Under the pieces are notes generated by a model. It did not search any database and was not told where the DNA came from. It was given only the letters and a program-made list of their open reading frames with translations. A DNA stretch of 62,817 bases, filler included. It is 4 parts of 4 records of this genome, joined end to end, with 100 filler letters (N's around TTAATTAATTAA, not from the genome) between each part and the next. Parts side by side here need not be neighbours in the genome. Positions count along the whole stretch, not along the records: positions 1 to 15,900 come from SRR16203515_1227; 3 more parts are not named here. The stretch is one strand, 5' to 3'. The position numbers and the translations under genes are program-made. Each line of letters begins with the position of its first letter. Within the stretch, counting starts at the first letter, position 1. Shown here piece by piece: positions 1 to 62,817 of the stretch.

Positions 1-576
1 CGCATCTTCTAACGCTTCACCACTGAAATAGTAGGTCGCGCCAATCTGACGAGATTTAAGAATATTACGCGTACGTTGGTGCAGGTTGTTACGCATGGTG
101 TGCTGATATTCAAAGAGTGATTCATGCCAGGTCGCGAAGTTCTCTTTGGTGAGTTCAGCAATATTGTTCTTCTTTTTGCTCTTCTTCTTTTTCTGCTTGT
201 CGTCGCTCTTAGTTGAACGCGCCTTTTTACTGTGAGTATTCGGTGCAGGTTGTGTTTCATTCGTGGCGTGTTTCTCAGCCACTGGCTGAGTTTGAGCGTG
301 GTGTTTTTTGAGTTGAACGTGGTGCTTGATGAGCCTATCAAGCATATCGAGCTGGCCTTTGGTGGGGTTTTCCAACTCAAGCAGGGTTTCAATTCTGCGC
401 GCTATCGATTCATCTATCGTTTGCTCGCGCAGCATGTCACGCCATCCGTATTTGTCAGCCCAGTGATAAAGAATTCGGGTGCTGTTCAAACCTAATTCGG
501 AAGCGATTTCTTTGGGTGTCCAAGCCTTTAAATACAGGGCTCGGGCTGCATGTCGTGTTTCGGAAGTATATGCCAT
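1..576 (-). CDS. Terminase ATPase subunit (P2 gpP-like), N-terminal 192 codons, open at the window edge
   Basis: Manual translation, absent from the ORF track: MAYTSETRHAARALYLKAWTPKEIASELGL...RNILKSRQIGATYYFSGEALEDA. Contains an N-terminal HTH-like region and the terminase Walker A motif KSRQIGAT. Confidence 0.92.
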   Translation of the reverse strand, partial: MAYTSETRHAARALYLKAWTPKEIASELGLNSTRILYHWADKYGWRDMLREQTIDESIARRIETLLELENPTKGQLDMLDRLIKHHVQLKKHHAQTQPVAEKHATNETQPAPNTHSKKARSTKSDDKQKKKKSKKKNNIAELTKENFATWHESLFEYQHTMRNNLHQRTRNILKSRQIGATYYFSGEALEDA

Positions 577-750
577 GAGCCCATCATAAGCTCTGTTAAC
601 CTCCTAAATTGCATAGCAAAGTTCGGATGGATTCCGATATCGCTCCTATCCGAATTGGTCGGAATTGAAGTGGCTGAAAGGGTCGATTCAAAGGCGTATT
701 GTGAAACCTCAAAACACGAACTGACCAATGAAAATTAGGTAAACACTCAA
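577..750. promoter_or_regulatory. Divergent late promoter region between terminase and scaffold genes
   Basis: Position matches the P2 pP/pO region. TCGGA/TCCGA pentamers at 623, 633, 649 and 659 form interleaved dyads. Confidence 0.55.
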
Positions 751-2706
751 ATGGCAAAAATCAGTGATTGGAAAATTGTAGCAACAGAAGGGCCAACGGT
801 TGATGGTCGTAAGATCACCCGAGAATGGCTCACGCAGATTGCCGACAATTATGCCCCGAGTGAATACACCGCATTGATTTGGCCAGAGCATAAACGCTTT
901 GCAGGTTACGGCAGTAACTGGGGCAAAGTACTTGAAGTCAAAGCCGAAGAAGTGGACGGCAAAATGCGCTTGTTTGCCAAGCTTGAACCTAACCAATACT
1001 TACTTGAAGCCAATAAGCTTGGGCAGAAGCTGTTTACCTCCATCGAACCCAATCCAGATTATAAAGGGCAAGGAAAGTGCTACCTCATGGGATTAGCCGT
1101 GACCGATTCCCCGGCGTCATCTGGTGTTTCCTTACTTCAGTTTTCACGACAAGAAGGCCACACCACAGAGCTCAGTTGCAGCCAATTGGAAGTCATTAAT
1201 CTTGATGAATGTTATTCCAAAACCGAACGTTTCTTTGCCCTGTGTAATGCCTTTTTCAATTCTGGTGATGAACAGCCAGAGCCACAACCGGATCCTGAAC
1301 CAGAGGAAGAAGAAGTGACCGAAGAACAACTCAAAGCTGCCCTGAAAGAGCAGTTCGGCATCATGAAAGGTGAGCTAAAAGATGAACTCAAACAAGAGTT
1401 CAATCAGCAAGCGCAAACACCGAACGATCCGCAAGCGAAACCTGAAGGTGAAGCAAAAACGTTCTCTTTAGAGCAATTCTCTAGTGAATTGGAGAAGCAG
1501 CTTGCCCCAATGACTGAGCAAGTCCAAAAACTTGAAACCCAGTTCGCAGAGCTTAAGCAAGAAGTCCCAGGTCAAAAGCCAGGTGAAGAAGGCAATGGCG
1601 TTGAGTTAACCGGTAACCCGATCATTCTCTCTAACGGCGCTGAGCTGCGCTTTCTCTCGACCAACTCCAAAACCGCGCAAAGTTATCATGGCCATGTTTA
1701 TGTGGATGAGTATTTCTGGATCCCGAAATTCGATGAGCTGAACAAACTCGCGTCAGCCATGGCGACGCATAAGAACTGGCGCAAAACCTATTTCTCCACC
1801 CCTTCAGCAAAAACGCACCAGGCTTATACTTTTTGGACGGGTGACCAATGGCGTCGAGGGCGAGATACCCGCGCTAATATTGAGTTCCCGAGTTTTGACG
1901 ACTATCGAGACGGTGGGCGACTCTGCCCGGATAAGCAATGGCGTTATGTTGTCACCATAGAAGATGCCGCTGCAGGAGGCTGTGAGCTTTTTGATATTGA
2001 TGAGCTACGCGACGAATACAGCAAAGACGATTTCGATAACCTGTTTATGTGTATTTTCGTTGATGGTGCCAGTTCCGTCTTCAAGTTCTCAACCCTTGAG
2101 AAAGCCATGGTGGACATTAGCCGGTGGCAAGACTTCAAGCCCAATGACAAAGACCCCTTCGACCGGCGTGAGGTTTGGCTGGGGTACGACCCAAGCCGGA
2201 CCCGAGACAACGCCTGTTTAGTTGTCGTAGCACCGCCCATTGTTGCCATTGAAAAATTCAGGGTTCTTGAAAAGCACTACTGGCGAGGGCTGAACTTTCA
2301 GTACCAGGCACAGCAAGTCTCTAAAGTGTTTGAGCGTTATAACGTGAGCTATTTGGGTATCGATACCACGGGCATTGGTGCGGGCGTGTATGACTTGCTC
2401 AGTAAAAAACACCCACGAGAAACCGTGGCCATTCAATACAGCAACGAAAGTAAGAACCGATTGGTGATGAAGATGATTGATGTGGTCGAAGCCAATCGCA
2501 TTCAGTTTGATGCTGAGCACAAAGACATTGCCATGGCATTCATGGCCATTAAACGGGCGACTACCAATAGCGGCAATAGCATGACTTTCAAAGCCGAACG
2601 CAGCGAATTAACTGGCCACGCCGATGCATTTTGGGCTATTTCACACGCTTGCATTAATGAGCCGCTCGATCACTCAGAAAAACGAAAATCAACTTGGCAG
2701 ATGTAA
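751..2706 (+). CDS. In-frame fusion of capsid scaffolding protein (gpO-like, aa 1-~282) and the C-terminal ~369 aa of terminase gpP
   Basis: N-terminus [20 protein letters not shown]...LFTSIE...[13 protein letters not shown] is GPO-like. From nt ~1597 it reads [41 protein letters not shown] (Walker B) and includes the nuclease motifs [17 protein letters not shown] and HADAFWA. Confidence 0.9.
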
Positions 2707-2710
2707 CTCT

Positions 2711-3730
2711 ATGACTGAACAGAAAACAGAAACGATCACGAAAGAAAGCACCAATGATGAAAGCTTGATGTTTAGCTTTGGTGAGCCTGAGATCATGAAT
2801 CGTGATTTTACCAACTACGATTACAGCGAGCTGTATTACAACGAGGATGGCGACTATTGGGAGCCGCCACTCGATAGAGCGGGTTTAAACAAACTGACCC
2901 GAGCCAATGCATATCATGGTTCTATCCTAATGGCTCGCCGTAATATGATCGCGGGTCGTTACACCCAAGGTGGTATGCAGAAACAACAAATGCAATCAGC
3001 GGTGCATGATTTCTTAGAGTTCGGCGATACCGCGCTGCTTAAACTGCGTAACTATTTGGGGAAAGTCGTAGGCCTTTGGCCAATTCCCACCATGTATTTA
3101 CGAAAGCGCAAAAATGGGGACTTTGTTTTTCTAGAGCGTGACAATAAGCAAAAGCGCTACAAGAAAGAAGACATCATTTTCATCAAGCAATATGACCCTG
3201 TCCAGCAAGTCTATGGTGGACCCGATTACTTGGGGTGTGTTCAATCCGCACTACTTAGCCAGGACTCCACCACCTTTCGCCGTCGTTACTATAAGAACGG
3301 TTTGCACATGGGTTTTATCTTCTACGCCACCGACCCAAACCTGAGTAAAGAAGATGAAGACGACCTAAAAGAAAAGATGGCTTCTAGCCGTGGCGTGGGC
3401 AACTTCCGTTCGATGTTCATCAATATTCCGAATGGCAATGAGAAAGGGATTCAACTTATCCCCGTCGGTGATATTGCGACAAAAGATGAATATGAAAAGA
3501 TTAAGAACGTGACTGCGCAAGAGGTGATCACTGGCCACCGCTTCCCCGTTGAGCTCGCGGCCATTATTCCTAATGGTGGTACGCGTGGCGACCCAATCAA
3601 ATTTGATTATGTTTATTGTAAGAATGAGGTGATTCCGGCCTGCGAGATGTTCATGGACGCCGTCAATGGGGATCCCGAAGTGCCGAAAAACCTGCATTTA
3701 ACCTTTAACCTCGACAACGTTGCCACGTAA
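2711..3730 (+). CDS. Portal protein (P2 gpQ/PBSX family)
   Basis: FSFGEPE, YDPVQQVYGGPDY and FRRRYYKNGLHMGFI motifs; 339 aa from the ATG at 2711, directly after the terminase stop. Confidence 0.93.
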   Translation: MTEQKTETITKESTNDESLMFSFGEPEIMNRDFTNYDYSELYYNEDGDYWEPPLDRAGLNKLTRANAYHGSILMARRNMIAGRYTQGGMQKQQMQSAVHDFLEFGDTALLKLRNYLGKVVGLWPIPTMYLRKRKNGDFVFLERDNKQKRYKKEDIIFIKQYDPVQQVYGGPDYLGCVQSALLSQDSTTFRRRYYKNGLHMGFIFYATDPNLSKEDEDDLKEKMASSRGVGNFRSMFINIPNGNEKGIQLIPVGDIATKDEYEKIKNVTAQEVITGHRFPVELAAIIPNGGTRGDPIKFDYVYCKNEVIPACEMFMDAVNGDPEVPKNLHLTFNLDNVAT

Positions 3731-4103
3731 ACACAGTGACATTTTTTGCAATTTTGTTTTTCACTGCTATTTACGCTCAGCCCTTTACCGATAAGGGCTG
3801 AAGCACTACCAAAATGATCGTTAGAAAAACACAAACGATCATTAAAAAACTGACCTAAAATACAGAAACATAAACATTTCAGTCACTTAACAAACACCAA
3901 CAGATCAATACTGATCGTCAGAATTTCAATTTATTGCAATTTTTTGCACTCTTCGCAATTTTATTAGGCACCCTGTAAGCCATTCTCAGCCCTTCAACTA
4001 TCCCCTATCCCCAGTTATTCCTAAAGGGCTCGCGGCTTATTAGCTTTCTATTACGGTAGCAGAATTTCACTGAAATAGAATTGCGAAAAAATGGGATCAA
4101 AAA

Positions 4104-4130
4104 CGTCGCAGGTGGGAAAGAGTAGTGCGT
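4104..4130 (+). other. Possible cos/packaging site
   Basis: CGTCGCAGGTGGGAAAGAGTAGTGCG loosely resembles the P2 cos GGCGAGGCGGGGAAAGCAC and lies in the non-coding region after the portal gene. Its orientation relative to the portal appears opposite to P2, so the call is uncertain. Confidence 0.3.
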
Positions 4131-4176
4131 TTTCCGTGGGTTGGGTGTGCTTTAGGTGAGGTTATGTAACAGGCGT

Positions 4177-4201
4177 AAAAAAGCCACCGGATACGGTGGC
4201 T
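4177..4201 (-). terminator. Intrinsic terminator of the cargo operon
   Basis: AGCCACCG-tatc/gata-CGGTGGCT stem followed by a T run on the minus strand, just after the 4233 stop. Confidence 0.75.
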
Positions 4202-4232
4202 GTCTGTACATGATTGCAAATTAAACTTGATA

Positions 4233-4883
4233 CTAAACTTCAAAACTCTCGGAAGATATCAAGGTTTCAATAAGCTCCTCTGATACATGTATCAAAAGAA
4301 AACCAGCACAAACGAAATAATCGACGTCATCTAATTCGATATAGCTATCACTCGCCAATTCATGAGAAAACATGTGCCTAAATGAGAATAAAGTTTCAAC
4401 ATCCTCAAAGATACTGGGACTAAAATCTCGAAGTATAGTGTCTTCATCATCAAGAACATGATTAACCTGTAAACTCTCCCTGAAGTCGATGTCTAACAAC
4501 ATAGAAAGTATGTCATTTAATGAGGAAACATTGTTTATTGAGATTGTGTGCGAAACAAGATCTCCTTTGGTTACACTAGAATCACCAAAGTATTTGGAGA
4601 TTTTCTTATTGCTTGTAACCTTGCTAGCGTTTGAAAAAAATGGTTCGCCTGAATCAATAATATCGCGTATTGCCAATCTAAAATAACCTTCGATACAACT
4701 TACAATACCAATAATAGATCCGCGTAGCAGTTCGTATTGGATGTCTTCATCTGGTATTTTTCGAATCTGATTGATTGATTCAAGTAGAGGATCAATTCGT
4801 AAAGTTAGCTGTTCCCACCTATCTTTTCCTTCATATAAATTGCTATATTTCTCTCTGATTTCTGTTACGTAGTTTCTAGCCAT
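4233..4883 (-). CDS. HEPN-like domain protein, putative RNase effector
   Basis: Helical-looking 216 aa protein from the ATG at 4883, with an N-terminal 'IVSCIEGYFR' helix and a C-terminal RHMFSH (R-x4-H) motif typical of HEPN domains. Confidence 0.65.
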   Translation of the reverse strand: MARNYVTEIREKYSNLYEGKDRWEQLTLRIDPLLESINQIRKIPDEDIQYELLRGSIIGIVSCIEGYFRLAIRDIIDSGEPFFSNASKVTSNKKISKYFGDSSVTKGDLVSHTISINNVSSLNDILSMLLDIDFRESLQVNHVLDDEDTILRDFSPSIFEDVETLFSFRHMFSHELASDSYIELDDVDYFVCAGFLLIHVSEELIETLISSESFEV

Positions 4884-4946
4884 ATTTAAATACAAAAATA
4901 GTAAACAATGAAATTGACATAAAACCAAAATGCCGACCGTGAGGAA

Positions 4947-5579
4947 TCACTCTAAAATTACTTGTTCGACTCTGCCAAACTTTTCTTCTAGCCGTTTACC
5001 TGTTAGCTCATTATGGACGTTGTCTAATTTTTCCAGATACTTTACTTGATTCCTCACTATATCTTTTAAATTAGCTGAAAGTGCCCAATTACGAACATCA
5101 TTGATCTCACCTGCGATATGACAAACTAGAGTGTTTCTTATTTTTTTACATAGACGCAACTGCACATAAAGTTCATTCACAGAGTTATAGAGCTCTTTGT
5201 CTAAGAGTGCTACATCATGAATGTGGTTCTCATACTGTTTCGTTTCTAAGTGAGTAAGCGGCATTGTTATTAAAGAGTAGTTTTCATTGTCTTCACATTC
5301 ACCGATGTGGATATATATGTAGTCATTGCCATATCGGTCTGTATTTACGGACTTCTGCACGGGTAATTCAGTATCCAAGGTAACTAGTACTTGTTCGGCG
5401 ACTCGAAATAGAGATTTTAAGGTGCTGTAATTTTCTCGTAACTCCTCTGATAGCAATATTTTAAGTGTATCAAGTTTTCTCTTACTCTCATTCCTTCCTT
5501 TAACAAAATCTCGTGATTCACGAATACAAAAAAGTACTAAAGCAACAAAAACAGACAAAGGAATAATATTTAAAATCAA
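4947..5579 (-). CDS. Hypothetical protein with N-terminal transmembrane helix (prophage cargo)
   Basis: TTG start with a GAGGGGG RBS; hydrophobic IIPLSVFVALVLFCI followed by a basic patch; AT-rich. Confidence 0.75.
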   Translation of the reverse strand: MILNIIPLSVFVALVLFCIRESRDFVKGRNESKRKLDTLKILLSEELRENYSTLKSLFRVAEQVLVTLDTELPVQKSVNTDRYGNDYIYIHIGECEDNENYSLITMPLTHLETKQYENHIHDVALLDKELYNSVNELYVQLRLCKKIRNTLVCHIAGEINDVRNWALSANLKDIVRNQVKYLEKLDNVHNELTGKRLEEKFGRVEQVILE

Positions 5580-5896
5580 CCACTAACCCCCTCAAAAAAA
5601 ATACTAACTTTATTAGACGAAAAAACCTGCGTTCAAATATAGAATTTCACACATAGCTACCTCACAAAATGATAATACACACTTTTAACATTAATAATCA
5701 ACCACTTAACTCAAGGTAATACTTCATCACGTCACAAAATACAGAATTTTTCTGCATAGTCCGACAGCTGTGGCTCATCTAGGTAAGCACGCCCACGAGA
5801 AAAACAAAAAAATATCCTCAAACCCTGAGAACTGTATAAATCCTCACCATAATTTAGTACCATGGGCTTATCATTTCGATAGGTTCATGGTGTTAT

Positions 5897-6148
5897 ATGA
5901 GAGTAATTTGCCAGGAGTGTGGCGAGAAAGCCCGCATACAAAAATCCAACCGAATTTCAGCGAGTTATAGTGATTTGTACTGCTGTTGTAGTGACCCCGA
6001 ATGCGGCCACACATTTGTAATGAATCTAAGCTTTAGCCGCACTCTTAGTCCGTCTGCTAAGACGACTTCTCAGATAGCTTTTAACCTAGTCAAAGCCCTA
6101 CCGCCAGAGCAGCGGCAAGAGCTTCAAAATCAGCTTTCCATGCTATAG
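5897..6148 (+). CDS. ogr: Ogr/Delta-like zinc-finger late activator
   Basis: CQECG...LYCCCSDPECGHTF...TLSPSA motif pattern. Confidence 0.9.
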   Translation: MRVICQECGEKARIQKSNRISASYSDLYCCCSDPECGHTFVMNLSFSRTLSPSAKTTSQIAFNLVKALPPEQRQELQNQLSML

Positions 6149-6361
6149 CGAAAACTTCGGTGTCTCTGCCTCTGCGGCCATCCTAATTATCGATTGGATG
6201 GCCTTTATTTTATCTGCGTCCAACTCGCCATTATTGTCGGCGATCAAAAGCCCCATTAAGTACACACCAACTTGCGCACTATCAGCACGGGCTTCACTCA
6301 TGGAAATACCGTCAATAATGACGTCAAGCGAGCGCTGAAACAGCATTTTCTTATAAGGCAT
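6143..6361 (-). CDS. Small phage protein downstream of rep, preceded by an SOS box
   Basis: 72 aa ORF with an AGGAG RBS and a LexA box about 35 nt upstream. Confidence 0.75.
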   Translation of the reverse strand: MPYKKMLFQRSLDVIIDGISMSEARADSAQVGVYLMGLLIADNNGELDADKIKAIQSIIRMAAEAETPKFSL

Positions 6362-6395
6362 ATCTACTCTCCTAGCAATGACACTCAGAATATTA

Positions 6396-6411
6396 CTGTA
6401 TATGCATACAG
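6396..6411. promoter_or_regulatory. LexA (SOS) box
   Basis: CTGTATATGCATACAG matches CTG-N10-CAG with a TA-rich spacer. Confidence 0.85.
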
Positions 6412-6478
6412 TGGTAAACAGGTGTTTTTAGTGATTGATTCACGTATTTGATAATTTTGTTTGGTTAGAGCCTTCATA

Positions 6479-6499
6479 AAGCCACCTTTTTAGTGGCTT
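6479..6499 (-). terminator. Probable terminator after rep
   Basis: AAGCCAC-N7-GTGGCTT hairpin downstream of the rep stop. Confidence 0.5.
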
Positions 6500-6544
6500 C
6501 CTCACCAATTTTCCTGTCCCAATACAACATGACGAATCTAGCGT

Positions 6545-9247
6545 TCACACTAAAGGCCAGTCATCAGACTCAATGATTTCTAGGTACTCACTCCACGATT
6601 TATTTGGACGTTTACTTACAGTGATGTCAGATAGATTTGGCTGTTGGTATTCGTGGTCTTCATCTTCACCGGTTAGAAGTTCAGGCTGTTTAGCCTCGAA
6701 ATCATCTAACCAGCTTAAATCTGGCTTGGGTTGGTACTCTTCAACGAGCTGGGCAGGGCGAACCGTGCCGCATGGTAGGTGCTCCGCAGGGCGGATTCTT
6801 ACACTCGTTTCATCATCTATTCGAATTGAACTGCCTTGTTGCAGCGCGATTAATGCTGAATCATCAATATTTGGCGGTAAACCACCACCTACTGAGTAAG
6901 GTTCTAATAATCGCTTAAGCTGATCGCTGACCTGTACTTTCCGCGGTAGCGTACAGTTATTGACAGAACTCCGAGAGGAATCAGAGATTCCAGAAAGAGC
7001 AAGATCAAAAGCCCCCGCTTCAGCTTCATCGCTCTTTTCAGTTTTTGTTACTATCTGCCAGGTCTTAAGACGAGTCTTAACCAACTCACCTGCAGCAATA
7101 AAACCTTCTATTTTTCGCACGTCTTCACCATGCGGAGAAGCAAACGGCAGCACCTCATAAGAGTTCGTGATCAGCAAATCTTCACGCTTAACGAACGGGC
7201 CACCCTGCCCCATGATGTAGCCTTGCCAGTTGCCATGGTCGGCCGCTTTCATTGTTCCTGCGACATTCACTTGGTCAGTACTAGCCCTCGCCTCATAGTT
7301 CTCAGCAATCACAGCCACTAGCTCTGCATTCGTCATGACATGAACCGGTTTAAACGGACCAACTAAACGGTACATAGACATAAGGTAAATAGAAGCCAGT
7401 TCTTCACGTTCTTGCTTGAAAACGTATTCCATAAAGGCTTTCTTGTTTTGGCTAGCTAGGCGGCGCAGTTCTCGGTAAGTGGTAACCGGTGCGCCACCAA
7501 AGAATTGAAATTGACGAATACCCCAACGACTCTTCCAAGCATTGACGTTTTTGGCCATCGCTTGCACAGATTGTCCGGTCTCTTTGGAAACCTCTTCACC
7601 CATGGCATAGCCATCAATGTTTTTAGAAATGTACTTAGCGATGTAGCCCGTTGCTGTGCCTTTTTCTGGGTCGATATACCCAAAGTCACAACGAGGCTGA
7701 TAATTGAATGGGCCTTGAATAGACTGCTTCTTGGCTGCTCGCTTTTCGTTGCGATCGAAGAACGGGTAAAGTTCTTCTTTGTCTTCATCAACCGCATAGC
7801 GAATAAACACGTCACGCACCTTGGCCACATGCTCAGGCTTAACCCAAATCAGCAAATGCCAGTGCGGAGTACCATCATGATGTGGCTCAGCAACGCGAAT
7901 ACCAAACCAACGAATCTCATCACGGCCTAACTTGGCACGAATGCGCTGCCAAACCTTATTCAAATAAGTTTGTGCTTCACGTGGGCTCGCCCCGTTCCAG
8001 TGAGGAATGAAGCCGCCTTTCTTATAGCTATTATGGTATTTCGATGGTGTTGTCAGCGTTAAGAACAAACCTTGTAGGCCAAGTTCGTTGCCAATATCTT
8101 CACAACCACGACAACGAACCATTAACTCATGACGACGAATAGCAGGGTTCGACATGCTCTTTAAGACCATGTCCTCCATTTCAACTTCTTCGCCTGTCGT
8201 TTCTTCTTGAAGTAAGTGGCCTTGAATAAAGTCCCAGCTCTTCTTTTGCTGAACTTGATGCTCTTGAATGCAGTCCCATGAAGCATAAGGTGATGCTTTC
8301 GCCGACACTTGACCCATCGCGATAGCTAAGTGCTCGCGCATAATTTTACGAATGCGCTTTAAACGTCTAAACCACCACTTTTCACAACTCAACTTAGAGA
8401 TAAACGACATGATGTTTTCAGGCGTAATCTTCTTGTCTTCGCTTGGCGTTTTTATCCCAAAGCTACGCACCAAAGAAACGCACTGCTTGTAAACCATTAA
8501 TGCCGCGATGTTCTCACCGTTCTCGGTTTCACATTCAATTGATTGAGTTATTATCGTTTGGTATCGAATTAAGATAGACACAATTCTAAATGCCATATCT
8601 CGCAGTTCATCTTCAAGCAACTCGGCAATGATTTTGGAGCGAACCGGCTTACGGTTTTTCTCGGCTTGTTCGAAGTCGAAACAGGCTTGCTGATTCGCTT
8701 GCTTAAAGTTGTTTTGCTGAGGGCTGCTTTCGACATCGACAGCATCACTCAGCAAAGCAACCTTAGAAGTAGTAGGAAGTTGTTTGTATTGCTCTAGCAC
8801 CAACAGAACACGCCTGTGCGCGGGTACCATTTTTTCACGAATGAAAGTGTTTGCGGCAAAACGTCCTTGCTTCTTGAAGATCGAAACATAGCGATTGGCG
8901 AAATACTTAGTCAGGTAATGTGGAAGGCCAGAAAAGTGTCCAGATAGCCATTCTCGATCGGCTGGGTTTACTTCATATAATTTACGCTCAACAACGGAAA
9001 GATTTTCAGGCTCACGATCGAACACCTGGCGAGAAGACAAAGCCAAGTTGTCTGGGATTGGGGTAACTGCTTGTTCACCACCTACCCATTCAAGAAAGGC
9101 TTCATGTGATCGCTCTTGTTGCTGTTCATTAAATTCAATGCTGCTGATATCAACATCTTGATACCACGAAATAAGGCGCTCACCAGAAGTTTGAACCTTC
9201 TGAAGTGAGCGCCTGCTTTTCTTGGATGCGTAAGTTGATAAACTCAT
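6545..9247 (-). CDS. Rolling-circle replication initiator (P2 gpA family)
   Basis: FLTLTTPSKYH, HUH motif EPHHDGTPHWH, two-tyrosine YIAKYISKN, WGIRQFQFFG. Confidence 0.95.
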   Translation of the reverse strand: MSLSTYASKKSRRSLQKVQTSGERLISWYQDVDISSIEFNEQQQERSHEAFLEWVGGEQAVTPIPDNLALSSRQVFDREPENLSVVERKLYEVNPADREWLSGHFSGLPHYLTKYFANRYVSIFKKQGRFAANTFIREKMVPAHRRVLLVLEQYKQLPTTSKVALLSDAVDVESSPQQNNFKQANQQACFDFEQAEKNRKPVRSKIIAELLEDELRDMAFRIVSILIRYQTIITQSIECETENGENIAALMVYKQCVSLVRSFGIKTPSEDKKITPENIMSFISKLSCEKWWFRRLKRIRKIMREHLAIAMGQVSAKASPYASWDCIQEHQVQQKKSWDFIQGHLLQEETTGEEVEMEDMVLKSMSNPAIRRHELMVRCRGCEDIGNELGLQGLFLTLTTPSKYHNSYKKGGFIPHWNGASPREAQTYLNKVWQRIRAKLGRDEIRWFGIRVAEPHHDGTPHWHLLIWVKPEHVAKVRDVFIRYAVDEDKEELYPFFDRNEKRAAKKQSIQGPFNYQPRCDFGYIDPEKGTATGYIAKYISKNIDGYAMGEEVSKETGQSVQAMAKNVNAWKSRWGIRQFQFFGGAPVTTYRELRRLASQNKKAFMEYVFKQEREELASIYLMSMYRLVGPFKPVHVMTNAELVAVIAENYEARASTDQVNVAGTMKAADHGNWQGYIMGQGGPFVKREDLLITNSYEVLPFASPHGEDVRKIEGFIAAGELVKTRLKTWQIVTKTEKSDEAEAGAFDLALSGISDSSRSSVNNCTLPRKVQVSDQLKRLLEPYSVGGGLPPNIDDSALIALQQGSSIRIDDETSVRIRPAEHLPCGTVRPAQLVEEYQPKPDLSWLDDFEAKQPELLTGEDEDHEYQQPNLSDITVSKRPNKSWSEYLEIIESDDWPLV
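6951..6978 (-). other. P2-type replication origin inside the A gene (predicted nick between 6972 and 6971)
   Basis: Minus strand CCTCTCG/GAGTTCTGTCAATAACTGTAC closely resembles the P2 ori CCTCG/GAGTCCTGTCAATAACTGTAC. Confidence 0.8.
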
Positions 9248-9287
9248 GCTGGGCGTAGGCTAGCTTCTTTTAATGCGGCCTGTATTT

Positions 9288-9509
9288 TCATGCAGCCACC
9301 TCGACAAATATCACTTCTGGTTTCTTCTTCTTTTCTTCTAACGTAGCCAGAATCTCTTTTACTTTGTCGTCATAAACACTCAAATACAGGTTTGCCCCAG
9401 CAAGGCTCCAAGCCGTTTGAACTCGCTGTTTCTTCCCAAAACCACAAAAGAAGCGATCACCAATTTTTATCGCTACTGCTTGTTTTTGCGCTTGCTTGTA
9501 AAAACTCAT
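9288..9509 (-). CDS. Phage early-operon hypothetical protein
   Basis: 73 aa; ATGA overlap with the upstream ORF. Confidence 0.7.
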   Translation of the reverse strand: MSFYKQAQKQAVAIKIGDRFFCGFGKKQRVQTAWSLAGANLYLSVYDDKVKEILATLEEKKKKPEVIFVEVAA

Positions 9510-9736
9510 AAGCTGCTAAACTCCTGCGTATCCATGATCATGTGACCGCCAGTGTGATTACCTCTGATGATCACGCCTTTCAAAACGTGATGGCATTTGA
9601 ACAACTCGCAAGCCGTATCAATCGCTGGCTCTCGTGATTCAAACTCACCCAGCAACACGTTCTTCACTTCGTTGGTTTCATCATGGCGAACAACACCGCC
9701 ACCGCTATTCAGGGCAACTGCTACATAACTCAGCAT
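9506..9736 (-). CDS. Phage early-operon hypothetical protein
   Basis: 76 aa from the ATG at 9736; TGATG coupling to the upstream gene. Confidence 0.7.
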   Translation of the reverse strand: MLSYVAVALNSGGGVVRHDETNEVKNVLLGEFESREPAIDTACELFKCHHVLKGVIIRGNHTGGHMIMDTQEFSSL

Positions 9737-10149
9737 CAGCAAGCCCCCACTGCCGATAAACAAAACTGCTCAAATTGATATAACGCTTCATCATCAAAGT
9801 GGCCTAAATCACGGAGGCCAAGCATTTCAAGAAATAGATGGCGGTTACTCATATCTAGGTTCGCCCAATGGTGAAGTTGCGAAACTTGTTCAATTGAACC
9901 GTTGCGGTACCAGCTTGGGAATGAATGGCCAAAGAACACACGGGCGCGATCGCTTTCCATTGCTTCTTTGATATCGGCCAACACTTCTTCTTGTGGGCGG
10001 TGGGTTTCGATCGGCTCTTGCTTCTTTGCGATAGCGTCAAGTTGAATCAAAACTTGGTGTTGCTGCTCTTGATTACTTGAATTAAAGCGCTCTGCAATTT
10101 GGTTAAAAGACTGACTAAATAGGTGTTTTTCAATATTGCTCATCATCAA
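9736..10149 (-). CDS. Phage early-operon hypothetical protein
   Basis: About 137 aa with a GAGG RBS; operonic with rep. Confidence 0.75.
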   Translation of the reverse strand: MMMSNIEKHLFSQSFNQIAERFNSSNQEQQHQVLIQLDAIAKKQEPIETHRPQEEVLADIKEAMESDRARVFFGHSFPSWYRNGSIEQVSQLHHWANLDMSNRHLFLEMLGLRDLGHFDDEALYQFEQFCLSAVGAC

Positions 10150-10168
10150 TTCCTCAAATTTTGAATAT

Positions 10169-10209
10169 AAAAAACCCTCCCTCTTTAAATCAAAGAGGGA
10201 TAAAGGGTG
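10169..10209 (-). terminator. Intra-operon terminator/attenuator in the early lytic operon
   Basis: TCCCTCTTT/AAAGAGGGA stem followed by GGGTTTTTT on the minus strand. Confidence 0.55.
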
Positions 10210-10253
10210 TAGGCAAAATGCCTAGTGGCTAGGTTGGCTTGGGTGTAACTGGG

Positions 10254-10547
10254 TTATGACCAGCGCGAAAGAACATCCTTTGCGTTGGCATCAATGCGGT
10301 TAATTTCACGTGAAAGGCGCATTTGTTCAGCGCGGCAATCACTCTTGGAATACTGAGCTTGTAACTCTTCACGCTTTGAGCGAAGTGGCTTTAACTGGCG
10401 CTCGCCAAGTTCTCTCCTTGTGCGCTGCAAGGCTGAAAGGCCACGTTGTTTTTGCTCGCGGTTTAAAGACCAACAAGGCAAATCAGGGCATGGGTTTTCT
10501 AGTGGTGGTACATTTACGATTGAAGGTTCTACTGTTGCAACTGACAT
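10254..10547 (-). CDS. Phage early-operon hypothetical protein
   Basis: 97 aa with a GAGG RBS, directly after cII. Confidence 0.7.
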   Translation of the reverse strand: MSVATVEPSIVNVPPLENPCPDLPCWSLNREQKQRGLSALQRTRRELGERQLKPLRSKREELQAQYSKSDCRAEQMRLSREINRIDANAKDVLSRWS

Positions 10548-10558
10548 ACAAAATTCCT

Positions 10559-11098
10559 CTAACTTAAGCCGGGGATTGGTGCACCGTTAGCGATAAAGTC
10601 GACACCCATACTTAAAAATGGGGTTACGCCCGTAGTGCGGTTTTCTAACTGAGACATAAGCAAAACCAAATTACCGATAGCGGCTTGAGCTTTTGCAATG
10701 GCCTTACGTCTATCGCTTCTGTATAAGCGGTCTGCATTGCACATCTTCAATGCATCGCTAGACAGCTCACCAGACAGGACCGAATTTTCGAGAATGCGTT
10801 CAACGAACGTTTTTGATTCTTCTTCACTGGGCACTTTTGCCACGACTACACCTAAATCGGCCAGTACGGTGTTAATGATGGTGTAGTCGCCCGTTTCCTT
10901 GCTGATGATTGCCAAATCGACAGGCGTTAACTTGTATTGTTGCTCTGGGTTTAGCTTGCTGCGTAACACCGTTGCATTCAAACCGATGCGCTTAGCAAGC
11001 TTTTCAATATTGTGATTGAGTACAAAGTCACGACACGCAGCGTCAAAAGCATTCTGTTTACACTCACGTAATTCGCACATAGCTACTTTATTATTCAT
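10559..11098 (-). CDS. cII: CII-family regulator (186/HP1 type)
   Basis: AFDAACRDF...LAKRIGLNATVLRSKLNPEQQYKLT motif; position after cox. Confidence 0.88.
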   Translation of the reverse strand: MNNKVAMCELRECKQNAFDAACRDFVLNHNIEKLAKRIGLNATVLRSKLNPEQQYKLTPVDLAIISKETGDYTIINTVLADLGVVVAKVPSEEESKTFVERILENSVLSGELSSDALKMCNADRLYRSDRRKAIAKAQAAIGNLVLLMSQLENRTTGVTPFLSMGVDFIANGAPIPGLS

Positions 11099-11110
11099 AT
11101 ACGACACTCT

Positions 11111-11206
11111 CTATAGGAAAGGCGGAACGAGAATGACGACCCAAGCGAACAAATGGAGCCAACTTGGGCAGAAATTCTTAGTCGGAATAAGGGCAGAAAA
11201 AGCCAT
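11111..11206 (-). CDS. 31-aa hydrophobic peptide between cox and cII
   Basis: Manual translation MAFSALIPTKNFCPSWLHLFAWVVILVPPFL; starts 2 nt after the cox stop and fills the gap. Confidence 0.5.
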   Translation of the reverse strand: MAFSALIPTKNFCPSWLHLFAWVVILVPPFL

Positions 11207-11208
11207 GA

Positions 11209-11421
11209 TTAGCCCAACTTCTCTAAGGCTTCACGAGATGCAATTTCCATCATGGCAATAACATTAACCATAGGGATTTCATTTTTTGCCGCTTTAGGGC
11301 GAATGATTAGCTTGTTGTTTTCCATGTCTTTACGGAGTGTCGAAAGGGATACGCCTGAATAGCGAGAATACTCTTCAATACGCATATATGGGACAGGGGG
11401 CGATAGTGCAAATGACAACAT
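11209..11421 (-). CDS. cox: Cox/Apl-like excisionase and repressor
   Basis: 70 aa winged-HTH-like sequence (PYMRIEEYSRYSGVSLSTLR...IIRPK...VNV), divergent from cI, AAGGA RBS. Confidence 0.8.
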   Translation of the reverse strand: MLSFALSPPVPYMRIEEYSRYSGVSLSTLRKDMENNKLIIRPKAAKNEIPMVNVIAMMEIASREALEKLG

Positions 11422-11574
11422 GATGATATCCTTACAAGTTAATTTATTGAGAGTCAGGCTTACTTGGTTAGCTGCCGTGGTTAAGCTTGAGTACAAGAAA
11501 GATTATTGATCCATTTTTGAGCTCTGTAAAGACATTAAAGTGGTTTGTGATCGCAAAAATGGTTTCAAGACGCT
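11422..11574. promoter_or_regulatory. Lysis/lysogeny switch region
   Basis: Between divergent cox and cI; 9-bp inverted repeat CCATTTTTG (11511) / CAAAAATGG (11554). Confidence 0.6.
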
Positions 11575-12228
11575 ATGAATAAAATTTTACCGTTTGAATA
11601 TTTAAAGGGAGAGGCTTTTACAGAGAGGCTTAAAACGCTCACTGGAAAGAAAACTCTTTTAGAAATGTCTGAATTATTTGATGTTAAAAAATCCACTTTT
11701 AGCACTTGGAATACTCACGACAGAACGTCACATGAATTGATGGTTCGCTTACATTTAGCTTTAGGCATTCCAATCGAAGAGCTTGCGCTCCCTGAAGAAG
11801 AACGAGCAAAGCTACCAAGTCACCAACCAAAAACAATTATAGAGCAGCCTTCAGTTCAAATAACGGCAGCAAGCACAAACCCACAGCACCAAACTGTGAT
11901 TGTGAAAAGTTTTTGCTTAAGCGGTGGCAAGTTGATTGATACTGGTGAAATCCCGTACCCACTAAGAAGAATTAATAGCTTAGGCTTAAAGCAAGCGAAA
12001 TTGATTGAAATAGAGACTAACGAGGCTATCTTTTTACTTGATAAAAGCATGACAGATGCACTTCGCGGTAACTACTTAATAGATATTGATGGGCACCTGT
12101 CTATCAATCGTATTCAACGTCTACCAGGAAAGAAGCTGGCAATTGCATTTGATGACAGCACGATTGAGGTATCCGACGAAGATATCCAAGTGATTGGTTA
12201 CATTGCAGCAACGTTGAAGAAAGACTAA
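11575..12228 (+). CDS. cI: CI immunity repressor (186-type HTH plus C-terminal domain)
   Basis: N-terminal HTH (LLEMSELFDVKKSTFSTW) and C-terminal GNYLIDIDG...IQRLPGKKL typical of 186/HP1 CI. Confidence 0.88.
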   Translation: MNKILPFEYLKGEAFTERLKTLTGKKTLLEMSELFDVKKSTFSTWNTHDRTSHELMVRLHLALGIPIEELALPEEERAKLPSHQPKTIIEQPSVQITAASTNPQHQTVIVKSFCLSGGKLIDTGEIPYPLRRINSLGLKQAKLIEIETNEAIFLLDKSMTDALRGNYLIDIDGHLSINRIQRLPGKKLAIAFDDSTIEVSDEDIQVIGYIAATLKKD

Positions 12229-12242
12229 ATATAAATGACCCT

Positions 12243-12791
12243 ATGGCTAGGTATATTATGGAAAATGGATTTATTTGTACTTATCTATCACAGAGAAATA
12301 GGTTAAGTATTCAAAACTTAAATAAAACTCAAGTCACTGTTAATGAGTGTGATGAACCCACGCATATCCAAGGTTGGTGCTTACGCAATGGTTCTCCACG
12401 AACTTTACGGGTCGATCACATCCTTGATATTCACAATTCAATTCAAGAAGCTGAAGCCTTCTTTAAAGAAGCTGAAGCGAAACTGACTGAATGTAATTTT
12501 GAATTTGAAGTCGGACGTTCTGCAAATGCCAGCCGTTACTCAAGCCCTGAAACATTGGATATCTGCTTTACGGGTTTCAAAAAAACCGATAAGGGAGAAC
12601 TAACTGCGTTAGCAAAAGATAACGGTATGGCTGTCCGTGGTGAAGTGACTAAACACTTAGATATCCTCTGCTACGGCTACAACGCTGGTCCTAAAAAGCT
12701 AGAAAAAGCGATGTCGCAGGGTGTAATGATTTTAAATAAGCATCAGCTTGAAACCATGATTGAAACTGGTGAAGTCCCAGAAGACGTATAA
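12243..12791 (+). CDS. WYL-like plus BRCT domain protein
   Basis: N-terminal IQGWCLRNGSPRTLRVDHI resembles the WYL core; C-terminal ICFTGF...VTKHLDILCYGYNAGPKKLEKA...GVMIL is a ligase-type BRCT. Confidence 0.75.
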   Translation: MARYIMENGFICTYLSQRNRLSIQNLNKTQVTVNECDEPTHIQGWCLRNGSPRTLRVDHILDIHNSIQEAEAFFKEAEAKLTECNFEFEVGRSANASRYSSPETLDICFTGFKKTDKGELTALAKDNGMAVRGEVTKHLDILCYGYNAGPKKLEKAMSQGVMILNKHQLETMIETGEVPEDV

Positions 12792-12869
12792 TTACAATAT
12801 GATTTAGATGTTCAATGAAGGCATTCAAGTTGTAAGAAAAGTAGCAATCGAGATAAGGAAGAGTTAATT

Positions 12870-13043
12870 ATGAACCAGTTTACGGAATTAGTTGGTATGA
12901 AGTCTTACCTTCAAAAACACCTTAACGCCCCCGTAAACTGGGTCGCGTTCATCAAAGAACATAACATGAGCGTAGAAGAACAAAAGTACTGGCGTGATCA
13001 CTTCAATTTAGATCACCCCTTCGAAGGGCAGCTTGAAGCGTAG
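12870..13043 (+). CDS. 57-aa hypothetical protein
   Basis: Manual translation MNQFTELVGMKSYLQKHLNAPVNWVAFIKEHNMSVEEQKYWRDHFNLDHPFEGQLEA with an AAGGAAG RBS; below the ORF-track cutoff. Confidence 0.6.
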   Translation: MNQFTELVGMKSYLQKHLNAPVNWVAFIKEHNMSVEEQKYWRDHFNLDHPFEGQLEA

Positions 13044-13445
13044 AGGGGATGTAATCACAATGCGATCTGCTGATAGCAAACACGTTTTTGCCCCATTGTT
13101 AGATAGACCTTTTACTCACTCACATCCTGTTCATTGGGTTTTGCCCTACTGGAAGTTATCCATTCTTATAATGCTGTTCTTCGTTAATCCCCGAGTTGTA
13201 TCACGGGGGTAAATTCGACTGAACTATCAGCTCTCACATAACCCTGCTCTACTTGCACGCTTGCACTGTCATAAATCAAATTAATTCAACTTAACTAACT
13301 GCCTAGACTATAAGCAATTGTTAGTTAATGAAAATTTCGAGTAGAATTGTCTTGATATGGTACTTGAGAAATAATGTTCACTATGAAACTTTGTGAACCT
13401 CTTTAGTAGGCTTTATGAATCATTTGGAACTTCGAGACATAATTA

Positions 13446-14210
13446 ATGAAAGACGTATTTAAATCACTAAAAGAAAACGCAACTTCTCGTCTTAAAAACC
13501 CTGTGGTTGGTGCCTTCGCTCTTTCTTGGTGCGCCTTGAACATAAATGGGCTTACCATTTTTATGCTCTCGGGTACTTCAGATAAGATAAATATAGTTTC
13601 GAATAAGGTATGGTCACTAAATGAAGATGTTCTTTTCCCTTTATTCATCGCAATTCTTTATTTGCTCTTGCTACCGTTACTGAACTTGGCTTATGAACTT
13701 ATAAATGATGGCGTCATCAACTCCTTTCGACATAGAAGGCAAAATAATGCTGATAAAGAACGTTTCCTACAACAGAAATCTACAGTCGGTGCTAAGATTG
13801 AAGCTGATGAAGAATTTATAAGAAAACTGAAAGACCAAGAGGTCGAAAATTGGCTTCAAGAAAAAGCAATACGAAGCAAACAAATGATTGATCAAAAAGC
13901 AAAATATGCAGAACTTTTTCAGTCTTCATCTGAAAAAGAACAAACGTTTTATCAATCTCGTTCTGAGCTAAACAACATGATTGAGTCTTTGAAAAAGGCT
14001 CTTTCACAATTAGAACAACAGTTTAATCATTCCGAACAAGAAGCTGCTTCTAAGTCTACCTATCTAGACGATACTTTGGTAAATATGTCCAAAGTTATTG
14101 ATAGCCTTGCAGACTCGAATCACGACTCAAGAGCAGAACTCAAAGAGCTAGCATCTGATATCTGGAATATCAGGAGTAAATTTGGCATATGGGACGACAT
14201 ACCATTTTAA
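13446..14210 (+). CDS. Two-TM plus coiled-coil protein ending in an SSB-like DDIPF tail
   Basis: RLKNPVVGAFALSW TM1, LFPLFIAILYLLLLPLL TM2, long heptad-rich region, C-terminus ...GIWDDIPF-stop. Confidence 0.8.
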   Translation: MKDVFKSLKENATSRLKNPVVGAFALSWCALNINGLTIFMLSGTSDKINIVSNKVWSLNEDVLFPLFIAILYLLLLPLLNLAYELINDGVINSFRHRRQNNADKERFLQQKSTVGAKIEADEEFIRKLKDQEVENWLQEKAIRSKQMIDQKAKYAELFQSSSEKEQTFYQSRSELNNMIESLKKALSQLEQQFNHSEQEAASKSTYLDDTLVNMSKVIDSLADSNHDSRAELKELASDIWNIRSKFGIWDDIPF

Positions 14211-14252
14211 TCTCGTGAACATTTCCTACGGTTTTTTATAATGCCACACATT

Positions 14253-14282
14253 AAAAAGCCGGACTCAATGAGCCCGGCTTCT
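14253..14282 (-). terminator. Intrinsic terminator, copy 1 of a repeated hairpin
   Basis: Minus strand AAGCCGGGCTC-ATT-GAGTCCGGCTTTTT after the 14307 stop. Confidence 0.75.
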
Positions 14283-14306
14283 CTTAGCTTGCTAAAACAC
14301 TTTGCT

Positions 14307-14714
14307 TTACTCTTCTAAGCTTAGCTTTATCTTAAATAGCTTTTTCCCAAATGTAGTATCAGAAATCACTTCTGAAATTGTGGCTTCAAAAGCACTCTTA
14401 TCGAAAGCTGTTTCATCCATAGCTTGATAATTAACATTTACTGGGTAACCGTCTTCAGACATCTTTATTTTGAAAAGTCTTTCTGGACGTTGTCCATCGA
14501 TAGCTAAATCAACAAAATCCCAGCCAGTATTGATAAAAGATAGTGACCCTGGTTTCATCGCTTTCTGGTTAACTAACTCCACTGAACAATCTACTTCTAG
14601 ATAGTTTTGCAACACATCAGAAAGATCTTTTAGAACACTTAAAATTTCCTGTTTGTTAGCTGCTGCATTTTCAGCTGCTGCAATGCCTTTAGTAAATGCG
14701 TCTTGTAAAATCAT
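14307..14714 (-). CDS. Hypothetical 135-aa partner of the EEP nuclease
   Basis: ATGA overlap with the upstream EEP gene implies translational coupling. Confidence 0.8.
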   Translation of the reverse strand: MILQDAFTKGIAAAENAAANKQEILSVLKDLSDVLQNYLEVDCSVELVNQKAMKPGSLSFINTGWDFVDLAIDGQRPERLFKIKMSEDGYPVNVNYQAMDETAFDKSAFEATISEVISDTTFGKKLFKIKLSLEE

Positions 14715-15697
14715 AGTTTAGCCTTGTGAAAAATTGGGTTAATGATACTGCTAAATACCGGATAGTGGTCAAACGTTCTCTTGGACTTTTCGAGTTCATT
14801 TTTAATTAATGGAAGCTCAATAACTTTACTTTCTTGTTCATCCAAATACCATGGTCCTTTGTCAGTTACGAAGCATGATGAAAAAACAATTTGGTCAAAC
14901 ATATAGTAACATTGGGGCTGTTTCGCTGTACTTGCGTGGTAGTAGCTGCCAACAATTTTGGGGGTTTTGTTCTTCATGTAACAATAAGGTTGTGCAGAAT
15001 ATGTAACTCTTGCAAATGGGTTATAGAAAAAACTTTCTGGTTTTTTTCTAACCGCGCTGTAGCACTTACTGGCCAACATGTAACTTAGTAATGACTCATT
15101 TGCAGGTTCATCATTAAAGTCCCCCATTGCGATTACTTGATTACCATTCTCAACTTGCTCAAGAGCTAAATCAGCTATTCTGGTTGCTTTTGCAATACGC
15201 TCTTTTTCATTCCCGGATAATCTAGATTGCCAGTGGCACAAGTAAATGCAAAATATATTACCATTTGAGATTTCAGTAACTTTAACCATTAAGCCAGCTC
15301 GTAGTTTTTCTTGGCCACTAAATCTGGCAGTTATCGCTGACTCAAAGGAAACAGTGAACCGATCTGCATTGTAGATCAATCCAAAATCAAACCAACTTTG
15401 CCCTATTTGGCTACCACTAGTTGCTTTAACTAAATCCAGTATTTTATAGGATGGGTGTGTTATTCCTAAGTGTTTAGAAATATGTACTATATTGTCGCTA
15501 TAGAGCTCACATAGCCCTACAAGGTGAGAACGACTGACCAGTTCATCAATAACTTGCAATGCTAAGTCTAACTTTTGTTGAGTGCATTTCCCTTTACATT
15601 TTGCAACTGGTGGCGTTAAGCCTGAATTCCAAAATGAGAGATTAATTCTTGCAGGCAACAATGAAAAACTAAAATCTATATCTTGATTAAATGTCAT
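14711..15697 (-). CDS. Endonuclease/exonuclease/phosphatase (EEP) family protein
   Basis: FWN, GLCE, CHWQS, MGDFND, FDQIVFS and FDHYPV catalytic motifs. Confidence 0.88.
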   Translation of the reverse strand: MTFNQDIDFSFSLLPARINLSFWNSGLTPPVAKCKGKCTQQKLDLALQVIDELVSRSHLVGLCELYSDNIVHISKHLGITHPSYKILDLVKATSGSQIGQSWFDFGLIYNADRFTVSFESAITARFSGQEKLRAGLMVKVTEISNGNIFCIYLCHWQSRLSGNEKERIAKATRIADLALEQVENGNQVIAMGDFNDEPANESLLSYMLASKCYSAVRKKPESFFYNPFARVTYSAQPYCYMKNKTPKIVGSYYHASTAKQPQCYYMFDQIVFSSCFVTDKGPWYLDEQESKVIELPLIKNELEKSKRTFDHYPVFSSIINPIFHKAKL

Positions 15698-15845
15698 TTT
15701 ATTTTGATAAAATAGTATCTTAGGGCAAGTGTACCATGCTGTAACTTAGCTGAGGTACAATAAAATGCACCAAGTCCTCCTCTAAATGGATTCAGCTTAA
15801 TATAGCCCCAATCCGTTAGCATTGATGGTTCAAATTTTATATATA

Positions 15846-15875
15846 AAAAAGCCGAACTCGATCAGTCCGGCTTCT
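15846..15875 (-). terminator. Intrinsic terminator, copy 2 of the repeated hairpin
   Basis: Minus strand AAGCCGGACT-GATCG-AGTTCGGCTTTTTT; 26/30 identical to 14253-14282. Confidence 0.7.
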
Positions 15876-15900
15876 TTCTCCTTGATATGACCAAAAAGGA

Positions 15901-16000
15901 NNNNNNNNNNNNNNNNNNNNNNNNNNNNNNNNNNNNNNNNNNNNTTAATTAATTAANNNNNNNNNNNNNNNNNNNNNNNNNNNNNNNNNNNNNNNNNNNN
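15901..16000. other. Artificial contig linker
   Basis: N run with a central TTAATTAATTAA (stops in all six frames). Confidence 0.98.
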
Positions 16001-16882
16001 AACGTAAAAAGCTACGTTAGAGTGGTTGAAGAAGGCAGTTTTAATGGCGCTGCGCGTAAACTCAATACCACCAGCTCAGCGATCAGCAAAAGAGTAAACT
16101 GGCTGGAAGAGCGCATTGGCACTCAACTTTTAAAGCGTACCACTCGCTCAATTAGCCAAACCGAAGCAGGCGCACTCTTCTATCAAAGAGCAAAAGATCA
16201 GCTCGATAATTGGCAGTCGATCATTGATGAGACTCGTTCGGTCAACCAAACCCCAGCGGGCTTGCTCAAGATAGGCGCGACCATCGCGGTTGGCTCTAAG
16301 TTTCTTGTGCAATACATGGACGACTTCTTAGAAAAGTACCCTGATATTAAGGTACAACTCATCACCACTACGCCCGGTCAATTACCCGAGCTTGGCTTGG
16401 ACTTGGTAATCAGTCGTGAACTAGAACAACTCAACTCATTAAGCTTCAAGAAAACACCTCTGTTCGAGCATAGAGCCAGCTTCTATGCAGCACCAAGCTA
16501 TCTTGCCAAACACGGCTACCCCACTTGCGAGCAAGATTTGGAGCAACACAACTCGTTAATTTGGGGAGAGCGTCCGACCCGTGAAGTAGCACTCACCAAA
16601 GGGCAGCGAATCACGTTAAACGGTAACTTTGCCACCACCAATCCAGAGGCGTTATTTCATGCGGCGAAGCGCGGAATGGGCGTATTGTTAACCATCAAAG
16701 CGATGATCAAAGAAGATCTCAAACAAGGGACATTAGTTCCAGTATTGCCAAATATAACAGCAGACGAAGTGATGGTTTACGCGTACTACCCTAAGCTTGA
16801 TTACTCACACACTCGAACCAAGCTGTTTTTGGATCACCTCAAAGAGAGATTGGACCGAGAGCGAAGCACTCAGATTCTGTGA
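16001..16882 (+). CDS. LysR-family transcriptional regulator (5' truncated)
   Basis: VEEGSFNGAARKL...SAISKRVNWLEERIGTQLLKRTTRS HTH; frame open from the contig start. Confidence 0.92.
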   Translation, partial: NVKSYVRVVEEGSFNGAARKLNTTSSAISKRVNWLEERIGTQLLKRTTRSISQTEAGALFYQRAKDQLDNWQSIIDETRSVNQTPAGLLKIGATIAVGSKFLVQYMDDFLEKYPDIKVQLITTTPGQLPELGLDLVISRELEQLNSLSFKKTPLFEHRASFYAAPSYLAKHGYPTCEQDLEQHNSLIWGERPTREVALTKGQRITLNGNFATTNPEALFHAAKRGMGVLLTIKAMIKEDLKQGTLVPVLPNITADEVMVYAYYPKLDYSHTRTKLFLDHLKERLDRERSTQIL

Positions 16883-17012
16883 AATAAATCACATTTAAAT
16901 TTGAAAAGTTATACAACACGACCAATAATAAACTAGACGCATATTGTTTTGTATGCACAGATAGACAAGACCTTACATAAACAGCTTACACAATGATTCT
17001 GGTTAGCTATGG

Positions 17013-18866
17013 ATGGTGACTATGACTCAACATACCCACAACAGCATGATAGATACAGAGCGCATTGGGCGTTTACTTAAGTTGGAAGGTATCGACCTTT
17101 TAGAGTCGGCTGTGCTCACGTTGCACCAAACATTTGGTACTCAATACACCAGTATCATTGAGAAGAAGTATTTTCCAGACCAAACCGTCCCCTTGGTGAT
17201 TGCCCATTCCGACCATGTACTGCATGACAAAATCAACGCACGTCATGGTCACATCTACCAACAGGCAGTGAATCAACGTCACCCTGATTGTTCGTTTGCC
17301 CAATATGTTATTCAGTCACTTCCTACGTCGGCGTTTAGACAGGAAATCACGTCACAGAACTCGATCGCGATTCCTACTCGTACCCAAAGTGGTGAAGTCA
17401 TGGGAGTGCTGTTCTCAACGTTCACCTCTCCTCTAAGCCCAGACCAACAAAATGATGTGATAAAACATCATCAGCTATTTGCTGACATCATCATCCACAC
17501 GCTAAGAGAGATGTGGTTCAACGATCGCTCTGAACAACTGGTAAATCAGCTGAGTTACGAGGTATCACACGACAGCTTAACTGGTCTGTTAAACCGCAGC
17601 TGCTTATCCGATACCTTAGAATCAATCACTCAACAGAGTGTTACGCCATTTACATTGGCCTTGCTCGACATCAATAGCTTCAAAGCCATTAATGATATGT
17701 ACGGTAATTATATTGGTGACAAAGTACTGCAGTTTGTCGCAGAAACATTGCGCCGCACCTTACCTGAAAGCAACCTGACTTTTCGAACTGCAGGTAATGA
17801 GTTCGCCTTCATCACCTACCATTCCGACCCGATAGCCGTGTGCGAACAAATACTAGCCAAAATTAAGCAGGGCTACAGTAGCGTTGATATCAAGATAGAT
17901 TTCGACGTCAGCATCGGTATTGCCAGTTCTGATGGAGACAACAAAGACGTTGAGCAAATCATCTTCAACACCAGCTTGGCTCTTAAAGAGTGTAAACACA
18001 GCCAAGATACCCATATTCAATGTTATGACACCCACTTAAGAGTTCGTTACCAAAGAAAAACAGAGCTAGTCGCTGCGCTACGAAGTGAACTGGAAAACCC
18101 AATTTCACAAAGCTATGTCCCCGACAGCAATGGAATGTACGTGGTGGTACAGCCAATTGTGGGTCAAGGTGAGACGCAATGGGAATACTTCGAGGTACTG
18201 ACTCGCTGGAAAACCGCGAGACATGGTGACATCTCACCCGTAGAGTTTATTCAAGTGGCTGAAGAGTCAGGGCTGATTGTCGAATTAGGCGAACGCATTA
18301 TTGAATTGGTATGCCGCGCTAAAACCACACTAGAGCAAGGTTTGGGCTATAAGATTAAGCTTGGAATCAACTGCTCCGCGCATGAGCTTACCGATTCGAA
18401 ACGTTATATCTCCTATCTGACTCGCACCATTGAACAGCACCATTTTAAGGCTAATGAGTTTGTTATCGAGTTAACCGAAACCGTTCTGTTATCGCCGACA
18501 CAAGAGACAAAATCCGCGCTTAACTTTCTGAGAGGACAAGGCTTCACGATTGCACTCGACGACTTTGGTACAGGCTACTCCAGTTTGAACTACATCCACA
18601 GCTACCCTATCGATTGCATTAAAATTGATGCGACCTTTATTCGAGACTTGTTAACTAGTTCGACCTCAGAGAGCGTAGTGTGGCTGATTGTTCAACTGGC
18701 CCATAGACTCGATGTATCTTTGGTTGCGGAAGGTGTTGAGAAGCGTGAGCAATTAGAAAAACTGCACGCGATGGGATGTGACAAGATCCAAGGTTACCTC
18801 TACTCACCTCCAATGCGACCTGAAGCTATCGTTAGCTATGTCGCGCACTCAGAGCCTTTAGTTTAA
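17013..18866 (+). CDS. GGDEF-EAL protein with degenerate GGDEF, likely c-di-GMP phosphodiesterase
   Basis: HDSLTGLLNR and AGNEF in place of GGDEF; EVL, IELTE, DDFGTGYSSL, IKID, AEGVE and QGY motifs. Confidence 0.88.
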   Translation: MVTMTQHTHNSMIDTERIGRLLKLEGIDLLESAVLTLHQTFGTQYTSIIEKKYFPDQTVPLVIAHSDHVLHDKINARHGHIYQQAVNQRHPDCSFAQYVIQSLPTSAFRQEITSQNSIAIPTRTQSGEVMGVLFSTFTSPLSPDQQNDVIKHHQLFADIIIHTLREMWFNDRSEQLVNQLSYEVSHDSLTGLLNRSCLSDTLESITQQSVTPFTLALLDINSFKAINDMYGNYIGDKVLQFVAETLRRTLPESNLTFRTAGNEFAFITYHSDPIAVCEQILAKIKQGYSSVDIKIDFDVSIGIASSDGDNKDVEQIIFNTSLALKECKHSQDTHIQCYDTHLRVRYQRKTELVAALRSELENPISQSYVPDSNGMYVVVQPIVGQGETQWEYFEVLTRWKTARHGDISPVEFIQVAEESGLIVELGERIIELVCRAKTTLEQGLGYKIKLGINCSAHELTDSKRYISYLTRTIEQHHFKANEFVIELTETVLLSPTQETKSALNFLRGQGFTIALDDFGTGYSSLNYIHSYPIDCIKIDATFIRDLLTSSTSESVVWLIVQLAHRLDVSLVAEGVEKREQLEKLHAMGCDKIQGYLYSPPMRPEAIVSYVAHSEPLV

Positions 18867-18895
18867 ACCCTTACCGAACCTTCTATTGAGAACTA

Positions 18896-18956
18896 AAAAG
18901 CCGTAAGAGCATCACTTAACACTGACTGTGCTTTGTGATGCTCTTGCGGCTTTAAA
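18896..18956. terminator. Long bidirectional terminator hairpin
   Basis: AAAGCCGTAAGAGCATCAC...GTGATGCTCTTGCGGCTTT between convergent genes. Confidence 0.75.
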
Positions 18957-18972
18957 ACAGTTTAATGGCTAG

Positions 18973-20283
18973 CTACTTACTAGCATTATTAACCATTGCT
19001 AGATTGCGCGTTTCTAACGCTGCCTTCAATAGCTTGTCGGCTTCATCTCTCGCGGCTGTGAATGTCGCTTTTTCCTTTTTAGGCACAGAATCGGCCATTG
19101 GGATATTCGCTTTCATCGCATCAACAGGGCGACCACGTTCGATCAGTTCATAGTGCAAGTGAGCACCTGTCACTCGACCCGTTTTACCCGATAGGCCAAT
19201 ACGTTGACCACGAGATACCGTTTGTCCTTTACGAACAAGGATCTTGCTTAAGTGCAAGTAGCGCGTTTTATAAGTGCTACCGTGTTGGATCACCACATAA
19301 TTACCCGCATAAGGGTGCTTACGCGTCATGATCACTTTACCGTCACCCGTTGCTTGAACAGGCGTGCCTATTGGTGTCGCGAAATCTGTACCATTGTGCG
19401 GTGAGATTCGGCCAGTCACCGGGTGTAGACGTTTAGGGTTAAATTGAGAACTCTGACGCCAGCTGCTGCTTACAGGATAACGTTGGAAAGCACGTTGAAG
19501 GCTATCGCCGTCTGCATCGTAGTATTGACCATCGGTATGAAGATACGCAGACACTACACGGTTCTTATTAATGATCTTAATTGCTTCAATTTCGCGTTTG
19601 CCCGTAGCAACACCATCAACGAATTGCGCTTTCTGAAGCACCTCAAACTGATCGCCAGCACGTAAGTCGCGGCTGAAGTTCAGCTTGTCTTTAAGAAGAG
19701 TCACAATATGGTCAATCTCAAGGCTGTTCAGGCCAGCTTTATTCGCCGACATTGAGAAGCTGCCATGAATATCACCCACCAGAGGTCGCTGCTTCCATTC
19801 GCCAGGAATAGAGATATCTTCAAACTCGTATGTGCCATCTTCAAGCAGTCGGTAAACCACTTTATCTGCAACACTAAATTGAAGTTCCATTTTGGAAAGG
19901 TCGCCCGTCGCCTCATCACGCCAAAAACGCAATGTGTTACCTGGGCGAAGCGTGTCTAACGCAAGGAAGTTTAAATCGGTTTCCATCACGCTCATCATCG
20001 ATTTGTAAGAAAATCCAAGCTGAGTGAAAATGCTACTTAAGTTATCACCCGTTTGAATTTGGTACTCAAACGTTGGCGGCTCGATAACAGTAACAGAAGA
20101 AGGTGACAGAATAGACTCAATCATGGTTGAGTCGGGTAAATCAAGATCGATCGTTTTCGTCAGATCCGATTGTGACGATTGCAAAGCAACACCAATCGCA
20201 GCAATAAGTGGCAGTCCCAAAATAGCTACTTTTTTTACAGGTGAAAGCTCAGCAAACGGAGAGGGAAATATTTTTGAATACAC
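18973..20283 (-). CDS. M23 peptidoglycan DD-endopeptidase (MepM/Shy-like)
   Basis: N-terminal TM, LysM/OapA-like YQIQTGDNLSSIF, zinc motifs HNGTD and HLH. Confidence 0.9.
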   Translation of the reverse strand: MYSKIFPSPFAELSPVKKVAILGLPLIAAIGVALQSSQSDLTKTIDLDLPDSTMIESILSPSSVTVIEPPTFEYQIQTGDNLSSIFTQLGFSYKSMMSVMETDLNFLALDTLRPGNTLRFWRDEATGDLSKMELQFSVADKVVYRLLEDGTYEFEDISIPGEWKQRPLVGDIHGSFSMSANKAGLNSLEIDHIVTLLKDKLNFSRDLRAGDQFEVLQKAQFVDGVATGKREIEAIKIINKNRVVSAYLHTDGQYYDADGDSLQRAFQRYPVSSSWRQSSQFNPKRLHPVTGRISPHNGTDFATPIGTPVQATGDGKVIMTRKHPYAGNYVVIQHGSTYKTRYLHLSKILVRKGQTVSRGQRIGLSGKTGRVTGAHLHYELIERGRPVDAMKANIPMADSVPKKEKATFTAARDEADKLLKAALETRNLAMVNNASK

Positions 20284-20651
20284 GGTAAACAGGTCTTTCT
20301 ACGATATAAAGGCATAGGATATGCTTTTCAAACGCATAAATCATCAATGCATTGTCATAATATGACGTGAATCTGTCTACTTAGAGCTAAGTCATTGAGT
20401 TGCCGTAAGTGAACGTTCACTTCTCTCCAAATAAAATTAACCGCTAAATTTAAAAATAAAAAAGCAGAAACGGCTAGTTTCTGCCTTCTATTGATTTACG
20501 TTATTCCGTTTCGAATAATTAATAAACGAAGCGAATTAGTCGCCGTTTTTAGAAAATGAAGCGCTTAAACGACTCACTCCATTATCACGATTGAAGCAAA
20601 ACGGCTGAGTTCGAAAAACGCGACTTTTTTACCTAAAACAAACGGTCGCGA

Positions 20652-20951
20652 TTAAGCGTTAACCGTCGACACTAGGCAGTTGTCTTCGCCAAATTCATTG
20701 GGAATGTAACGGTCGGCATTCGAATCGTTTACCCATTGCTGATCATCAACTAAGTAGCGAAATTGAAACTCGCCATCTTTAGGTAAGCGAGTTTTGAATT
20801 TGTAGACTTTTCCTTTCGCCAGTTTTTTCATTGGCGTGGCTTTCCAGTCAAGGAAGTCAGCAACAATGGATACAGAGTTCGCTTCCTGAGCTTCTAGCTC
20901 GAAGGTCACTTCCACTTCATCTTTCGTCTTAAAAAAACGTTTATTAATCAT
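20652..20951 (-). CDS. Isoamylase early-set (CBM48-like) domain protein
   Basis: VTF...VSIVADFLDW...FQFRYLVDDQQWVND...NEFGEDN; ATG at 20951. Confidence 0.85.
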   Translation of the reverse strand: MINKRFFKTKDEVEVTFELEAQEANSVSIVADFLDWKATPMKKLAKGKVYKFKTRLPKDGEFQFRYLVDDQQWVNDSNADRYIPNEFGEDNCLVSTVNA

Positions 20952-21077
20952 TCGCAAGCTCCATTTGTAAAAGTAAGCAGACACAAGCACAAAAAAGTGT
21001 CTAAATTTCATTCATCTGATTAAGATAATATGTAATTTGGCTCACATAAACAACAAATCCTTGCACTAACGAAAACG

Positions 21078-21737
21078 CTATTGCTTACCAATTGATTGCG
21101 TATCAAAAGAAAAGCTCATCAACACCTTTTCAGAAGGGGGTTCTGCAAATGATTGTTCCGCAGAATGCTGAGTAAAGCCGATAAAACCTTCCCCAGTGAG
21201 TTTTTTCTGTGATTGCGAATCTGCCTGTTCGGCGACATCCAAAGTCTGAATTTGCACGCGATCGCCTAAGAAAAGCTGGTCAACTAACACCACACGGCTT
21301 CGCTGCTGATCATGTTTAAACAGACCAAGGTAATAGAATACGCCGCTGCCTTGGTTTGATATCCACATCGGCGCAACGAAAAAACTCGCGTTGCCCAGAG
21401 TTACTGCGGAAAGGCTTTTCGTATCAACAGTTACCACGCCACGCTCTACTCCAGAATCATAACGACCAAACGCGATTGCTTTTGGTGCATCGATTTCATT
21501 AATAAAGGCGTATGCGTTGGTTTCAGGTACTTTGATTGTCCATGGGTTGGTTGTCTTCAAATCAAAAACGGTTTCTACCACTGGGTCATAACTGACTTGA
21601 GAAGAAGGAAACTTAGCTAAGATTTCTTCATCACTTAAACTAAAACGATAAACACCCGCCAATATCACCACGACCAGCATGACGATTGGAATCAGTAAAA
21701 TCAGAGGTATAGGCAAGATTTTCTTTTTCATGAGCAA
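21078..21737 (-). CDS. Hypothetical membrane-anchored protein
   Basis: 219 aa with an N-terminal hydrophobic helix. Confidence 0.7.
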   Translation of the reverse strand: MLMKKKILPIPLILLIPIVMLVVVILAGVYRFSLSDEEILAKFPSSQVSYDPVVETVFDLKTTNPWTIKVPETNAYAFINEIDAPKAIAFGRYDSGVERGVVTVDTKSLSAVTLGNASFFVAPMWISNQGSGVFYYLGLFKHDQQRSRVVLVDQLFLGDRVQIQTLDVAEQADSQSQKKLTGEGFIGFTQHSAEQSFAEPPSEKVLMSFSFDTQSIGKQ

Positions 21738-21826
21738 TTATATTCTTTTGTTTTCATCCAGTTGTGCAGACCATAAAGGGCTTTAGTATAATTATCAATA
21801 CAAGGTTAACCAGAAGTGGAGCATGG

Positions 21827-22246
21827 ATGGATATCAATCATATTAAAGACAGAAATATCAGAAGTTGCGAATGTCGCTGTGGAGCCGTCAATCTCGTATG
21901 CCGCGGTGAGCCTCAACGCACCTCTGTGTGTCATTGCTATGAATGCCAAAAACGCACAGGAAGCGTGTTCGGCGTTCAAGCTCGGTTCCCAATTGAACAA
22001 GTCACACTCAGCGGAGAGGTCACCTCTTTCTCACGTATCAGCGATACAGGCAATGAAGTCACCTATCAGTTTTGTCCTCAATGTGGCACCACTATGCTTT
22101 TACAATCTGTTGCCGCTGCCGATTTTTATATCGTCCCACTCGGGCTGTTTAAAGAACAAGATTTTCCACTGCCAAGTTTTTCCGTTTATGAAGAGCGCAA
22201 ACATGGTTGGGTCAAATTTGACCATCAAATGAGCCTCTATAATTAG
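21827..22246 (+). CDS. GFA (glutathione-dependent formaldehyde-activating/CENP-V) family protein
   Basis: CECRCG, CHCYECQK and FCPQCG zinc motifs. Confidence 0.88.
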   Translation: MDINHIKDRNIRSCECRCGAVNLVCRGEPQRTSVCHCYECQKRTGSVFGVQARFPIEQVTLSGEVTSFSRISDTGNEVTYQFCPQCGTTMLLQSVAAADFYIVPLGLFKEQDFPLPSFSVYEERKHGWVKFDHQMSLYN

Positions 22247-22396
22247 TGGCTACAACCCTCTAGTATTGCGATAGCACCTGTAAAGAAACAAACTGCAATA
22301 CTGTTGCCCAAGATCAAATATGAAAGCCCCGCAACGCTAGCGTATCTTTTCGCTAGCGTTATAATCTGCTCCTCTTTTTCAACCCAAGGTGACAAC

Positions 22397-23071
22397 ATGA
22401 TTTCTAAGCTACCTCGCTGGGTTGAATACGGCGCGCTACTGCTAGCAGGCCTTGCTGGCAGCGTAAATGCTATTGGGTTACTTGGTTTCCAACATCAAGC
22501 CATCTCACACATCTCTGGCACCATGTCTTTACTCGGCAGCAGCCTACTCACTCCAACTTCGGCATCCGTACACCTTCTATTGGTGATCATGAGCTTTATG
22601 TTAGGCGCAGCCTTCAGTGGATTCTTTATTGAAAACCAAGCACTAAAGCTAGGACGCCGCTACGGTGTCGCGCTGTGTATTGAAGGTGGGTTGTTGTTCT
22701 TGGCACTTTGGGCACTATTACAAGGCTATATGTCCGGCCAATACTTCGCTTCAGCCGCATGTGGGTTGCAGAACGCGATGATCACGACTTATAGCGGTGC
22801 GATCATTCGTACCACACACATGAGCGGGATCATCACGGATCTTGGGATCATGATTGGCGCTCGCCTTAAAGGCATGCCTTTTGACCGCCGCAAAGCCAAA
22901 CTGCTGATGTTCATCGTTGTCGGTTTTCTATTTGGTGGCTTAACGGGCGCTTGCTTGTTCCAACGCTTCGAAATATTAGCTCTGGCGTTCCCTGCTTCTT
23001 TCGCCTTCATCATTGCGTTTAGCTATTGGCTATACTTGACCTATCGAACTGAAACGCCAGTAAATTTATAA
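22397..23071 (+). CDS. YoaK/DUF1275 membrane protein
   Basis: AGSVNA, SHISG, GLQNA and RTTHMSG motifs; multiple TM helices. Confidence 0.85.
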   Translation: MISKLPRWVEYGALLLAGLAGSVNAIGLLGFQHQAISHISGTMSLLGSSLLTPTSASVHLLLVIMSFMLGAAFSGFFIENQALKLGRRYGVALCIEGGLLFLALWALLQGYMSGQYFASAACGLQNAMITTYSGAIIRTTHMSGIITDLGIMIGARLKGMPFDRRKAKLLMFIVVGFLFGGLTGACLFQRFEILALAFPASFAFIIAFSYWLYLTYRTETPVNL

Positions 23072-23299
23072 ATACCTGGCAATATACCCTCAAACTACGT
23101 AACATCCGCAACACTTTATTCTAAACTCTTAAGGAGTTGCAGAATAACCAGTGTGAATACTTAGCGATATTTGATGAATAGTATTGCAAGCGATATTAAT
23201 ACTGGGTAATCTTGCACCCAATGAGAAAATACGGACGTTTAGTGAATAAAAATGCCAAGGATGTGGCTTTTTTACGTGTAGAAATTCGAGAACAATAAC

Positions 23300-23555
23300 A
23301 TGTCTAACAACACGAATACTGCTCAAACAGAGAAATCTAAAGGCAGTTTCTGGGTTTTCTTAATCCCATCATTGATTGGTTTATTCCTGTTCATGGCACC
23401 AATCAGCTACCAAGGCGATCTCACCATCCCTGTAGCGATCTTAGCCAAGTCAATTCAAGCGGTTTTCGGTGAGTACCTAGTCTCTATCATCACTGCGATC
23501 GTCGCTTTCATGTCTGTAGCTTCCGTTTTAAGCACCATTTTCAAGCCTACATTCA
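23300..23555 (+). CDS. YjiH-family membrane protein (3' truncated)
   Basis: FLIPSLIGLFLFMAPI...TIPVAILA N-terminus; cut by the linker. Confidence 0.75.
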
Positions 23556-23655
23556 NNNNNNNNNNNNNNNNNNNNNNNNNNNNNNNNNNNNNNNNNNNNT
23601 TAATTAATTAANNNNNNNNNNNNNNNNNNNNNNNNNNNNNNNNNNNNNNNNNNNN
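23556..23655. other. Artificial contig linker
   Basis: N run with TTAATTAATTAA. Confidence 0.98.
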
Positions 23656-23700
23656 TGCCTTTGCCGCAGTGGCCAGTGTGGCGCTTGTACGTGATCTGCT

Positions 23701-24087
23701 ATGACGGTCTTATTGTTATACCTCACTGCTATCGGCGGCGCGCTAAGTACCTTTTATCTCGCTCAACACCGCTACTTCAATCCGGTCCGGGCTTCGAGTT
23801 TGTTAACTATAGTGTTTTTTAGCGCCCTATATGGCATTACCCCTGATGTGGAATTATGGGCGGCTGCTTTTTTTGGGGGCAGTTTTATTGGCATGAGCGC
23901 GCCTCATCGTGTCTCAGTTATGTTGCTCACCTTAGCCATAGCGGTTTTTATGGTATTTTTTATCTGGTTATTACCGGTACTAAAAGGAGTGGGTGGGGTA
24001 CTTGGCCTCAGTGCATTTTTGTCTGTGGTGCTGGCGCGCGTCGTTGCGCTTATTATTATGAAGCTAAAACCTAAAAGCGCACCGTGA
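23701..24087 (+). CDS. Small multi-TM hypothetical protein
   Basis: Hydrophobic 128 aa with FFGGSFIGMS and GVGGVLG; ATGA overlap with a truncated upstream ORF. Confidence 0.7.
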   Translation: MTVLLLYLTAIGGALSTFYLAQHRYFNPVRASSLLTIVFFSALYGITPDVELWAAAFFGGSFIGMSAPHRVSVMLLTLAIAVFMVFFIWLLPVLKGVGGVLGLSAFLSVVLARVVALIIMKLKPKSAP

Positions 24088-24098
24088 GGTGCGCTTTT
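24073..24098. terminator. Bidirectional terminator
   Basis: AAAAGCGCACC-GTGA-GGTGCGCTTTT. Confidence 0.75.
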
Positions 24099-24133
24099 AT
24101 GAAGGGAGAGGGACATCTTGCGGTTAATAGCGA

Positions 24134-24790
24134 TTATTCATACGCTAATGGGTCGCTGGCGTTATTGTCTTTAAAGGCCTCTAACCTTTCCTCACAGGCT
24201 CCGCATTTTCCACACGCTTTCTCGCGTCCGTTATAGCAGGTCCAGGTTAAGCCATAATCTAAGCCCATACTAAGGCCATCGGTAAGTATGGCGCTTTTGC
24301 TTACCTCTAGGTAGGGGGTTACAATCTCCACGGGGGTGTAATTGGCAATACCACAGACATCATTCATTTTTTCCACAAATTCTGGGCGACAATCTGGATA
24401 AATAGCATGATCGCCGGAATGGGCACCATAGTAGACTTTTTCCGCCTCAAGACTGACGGCATAGCCCACCGCCATCGACAATAAAATCATATTGCGGTTT
24501 GGTACCACCGTTTGTTTCATGCTGGGCTCTTCATAGTGTCCTTCGGGTACCTCAATATCCGAGGTTAATGATGAACCACCGATAAGGGTGTTGATAGCGC
24601 TAATATCCACTACCTTATGTGGAATATTTAAGTCACGACACACGTTAGCCGCGTAATCCAACTCTTTCTTGTGACGCTGCCCGTAGTTAAATGACAACGC
24701 ATGTACCTGCTTGCCGTCTTTTATAGCTTTGTGTAATACGGTGAATGAATCCATTCCACCTGAGTAGATAACAACAACGTTTTCAGACAT
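24134..24790 (-). CDS. queC: 7-cyano-7-deazaguanine synthase
   Basis: [24 protein letters not shown] and CGKCGAC motifs. Confidence 0.95.
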
Positions 24791-24856
24791 AGTTTTAAAG
24801 AATTAAGAAATTATCCCCGAATTTTATGTGATCCTTGGTAAAATCCCAATACACAA

Positions 24857-25558
24857 TTGCGAAAGGGTTATATTTTGTCTGCATCTAGCATACTAAACAT
24901 CAATGAAATGTTTGAAACCATTCAAGGCGAGGGGGCGTACACCGGGATCCCGTCGGTATTTGTGCGCCTGCAAGGGTGTCCAGTAGGCTGTCCGTGGTGT
25001 GACACCAAACATACCTGGACACTAGACGATGCACTGGTGACAACCGCACAAACGGTGATTGACAAGTCGCAAGAGGATGAGCACTTCTTTAGTGCTGATG
25101 AAGCTCAGCTCATGGCCTTATTTGCGCAACAGGGCTATGTGGCTAAACATGTGGTGATCACAGGCGGCGAGCCCTGTATGTATGATTTAGGACCATTGAC
25201 TACTCACTTGCACGACAATGGCTATACAACACAGATTGAAACCAGTGGTACCTATGAAGTTTTGTGTGATCCCCGTACCTATGTCACAGTATCGCCAAAA
25301 ATTAATATGAAAGGCGGAATGGACGTCCTTAAGAGCGCATTAGAGCGAGCTAACGAAATTAAGCACCCAATTGCTATGCAAAAACACATTGATGAACTTG
25401 ATAGCTTATTAGCACAGGTATCTAGTCTAGAGGGTAAACAAGTTTGTTTACAACCTATTAGCCAGCAAAAGCGTGCCACAGAGTTAGCAGTAAAAACGTG
25501 TATTGCGCGCAATTGGCGGCTATCCTTACAAACGCATAAATATATTGGTATCGAGTAA
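24857..25558 (+). CDS. queE: 7-carboxy-7-deazaguanine synthase (radical SAM); exact start uncertain
   Basis: INEMFETIQGEG, CPVGCPWCDT, TGGEP and LSLQTHKY motifs. Confidence 0.93.
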   Translation: MRKGYILSASSILNINEMFETIQGEGAYTGIPSVFVRLQGCPVGCPWCDTKHTWTLDDALVTTAQTVIDKSQEDEHFFSADEAQLMALFAQQGYVAKHVVITGGEPCMYDLGPLTTHLHDNGYTTQIETSGTYEVLCDPRTYVTVSPKINMKGGMDVLKSALERANEIKHPIAMQKHIDELDSLLAQVSSLEGKQVCLQPISQQKRATELAVKTCIARNWRLSLQTHKYIGIE

Positions 25559-25580
25559 TAAGACAAATTAGGAGTGGGTC

Positions 25581-26462
25581 ATGGGTTTTCGCTTTGTTAG
25601 CGCAATAGTTGCTGTGGTAGGGATAGTACTTGCGACTCCTAGCGCGGCCGCGCTGTGGACTATTACCTACCCAAGGCCAATAGATGACGGTGATGCGCGG
25701 GCGGAATATCCTATCGCGTTACTCAAGCTGGCGTTAGAAAAGACCGGGGTCAATTACGAGCTTCGACCTTCCGATCGTATATTGCTAACCGGTAAGGCCA
25801 TGCGCCAATTAAAAGAAAATCGTGAGGTGAATGTTGTATGGAGTATGACAGATAGCCAACGAGAAAAAGACCTATTGCCCATCCGCGTACCTATCGCTAA
25901 GGGGCTTATTGGGCTACGACTGTTTGTTATTAATGAAGAGAAAGCAGCCAAATTTAGTCAGGTGGGGAGCATTAATGACTTGCTTAAGTTAACTCCACTA
26001 CAGGGCGAAGAATGGCCCGATACTAAAATTTTGCAGGCCAATGGCTTTAATGTGTTCACCGTTCCTTCGTATACCGAAGCCTATGCCTTATTACTGCAAG
26101 GAAAGGGCGACTTTTTCCCGCGCTCTTTAATAGAAATCATGCCGGAGATGGAAAACGAAGGACGGGCATCAATACTGCGTATTGAGCCAACTATGGCCTT
26201 GTATTATCCCACTGCCATGTACTACTTTGTCAGTACCAGCAACTCCACATTAGCTAATTTAATTGAAACAGGGTTGTCGCGGGCCATTGACGACGGTTCT
26301 TTCGATGCCTTATTTACGGCAACGTTTAAACCGGTACTTGATGCCTTGAAGATAGAGGAAAGGGCGGTGTACTCGTTAGAGAACCCTTTGTTGCCCGCCA
26401 ACACGCCGTTGAATGATGAGCGTCTATGGTATCGTGCAGGTCAGACAATCACCGCTCACTAG
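25581..26462 (+). CDS. Exported substrate-binding (type 2 periplasmic fold) protein
   Basis: Signal peptide; PIAKGLIGLR, WPDTKIL and FFPRS motifs. Confidence 0.75.
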   Translation: MGFRFVSAIVAVVGIVLATPSAAALWTITYPRPIDDGDARAEYPIALLKLALEKTGVNYELRPSDRILLTGKAMRQLKENREVNVVWSMTDSQREKDLLPIRVPIAKGLIGLRLFVINEEKAAKFSQVGSINDLLKLTPLQGEEWPDTKILQANGFNVFTVPSYTEAYALLLQGKGDFFPRSLIEIMPEMENEGRASILRIEPTMALYYPTAMYYFVSTSNSTLANLIETGLSRAIDDGSFDALFTATFKPVLDALKIEERAVYSLENPLLPANTPLNDERLWYRAGQTITAH

Positions 26463-26548
26463 TTAGGTCACTACCGGTGTAAGCCAGCGCTGATACGCAA
26501 GCCATAGGGGCGAGTCCTCGACAGGCGCATCTGCTTAGCTATAGGTCT

Positions 26549-26586
26549 AAAAAAAGCACGCATCACCGAAGTGATGCGTGCTTTTT
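26549..26586. terminator. Bidirectional terminator
   Basis: AAAAAGCACGCATCAC-CGAA-GTGATGCGTGCTTTTT. Confidence 0.8.
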
Positions 26587-26606
26587 ATGAAACACAGTCT
26601 TTGTGA

Positions 26607-28277
26607 TTAAGACTCGCCAGCGTGCACGTCTTTCATTGAACGTCCTGACGGGTCGGCATTGTTTTTAAAGCTCTCATCCCATTCCAGTGCTTCAACCGTA
26701 CTACACGCAATTGACTTACCGCCAGGTACACAGTGTGCAGCACTTTCTTGTGGGAAGTAACCCTCAAAAATGGTGCGGTAGTAATAGCCTTCTTTGGTAT
26801 CCGGCGTATTAACTGGGAAGCGGAATTCAGCTGTGGCAAGTTGTTGGTTTGACACTTGTTCCTCAACAAAATCTCGAATGGAATCAATCCACGAGTAACC
26901 TACACCGTCACCAAACTGTTCTTTTTGACGCCATAGCACCTCGGCGGGTAGGGTATCTCCGTTATCAAACGCTTTACGCAAGATCCACTTTTCCATTTTG
27001 CCATCAAGGCACATTTTATCTTGAGGGTTAAGGCGCATGGCCACATCGATAAAGTTCTTATCAAGGAAAGGTACCCTTGCTTCTACACCCCATGCCGAGG
27101 TTGCCTTATTAGCACGGGCACAATCGAACATATGTAAACGATCTAACTTACGTACTGTTTCTTCGTGGAACTCTTTTGCATTCGGCGCTTTGTGGAAGTA
27201 TAGGTAGCCGCCGAAAATTTCGTCTGCGCCTTCTCCCGACAATACCATTTTAATACCCATAGCCTTGATCTTGCGGCTCATAAGGTACATAGGCGTCGCT
27301 GCACGGATAGTCGTGGTATCGTAGGTCTCCAAGTGGAAGATCACGTCACGAATAGCGTCTAGGCCTTCTTGAATGGTGAAGTGTATTTCATGATGTACCG
27401 TGCCTATCATATCGGCGACTTTTTTCGCCGCCTTTAAATCTGGCGCACCTTCTAGGCCTACCGCGAAGCTATGCAGACGAGGCCACCAGGCATCAGACTT
27501 ATCTTCATCTTCAACGCGCTTAGCCACATATTTTGCGGCAACCGCAGAGACTAATGATGAATCTAATCCACCAGATAACAAGACCGCGTAGGGCACATCA
27601 GACATCATGTGAGATTTCACTGACTTTTCAAATGCCACGCGCAAGTCATCTAGGTTGGTGCTGTTATCTTTAACCGCATCGTATTCCATCCAGTCACGTT
27701 GGTAATACTTAGTCACTTTCCCTTCTTTGCTCCACAGGTAGTGGCCAGGAGGGAACTCGCTGATAGTTTTACAAATAGGCGCTAAGGCTTTCATCTCTGA
27801 TGAAACATAGAAGTTACCATGCTCATCGTAACCTGTGTAAAGCGGAATAATACCGATATGATCGCGGGCAATGAGGTACGCGTCTTGTGTTTCATCATAC
27901 AGTACAAACGCAAACATCCCTTCAAGCTCATCAATGAACTCGATGCCTTTCTCTTCAAACAAGGGCAAAATAACTTCGCAGTCTGAACGGGTTTTAAATT
28001 CGTAAGGCTGGGCTAAATTGGCGGCTAATTGCTTGTGGTTATAAATTTCACCATTAACCGCAAGCACTTTGTTGCCATCTTGGCTAATTAGGGGCTGGGC
28101 GCCAGTATCAACATCTACAATAGCCAATCTTTCGTGACAAAGAATGGTATTGTCATTATTCCAGATTCCCGACCAGTCAGGGCCACGGTGGCGCAAAAGT
28201 TTAGATAAATCGAGGGCTCGGGTTCTGAGTTCAGACACATCGGTTTTGATATCAAGGATACCGAAAATACCACACAT
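26607..28277 (-). CDS. asnB: Asparagine synthetase B (glutamine-hydrolysing)
   Basis: N-terminal MCGI, HRGPD, LLSGGLDSS and SGEGADE motifs. Confidence 0.97.
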   Translation of the reverse strand: MCGIFGILDIKTDVSELRTRALDLSKLLRHRGPDWSGIWNNDNTILCHERLAIVDVDTGAQPLISQDGNKVLAVNGEIYNHKQLAANLAQPYEFKTRSDCEVILPLFEEKGIEFIDELEGMFAFVLYDETQDAYLIARDHIGIIPLYTGYDEHGNFYVSSEMKALAPICKTISEFPPGHYLWSKEGKVTKYYQRDWMEYDAVKDNSTNLDDLRVAFEKSVKSHMMSDVPYAVLLSGGLDSSLVSAVAAKYVAKRVEDEDKSDAWWPRLHSFAVGLEGAPDLKAAKKVADMIGTVHHEIHFTIQEGLDAIRDVIFHLETYDTTTIRAATPMYLMSRKIKAMGIKMVLSGEGADEIFGGYLYFHKAPNAKEFHEETVRKLDRLHMFDCARANKATSAWGVEARVPFLDKNFIDVAMRLNPQDKMCLDGKMEKWILRKAFDNGDTLPAEVLWRQKEQFGDGVGYSWIDSIRDFVEEQVSNQQLATAEFRFPVNTPDTKEGYYYRTIFEGYFPQESAAHCVPGGKSIACSTVEALEWDESFKNNADPSGRSMKDVHAGES

Positions 28278-28659
28278 AAAACGGATTCTCTCTGTTCACT
28301 TGTTAAAAAATAATTGGAGTTTTCTGTCAGGTACGCTTATAAGCGTGCGAAGGCATTATTGGTATTTTTATCTGAGTCTTTCGCTTGCCCTTGAATGTGC
28401 CAGTCTGACAGGAAATTGCAAGTACATTATGATGAGAAAAAGGAAATTGTTAGGTTAAATAGGATATTTTTACTGCTGCGCTGCTAGGAAAAGGTAAAAA
28501 AGAGAAAAATTCTTGTAGTCAGTCTTTTCAAAACGCGATGCCTACAAAGCCTTCACCGCCTCTTGAATCGCCGCACTCGTTAATAATATGCAAGGTTTAT
28601 GTAAACGCCCTGCAACGCGTATGCGTTAGGCAGGGCGTATGGTATGTCATAATGAAGGC

Positions 28660-30321
28660 TTAATTTTGACGCTGGAATTCACTGCTCGATTTCCAATTTG
28701 GCCACTGCTCAGCATTGGCCACTTGAACCCCAACCTCAAACAGCATTTGGGTGTCTTCGACAATACCGCCTAAGTCCCAGTCTTCGCGATATTCGTCGCA
28801 CACCTGATGGTAACAGCCCGTAACAATCACATTCATGCGCTTGCGATAGGCTGCGGTTGCTTCATCAATAGGTTCATCGCCGCCTTCCGCATATAGCGCA
28901 GGGACGCCTTGCTTGGCAAAGCTAAAATGGTCAGAGCGATAATAGTAGCCCGCTTGCGGCTTATCTTCTTGGGTTAGGGTGCGCCCTTGCTTAGCCGCGG
29001 CATCCTCAAGATAGCTTTCGAGTTCAGATTTGCCCATACCTACCACGGCAACATTTTTGGTTTTACCTAATACGTTCATGGCATCCATATTAATGTTGGC
29101 GACCGTATTTTCGATAGGGATGACAGGGTTAGCCGCATAGAACTTACTGCCAAGTAGGCCTTGCTCTTCGGCGGTAACAATAAGAAAGCTTACCGAGCGT
29201 TTAGGTGCAGGCTTAAGAGACGCATAAGCATCAGCCATGGCTAACATAGCGGCGGTGCCGGTGGCGTTGTCATGGGCGCCATTGTAAATTTGATCGCCTT
29301 CTCTAGACTCATCTTTACCTAGGTGATCCCAATGAGCGGTATAAATAATGTGCTCTTCTGGCTTTTCAGACCCAGGTAGGGTGGCAATAACATTGTGGCT
29401 GGTAGACTGCTCAAAGGTATTTTTCACCGTCACCGAGGCCTTAATATCCATGTTTTGATGATAAGGTCCTTGCGCCGCTTTGGCTTTTTCTTTGGCGAAA
29501 TCAAGCCCAGCATCGGCAAATACTTTTTTTGCGGCATCCAGGGTCAACCAACCTTCTACAGCAACCCGGCTGGCACCTTTATCTTTGCTCAACAGGCCAT
29601 ACTGGGGGCCACTCCAACTGTTTGCAACGACTGACCAGCCATAAGATGCCGGTGCTGTCTCATGGACGATAATAGCTGCTGCCGCACCTTGACGACTGGC
29701 TTCTTCGTATTTGTAGCTCCAGCGACCATAGTAAGTCATCGTTGAGCCTTGGAATTTTTCGCCTTGTGGACTGGCAAAGCCAGGATCATTAATAAGCATG
29801 ACCACGGTTTTACCCTTCACGTCTACGCCTTGATAATCATTCCAATCATATTCAGGCGCATTGACGCCGTAGCCCACAAACACCAGTTCAGAGTCCTTGA
29901 GTGACACCTGAGCTTGTTCTCGTTTTGAAGAAGCCACCATGTCCTCTTTATAGGCAAACTGGTTATCTCCAATTTGCATGGTCATATCTGCATCGGCAGT
30001 AATTTCCATTAAGGCCACCTCTTGAAGGTAGCTATCGCCATTACCTGGGCGTAGACCCGCTTGCTCAAAGCGCTCGGTTAAATAAGCTAGGGTCTTTTCT
30101 TCGCCAATGGTGGTGGGCAGGCGACCCTCAAACTCGTCTGAGGATAGAACTTTAAGTGGCTCACGGATATCACTATCACTGATAGCATTGTAAACCTGTT
30201 CAAAATTAGATTGCCCTTGCGCGTCGGTATCAGGGGTTGTCGTTGTGCTGTTTTGTGGTGAACATGCGCTTAATCCCACAACGGCAGGAACAAGCAGCAA
30301 AGGTAAAAACATTTTTTTCAT
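28660..30321 (-). CDS. M28 family metallopeptidase lipoprotein with PA domain
   Basis: Lipobox LSAC; AHWDH, GAHDNA, AEEQGLLGS, RSDH and YHQ motifs. Confidence 0.9.
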   Translation of the reverse strand: MKKMFLPLLLVPAVVGLSACSPQNSTTTTPDTDAQGQSNFEQVYNAISDSDIREPLKVLSSDEFEGRLPTTIGEEKTLAYLTERFEQAGLRPGNGDSYLQEVALMEITADADMTMQIGDNQFAYKEDMVASSKREQAQVSLKDSELVFVGYGVNAPEYDWNDYQGVDVKGKTVVMLINDPGFASPQGEKFQGSTMTYYGRWSYKYEEASRQGAAAAIIVHETAPASYGWSVVANSWSGPQYGLLSKDKGASRVAVEGWLTLDAAKKVFADAGLDFAKEKAKAAQGPYHQNMDIKASVTVKNTFEQSTSHNVIATLPGSEKPEEHIIYTAHWDHLGKDESREGDQIYNGAHDNATGTAAMLAMADAYASLKPAPKRSVSFLIVTAEEQGLLGSKFYAANPVIPIENTVANINMDAMNVLGKTKNVAVVGMGKSELESYLEDAAAKQGRTLTQEDKPQAGYYYRSDHFSFAKQGVPALYAEGGDEPIDEATAAYRKRMNVIVTGCYHQVCDEYREDWDLGGIVEDTQMLFEVGVQVANAEQWPNWKSSSEFQRQN

Positions 30322-30389
30322 TGTTAGTCTTTGTTTGTTTTACAATGTAACCAGTATATGTAAAACCATGAAGTAACCCAATAGGTAGT

Positions 30390-31247
30390 ATGAATTTCAC
30401 TGCAATGCCCTGGTGTAAACACACCCTTGACCAACACGCCGGCACACCCGTATTAGCCACTTTGTCATTTCACCAATTATTGGAAAGCCCGCACTTTCCT
30501 ACTGCCTCTGAACTCAATAACCTAGCAGCACGGTGTCATAGTTGGTGGCAGGGCCCAGAATTTAAGGCGCAATCGTCATTCAGTGACGATGAATCTCGCT
30601 ATTACGAAGCGATTATTAGCGAAGATAACACGGTGCCGACCAGAGAAGAGAGTTGGCACGACCTGTTTAATGCACTGGTATGGATCCAGTATCCAAAGAC
30701 CAAAGCACGCCTTAACGCCTTGCATATGCAAGATATTACCGCCTATGGTGCTCACCCTCGCACACCGCGAAGAAACCGGCTGACGCATTTTGATGAGTGC
30801 GGGGTGATTTTTGCGGTGGAAGAAGGACAACTTAGTGAGGGTAATGATTTATTAGCTGGGTTAGCACACCATCAATGGGAGAGGGTGTTTGTTGAACAGA
30901 AAGCAACATGGGAACAATGTATTCACCCATTTATTTTCGGGCATGCGAACTTTGAAATGTTACTCACACCCTTTAACGGGCTCACCGCAAAGTGGCTTAG
31001 TGTTAAAGTGCCTAATGGTTTTGCCCAAGCCGGGACTACTGAGCAACATGCCATGCTTGATGACGCAATGTGTGAACGTATCGCTGAACTCGACAATTTT
31101 TTACCTTCCGCCTTGCTTAAGCCTGTGCCATTACTGGGCATTCCCGGCTGGCATCACACCCAAGATGCAGCATTTTATGCCAACAAAGATTATTTCAGGC
31201 CGCTGAGCGCCAAAGCGAAACCCACCATACAACTGCCGCTAACCTGA
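30390..31247 (+). CDS. DUF3025 family protein
   Basis: VPTREESWHDLFNALVW, LTHFDECG, FGHA, PLLGIPGW and YFRP motifs. Confidence 0.8.
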   Translation: MNFTAMPWCKHTLDQHAGTPVLATLSFHQLLESPHFPTASELNNLAARCHSWWQGPEFKAQSSFSDDESRYYEAIISEDNTVPTREESWHDLFNALVWIQYPKTKARLNALHMQDITAYGAHPRTPRRNRLTHFDECGVIFAVEEGQLSEGNDLLAGLAHHQWERVFVEQKATWEQCIHPFIFGHANFEMLLTPFNGLTAKWLSVKVPNGFAQAGTTEQHAMLDDAMCERIAELDNFLPSALLKPVPLLGIPGWHHTQDAAFYANKDYFRPLSAKAKPTIQLPLT

Positions 31248-31282
31248 GCCAACGGCAGTGTGCTGTGACAGGTATGACCCCA

Positions 31283-31984
31283 TTATACCAAGGTTACCAC
31301 TAGATATATTGTCGTTAGTATGACCGTGGGGGCCGCGGCGATGATAAGACTTTTTTGCGTAGAGAATGAGGTCCAGCGCGCAACACCAACAGTTGTCAGA
31401 TATATGGTCCAAAGAGAAACCAGATTGATTGCGGTTAATAAGCCATACCACTTCGATGCCATGTCCACACCAAATAAATAGGCAAGGGAAAGCGGAGCTA
31501 ATACACTCGGTGCAACTTGGTGGTTATCTGATAGTAATAAAATAACCACAGAAATAAGCGAGCTTAATACGATAGGCATAGATGCCCACCACGTGAAACC
31601 GTACCAATCGGTGAAGCCAAAAACATGGCTATCATCATTGCGGGTACATAAATGCAAATACACCGCGAGTATCGCGTTAATGATGATAAAGCCAATGGCG
31701 GTGCCAAAGACATGCTGCGCCATAAAGGCTGACTGTGTCATGAAACCGCGACGGGCCTCGATTTCCGCAGGGCTTAATTCGCCCTCAGCGCTAATCAATA
31801 TGTCCTGATACCAGGCTATATCCACAAAGTTGACATACAGGTATTGCGGCATTAATGCCATGACAAGAACAATAATAAACGCAAACCATGACCAGTTATT
31901 CCGTTCGCCCACAGCAGTAAAAACGCCGCCGGGTTTAAAGAAGATGTCATTGCATGCTTGCAAGGGGTTTGTCACAGTGTGCAT
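31283..31984 (-). CDS. YIP1 family membrane protein
   Basis: IFFKPGGVF N-terminus and about five TM helices. Confidence 0.75.
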   Translation of the reverse strand: MHTVTNPLQACNDIFFKPGGVFTAVGERNNWSWFAFIIVLVMALMPQYLYVNFVDIAWYQDILISAEGELSPAEIEARRGFMTQSAFMAQHVFGTAIGFIIINAILAVYLHLCTRNDDSHVFGFTDWYGFTWWASMPIVLSSLISVVILLLSDNHQVAPSVLAPLSLAYLFGVDMASKWYGLLTAINLVSLWTIYLTTVGVARWTSFSTQKSLIIAAAPTVILTTIYLVVTLV

Positions 31985-32134
31985 CCTATGCTCCAGTATA
32001 GTAAGTGATTATTGTTATCGTTAGAGAATTATCAGAGTACTGACTACTCAGCGTTAAGTACAGATGGTACAAACAAAAAAGAGACACTTTTTAGTAAAAA
32101 AATGTGTCTCTTTTTGCGTAACTTTTAACCGGGG

Positions 32135-33862
32135 TTATTGCAAGTAGGTGATATTCAACAACGCCAACACAATACTGCTATATACGGCTGATATAGGCAG
32201 CCCCATCTTGATAAAGTGCTTAAATTTATAGTTGCTGGCATTAAACACTAATAGGTTAGTTTGATAGCCAAACGGTGAAATAAAACTGGCGCTGGCCGCA
32301 AATGCCACCGCCAATGCAAACGGCATCAGTGGCGCACCGATAATTTCAACTAAGCCATAGGCAAAGGGAAACATTAAAGCCGCTGCCGCATTATTGGTGA
32401 CAAATTCTGTTAGCAGTAGGGTAACTAAATACACCACTACTAATGCAACAAACCAATCAGTGCCCGCCAAAAATGGCATCAAGGTGGAAGTTGTCAGGCG
32501 TATCACCCCAGAGGTCTCAAGGGCAGTGGCTAAACTCAGCGCTCCCACGATGACAATGATGAGGTTTAACGGTAAATTTCGCTTCATCTCACCATTGTTA
32601 GTCACTCTAGCACCAATTAACACAGCAGCAAGAAAGACTAATCCTATTGCCAGCGAGACAAGATCAATAGCCGCTAATGCCACCACGGTCAAAAAACCAC
32701 CTAAGGTTATCCATTCTTGCTTATTACTTAACGGGCGAGAAATTTTCTGTTCAGAAAGAATAAAGAAATTTTTACTTAAATTTTGACGGGTACTGAAGTC
32801 AGGGCCCGTAGCCAGTAGCAGATAATCACCGGCTTTCATCTTTATTTCGCCCAGTTTACCTGACAATTGTTCGCCATCTCGGCGTATTGCGACAACGGCA
32901 GCGTCAAATAGCGCGCGAAAGCCTAGGTTCTTGATGGTTTGTCCAATGACTTGCGCACGGTTGGCGACTACCACCTCAGTGAGGCTTTCCCTTAGCACGC
33001 CATCGGTCTCAGCAAACATACTTAAGCCTTTAATATGACTCAGGTTATCAAGTTTTTGCACGTTACCGGAGAAAATCAATTTATCATTTTCCAATATAAC
33101 AAGGTCGGGGGTCACCGGCGATATCAGGTTACCGTCGCGAACAACCTCGACTAAAAATAACTCTGGCAAGTTACGTAAATGATTTTGCTCTACCGTTTTA
33201 CCGATGAGTTCAGAATTCGCTTCCACTTCTGCTTCAACCATATACTCATGGTAATCGCCATTTTTACCCGAGATGGAAGGGAGAAAAGGGGTAAGTACAA
33301 ACATCAATAAGCCACAGCTTAACCCAGCTACCAGACCGTATAAGGTAAAGTCGAAAAAGTTAAAACCAGGGTGGCCGTGCTCTTGTAAGAAACTATCCAC
33401 AATTAAGTTGGTAGAGGTGCCAATTAAGGTCACGGTACCGCCTAATATAGCGGAATAGGATAGCGGGATTAATAAACGAGACGCTGGGTGATATTGGTTT
33501 TGTTTAATAGGTCCAATGAGACTAGCGACAATCGCCGTATTATTTAGTAATGCAGAGGAAAAAAAGGTGAGTGAGAAAAGCTTCCAGTAACTTTTTTTAA
33601 AGCTGGCACTGACGAGCTTTCTGCCCAAGCGCTTGATTAAGGCGGTCTTATCAATGGCACTGCTCACGAGTAGCAACAGTACTAAGGTAATGAGTCCTTT
33701 ATTGGTGAGGTTTAACAATATGTCGTCAAGGGTGAGTTGTTGCGTAACAAGTAACCCGAGTACCGCACCAGAAAACACAGTCGAGGGGCGCTGGTTACTA
33801 AACACCAACGCCAAAATCGTACTGGCGAAAATCGCCAGTACGATGAACTGGTTAATATCCAT
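32135..33862 (-). CDS. SLC13-family permease with TrkA-C domains (probable sulfate transporter)
   Basis: GGTVTLIGTSTNL, TEFVTNNAAA and SPFGYQTN motifs; last gene of the cys operon. Confidence 0.88.
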   Translation of the reverse strand: MDINQFIVLAIFASTILALVFSNQRPSTVFSGAVLGLLVTQQLTLDDILLNLTNKGLITLVLLLLVSSAIDKTALIKRLGRKLVSASFKKSYWKLFSLTFFSSALLNNTAIVASLIGPIKQNQYHPASRLLIPLSYSAILGGTVTLIGTSTNLIVDSFLQEHGHPGFNFFDFTLYGLVAGLSCGLLMFVLTPFLPSISGKNGDYHEYMVEAEVEANSELIGKTVEQNHLRNLPELFLVEVVRDGNLISPVTPDLVILENDKLIFSGNVQKLDNLSHIKGLSMFAETDGVLRESLTEVVVANRAQVIGQTIKNLGFRALFDAAVVAIRRDGEQLSGKLGEIKMKAGDYLLLATGPDFSTRQNLSKNFFILSEQKISRPLSNKQEWITLGGFLTVVALAAIDLVSLAIGLVFLAAVLIGARVTNNGEMKRNLPLNLIIVIVGALSLATALETSGVIRLTTSTLMPFLAGTDWFVALVVVYLVTLLLTEFVTNNAAAALMFPFAYGLVEIIGAPLMPFALAVAFAASASFISPFGYQTNLLVFNASNYKFKHFIKMGLPISAVYSSIVLALLNITYLQ

Positions 33863-33878
33863 CTATTTCCAGTCCTGT

Positions 33879-35294
33879 TTACAGCTTGCTAATATCCACA
33901 GAGTTCCAATGTGGGAAGTGCTTACGCACAAGCGCATTGAATTCTAGCTCGAATTCAGAGAAGTTTGGTGATGCATGTTGTGCATCGCTAGCAATCTCGT
34001 CAATCACCATACCCGCACCTACCGTACCATTGGTTAGTCTATCAATGACGATAAACGAGCCAGTTGGACGGTTTTTCTTGTAGGCATCGCATGCAATGGG
34101 TTGCGTGAATTTAACATCCACCACACCAATCTCATTAAGGTTAAGGTGCAATGCGTCTTTTTCTTCAAGGGTGTTCACATCGATTTGGTTATCAATATGG
34201 GCCACAACCCCAGGAGTAGACTTAGTTGCAAACTTAAATAAGTACTGCTTGTTAGGCATCAATGGCTCTTCAGACATCCACACAAGATGGGTCTTAAACT
34301 GAGTAGACAGAAGCGGAAGGTTGTCCGACTTAACTATCATGTCACCGCGAGAGATATCAATTTCGTCTTCAAGGGTTAAGGTTACCGCTTGCGGTACATA
34401 AGCGCGCTCCTGATCACCTTCAAAAGTGACCACCTGCTTAACTTTCGATGTCTTACCAGAAGGAAGGGCCGTGACTTCATCCCCAGGGGCAATTTGACCA
34501 GAGACTACGGTACCGGCAAAACCACGGAAATCTAGGTTAGGGCGGTTAACATATTGTACTGGGAAGCGGAAATCGTCGTGATTGTCATCTTCACCAATTT
34601 CAATGTTCTCTAGCATTTGCATTAGCGGCGTGCCATTAAACCATGGTGTGTTCTCGCTCTTCGCGACCACATTGTCACCTTCCAATGCAGAAAGAGGAAC
34701 AAATTGAATATCAGGGATATCAAGCTGTTCGGAAAACTTCAGGTAGTCTTGCTTAATTTGGTTGTAAACTTCCTCAGAGTACTCCATCAAGTCCATTTTG
34801 TTGATAGCCACGATAACGTGCTTAATACCCAACAAAGAAACCAGGAAGGAATGGCGCTTAGTTTGCACTTTAACGCCGCCACGAGCGTCAACCAAAATGA
34901 TAGCAAGGTCACAGGTAGATGCGCCTGTTACCATGTTACGGGTGTACTGCTCGTGCCCTGGAGTATCGGCGATAATGAACTTACGCTTATCCGTTGAGAA
35001 GTAACGGTAGGCCACATCAATGGTGATGCCTTGCTCACGTTCAGACTGCAGGCCGTCAACTAACAGCGCCAAGTCCACTTTTTCGCCTGTGGTACCCACT
35101 TTCTTACTGTCTTTGGTGATAGCAGCAAGCTGATCTTCATAAATCATTTTTGAATCGTGAAGCAAGCGACCAATCAGCGTACTTTTACCATCGTCAACGC
35201 TACCGCAGGTTAGGAAGCGGAGCATGTCTTTCTTTTCGTGTTGTTCTAGGTAGGACAAGATGTCCTGTTTTAATAATTCGTTTTCGTTGTTCAT
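33879..35294 (-). CDS. cysN: Sulfate adenylyltransferase GTPase subunit
   Basis: [24 protein letters not shown] and NKMD motifs. Confidence 0.96.
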
Positions 35295-35295
35295 G

Positions 35296-36096
35296 TTATG
35301 CGCTCACAAGGAAAAAGGGGTTTAATACTGATTCTTTTTGGTTATAGGTAAGAGCTTCAGCATCATTATCTAAAGGGTTGGCTGGGTCGAGAACCGTGAC
35401 ATTTGCACCGGCGGCCAATGCTACTGCGTGTGCTGCCCCCGTATCCCACTCTGATGTGGGGCCTAATCGTGGGTAGAGGTGAGCCTCACCTTCAGCAACT
35501 AAGCACAGTTTCAACGAACTTCCCATCGCCACTAACTCAGTCTCACCGTTAAGTTCAGCAAGTAAGTTTTGTATTTCAGGGCTTTGGTGTGAGCGACTGC
35601 CCACCACTTTCCATACTTCAGCGCCGTCGTGCTTACGGGCTTTAATAGGTGTGAAGTTACCTTCTACTTCGGTCCATGCACCTTCGCCAACAATACCTAC
35701 GTAGCTTTTATTAAGTGCGGGGGCGTACACCACGCCCATAGTGGGCTTGCCATCTTCAATAAGTGCAATGTTAACGGTGAATTCACCATTCTTCTTGATA
35801 AACTCTTTGGTGCCATCAAGGGGGTCGACTAACCAGTATGACTGCCATTGCTTACGTTCATCCCATGGGATATCCGCTGATTCTTCCGACAATATCGGAA
35901 GATCCGACTCAGCTTCTAACGCCGCGACGATAACATTATGAGCGGCAAGATCAGCTTCGGTGAGCGGACTCGTATCTTGCTTTTCATAAATGGCGAAGTC
36001 TTTTTCGTATATCGCCATAATTTTATCGCCAGCTTGTTTTGCAATGCGAAGAGCATTCTGTGCCAATGTATTTGTTAAGGTTTCAGAACTCGCCAT
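35296..36096 (-). CDS. cysQ: 3'(2'),5'-bisphosphate nucleotidase
   Basis: [23 protein letters not shown] and EWDTGA motifs. Confidence 0.95.
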
Positions 36097-36692
36097 TACA
36101 CTAATCCCTTTTCTTGAAGCAAAGCATACAAACGCTCAGCGGTTTGCTCTGCGGGTTCTTCCTGATATGTTAAATGCACTTCAGGCTGTTCAGGCGCTTC
36201 ATACGCAGAATCTATGCCGGTAAAGTCCTTGATTTCACCACTGCGAGCTTTCTTATACAGCCCTTTAGGATCACGCTTTTCACACACCGCAAGAGGGGTA
36301 TCCACAAACACCTCGATAAATTCACCGTCTTCTAGAAGATTACGGCAATAATCACGATCGGCTTTGAAAGGCGAGATAAATGCGGTGAGTACTAAGGTAC
36401 CCGAGTCAACAAACAGCTTCGCAACCTCGCTGATACGACGAATATTTTCTACACGGTCTTTATCTGAAAAGCCTAAATCACCACACAAACCATGACGTAC
36501 ATTGTCGCCATCAAGCAAATAAGTGTGTTTGTTCTTTTCGTGCAGCTTTTTCTCAAGCAAATTGGCTAAGGTTGATTTACCCGAGCCACTTAGGCCGGTA
36601 AGCCAAAATACCCGAGGCTGCTGATTTAGCTTTTCAGCACGAGTTACTTTATTCACTTCGTGTTTATGCCAAACAACATTGTCGGTGGCCAT
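36096..36692 (-). CDS. cysC: Adenylyl-sulfate kinase
   Basis: [22 protein letters not shown] and RDPKGLY motifs. Confidence 0.96.
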
Positions 36693-37606
36693 TAAAAGTA
36701 CCCTTCCATTTTCTTTTTCTCCATCGAGCCGGCGCTATCGTGATCGATAACACGGCCTTGTCGCTCAGACGTCTTGGTCAGCAACATTTCTTGGATAACT
36801 TCAGGTAGCGTTGCCGCTTCAGATTCAACGGCACCGGTCAGTGGGTAACAGCCTAATGTACGGAAACGCACCGAGCGCATTTCTGGTACTTCACCTTCTT
36901 CTAATGGCATGCGGTCGTCATCTACCATAATAAGCACGCCATCACGCTCAACCACAGGGCGAGGCTTAGAAAGGTAAAGTTGAGGGATATCAATGTTTTC
37001 TAGGTAAATGTACTGCCAGATATCTAGCTCAGTCCAGTTAGACATGGGGAAGACACGAATGCTTTCGCCTTTATTCACCTGGGAATTATAAATATTCCAA
37101 AGCTCAGGGCGTTGGTTTTTCGGGTCCCAACGGTGATTGCTATCACGGAATGAATAAACACGCTCTTTAGCACGAGATTTTTCTTCATCCCGGCGCGCAC
37201 CACCGAATGCTGCGTCGAACTGATATTTGTTCAATGCTTGCTTAAGTGCTGCTGTTTTCATGATGTCAGTATGCTTGGCCGAGCCATGTGAAAATGGGCC
37301 TACGCCTTGCTCTACACCTTCTTCATTGATGTGAACAAGCAAGTCAAAACCGTATTTTTCGGCTTGCTCGTCACGAAACTTAATCATTTCCTGGAACTTC
37401 CACGTGGTATCAACGTGCAAAAGTGGAAACGGGATTTTACCCGGCGCGAAAGCTTTACGTGCTAAATGAAGCAGTACAGAAGAGTCTTTACCAACCGAGT
37501 AAAGCATAACTGGGTTTTCAAACTCAGCAGCTACTTCACGGAAGATTTGGATACTCTCGGCTTCGAGTTGTTTCAAATGCGTTACAGACGGGATACTAGC
37601 AGTCAT
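36692..37606 (-). CDS. cysD: Sulfate adenylyltransferase subunit 2
   Basis: [23 protein letters not shown] and KKMEGYF motifs. Confidence 0.97.
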
Positions 37607-37845
37607 TTTGAAGTCCGATTTTTATGTTATATACAAAAAAGTTATATGCGGGTTATTTTTCTGCATAGACGATAACATATTTGATTTAGAAAGTGGTATG
37701 CCATTTAGCTATTTAAAATAGCGTTCTTATTCCAAGCAATTAAGTTGTCATACTATTACCGCATAAGGGCCTGATCTAGCGGCGTAAGAAACACAAAAGC
37801 CCCGACCTGCATATGCAGATCGGGGCTTTGGTTTATGCTTAAGCG

Positions 37846-39354
37846 CTATTTTCTAGCGGCTAATTTTTGCTGGAAAATATCAAAGGTATCGGTAACCCCT
37901 TCTCTTGGGGTACCTGATTTACTTAAGATCATGATGGTTAAGCTAGACAATATAAACCCAGGCACAATTTCATACATCCAGTCACCAAGTGCTTGGCCGC
38001 CGATGGTAATAGGCAGATAAATCCAAAGCAGTACAGTAACCGCGCCTACAATCATGCCGCCTAATGCCGCACGACGGGTCATTTCTCGCTTAAATAAGCT
38101 AAATAACACCAGAGGACCAAAGGCCGCACCGAAACCTGCCCATGCATTACTGACTAGGGTAAGGATAGTGCTATCTCTGTCGTAGGCGAGGAAAATAGCC
38201 ACGAGCGCAACCACGATGACACTTGCTCGCCCTGCGATCACTAACTCTTTATCAGAGGCGTCTTTACGTAAGAATGCCTGATAGAAGTCGCTGGTCAGTG
38301 AGCTTGATGTAACCAATAGCTGTGAGGAAATGGTACTCATAATTGCCGCTAAAATTGCCGCCAACAGGAAGCCACCAATTAATGGGTGGAAAAGAATTTG
38401 TGACAGGTAAATAAATACGGTTTCAGGATCTATGCTATTCCCGTTTCCAGTGACGTAGGCAAGACCGAAGAGGCCTGTCATCAGCGCGCCAATAATGGAA
38501 ACAATCATCCAACTCATACCAATGTTTCGGGCGGTGGAAATATCATCTACCGAACGAATAGCCATAAACCTTACAATGATGTGTGGCTGACCAAAATAGC
38601 CCAGCCCCCACGACATTAACGACACAATACCAATAAAGGTAATGGTTTCATTAGTTGACGCATCCATAAAGGCATCGAAAAGGGCAGGGTTGATGTTGTC
38701 TAATGCATCAATTGATGCACCTATGCCACCTAAATCAGCAATAACTACGGCGGGCACCATAACAAGGGAGACAAACATGATACAGCCTTGCACAAAGTCG
38801 GTCATGCTGACGGCCATAAAGCCACCTACTAACGTATAGGCGACCACCACGCCTGCAGTGACATAAAGACCTGTGACGTAGGAAAGCCCAAAAGAGGTTT
38901 CAAATAGCTTACCGCCTGCAACCACACCGGAAGAGGTATAAAGGGTGAAGAAAACGACAATAACCACAGACGCGATAACACGGAGCATTCGCGAGTTATC
39001 GGCAAAACGGTTTTCGAAATAGTCGGGTAAAGTAATCGAGTTATTCGCAACTTCGGTATACACCCGTAAGCGAGGTGCCACCAGCATATAGTTCGCCAGT
39101 GCCCCTAAGGTTAAGCCTACCGCTATCCAGCCGGCCGATAGCCCTGAGACATACATAGCGCCGGGTAAGCCCATCAACATCCAACCACTCATATCAGAGG
39201 CGCCCGCTGACAATGCCGTTACCGCTGGGCCTAATTGACGGCCACCTAACATGTAGCCTTCCACGTTTGTATCGGTCTGCCTGTAGGCAAATAAGCCGAT
39301 GCCAAGCATGACAATAAAATACAGTCCCAATGAGATTATCGTACCAGTAGCCAT
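37846..39354 (-). CDS. putP: Sodium/proline symporter
   Basis: ALSAGASDMSGWMLMGLPG and GYFGQPHIIVRFM motifs; hairpin terminator at about 37796-37829. Confidence 0.93.
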   Translation of the reverse strand: MATGTIISLGLYFIVMLGIGLFAYRQTDTNVEGYMLGGRQLGPAVTALSAGASDMSGWMLMGLPGAMYVSGLSAGWIAVGLTLGALANYMLVAPRLRVYTEVANNSITLPDYFENRFADNSRMLRVIASVVIVVFFTLYTSSGVVAGGKLFETSFGLSYVTGLYVTAGVVVAYTLVGGFMAVSMTDFVQGCIMFVSLVMVPAVVIADLGGIGASIDALDNINPALFDAFMDASTNETITFIGIVSLMSWGLGYFGQPHIIVRFMAIRSVDDISTARNIGMSWMIVSIIGALMTGLFGLAYVTGNGNSIDPETVFIYLSQILFHPLIGGFLLAAILAAIMSTISSQLLVTSSSLTSDFYQAFLRKDASDKELVIAGRASVIVVALVAIFLAYDRDSTILTLVSNAWAGFGAAFGPLVLFSLFKREMTRRAALGGMIVGAVTVLLWIYLPITIGGQALGDWMYEIVPGFILSSLTIMILSKSGTPREGVTDTFDIFQQKLAARK

Positions 39355-39469
39355 ATAGTTTCCCTATGTTTTTTTATTTATGCTAACACCTCTGGCACAG
39401 AGTCTCTATGCCTGTGTATGAGCTTGCACAGTTTATGTACGTGCTTAACGAACGTTGGTACGGGACTTG

Positions 39470-41458
39470 TTATCTTAAAACTGTAGGCGCAGCGTGAGAC
39501 TGCTGGTTAAAGTATGCTGACAGGGAGGTGGTTTCAATCTTGCCCCTTCCACTACTTTTTGCCTTATATAAAAGGTGGTCGCATACCTTGATGACCTTAG
39601 TAACGTTAGACTCTCCGGTCACTTCAACCACTCCGGCTGAAAAGCTAGCACTAAATTTTCTGTCAGTGGCTGTCCACGTATCATGCCCTTCAATGGCTGA
39701 CTTAATTTTTGCTAATAGGGCTTGGGCAGCATGCTCGTCAGTCTCATAAAGGTAGAGTAAAAACTCTTCGCCACCATAGCGACAAAACCTATCTGTTTTT
39801 CTCAGGTGTGAAAGGACCATGCTACCGAAGGTTGATAGTACCTCGTCACCTGCCACATGGCCGTATCTATCATTGATTTGTTTAAAGTAATCAAAGTCGA
39901 TAAGCACCATGCATGAGGTAGTATTACTTGCCATGGGGGTCGCTATGGCCTTAAACATGGCATTGCGCGTCATGGCACCGGTAAGATCATCTCGCTCTCC
40001 GCGCAGGGCTCGCTTGCGTTGACTGCGGTAAAACCCAAATAGTAGGGCGGCAACCAGCGCGGCGCAAAGGGCTAACGCAAGCGCCTGAAATTTTTGCGTC
40101 TCTAATCGTAAATTTTGTTGTTCTTTTTCACGGGCGAGTTTCTGCAACTGACTAATCACTATATCTCGTTCGAGCGGTGAATCGTTCAACTTGTTTTCGT
40201 CGTTATCTAATGAAAAACGAGACTGTACCAAGAGTTGTTCGTATTGCTGCTGATAATAAAAGGCCTTTTCGAAGTTACCCCTTAGTTTATATATACCTTT
40301 GAGAATATTGTATTTGTCGAGTAAGACTCGCTTTGTGTAAAATAAGTCTTCGGCCTTGTCGCTGACATAACGGCTAAAAGCTTCTACCGCCGTATTAAAT
40401 TGCGCATCCGTGCCGTGTATGGCTTGATAGGTCGCTGCTAATGCCTCATTCGCAGGCGTGACATTAGTGGGTAGATCTTGCTGCGGCGACGGGGGAAGGC
40501 TCGCTAACGCTGTGGTAATATGTGCTCTGTCACTCTCATCATTTCGATAAAGATAGACACTGACTTTCAGCCACAAGCTATATAATAATTCTGACTCATT
40601 TTGATTATTTAGCGCGGCTTGTTGTGCCTCATTCGCCCTTTGCAAAGCTCGCTCAAACATGCCTAATTGGTTCAGTGTAAGTACTATGCCAGTAAAGCTA
40701 TAGGCATCTAATTGATCTCGAGCTTTAATTTTTTCAATGACGAACTGTTGGTGAACAAGGGCTTTATTTAACACATTTAAGCGTGTGTATGCATCAGCTA
40801 ACCAAGAATGAGCCAACATCTTATCCAGCACAGTTTCAAGGGCATAATCTTGCTTGAAATCGCTTAAGTGAGGCAGGGCATACTCTAATTCCACCACCGC
40901 TTTTATAGGGTTAAGTTCGGCATACTCCATTGCTAGCCAAATACTAGCCACAGCCACTGTAGCTGGGTCAGCTGTTTCGAGAGCTTCTCGCTTTAACTCA
41001 TAGAGTTTAGGAATACTGTACTTTAACCGTTCGCCAGTCTTTGGGTATTGGTTCGCGGTTTGCGATAGAATGAAAAGGGCTTTTAACGCCACATAGCGTT
41101 TCGTATTGATTGACTTAACCGCTTGCCATTTTGATTCAGCGAGGGGGCCTACGCTGGCAATAGGCACTTTTGGTGTCGTGGTGTTAGTGGCTGTTATTTC
41201 AAATAATACCCCACGGATCACTTTGCCCAGCGCGCTTTGATCGGTTTTGACACCGCTATTTTCTATTTGCTCGCTGATTTCATCATTGCTTAAGCCAAAA
41301 GGGCTGTTCCACATATACACCACGGTATTTACTAAATTACCGTATTTGCGGAAGTTCTCTTCATCGGCAAACGCGTGGACTGAGGGTAAAAAGACGAGTA
41401 GCGCAATAATAAAGAGGCGCATCCTGTGTGAGGCGATGCGGGCCAGACGTGATCCCAT
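39470..41458 (-). CDS. Membrane diguanylate cyclase with periplasmic helical (TPR-like) domain
   Basis: Signal/TM segments; DFDYFKQINDRYGH, RKTD I-site and GGEEF. Confidence 0.85.
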   Translation of the reverse strand: MGSRLARIASHRMRLFIIALLVFLPSVHAFADEENFRKYGNLVNTVVYMWNSPFGLSNDEISEQIENSGVKTDQSALGKVIRGVLFEITATNTTTPKVPIASVGPLAESKWQAVKSINTKRYVALKALFILSQTANQYPKTGERLKYSIPKLYELKREALETADPATVAVASIWLAMEYAELNPIKAVVELEYALPHLSDFKQDYALETVLDKMLAHSWLADAYTRLNVLNKALVHQQFVIEKIKARDQLDAYSFTGIVLTLNQLGMFERALQRANEAQQAALNNQNESELLYSLWLKVSVYLYRNDESDRAHITTALASLPPSPQQDLPTNVTPANEALAATYQAIHGTDAQFNTAVEAFSRYVSDKAEDLFYTKRVLLDKYNILKGIYKLRGNFEKAFYYQQQYEQLLVQSRFSLDNDENKLNDSPLERDIVISQLQKLAREKEQQNLRLETQKFQALALALCAALVAALLFGFYRSQRKRALRGERDDLTGAMTRNAMFKAIATPMASNTTSCMVLIDFDYFKQINDRYGHVAGDEVLSTFGSMVLSHLRKTDRFCRYGGEEFLLYLYETDEHAAQALLAKIKSAIEGHDTWTATDRKFSASFSAGVVEVTGESNVTKVIKVCDHLLYKAKSSGRGKIETTSLSAYFNQQSHAAPTVLR

Positions 41459-41648
41459 GGTGTAACTTACTCGCTAGCTTTCCTTCAAACAACGCGTTGA
41501 ATGGCACAATGGCGTTATTTAATACAACTGGTTAGACCTTAGTATAAAGGAAATAGCGCAAGAAAACAGGGGGCTATTGCTCAGGTGTCTGTTTTTACGC
41601 AAAAATCGGCCCGAAGGCCGATTTAAGTAAATGACTTATAAGAGGGCG

Positions 41649-42353
41649 CTAGGCAGAAAACTGTAAGCGTTTGGTTATGGTTGACTTCATTTCACTCAAG
41701 TCGGCGTCTTTGCTCCCCACCACCATGATATTGGCGTGCTGCATCTTAATGCTTTCCCCTCGGTACTGCTTATCATTAAATTCGCTAGGTACCCGAATAT
41801 CGCCCCGTTCAGGTACCACAAATACAGACATCTTTCCCTGTGGTGTATTTACAATCAAGTGGAGACTTCTCACTGTACTTAAATGGCAAAAATTGACCAC
41901 TTCAACATCACCAATCATGTCATCAAAACTGGCACCAAAGCTTGCCAGTTTGGCGTTCACCATCTCCAGGTTTACCGGCATTTGTGAATGGGCCTGCTCT
42001 ATTTCAGCGTATTGCATGTGCGCTAAGGCTTGCCCGCCCACACTGATTGGCTGGTGATACCACATGGTAAACCCTATACCTACGGTAAAGGCGACCGATG
42101 CTGCTAGGGCCACATACCAACGGCTGCGTTTTTGATAACGGGCGAATTCATTGGCAGATTGCTGCCAAATAAGCCGGTTGGCCAGGTCTTCTGGCACATC
42201 AACTTTAACCGCCTTCCTTAGTTGTTTGTCGAAATGAAGTTGTTCATTCCAGAAGTTACGTTTGTTTTCGTCATCCTTTGCGGCGGCAACCACATCACTA
42301 TCGGTGGTTTCCGGGTCGGCGTAAATTCTACGTCTAAACTCTAGTTCATCCAT
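41649..42353 (-). CDS. DUF3379 protein (probable anti-sigma factor)
   Basis: MDELEFRRRIYADP N-terminus, central TM, overlaps the ECF sigma stop. Confidence 0.8.
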   Translation of the reverse strand: MDELEFRRRIYADPETTDSDVVAAAKDDENKRNFWNEQLHFDKQLRKAVKVDVPEDLANRLIWQQSANEFARYQKRSRWYVALAASVAFTVGIGFTMWYHQPISVGGQALAHMQYAEIEQAHSQMPVNLEMVNAKLASFGASFDDMIGDVEVVNFCHLSTVRSLHLIVNTPQGKMSVFVVPERGDIRVPSEFNDKQYRGESIKMQHANIMVVGSKDADLSEMKSTITKRLQFSA

Positions 42354-42903
42354 TTGCACGACCTCTCTTTTCACCTTGCCTCTCTAGGGTATCTCTCAGT
42401 TGATTTCTCGCTCTAAATAACCGTGTCATCACAGTGTTTTTATTTAACCCCAATTGCGAAGCGATTTCTTCGCCGTTAAAGCCAAACAATAACTGTAACA
42501 CCAAGGGCTCTCTGTATTCATCGCTCAGACCACCTAGCATTCGGTGTAACTCTCGGTTACTAATATCGCTATCAGCGTGTTGGGTATCATCGTGTATCTG
42601 TACATCGTCAATATCCACCGTCTCTAGTTGCTTACGCTCAAAACGGCGGGCATTTTCACGCCGTAAAATAGTAATAAGCCATGACTTGGCTGCTTGCTCA
42701 TCATTCAATGCATCAAGGGAGCGCCAGGCACGCAAAAACGTTTCTTGCACTATATCCTCTGCCACACTTTTGTCTTTTACTAACCAGTATGCATAGCGGT
42801 AGATATCAGCGTGAAACGCATTGACTAAAGCTTCGTATCGTTTTTGTTTTGCTTTCATGTTGGATAAGACCTGACTTTTGTCAGATCTATTTCGTGCAAA
42901 CAT
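42346..42903 (-). CDS. ECF sigma-70 family factor
   Basis: AEDIVQETFLRAW, WLITILRRENARR and TVMTRLFRAR motifs. Confidence 0.92.
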   Translation of the reverse strand: MFARNRSDKSQVLSNMKAKQKRYEALVNAFHADIYRYAYWLVKDKSVAEDIVQETFLRAWRSLDALNDEQAAKSWLITILRRENARRFERKQLETVDIDDVQIHDDTQHADSDISNRELHRMLGGLSDEYREPLVLQLLFGFNGEEIASQLGLNKNTVMTRLFRARNQLRDTLERQGEKRGRANG

Positions 42904-43010
42904 AAAAAACCTTTGTTTTTATCATTTTTTTTATTATGGCATAAGAAAAGGGACCTTATGAAAATCATAAGGTCCCTTTAGCGCTTTTTACCACTTACGT
43001 CATTATGCGG

Positions 43011-44867
43011 TTAAATCTTGCCTTGTTCGCTTGCGATCCATTTGTCCACATTTTCTTCTAATATCGACAATGGCACAGGGCCATACTTTAATACTTCATC
43101 ATGAAAGCCTGCCCAGCTAAACTTGTCGCCTAAGGCGTTCATGGCTCTTTCTCTTAGCTCCATTATTTTGAGCTTGCCAATCATGTAGGCCGTTGCTTGG
43201 CCTGGCATGGCTATGTAGCGTTCGATGGCTTTTTGCGCGTCATATTTGGCATTAGGGGTATTTTTAACAAGGTAGTCTACCGCCTCTTCGCGGCTCCATT
43301 TTTTCGCATGGATCCCTGTGTCTACCACCAGACGACAGGCGCGCCAAAGCTCCATCGCCAACCGACCGAAGTCAGAATAGGGGTCTTTATAAAAGCCCAT
43401 GTCTTTCGCCAACTCTTCGGTATATAAGCCCCAGCCCTCAGTATAGGCAGTAAAACTTAGGAATTTTTGTACTTGTGGTACACCCTCTAGCTCTTGCGCA
43501 ATGGCCCGCTGCATGTGGTGGCCAGGAATACCTTCATGGTATGCCAAGGCTTCTAACTGATAGGTCGGCATGGCATCCATGTCATAGAGGTTGGCGTAAT
43601 AAATACCCGGTCTACTGCCATCTTGCGCAGGGCTTTGATAAAAAGCTTTTCCCGCCGATTGTTCTCTAAAGGCTTCCACCCGTTTCACTATCATAGGGGC
43701 TTCGGGCAAAATACCAAAGTATTCAGGAATAGTCTCGCGCATGGTATCTATGGCGGCTTTTGCCTCATCGAGATATTGCTGACGGCCTTCAGGGGTTTCA
43801 GGTAGGTAGAACTGTTCATCTTCACGCATAAAGGTAAAGAATGCCTGCAAATCACCCTTGAAGTTCACCTGTTCCATAATGTCGCGCATCGCGTTATGAA
43901 TGCGTTCCACATTTTCCAGCCCAATTTGATGAACTTCCTCTGCCGTTAATTCAGTGGTGGTAAACCAATTTAATCGGTTTTGATACCAGGCTTCACCGTT
44001 CGGTAATCGCCACACGCCATCACCTTCAGGGGTTAAGGTTTTTTGATGTGCAAGTTCATCAATCAGCTTTTCATAGGCCGGCTTAACCGAGGTGACTAAT
44101 GCTGCTTTCGCCTCTTCTAATAAGGTGTTTTTCTCCGCTTCATCTAAGTCCAGCCCATTAACCTTTTCTTGAAAGTCAGCCCAAAGCGTAGATGGCGTAT
44201 CGCTAAGATCAAAAGGTGCTCCGGATATCACGTTCTGTGATGCGGTAATCATTTGTTCATAAGACCACGCGGGTGGAAAGACGCCAGCCTTTTCTCTCAA
44301 CTTCATTTGCGCGATAACTTGATCAAAGTAGGTGCTTACTTTATCAAGACGACTGATATAGTCTTGCGCATCTTCTTTAGAGGAGACACGATGAATATTA
44401 ATTAAAAAGCTGGGAACTTGAGTATGCGCGGCCCTAAATTGATGGACGATATACCTATGATGGCGAAATTCATCATTAGCGAGTTCTCGTTCAATACTAA
44501 GAGCCAGTAAACGAATACTCAGTTGTTCTTGCTCACTGAGCGCTTCGGTGTTGAAGGTTTTTAGCTCTTCTAAGCGGTTCTTCGCTATGGTGATACGCTT
44601 GTCCATCTCCTGTTCAGAGATATCATCCCACTTGTCGTAATCCCATTTTTTGCCTAAGTAACTCTGCATTAGCGGGGAGCGTTTCAGGTTCTCCTCGAAT
44701 ATACGGTCAAAAAAGGCGTCCAGACGCTCAGACTCGCTTTGGACGGCGGCCGATTCTGTGGCGGGCTGAGTTGACGATGTAGTGTTTGTATCAGTTGCAG
44801 GGCTACAGGCACTTAAACCTAGCAGTACTGCCGCAATAGGTGTCAACTTATGTATTTTTTTTAGCAT
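43011..44867 (-). CDS. DUF885 family lipoprotein
   Basis: Lipobox LSAC; HEGIPGHH, EGWGLY, RLVVDTGIH and PGQATAY motifs. Confidence 0.9.
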   Translation of the reverse strand: MLKKIHKLTPIAAVLLGLSACSPATDTNTTSSTQPATESAAVQSESERLDAFFDRIFEENLKRSPLMQSYLGKKWDYDKWDDISEQEMDKRITIAKNRLEELKTFNTEALSEQEQLSIRLLALSIERELANDEFRHHRYIVHQFRAAHTQVPSFLINIHRVSSKEDAQDYISRLDKVSTYFDQVIAQMKLREKAGVFPPAWSYEQMITASQNVISGAPFDLSDTPSTLWADFQEKVNGLDLDEAEKNTLLEEAKAALVTSVKPAYEKLIDELAHQKTLTPEGDGVWRLPNGEAWYQNRLNWFTTTELTAEEVHQIGLENVERIHNAMRDIMEQVNFKGDLQAFFTFMREDEQFYLPETPEGRQQYLDEAKAAIDTMRETIPEYFGILPEAPMIVKRVEAFREQSAGKAFYQSPAQDGSRPGIYYANLYDMDAMPTYQLEALAYHEGIPGHHMQRAIAQELEGVPQVQKFLSFTAYTEGWGLYTEELAKDMGFYKDPYSDFGRLAMELWRACRLVVDTGIHAKKWSREEAVDYLVKNTPNAKYDAQKAIERYIAMPGQATAYMIGKLKIMELRERAMNALGDKFSWAGFHDEVLKYGPVPLSILEENVDKWIASEQGKI

Positions 44868-44953
44868 GATATTTCCCCTCAGTCGTTATGTGCCAGTACG
44901 TGGCTAGCACTTTTTCATTGTTATATACGCATTAATGTTACATTTTGCTTAGG

Positions 44954-46684
44954 CTAATTTTTCGGATATAAAGGTGCCAATGTGAATGCCGCTTGTTCAT
45001 CCCGCTGTAGCCAGCGTTTGCGGGCGCTGTCTACCGCAGCACTCATTTCTTTTGTTTCCCACTTTTGGTTGGAAGGACTAAATTTCGCCCGTAGTAATTT
45101 GTCATAGGGAGCCTGAATGCCTTGGGTTTCAGTATAATTTGCTGGTAAAACTGTCCCTTTCGCATCGGGGTAAAGATGTTTTAACCAATCTTGAAGGGCG
45201 TTTGATATATCACTCACATCATTCGCCTTCAGCGCGCTTTTTAATGCTTTATATGCGGTCTTTTCATCGCCGTTCCTGCTTTGTGGCGAAGCTGTCCGGG
45301 TCATCTGACCTTGATCCTTAATGCGCCGCTTCAGCATCACGTAAGTGGCAAACCATGCCACTAGCGTCACTACCCATAACGCTAAGAATATCCAAGTTAA
45401 TCCTTGAAGCGCAGATGAAGCCTGGTTATCTGTATTTAGCACAGGGGGCGTGGCTGGTTGATTTGACGATACTTGCTCAGTTTCATTCTGCTCACGGCTA
45501 TTATCAGCGACTGATGAAGCATTGTTATTGGTATTGTTTGCCGGCGCAATTGTCACTGTGCGCGCGGGGAGTGTGGCATACTCGGTTTGTTCGGTTAGGG
45601 TATTGAACCAAGGAATAGTCACTTCAGGTAATACCATATCGCCGGATTGCGTGGGGATAAGCGCCAATGATGCTACCCGTTGGGCAATTAAAGCGTTACC
45701 TTTTTCCACCGTCGTGGTGGTTGATTGATCGGGATAGAGTTTGAAGTTGGGCGGATAGAATTCAGGGATATCCGGCAACTGTTCTTCAACTACGCCCATG
45801 GCGGTTAAGGTAACGACTCGGGTAATGGGTTCGCCTACTGTGAACGCCTCGCCTTGGGGCCACTCCTCGTCTACCCGCACCATCTCGGATGGTAGCCACG
45901 GGTAATCGATATTACTCGGAATGGGCTTAATGCTCACAGTAATATCAGGCCCCACCCGATTGACCTGTTGGGTACGATTAAAAAAGCCAAACCTTTGGGT
46001 ATTATTCGTGGCCATCACTTCGCCACTAAAAATTGGACCGCGAATAGTAAATTCGCCAGATGACTGAGGTACGATGGCAAATTTGCGCTCAATAATTTGA
46101 TAGCGGCGGCCATTGATGATGTCGGTATATTGTTTATCTTCACCGAGTTGGCGAATATCGGCATTGGGCATTTCGGGGCTTTGTAGGCTGCCTCGCTCTA
46201 TGTTTGACGCTAAATGTAGTTTCACCGTATACAGCAGTTGCTGATTAAGATAAGCCTGTTTAAGGTCAATATCGGTAGTGACAAAGTAATCTCTGGCAAC
46301 TTTATCCGATGACTGCACAGGTATCACTTTTACCTGAATAGGTGCGGTTTGCTTGCCCTCTATGGTAAACGCGGGAATGGTGAAATTGCCTTCAGCACGG
46401 GGGAAGAGAGTAGTGGTCCACGTCGTGGTACGTGTGGTATCAAAATTTACAATGGAAGTTTGACTGCTCACCGACGTTCTTCCCACCACAAAATCTTTTA
46501 ATAGAGCCGAGCTATCAAACGCCTCTCTGTCCGCACTGCCTTGTGCGGTGACTGTCAGTCTGATTGCTTCATCAACCATGACCGGGTTTTTATCAATGCT
46601 GGCCTGCACAGCGTCTACATCGGCAAAAGCTGAACTGCTGCATATCAGCGTGATAAAACTTACCGTGAATAAAAGTACTCTCAT
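44954..46684 (-). CDS. batD: BatD family protein
   Basis: Signal peptide, repeated Ig-like BatD segments, C-terminal TM and LYP end; follows a VWA/TPR-type gene. Confidence 0.82.
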   Translation of the reverse strand: MRVLLFTVSFITLICSSSAFADVDAVQASIDKNPVMVDEAIRLTVTAQGSADREAFDSSALLKDFVVGRTSVSSQTSIVNFDTTRTTTWTTTLFPRAEGNFTIPAFTIEGKQTAPIQVKVIPVQSSDKVARDYFVTTDIDLKQAYLNQQLLYTVKLHLASNIERGSLQSPEMPNADIRQLGEDKQYTDIINGRRYQIIERKFAIVPQSSGEFTIRGPIFSGEVMATNNTQRFGFFNRTQQVNRVGPDITVSIKPIPSNIDYPWLPSEMVRVDEEWPQGEAFTVGEPITRVVTLTAMGVVEEQLPDIPEFYPPNFKLYPDQSTTTTVEKGNALIAQRVASLALIPTQSGDMVLPEVTIPWFNTLTEQTEYATLPARTVTIAPANNTNNNASSVADNSREQNETEQVSSNQPATPPVLNTDNQASSALQGLTWIFLALWVVTLVAWFATYVMLKRRIKDQGQMTRTASPQSRNGDEKTAYKALKSALKANDVSDISNALQDWLKHLYPDAKGTVLPANYTETQGIQAPYDKLLRAKFSPSNQKWETKEMSAAVDSARKRWLQRDEQAAFTLAPLYPKN

Positions 46685-47176
46685 TTACCAATCACTCCGA
46701 TTTGAAGGCATGCGTTGACGTTGTCGTTTTTGTGCTTCTAGTTGCATTTTGCGTTTCAATAAAAACGCGGGGTCATCGGGTACCCTTCGCATTAAACTTT
46801 CAATCCGCTGTTGCTGCTCTTTTTCTTCATCTGTTAGCTCACCTTGCTGAGCGGCCGCTTGCGCTTGCTGGGCCTGTGAGTCGGTATTTTGCTCGTTGCT
46901 TGCATTGGCGTTTTCTTGCTGCTCATCACGTTCGTTTTCCGACGACGCTGATTGCTTGTCTTGGTTTTGCTCATTTTGTTGTTGGTTATCGTCTGAGTTA
47001 TCTTCATTAGCCTCTTGCGCCTGATTGTTTTCATTATCTTGAGGCGTTTGCTCTGACGAATTGTTTTGTGCATTGTTATCGTTATTCTGTGACGATTGTT
47101 GGTCCTCACTATCTTGTGATTGATCCTTTGATTGTTGGTCGCTATTTTGCTGTTGCTGTTGCTGTTGCTGTTGCTG
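46685..47176 (-). CDS. C-terminal part of a BatB/C-like VWA-TPR protein (5' truncated)
   Basis: Manual translation: Q/N/D/E-rich linker then LMRRVPDDPAFLLKRKMQLEAQKRQRQRMPSNRSDW-stop. Confidence 0.82.
   Translation of the reverse strand, partial: QQQQQQQQQQNSDQQSKDQSQDSEDQQSSQNNDNNAQNNSSEQTPQDNENNQAQEANEDNSDDNQQQNEQNQDKQSASSENERDEQQENANASNEQNTDSQAQQAQAAAQQGELTDEEKEQQQRIESLMRRVPDDPAFLLKRKMQLEAQKRQRQRMPSNRSDW
47147..47176 (-). repeat. (CAGCAA)5+ poly-Gln microsatellite at the contig end
   Basis: Five TTGCTG units run into the linker. Confidence 0.9.
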
Positions 47177-47276
47177 NNNNNNNNNNNNNNNNNNNNNNNN
47201 NNNNNNNNNNNNNNNNNNNNTTAATTAATTAANNNNNNNNNNNNNNNNNNNNNNNNNNNNNNNNNNNNNNNNNNNN
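47177..47276. other. Artificial contig linker
   Basis: N run with TTAATTAATTAA. Confidence 0.98.
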
Positions 47277-48926
47277 ATTAACTTTATCTCCCTTATCTCC
47301 ATCTAGCCAATTAAAATTTAAAAAAGCGCTGAGTCCTGTTTTAGTTTGATATTTTAATTCACTCTCAAGACCGACTGAAGTAATCGTATTTCCATTTTGA
47401 TAAACACTGGTATTGTCTAAAAAGGTACCGTCTTCAAACTGATATGCTTGGCTATTTCTGAATATTTTATTGTGGTATTTAGCATGGTATAAAGTTGAAT
47501 TAAATGAAAAATTTTGAGTTTTATAGTTATAACCTAACTCGGTAACATCTGAGGTTTCTGGACTAAGGTTTATATTTCCGATCACAGAATTTGAATCTGT
47601 TTTAAAATACAGTTCAAATAAAGAAGGTGAACGGTACGATTGGGAATAGTTTAATCGCCAAGTGTGATTTTTAGAGGCTGACCATAAACCAGCTAAGCTA
47701 TAGGAATCATTTGTGCCAAATTCTTGGTTCTCTGTGAACCTAACGCCTAAGTTAAAAGTGAGATCATTAAAGTTTAAGTTAACCCGTGAAAATAACGCTT
47801 TTTCAATAACCGAGCGGTCGGCTAAGTTATTTTCTGTCAAAACAATCTTGTTGGCTGCATCTATATTGTTATATTGAATTGACTCTCTTTTATCTAGATC
47901 TAAACCTAACTCAAACTTATGTTGATCATGAGTAGAAAAACTAAAATATTTTAGCCATTTTAAGTTAGATGTATAACGTTTCCCTAAGGTGTTTGCATAA
48001 ATTGACTTGTTTTGAGTTCTAAAAAAAGTTCGCCCAGCTTCATCATAACTTAAGGTTAAATTAAGCTTATTTAACGCATTTACATCATGTACAAAGGCAT
48101 AGTTTAGCAGCTTACCAGCTATTTTTTGCTCTAAGCCTCCGCCCCGTGTAGCAGTCGCTGAAATACCAAAACGTGTATTGTTTAATTCAAATTGGTTAAA
48201 GGTGAATTTGTGACTTTTATGCTTTAAAATACCAGTAATATTAGTTACTTGGTCTTTGTCATCAAATTGAACACTATTACCGGCTGCATCTGAAAAGTCA
48301 TAATACTGACCTGATTCATCTTCATAATGAACTGAACCATAAAAATAGCCTTGCTCCCAATTAATGTTTTTTTGCAGGTTGATATTGTGATAGCTATCGC
48401 TGCCTAAACTCAAAGAGCCTTGCGTTAAATCACCCTCTGTATCTTTTAATACTAAATTAATGACTCCTGTATAAGCATTTGTGCCATATTGCACTGAAGC
48501 TGCGCCTTTAAGTACCTCTATCTGTTTGATTTGTTTTATATTAATGCGATCTAAAATTGTAAATCCTGTTATCGCTGACCAAATAGGAATATCATTGATC
48601 ATCAACAATATTTTGTTTGAATAATTGTCTTGTAATATGCCTCTTGCAGTGGCAATTCTGTTAATGCTAAAGGTACGTAAAATATCAAAACCAGATACGG
48701 TTTCTATGGCATCAGCAATATTGTTATAACCATATTGATTGATATCTTTGGCTGTAATGATAGAAACCGTCGCAGGAGATAAAGACAAAGGTTTAGCTTC
48801 AATTGCATTTATGGTTATTTTGGTTTCCATTAATTCTTCGATAGATAAATCAAATACATCTTGAGCATAAATATTTGTATTCAATAGCAATATTGAAATG
48901 CAGGTTAAGCTCTTAATTTTTTGCAT
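47277..48926 (-). CDS. TonB-dependent receptor (3' truncated)
   Basis: Signal peptide, DLSIEELM N-terminus, plug motif IEVLKGAASVQYG...GVINLV, YRSPSLFELY and NLSPE. Confidence 0.9.
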
Positions 48927-49063
48927 AGATATTTTTATTCTTTTTAATTGTCTTTACCTTCAGTGTAGAAAAGGGAATGAGTTATTCAAGTTTCAAAGAT
49001 CTTCATGATTTTCTTTTTCTTAAACTATACTTATTTTTTAAGTTTTAAAATCGGCTATTACTT

Positions 49064-50017
49064 GTGCGGATTATTATTGGTATTTTTTTTCTATGCTTAT
49101 TATTTAAATTCGATTTTTCGGCTGCGTCCCATAAAGAGGTCGTAGTTCTGCCTTTGAATGCTTGGGCAAGCCAACGGGTTTTAACAAAAGTGGTTGCTAA
49201 GAAAATAGAAAATTTAGGTTATAAAGTTGAGTTTGTAGAAATAGGCTCAACCGATCAGTGGGTTGCATTGAGAAAAGGCCTAATCCATTTACAAGTAGAA
49301 GTTTGGCAAAGTGAGCAAACAGGGCCTTTTTCAACCTACGTAAATAAAGGGTTTATTGTTGATGTAGGTAGCCACCAAGCTTTAGGTAGAGAAGACTGGT
49401 GGTACCCTGAGTATGTTGAAAAAAACTGTAAAGGATTACCAGATTGGCGCGCATTAAATAATTGTGCAAGTATTTTTAATGTTGATAACAACGCTGAAAA
49501 AGGAATTTTTTATACCGGACCATGGCATTATCGCGATGCTGATTTAATCAGGGCGCTTAAATTAAACTTCACTATTGAAAGATTAAAAGATGCTAAGTCT
49601 CTTTGGCAAAAATTAAAACAAGCTAAAGAATCAAGTCAACCTATTGTTCTACTTAATTGGACTCCTAATTGGGTGGATGTTCGTATTAAAGGGAAGTTTG
49701 TTGAATTTCCTGAGTATGAAGAGGCGTGTGAATTAGAGCCCACTTGGGGGCAAAATAAAAAAATGCTTCATGATTGTGGCAATACAAAAAATACATTATT
49801 AAAAAAAGCAGCTTGGCCTGGACTTGAATCAAAATTCCCCTGTATTTATGCACTTCTCAAAAAAATTAATTTTAATAACGACATGATTTCAGAAGCATCA
49901 GCTTTAGTTTCTGCTGATGGTTTTTCTGAGGAGCAATCTGTCGCGCTATGGCTAAAAAAATATGCAAAACAAAATCAGCAATGGTTAGATTTTCAATGTT
50001 CCGAGTTTGATCATTAA
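49064..50017 (+). CDS. Glycine betaine/ProX-like substrate-binding protein
   Basis: WASQ, QVEVW, WWYPEYV...CKGLPDW and WTPNW motifs; no permease adjacent. Confidence 0.8.
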   Translation: MRIIIGIFFLCLLFKFDFSAASHKEVVVLPLNAWASQRVLTKVVAKKIENLGYKVEFVEIGSTDQWVALRKGLIHLQVEVWQSEQTGPFSTYVNKGFIVDVGSHQALGREDWWYPEYVEKNCKGLPDWRALNNCASIFNVDNNAEKGIFYTGPWHYRDADLIRALKLNFTIERLKDAKSLWQKLKQAKESSQPIVLLNWTPNWVDVRIKGKFVEFPEYEEACELEPTWGQNKKMLHDCGNTKNTLLKKAAWPGLESKFPCIYALLKKINFNNDMISEASALVSADGFSEEQSVALWLKKYAKQNQQWLDFQCSEFDH

Positions 50018-50682
50018 ATTGAGTTAGTGATCAATTTTGATCTCGCCATTTTCGATATTTTTAAAAAGATCTTTGCATTGCGAACTAGAAATTAGAGATT
50101 GAAATTTCTGGTTAATAATAAAACTGAAGTTGTTCTAATTTTGAACTTTAAGCGCATGACTTATATTGGTTTTTATTTCCGATCTTATTAATTATTAAGG
50201 TGTGTTTTATAGGTTTTGTTTACATATTAACATTGTTAACAATTTGATAACTGCTAGCCAGGTGTTTTTTGCTTGATTGTTTACATGTCATTAAATTTAA
50301 AGTTGTTTATTTGATCGCTTGGGGTGAGTGGAAGTTTTAAGTTATTAACCATTACTTGTATTATTTTTACTATATGAACTGAACGTTATTTAAGCAGGTG
50401 ATATATTGATTTCTGTGATTTAAAGAAAGTGATAGATCTATTATTTTGCTTAGCAAATCTGAATTACTCACTATTTATACTATAGTTAATGAGATCTAAA
50501 CGACTAGGTTCACAATTGCTATGGATGTGAATGAATGTCCAATAAATTTATTTTTTGAAGCTCTTTTTTAGAGCTGATAACGGGGAATGCAATTGGTTAA
50601 AAGCATTAATTGGATTTGTTATTTTAAATCAAATTTAGTTATCTTTATTCAATGTCAAGTTAGGCGTGTGAACTATTTTAAT

Positions 50683-53600
50683 ATGCAATTTTTTTATTTA
50701 TTACTGTGTGTTTTATGTGTTTCAAATTTTGTAATGGCTAAGCCGCAGGAAATTTTTACTGATGTAAACTCTCCAATGACAAATTACACTCCAGAGTCAG
50801 GTTTAAGCCAAGTGACTGTGAATGCAATCACACAAGATGCAGCTGGGTTTATGTGGTTTGGGACTCAAACAGGTTTAAATCGATTCGATGGTTATGAATT
50901 TATTCAATATAGAGCTACACCGGCATCAGACAAGCACTTAGCTGGAAATTTTATAACTACCTTACAGAGTTGTGAAGATAATAAGTTATGGATTGGTACA
51001 ACGAGTGGATTGAGCTCATATGATTTAAATACTGGTTTATTTCGTTCGTTTTTAAATAATTTTAATCATGTGATACCTTCAGATAATGTTCAAAAAATAG
51101 CATGTTCAAAAGAATATATTTTTGTAGGTACTCAGGCAAATGGTGCATACAAGATTAGCTTACATGATTTTAAAGTATCAATACTTCAGGGAACACAAAA
51201 CTTAAAAGTGCTGGATATGAGGCTGTCTTTAAATCATGTGTTTATAGCAACGGATGAAGGTTTATTTTCTGTTGATCGTAATACGTCAAAATTAAAAAAG
51301 CATACAAATAAAGCGCTTAATACCATTGCTATTCTAGAAGGGTTTATTGCTTTAGGGCGAAATGATGCTTGGTTAGAATATTACATGATAACGGGATCAG
51401 ATCTTGAGTTACAATGGCGCCATTCTCTAGCTGAAAATGATAAAAATAGGATCAAAGTAGCTGTTAAACAAAGTAATATGCTTTATATAGGAACAAATTT
51501 AGGCGTGTCAGTCTTTGATTCAAATGGTATGTTGCTGGAAAATTATCAACATAATGACTTAATATCAGATAGCTTAGCCGATGATATTGTATTGTCATTA
51601 CATATTGATAATAAGTTTGGTCTTTGGATTGGAACAAACTCAGGTGGTGTGAGTTACTTCTCCAAAGAATTAAAAAAGTTTGGTCATATAAACCAACAAA
51701 ATTATCAAGAAAGTCCTATAGATCATGTAGATATTAGAGCGTTTTCTTCTGATGGAAAAAATCAAATTTGGTTTGCAACAACAAAAGGTGCATATGTTTT
51801 TATTAATGAGCAATTTATTAAAGCTGATATATTGTACGATGAATTACAGCCTTTAAAAAGTTCATTTATAACTAACTTTTTTATAAATGGCGATGATATT
51901 TGGTTCACTACTCGTGGTGATGGTATTACTCGGTTTAATACTCATACTCATAAGTTTGAACAATACTCTTCGAAATTTAAGAATTCTCCTGCAGTATCTG
52001 TTAATGATTTAGTTTTATATGATAATAATATAATAGCAAGTTCAAGAGGTTATGGTCTTTTACGTTTTGATGAAAGTAAAAATAAGTTTGTAACTTATCT
52101 TGTAGATAAAAAAAATATGTCTATGGACATTACAGATCTTTTAGTCAAAGATGATGATTTATGGTTTGGTTCTGTTGGATCTGGTTTATTTAAGTTTAAT
52201 GGGAATAGTCTAGATCAGTTAAGTACTTCTGATGGCTTAATTTCTGATATTGTTTTTTCACTTGCTGTTGATGATAAAAATAGGATTTGGAGTACAAGTG
52301 ATGTTGGAATTAATATTTTAAATAATGATTTAAAATTAATCGAAACTCTAAATCAAGAAAAAGGATTGAGCAATGAATCGGTGTGGAGTATCGTTTTTGA
52401 TGACATAAATAGTATGTGGGTTGGTACCAGTGGTGGTTTAGCTAGAATCAATGTAAATTCTTTTGATATTGATAATTACACTGCACTTGAAGGGGCTCAG
52501 AGTGCTGAATTTAATTTTGGTGCTGCTTGGAAATCAAAAAAAGGTAGAATATTTTTAGGGGGCACTAATGGGTTTAATCAGTTTTTACCTGAAGAAATAC
52601 TTGAAGTTGAAGGAACCCCTAACTTACTATTAAACTCAATCTCTATTTTAGGTGAAGATATTACACCTAGCAACTCACCAAAAATAATTCAACTTCAGCC
52701 ACATTTTATTAAAGAAATTACGCTAGAGCATCAACAAGATATTATGTCATTCAGCTATGTTGTGCTCGCTTTTGCTAATCATCAACAAGTTTCATATTTC
52801 TATCGTATTATTGGCTTATCTGAAAAATGGTTGCCTATGGATAGTAGCCGTCAAGTGAATTTATTAAAACCTCCTCCTGGAAATTATACGATAGAAGCTT
52901 ATGCCGTCGATCAGCATGGTAATAAATCGAATATACATCAATTAAATGTCCAATTATTAGCGCCATGGTGGTGGAGCAAATTTAGTAAAGTTATTTATGG
53001 ATTATTGGTCAGTAGCATTATTATTTTGACTTTTTTATATCGTTATTGGGTTTATAAGCAAGTAATAAAAGACAATCATGCAATGGCTGAATTAAAACAA
53101 AGATTAGAGCTATCTTTATGGGCAAGTGGAGATGAATTATGGGATTGGGATTTAATCAAAAATAAAATACGTCGTTATACAGTGGAATCTCGCATTGATT
53201 ATGGAGAGGGTGAAAATGGCGAAAGTATTGATTTTATTCATATTGAAGATAGAGATGCATTGCATAAAAAAATAGATGCCTGCTTAAATCAAGGTGTTGA
53301 TAGTTATGAGTTAGCAGTACGAGTTAAAGATTTTTTTGGTAATTGGTGTTGGGTATTAGATAGAGGAAAAGTTGTCAATAGAGATAAAAACGGCAAAGTA
53401 ACACGTATTGCTGGCTCGATGAGAGATATCGCTGCTCTCAAACAGCATGAGGACTCTTTACAAGACTTAAATGACAAGTTAGAGCAAAAAGTGGCGTTAA
53501 GAACAGCTGAAATATCTAAAAAAAACGAAGCATTAAAAAGTGCAATGTCTCAATTGGAGATAGCGCAAGAAGAGTTAGTCGAAAGTGAAAAAATGGCTTC

Positions 53601-54321
53601 TTTAGGTAATTTAGTTGCAGGTATTTCTCATGAAATAAATACACCTCTTGGAATTGCTATGACAGCTATTACGCATAATCAAGATTGCCTTATTGAAATG
53701 CAAAATAAATTAGATAATCAAACTTTGACGCAAGATGATTTATTGCAATCAAATAAAAATCAAAAAGAAGGTTATAGGTTAATCTTAAAAAATTTAGATA
53801 GGGCAAATCATTTAATTTCAAGCTTTAAGCAAGTGGCAGTGGATCAAAGTTCAGAAACACAAAGGGAAATTGAAATAACAGAATATATACATGAAGTAAT
53901 GAATTCCGTTAAACCATTATTTAATAAAAAGATAATTGAAGTTGTTATACATGGCCCTGAATCTTTAACCATAAATACTTACCCAGGCCCTATTTATCAA
54001 ATTATCACTAATCTTGTTAACAATTCTGTTTTGCATGCCTTTGAACATCTCGAAAAAGGTGAAATTCGAATCGAAATTAGCATTCTTGAAGGCAGAATAT
54101 GTTTGAATTATTTTGATAATGGCAAAGGTATGGATCTTTATATGCTTAAACATATATTTGACCCTTTTGTTACCAGTAAACGTAATCAAGGCGGCAGTGG
54201 ATTAGGTATGAATATCGTTTATAACTTAGTAACTCAAGTTTTAACGGGTGAAATAAAATGTTTCTCAAGCCTTGAAAGTGGCTTTGAAGTTAAAATTTAT
54301 TTTCCGGTGAGTATTAGTTAA
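50683..54321 (+). CDS. Sensor histidine kinase with beta-propeller/Y_Y_Y periplasmic domain, PAS, HisKA and HATPase (ORF could start at 50587)
   Basis: GLSQ...QDAAGFMWFGTQTGLNRFDG repeats, PPGNYTIE, PWW TM, ISHEINTPLG, DNGKG and GSGLG motifs. Confidence 0.9.
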   Translation: MQFFYLLLCVLCVSNFVMAKPQEIFTDVNSPMTNYTPESGLSQVTVNAITQDAAGFMWFGTQTGLNRFDGYEFIQYRATPASDKHLAGNFITTLQSCEDNKLWIGTTSGLSSYDLNTGLFRSFLNNFNHVIPSDNVQKIACSKEYIFVGTQANGAYKISLHDFKVSILQGTQNLKVLDMRLSLNHVFIATDEGLFSVDRNTSKLKKHTNKALNTIAILEGFIALGRNDAWLEYYMITGSDLELQWRHSLAENDKNRIKVAVKQSNMLYIGTNLGVSVFDSNGMLLENYQHNDLISDSLADDIVLSLHIDNKFGLWIGTNSGGVSYFSKELKKFGHINQQNYQESPIDHVDIRAFSSDGKNQIWFATTKGAYVFINEQFIKADILYDELQPLKSSFITNFFINGDDIWFTTRGDGITRFNTHTHKFEQYSSKFKNSPAVSVNDLVLYDNNIIASSRGYGLLRFDESKNKFVTYLVDKKNMSMDITDLLVKDDDLWFGSVGSGLFKFNGNSLDQLSTSDGLISDIVFSLAVDDKNRIWSTSDVGINILNNDLKLIETLNQEKGLSNESVWSIVFDDINSMWVGTSGGLARINVNSFDIDNYTALEGAQSAEFNFGAAWKSKKGRIFLGGTNGFNQFLPEEILEVEGTPNLLLNSISILGEDITPSNSPKIIQLQPHFIKEITLEHQQDIMSFSYVVLAFANHQQVSYFYRIIGLSEKWLPMDSSRQVNLLKPPPGNYTIEAYAVDQHGNKSNIHQLNVQLLAPWWWSKFSKVIYGLLVSSIIILTFLYRYWVYKQVIKDNHAMAELKQRLELSLWASGDELWDWDLIKNKIRRYTVESRIDYGEGENGESIDFIHIEDRDALHKKIDACLNQGVDSYELAVRVKDFFGNWCWVLDRGKVVNRDKNGKVTRIAGSMRDIAALKQHEDSLQDLNDKLEQKVALRTAEISKKNEALKSAMSQLEIAQEELVESEKMASLGNLVAGISHEINTPLGIAMTAITHNQDCLIEMQNKLDNQTLTQDDLLQSNKNQKEGYRLILKNLDRANHLISSFKQVAVDQSSETQREIEITEYIHEVMNSVKPLFNKKIIEVVIHGPESLTINTYPGPIYQIITNLVNNSVLHAFEHLEKGEIRIEISILEGRICLNYFDNGKGMDLYMLKHIFDPFVTSKRNQGGSGLGMNIVYNLVTQVLTGEIKCFSSLESGFEVKIYFPVSIS

Positions 54322-54395
54322 AGCGTTTTATAACCTAATTAGACAACTTCATTAGATTATAAAACGAGGGGAATTACTTTAATATAAAGTAGTTA

Positions 54396-60085
<5,690 letters not shown>

Positions 60086-60259
60086 TCATAATTAGTCGTC
60101 GTTCTTCAATAAAAATGCGTGTAAATACTTAAACTTTTTTAGTTGGATTATTTCAGCGGTTTAATTTAAGGGGCTTGAGGCTTGTCTCTTAATAGTGCAG
60201 TCGCATATTTAATCGGGTAAACTCGAGTCATACTTATTTTATTGATGGACTAACGTTTA

Positions 60260-62338
60260 GTGTCTGAAAAAATATCTGAAACTTTTAAAGCAATTAAAGC
60301 GCCGATAGCAAAAAAATTATCACATTTAATGACTCACCATGATCACCAAAGAGACGATAGCTACTACTGGATGCGTGATGATGAACGTCAAAATGAAGAA
60401 ATACTTGCTCATCTAAAAGCTGAAAATGATTACTGTGATCATATCTTAGCTGGCCAAAAACCATTAGAAGATAAGATTTTTGAAGAACTGAAAGGTCGCA
60501 TTGTAAAAGATGACAGCACAGTGCCTGTACGTGATGGTGATTTTTGGTACCACAATACGGTAAGTGGTGATGATGAATTTGCATGTCACTACAGAACAAC
60601 TAGCTTTGAAGGTGCTAATAAACTTTTATTATTAGATGTAAATCAGCTTGCCAGTGATTATGAATTTTATGAACTTGGTGATATCTCAATAAGCCAAAAT
60701 GACGAATTACTTGCCTACAGCGAAGATACCGATGGTCGCCGAATTTATACTATACGTTTTAAAGATATTAACTCAGGTGAATACCTAAGTGATGTATTAG
60801 AAAATACCGAAGGTCAAACGGTTTGGGCTAATGATAATAAAACCGTTTATTACGTTAAAAAAGACTTACAAACTTTATTAGGCTTTGAAGTTTATCGTCA
60901 TAAGCTAGGTACAGCTCAAGCTGATGATGTTTTAGTTTATCAAGAAAATGATCGCAGCTATTACATGGGGTTAGGTAAAAGCCGTGACGAGAGTTTAATT
61001 TTCATCGACCTTGAATCTACTGAAAGTAGCGATACTTGGATTTTAGATGCTAACAATCCTGATGGTGAGTTTTCTCAAGTAATTGAACGTGAAGAAAAGC
61101 ATGAGTTTGATATCAATAAACTAGGTGATGTTTTTTATATCACAACCAATTGGCAGGCTAAAAACTTCAGGTTAATGACTGCAAATCAAGATACGATTCA
61201 TGATAAAACCCAATGGCAAGAATGTATTGCTCATAGAGAAAACGTACTGTTTGAAGGCGTAGAGTTATTTACTAACTTTATGGTGGTGACAGAGAGAGAG
61301 CTTGGCCAAATTCGCTTTGTAGTTTATAAAAAAGATGGCACGCAATACCCGTTAGAATTTAACGACCCTTGTTATTATGCTGCTGTGGGTGATAACCCTG
61401 AGCCAAGTAGTGAAACAGCAAGACTATATTATTCAAGCTTAACAACACCGGGTTCATTATTTGAATTTGATTTAAATACTGGTGAGCGTAAATTACTGAA
61501 ACAACAAAAAGTACTAGGTGACTTTAACGCTGATAATTATGGTTCAGAGCGTTTATTTATTGAAGCCAGAGATGGTGTAAAAGTGCCGGTATCTATTGTT
61601 TATCATAAAGAAAAATTCAAAAAAGATGGCACAAACCCATTATTTCAATACGGTTATGGCGCGTATGGCATCACAATCGACCCAAATTTCTCAAGCGGTG
61701 CTTTAAGCTTATTAGATCGCGGTTTTGTATATGTAATTGCACATATTCGTGGTTCAGAAATGTTAGGCCGTGATTGGTACGATAATGGTAAAAAACAGTT
61801 TAAACAAAATACCTTTAATGACTTTATCGACGTAACAAAAGCTTTAGTAGCGCAAGGCTATGGTGCTGAAGATAAAGTATGTGCATCGGGCGGTAGTGCA
61901 GGTGGTTTATTAATGGGCGCAGTGGTAAACCAAGCTCCTGAACTTTATAAAGGCATTGGCTGTCATGTACCATTTTTAGATGTATTAACTACTATGCTTG
62001 ACGAAAGTATTCCGCTAACAACAAATGAATATGATGAGTGGGGTAATCCAAACGATAAAGCGGATTACGATACCATTTTAGCTTATTCGCCTATTGATAA
62101 TATCAAGCAGCAAGCGTATCCAAATACTTTAGTGACTACAGGTCTACATGACTCTCAAGTACAGTATTGGGAACCAATGAAGTGGGTTGCTAAAATGCGT
62201 GAATATAAAACAGACGATAATGTTTTAGTATTTAAAACAGATATGGATGCTGGTCATGGCGGTGCATCAGGCCGTTTTAAAAGCTTAAAAGAAAAAGCCT
62301 TAGAAATGGCATTCTTCATCACCCTCACCAACGAATAA
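60260..62338 (+). CDS. ptrB: Oligopeptidase B (S9A)
   Basis: DSYYWMRD, GGSAGG, HDSQVQYWEP and AGHGG motifs. Confidence 0.93.
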   Translation: MSEKISETFKAIKAPIAKKLSHLMTHHDHQRDDSYYWMRDDERQNEEILAHLKAENDYCDHILAGQKPLEDKIFEELKGRIVKDDSTVPVRDGDFWYHNTVSGDDEFACHYRTTSFEGANKLLLLDVNQLASDYEFYELGDISISQNDELLAYSEDTDGRRIYTIRFKDINSGEYLSDVLENTEGQTVWANDNKTVYYVKKDLQTLLGFEVYRHKLGTAQADDVLVYQENDRSYYMGLGKSRDESLIFIDLESTESSDTWILDANNPDGEFSQVIEREEKHEFDINKLGDVFYITTNWQAKNFRLMTANQDTIHDKTQWQECIAHRENVLFEGVELFTNFMVVTERELGQIRFVVYKKDGTQYPLEFNDPCYYAAVGDNPEPSSETARLYYSSLTTPGSLFEFDLNTGERKLLKQQKVLGDFNADNYGSERLFIEARDGVKVPVSIVYHKEKFKKDGTNPLFQYGYGAYGITIDPNFSSGALSLLDRGFVYVIAHIRGSEMLGRDWYDNGKKQFKQNTFNDFIDVTKALVAQGYGAEDKVCASGGSAGGLLMGAVVNQAPELYKGIGCHVPFLDVLTTMLDESIPLTTNEYDEWGNPNDKADYDTILAYSPIDNIKQQAYPNTLVTTGLHDSQVQYWEPMKWVAKMREYKTDDNVLVFKTDMDAGHGGASGRFKSLKEKALEMAFFITLTNE

Positions 62339-62390
62339 AAAAAAAGGGGTCGGAGTCAATAAACGTCTTTATTAACTCCGACCCCTTTTT
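62337..62390. terminator. Bidirectional terminator / REP-like hairpin
   Basis: AAAAAGGGGTCGGAGT...ACTCCGACCCCTTTT between convergent genes. Confidence 0.75.
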
Positions 62391-62401
62391 AAGTTGTGTG
62401 G

Positions 62402-62817
62402 TTAACGCAGTTTGTTGCCTTGCGTATCCCAAACTTCTACGTCGCCTAAGTTTAACTTTTTAATATCGGCTTCAATTTTATTTAAGTCACCTACTACAAC
62501 CCAAACCATAGCATTTGGATCAAATGCTGATTTAGCAAGTTCAGCCATCATTTCTGGCGTCATGTTGTCGTATTTACTTTGTAGTGCTTCAGCAGACTTT
62601 TGTGGACGTTCAAGGTTATTATTGCTAACCATATGACCTAAAACAGTTTTAGCTTGCTCAAATTTGCCTGGTAAAGTTAATGTCTTGCTTTTAACAAATA
62701 AATCAAGCTCAGCTTGTGTCGCTGGGTGTGTACTTCTATAGCGGGTGATTTCACCAATAACCTCATTCATCGCATCGGCTGTTTTATCACTTTGTACTGG
62801 TGCATAGTTATACCAAA
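62402..62817 (-). CDS. M16 family (insulinase-like) peptidase C-terminus (5' truncated)
   Basis: Frame open to the window edge: YAPVQSDKT...TLTLPGKFE...WVVVGD. Confidence 0.78.
   Translation of the reverse strand, partial: WYNYAPVQSDKTADAMNEVIGEITRYRSTHPATQAELDLFVKSKTLTLPGKFEQAKTVLGHMVSNNNLERPQKSAEALQSKYDNMTPEMMAELAKSAFDPNAMVWVVVGDLNKIEADIKKLNLGDVEVWDTQGNKLR

Follow-up and report, generated by a model that had tools for sequence, protein, structure and literature searches.

A prophage accessory gene in the place of K139 glo

The window analyzed here is a stretch of 62,817 nucleotides, filler included, in which four parts of four records of one genome are joined end to end; the gene under study lies in the first part (positions 1 to 15,900, from SRR16203515_1227). 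The locus comprises the following features.

11575-12228, + strand: CI repressor gene of the upstream lysogenic operon, in the same direction as the target gene
12243-12791, + strand: BRCT-domain protein gene of the upstream lysogenic operon, likewise in the target's direction
13186..13266, + strand: conserved element of ~80 nt with a hairpin (CCCCG-10 nt-CGGGG), at the start of a variable cargo slot upstream of the target (sequence sharing)
13446..14210, + strand: whole gene of the SSB-tip-mimic protein P0001, stop codon included (34 homologues, PHROGs matches)
14257..14279, no strand assigned: inverted repeat AGCCGG-11 nt-CCGGCT between convergent genes (read from the sequence)

The target open reading frame starts with ATG and encodes 254 aa, of which the last six, WDDIPF, are encoded at 14190-14207, directly ahead of a TAA stop codon at 14208-14210. 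Its setting is that of a K139/PV94-like prophage. The BRCT protein is 58% identical to gp04 of PV94, and the gene order in both K139 and PV94 is cI-BRCT-(glo / gp03)-int. The target occupies the slot behind cI and the BRCT gene, that is, the place of K139 glo, which the K139 record describes as 'involved in phage exclusion'. Glo and the target share this co-oriented slot, and both are envelope-associated accessory proteins, but they lack sequence similarity (best BLASTP E 0.47); Glo has 137 aa and is annotated as periplasmic, and the slot precedes int in K139 and PV94, whereas no integrase follows it in the window. The target's prophage also encodes a gpA-type initiator. The target is a 'moron', an accessory gene that a K139/P2-like Vibrio prophage carries in the cargo slot of its lysogenic operon.

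The ~80-nt element is also present in records of filamentous Vibrio phages (up to 91.8% identity), where it lies ahead of an unrelated gene. RNA-library contigs of related prophages match the window as far as 13094-13219 and thereafter diverge from it; across four marine RNA-library runs, such contigs cover cI, the BRCT gene and a 57-aa ORF (11500 to ~13220), and none covers 13333-15700. The inverted repeat downstream of the target, which has an A5 run ahead of it and TCTCTT behind, reads as a likely terminator common to both convergent genes; a consensus terminator scan missed it. A promoter scan was uninformative (8 sites against 9.5 expected), Rfam gave no match over 12800-16000, and no direct repeats of the kind that characterize integron cassettes flank the window copy.

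A conserved membrane module carries a helical stalk

The protein can be divided as follows, all on the + strand.

13446..13502, + strand: residues 1-19, basic amphipathic N-terminal helix with the motif RLKNP at its end (alignment, AlphaFold2)
13503..13568, + strand: residues 20-41, first membrane segment (GAF..SW..N.NG) of moderate hydrophobicity (hydropathy, alignment, AlphaFold2)
13569..13616, + strand: residues 42-57, short predicted periplasmic loop and small helix (alignment, topology, AlphaFold2)
13617..13697, + strand: residues 58-84, second TM helix, strongly hydrophobic and unbroken into the stalk (hydropathy, AlphaFold2)
13698..13850, + strand: residues 85-135, conserved juxtamembrane cytoplasmic helix (RHRR; KSTVGAKIEADEEFIRKLKD block) (alignment, profile matches)
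13851..14183, + strand: residues 136-246, helical stalk of variable sequence, heptad-periodic from ~156 (AlphaFold2, periodicity)
14184..14207, + strand: residues 247-254, GIWDDIPF, disordered C-terminal SSB-tip mimic (aromatic, acidic, I-P-F-COOH) (translation, alignment, AlphaFold2)

An earlier note, made from the letters of the sequence, had described two TM segments followed by a coiled-coil-like region. The two segments are borne out by hydropathy, at residues ~20-41 and ~58-86, with Kyte-Doolittle 19-mer maxima of 1.57 and 2.46, respectively. The first segment is therefore just moderately hydrophobic, a property that counts against the explanation of function that we favor below. The flanking charges are a net +3 ahead of the first segment and the RHRR cluster behind the second, from which the positive-inside rule places both termini in the cytoplasm. 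We conclude that a conserved N-terminal module of two segments very probably anchors the product in the inner membrane and leaves both ends of the protein in the cytoplasm.

The AlphaFold2 model, based on 141 sequences, is all helical with a mean pLDDT of 93.6 (helices at 2-16, 19-31, 33-41, 44-52, 58-120, 122-223 and 229-245). It places a kink at N32 in the first membrane segment and leaves residues 246-254 non-helical, with a block pLDDT of 60. In the predicted periplasmic loop, W56 is invariant inside the clade. Residues 85-135 close the module that is found family-wide, and the profile match always spans residues 1 to ~130.

Heptad periodicity is clear in residues ~156-250 only, with a mean a/d excess of 0.371 (shuffled sequences, 0.28 +/- 0.038; 9 of 500 shuffles were at least as high). 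The coiled-coil description therefore holds for the distal half, whereas proximally the stalk forms a long, charged helix. The length of the stalk is steady within each clade and its sequence is free, the proteins having 247-257 aa in the target clade and 262-271, 217-229 and 271-286 aa in others. A helical stalk of ~165 residues very probably projects from the membrane, with an estimated length of ~25 nm at 1.5 A per residue.

The C-terminus copies the tip of host SSB

The protein has no OB fold, as PF00436 gave no match at E<=0.01 and both AlphaFold2 models are all-helical; lacking an OB fold and a ssDNA-binding domain, it is not an SSB. Its C-terminus nevertheless has the terminal chemistry of the SSB C-terminal tip: an aromatic residue, an acidic run and, closing a disordered segment, I/L-P-F with a free carboxylate. 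In the copy, W replaces F, and the tip sits on a membrane-anchored helical stalk, not on a Gly/Gln/Pro-rich linker. The acidic residues number three in SSB and two in the target tail, which again speaks against the functional explanation favored below.

All 28 full-length rows of our alignment of homologues end in [IT]PF, the other seven rows being five fragments (177-221 aa) that stop within the stalk and two distant enterobacterial-type proteins. Among 24 non-redundant rows, mean pairwise identity is 0.80 over the last six residues and 0.30 over residues 191-246. The end is kept while the residues upstream of it diverge, and the tail is no chance occurrence.

The ends of relatives follow the SSB of their hosts. 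Vibrionaceae SSBs end in ..YNEPPMDFDDDIPF in six genomes and in ..DMPDFDDDIPF in a seventh, and the target's GIWDDIPF can be set beside the MDFDDDIPF of host SSBs. In the sister clade, clade B, the ends are ..PQY[LK]EPPMDFDDDIPF or ..NSYNEPPMDFDDDIPF (L023, L024, L025, P0208) and, in the relative L010, ..EPYNEPLMDFDENIPF; SSBs from the same or sister genomes end in ..PQYNEPPMDFDDDIPF, so that the clade-B ends are identical to the host SSB end across 12-16 residues. At the DNA level, the last ~45 nt of clade-B and SSB genes are similar by eye, and the last 78 nt agree at 44/78 and 47/78 positions. In Bacteroidota the end becomes LPF, as in 18 of 25 hits to P0154, the named ones belonging to Chryseobacterium, Flavobacterium, Flagellimonas and Reichenbachiella. 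Bacteroidota SSBs end likewise in ..DSDDLPF (G402) and ..EENDDLPF (G458), and the family member encoded by G458 itself ends in ..ESQDELPF. The switch between IPF in Vibrionaceae and LPF in Bacteroidota thus tracks the SSB of each lineage.

These comparisons confirm, at the level of sequence, that the tail is a real mimic of the SSB tip, and it is in all probability under strong selection and matched to the SSB of the host lineage. The earlier note had read the terminal WDDIPF-stop, the missing OB fold and the SSB-tip mimicry from this one gene, and each of these readings held, as did the tail when it was followed through the homologues, as the note had proposed.

A large family in which the tail is repeatedly gained or lost

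A profile of the N-terminal module only, built without regard to the tail, retrieved 6095 representative clusters at E<=1e-3. Among the best 150 of these 6095, 22 of the 134 clusters of at least 200 aa end in PF, where composition predicts 0.1%, and 20 of the 22 carry an acidic residue at -6 to -4. About five-sixths of the sampled clusters have no SSB-like tail, from which it follows that the core function of the family is independent of such an end, a further point against the explanation favored below. When 204 proteins, 54 of them tailed, were placed on a tree by their N-terminal modules, at least nine state changes were required; that is, the tail was repeatedly gained or lost. Elsewhere in the family the C-termini differ, being SSB tips, other short ends or FKBP domains.

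Across 141 diverse members, R15 is invariant and P19, G22, F24, W28, N32, P65, Y72 and P77 are at least 90% conserved, which goes far beyond the needs of a mere anchor. Pfam identified no enzymatic domain in these 141 members, and there were no longer fused versions of the module among 455 candidates, the latter being weak evidence. It is this conservation, together with the modularity of the family, that suggests the membrane module as a putative effector.

The only families matched are without an assigned function. PHROGs profiles match the N-terminal module and proximal stalk (phrog_4780, E 8.8e-23 over residues 1-233; phrog_13369, E 7.4e-16), and P0036, a Klebsiella phage member of the group formed by phrog_4780, phrog_13369 and phrog_35327, scores 3.3e-111. 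With the target and with 7 + 19 + 141 relatives, no family reached its threshold in Pfam, whose membrane effector, exclusion or holin families include SLATT and SieB. Among the 5027 models of PADLOC-DB v2.0.0, none matched the target at E<=0.01, and clade relatives in L002 and L060-L064 were likewise without a match; NCBI-named families and characterized homologues also provided nothing that matches the target. Structural comparison was similarly uninformative: Foldseek against BFVD and PDB gave no match at E<=1e-3, and VIA-align found generic coiled coils only (Z<=7.6), in rows that span residues 112-249 and barely cover the N-terminal module. A sequence-profile search of PDB gave a best E of 0.063, and ESM Atlas matched only 'hypothetical protein' clusters. 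In these searches the membrane module resembled no known pore or effector, and this, like the lack of a matching named family, weighs against the explanation favored below. Our literature search found no paper that names the locus tags of homologues or phrog_4780, and no membrane-anchored or non-SSB protein that bears an SSB tip.

The gene is solitary and travels on diverse mobile elements

Across all contexts the gene is solitary. Its carriers are P2-like, PM2-like, lambdoid, epsilon15-like and filamentous phages, Vibrio superintegron cassettes and defence islands, as well as chromosomal islands and CAST-associated cargo that have no replicon of their own. In lambdoid, epsilon15-like, PM2-like and filamentous phages it is placed as a moron, on the opposite strand or co-oriented with the repressor; the filamentous-phage member has no tail, and the PM2-like prophage L063 encodes a gpA-type initiator. 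One relative (L002:5338-6081) is a superintegron cassette between ~120-nt repeats at 5193-5313 and 6089-6179, and P0208 (L098) is part of an array of cassettes on one strand, DUF3265 among them. One copy adjoins the Shosta genes ShosT and ShosA (E 1e-91 and 8e-89), and further copies lie near PDC-S50, SoFic, PDC-S52 and AbiJ. A conserved partner gene was considered and rejected, as the neighbours differ in 8 of 8 contexts examined. Together with the place of K139 glo, the gene context is suggestive, though no proof, of a defence or exclusion role.

Single-gene membrane proteins such as P22 SieA and SieB, lambda RexB and HK97 gp15 act in superinfection exclusion or abortive infection. Like these, the target is a lone, small, membrane-anchored accessory gene product of a temperate phage that is independent of the lytic operons, and its relatives are likewise found among known defence genes. 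No family model of this kind matches it, however; its ~165-residue cytoplasmic stalk is unusual among such proteins, and we know of none that carries a copy of a host hub peptide. With Retron-Eco8, DRT4, DARNA and SaPI2 Stl2, the target has a common node in the ssDNA/SSB/recombinase machinery of phage biology (PMC11846896). Those systems detect phage SSB or recombinases by dedicated folded sensors, with nucleases, RNases or repressors as their output, whereas the proposed sensor of the target is a copied host peptide and its only conserved candidate for an output is the membrane module.

A proposed membrane-stalked bait and its alternatives

The SSB C-terminal hexapeptide, DDDIPF in gammaproteobacteria, is a hub for SSB-interacting proteins (PMC5872125). 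We consider that the target is most likely a lysogen-expressed exclusion or abortive-infection protein that would bait proteins docking on SSB tails. The explanation as a whole, a membrane-stalked SSB-tip bait carried as a cargo gene for exclusion or abortive infection, we put forward tentatively, its probability falling a little short of even. The tip would dock in the pockets of SSB-interacting proteins that read SSB tails, and the clients may be proteins, encoded by an invading phage or another mobile element, that require the tail of host SSB, such as single-strand annealing recombinases and replisome or primosome loaders. Most speculatively, the binding of a client to the tip would be coupled to the conserved membrane module, the part that all family members share, the C-terminal 'bait' differing between members. 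The outcome would be exclusion or abortive infection, by which the lysogen population may be protected.

In favor of this explanation, phage recombinases depend on SSB tails: efficient annealing by Sak of phage 80alpha needs the C-terminal tail of 80alpha's own SSB, and such phage recombinases are targets of several defence systems (PMC11846896). Toxicity of free tail peptides was considered and rejected, since the one inhibitory Ssb peak in an E. coli fragment screen comprises residues 52-81, not the C-terminal tail (PMC10769210). Given that tail-containing Ssb fragments were not inhibitory in that screen, a monovalent tip is a weak competitor, and any effect must then stem from localization, avidity or signalling. 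The earlier note had proposed, as candidate roles, a membrane-tethered decoy or the trigger of a membrane-damaging abortive response. A purely competitive 'capture' decoy looks weak because the cell's own abundant SSB tails would compete for clients.

The conservation of the tail, the clade-B copies of the SSB end and the host matching would fit equally well with a recruitment scaffold that has no membrane effector. In such a scaffold, the tip would keep at the inner membrane a set of host enzymes that interact with SSB (exonuclease I, RecJ, RecQ, PriA, chi, primase and others). These would attack or mis-process incoming phage, conjugative or transforming DNA, or be kept from a competitor's replication, and the N-terminal module would be a localization device that binds a conserved membrane partner. 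Vibrio hosts do encode exonuclease I, the single-gene cassettes have neither a toxin-like feature nor an immunity partner, the stalk keeps its length per clade with a free sequence as a spacer or ruler would, and competition by SSB matters less where a fraction of the client pool suffices. Yet we know of no conserved membrane partner for the module, and unless one exists the strong polar and aromatic intramembrane conservation from Vibrio to Bacteroidota is unexplained; members with FKBP or other ends also misfit nuclease recruitment, and on balance we find the scaffold unlikely. The nature of the carriers raises another idea, a selfish role in which the protein would be a membrane organizer of the carrier element's own replication or, as a nuclease sink, would draw SSB-dependent nucleases away from the single-stranded intermediates that rolling-circle elements form. 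Single-stranded or rolling-circle intermediates do occur in the replication of several carriers, as the gpA-type initiators here and in L063 indicate, and filamentous phage and integron cassettes are among them. The combination of anchor, coiled coil and C-terminal binding module also recalls p16.7 of phi29, a membrane organizer of phage DNA replication whose N-terminal membrane anchor and coiled coil lead, in a layout like that of the target, to a C-terminal module that binds replication components. No homology between the two was detected, however, and p16.7 is early lytic, whereas the orientation and contexts of the target argue for expression in the lysogen. Phage copies lie with the repressor or against the lytic operons, like lysogenic-conversion morons and unlike replication genes; the gene is present in islands and CAST-associated cargo without a replicon of their own; and the filamentous-phage member lacks the tail. 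A selfish role therefore seems improbable to us.

A resting tip might also be held by a host protein, either the OB fold of free SSB itself or an SSB-interacting protein, so that its release would activate the membrane module, with a flood of ssDNA on infection or a phage inhibitor that blocks the holder as the trigger. Such guard logic is familiar from other systems that watch host repair proteins, and it would accommodate the tail and the modularity of the family equally well. SSB-centred sensing is common in recent defence papers (Retron-Eco8, DRT4, DARNA). The evidence at hand does not separate release from capture. The idea is a conceptual one, however, and binding of the SSB tip to the OB fold is weak, for which reasons we rate it as slightly less probable still than a selfish role. 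Some clade-C ends are poorly acidic (..PRGEFPF, ..LPEHMPF, ..NFSLPF), which would suit a PF end that resembles SSB by convergence and has a different task, for instance as a tag for degradation or sorting or as an oligomerization cap. The length of the clade-B identity to the host SSB end, the IPF/LPF switch that tracks the host phylum and the enrichment of PF ends (22/134 against 0.1%) make this very improbable.

The membrane-stalked bait may be one case of a broader design. It is possible, if rather doubtful, that proteins with the N-terminal module form a large and so far undescribed family of 'bait-display' immune proteins on mobile elements, whose cytoplasmic stalk would present a copied host factor with which invaders have to engage, be it an SSB tip matched to host SSB, an FKBP-type domain or another short end. 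Once the bait captured an invader protein, the membrane module would be switched on.

Implications

The bacterial machinery of replication, restart, recombination and repair docks on the SSB tip, and phage recombinases use SSB tails too. Mobile elements have repeatedly copied this peptide onto a membrane-anchored protein that does not bind DNA, and have kept the copy matched to the host. This is short-linear-motif mimicry of a form that we did not find in the literature searched, and it provides a handle on a very large uncharacterized family of 6095 representative clusters. It suggests an undescribed route to bait or hijack replication and repair proteins. If the role is defence, a new sensing principle would be added, and if it is selfish, the finding would show how elements tap the SSB hub; in either case, the tail-bearing proteins would be natural probes of SSB-tail readers during infection. 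Should the bait-display idea be true, bacteria would possess in this family an immune sensor built as an integrated decoy, the first case in which a host hub peptide serves as bait.

Target Gene and Protein

The target gene (13446..14210, + strand) runs uninterrupted from ATG to TAA and encodes a 254-aa product with the C-terminus ...SKFGIWDDIPF, the codons of WDDIPF lying at 14190-14207, directly before the stop as the earlier note had it. Hydropathy gives two hydrophobic segments, one moderate (residues ~20-41) and one strong (~58-86), in keeping with the two transmembrane helices claimed. Because positive charge precedes the first and follows the second, both termini should be cytoplasmic. 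The AlphaFold2 model (pLDDT 80.6 with 35 sequences, 93.6 with 141) is all-helical: a near-continuous helix spans residues 58-223, a helix at 229-245 folds back onto it, and the final nine residues are disordered. The long coiled-coil-like region that had been described stands as a helical stalk, with heptad periodicity whose significance is mainly confined to residues ~156-250. An OB fold is absent, again as claimed, and a Pfam search found no family above its own cut-off. Since ORF, hydropathy, AlphaFold2, heptad and Pfam results agree with it, this first description is correct, and these features portray a membrane-anchored stalk protein predicted to face the cytoplasm.

A Host-Matched SSB Tail

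Several observations indicate that the tail of the target's own clade is not a chance ending. A first homology search with the target returned 34 proteins, every named one from Vibrionaceae. In a 35-row alignment of the target and homologues, the tail is conserved: all 28 full-length rows end in [IT]PF, with [WF] and then two or three acidic residues before it. The other seven are five fragments (177-221 aa) that break off within the stalk and two distant proteins of enterobacterial type. Across 24 non-redundant rows, mean identity is 0.80 in the last six residues versus 0.30 in residues 191-246.

The N-terminal part was present in 32 of the 401 Vibrionaceae species genomes searched, in proteins of 181-516 aa, and the C-termini of this set revealed more tail-bearing groups. 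Over the N-terminal part, clade B, the sister group, shares ~31-43% identity with the target; its proteins end in ..PQYLEPPMDFDDDIPF, ..PQYKEPPMDFDDDIPF, ..NSYNEPPMDFDDDIPF or ..EPYNEPLMDFDENIPF. The SSB proteins of their own or sister genomes end in ..PQYNEPPMDFDDDIPF (G001, G297, G324, G349, G392, G124), and that of genome G002 in ..DMPDFDDDIPF; the full end of Escherichia coli SSB is MDFDDDIPF. A cassette array of V. parahaemolyticus carries another clade B protein, with the same 13 terminal residues. The likeness of clade B tails to the SSB gene at the DNA level covers the last ~45 nt as judged by eye; counted over the final 78 nt, it is 44/78 and 47/78. One paper describes the DDDIPF hexapeptide of SSB as the conserved docking motif (PMC5872125). 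One Vibrionaceae genome has an additional SSB copy on a short contig (G124:C188:2-472), in which ..PMDFDDDIPF is followed by 15 further residues before the stop; the tip, internal here, may reflect the edge of an assembly, a fusion or inactivation of the tail.

A profile of the first 135 residues alone, and therefore blind to the tail, was searched against 1.84 billion representatives. At E ≤ 1e-3 it matched 6095 clusters, of which 2808 also passed E ≤ 1e-10; in every case the module occupied residues 1 to ~130. Among proteins of at least 200 aa from the best 150 of the 6095 clusters, 22 of 134 have a PF end (10 IPF, 8 LPF), versus 0.1% expected by composition. The LPF-tailed group belongs to Bacteroidota: 18 of 25 matches to the family protein P0154 end in LPF, the named ones coming from Chryseobacterium, Flavobacterium, Flagellimonas and Reichenbachiella. 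Bacteroidota SSB proteins end in ..DSDDLPF (G402) and ..EENDDLPF (G458), and the family member of genome G458 itself ends in ..ESQDELPF. In a Bacteroidota sample, the family occurs in 10 of 401 genomes, with a tail on only 1 of 11 family ORFs. A tree was built for the N-terminal module from 204 unique proteins of at least 200 aa, 18 shorter ones being left out; 54 of the 204 have tails, and the tree needs at least nine gains or losses. Total length is tight within each tail-bearing group (247-257, 262-271, 217-229 and 271-286 aa).

This distribution indicates that the tail tracks host lineage. The proposal that the tail mimics the SSB tip is strongly supported: at the sequence level, it has the marks of a selected, host-matched copy. 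The original observation is confirmed and widened to host-matched mimicry across a family for which Pfam, PADLOC and NCBI offered no name and no characterised member. Literature searches turned up no SSB tip on a membrane-anchored protein or on any protein other than SSB.

Constant Module and Variable Distal Parts

Among 141 diverse members, R15 of the N-terminal module is invariant and P19, G22, F24, W28, N32, P65, Y72 and P77 are retained in at least 90%, which indicates conservation far beyond the needs of an anchor. The module's only family matches, phrog_4780, 13369 and 35327 of PHROGs, are of unknown function; with the target, PADLOC matched no model and structure searches found no match at E ≤ 1e-3 among solved structures or predicted viral structures. 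No enzymatic domain was found in the 141 members, and longer fusions of the module were looked for and not found, which is weak evidence.

The C-terminal parts vary: some are SSB tips, some are other short ends that recur, and there are also an FKBP domain and, in Bacteroidota, an unassigned domain. An FKBP-type prolyl isomerase domain, which may be another host-factor-like distal module, replaces the tail in two Vibrionaceae members:

L039:1474-2445, + strand, FKBP-type member, E 1.7e-13
L044:1501-2739, + strand, FKBP-type member, E 7.6e-4, weaker and below cut-off

A subgroup of 366-379 aa (P0041, P0042, P0053, P0060, P0071; loci L027 and L029) shares the recurrent C-terminus ..[IMLV]W[DEN], and the relative at locus L033 ends in ..DEQKSLF, which resembles a sliding-clamp-binding pentapeptide. 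Both are possibly other short-motif ends.

The Prophage and Its Cargo Slot

The window contains a K139/Kappa/PV94-like (P2-type) prophage; among its genes are those of a gpA initiator, CII and a CI repressor, as well as a Cox/Apl-like gene. In the lysogenic operon of K139, cI is followed by the BRCT gene, by glo, whose annotation is phage exclusion, and by int; PV94 has the order cI, BRCT homologue, gp03, int; the window reads cI, BRCT homologue, 57-aa ORF, ~80-nt conserved hairpin element, target. Given this order, the target occupies the exclusion-gene slot, where glo and gp03 stand.

Features of the prophage and its cargo
12243-12791, + strand, BRCT-domain protein directly after cI, kept in K139 (orf2) and PV94 (gp04, 58% identical)
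13186-13266, ~80-nt element with hairpin CCCCG-10 nt-CGGGG, upstream of the target
14307-15697, - strand, convergent two-gene pair: 328-aa endonuclease/exonuclease/phosphatase (EEP)-family protein (PF19580, E 8e-19) and 135-aa protein
4233-5579, - strand, RiboL-PSP-type HEPN protein (PF18735, E 4e-7) and 210-aa partner, downstream of gpA

Related-prophage contigs agree with the window up to 13094-13219 and are unlike it beyond, so the variable cargo slot begins there. The ~80-nt element coincides with these divergence points and had no Rfam match; it is common to filamentous Vibrio phage records (e.g. PQ189292; identity up to 91.8%), where it stands before an unrelated 260-aa gene; it could be a place where cargo is exchanged, or else a regulatory element that is shared. 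The convergent pair, whose genes overlap by 4 nt, is a candidate second cargo system of the same slot; it had no PADLOC match, and its 135-aa protein has no family and a weak phrog_10179 match. The HEPN pair, likewise without a PADLOC match, sits where P2 has its tin/old cargo hotspot. The BRCT-domain protein matches PHROGs 'DNA ligase' BRCT families and, weakly, PADLOC PDC-S48 (E 1.1e-6), and is a conserved yet unexplained part of the lysogenic operon.

The prophage looks rearranged or grounded, judging by 1-3730 and 12800-16020. The window has no integrase after the cI operon, in the place where int stands in K139 and PV94. A single 651-aa ORF (751-2706) fuses the N-terminal part of the gpO scaffold-protease to terminase-large domains. 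The convergent pair is followed by a masked stretch and then a host LysR gene; N runs at 15901-15944 and 15957-16000, flanking TTAATTAATTAA, hide the element's right end.

Contexts and Possible Function

Elsewhere, family members are always lone genes, and the eight contexts examined have no neighbour gene in common. Phage carriers comprise a lambdoid Klebsiella phage, two epsilon15-like phages, a PM2-like prophage and a filamentous Vibrio phage, in which the family morons are opposite-strand or co-oriented with the repressor. In the filamentous phage (L094), the tail-less 210-aa P0183 directly follows a DUF2726-annotated gene (8075-8716, 8971-9603), the two forming a small accessory block between assembly genes and regulators. 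One copy (L002) is a superintegron cassette between ~120-nt repeats; cassette-type arrays at L098 and L064 also hold copies, a search at L064 detecting no repeats. A preprint reports protection against T4 by a V. vulnificus superintegron cassette for a small transmembrane protein, which may or may not be of this family. A chromosomal-island copy is separated from ShosA/ShosT by 274 nt, with a type I-F CRISPR-associated transposon next to it, and other island copies lie near PDC-S50, SoFic, PDC-S52, AbiJ and a kinase that weakly matches PD-T4-6/mad6.

Because slot, orientation, carriers and neighbours point there, the best-supported role would be in mobile-element conflict, with incoming phages excluded or met by abortive infection. 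The tip would bind proteins that read SSB tails; phage recombinases depend on such tails and are often targeted by defence systems, according to one paper (PMC11846896). The suggestion that the target acts as a decoy or a trigger is plausible. Two points count against a simple competitive decoy: the host's own SSB tails are abundant, and Ssb fragments that carry the tail caused no inhibition in E. coli (PMC10769210). Rival explanations are that the protein is a recruitment scaffold for host enzymes, serves selfish replication or ssDNA protection, guards the SSB system, or carries at its C-terminal end a signal that is not a mimic. Under the conflict role, the tail would be the bait and the conserved membrane module the output. 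A constant membrane module joined to a distal module that varies is, we infer, what a shared output with interchangeable inputs should look like.
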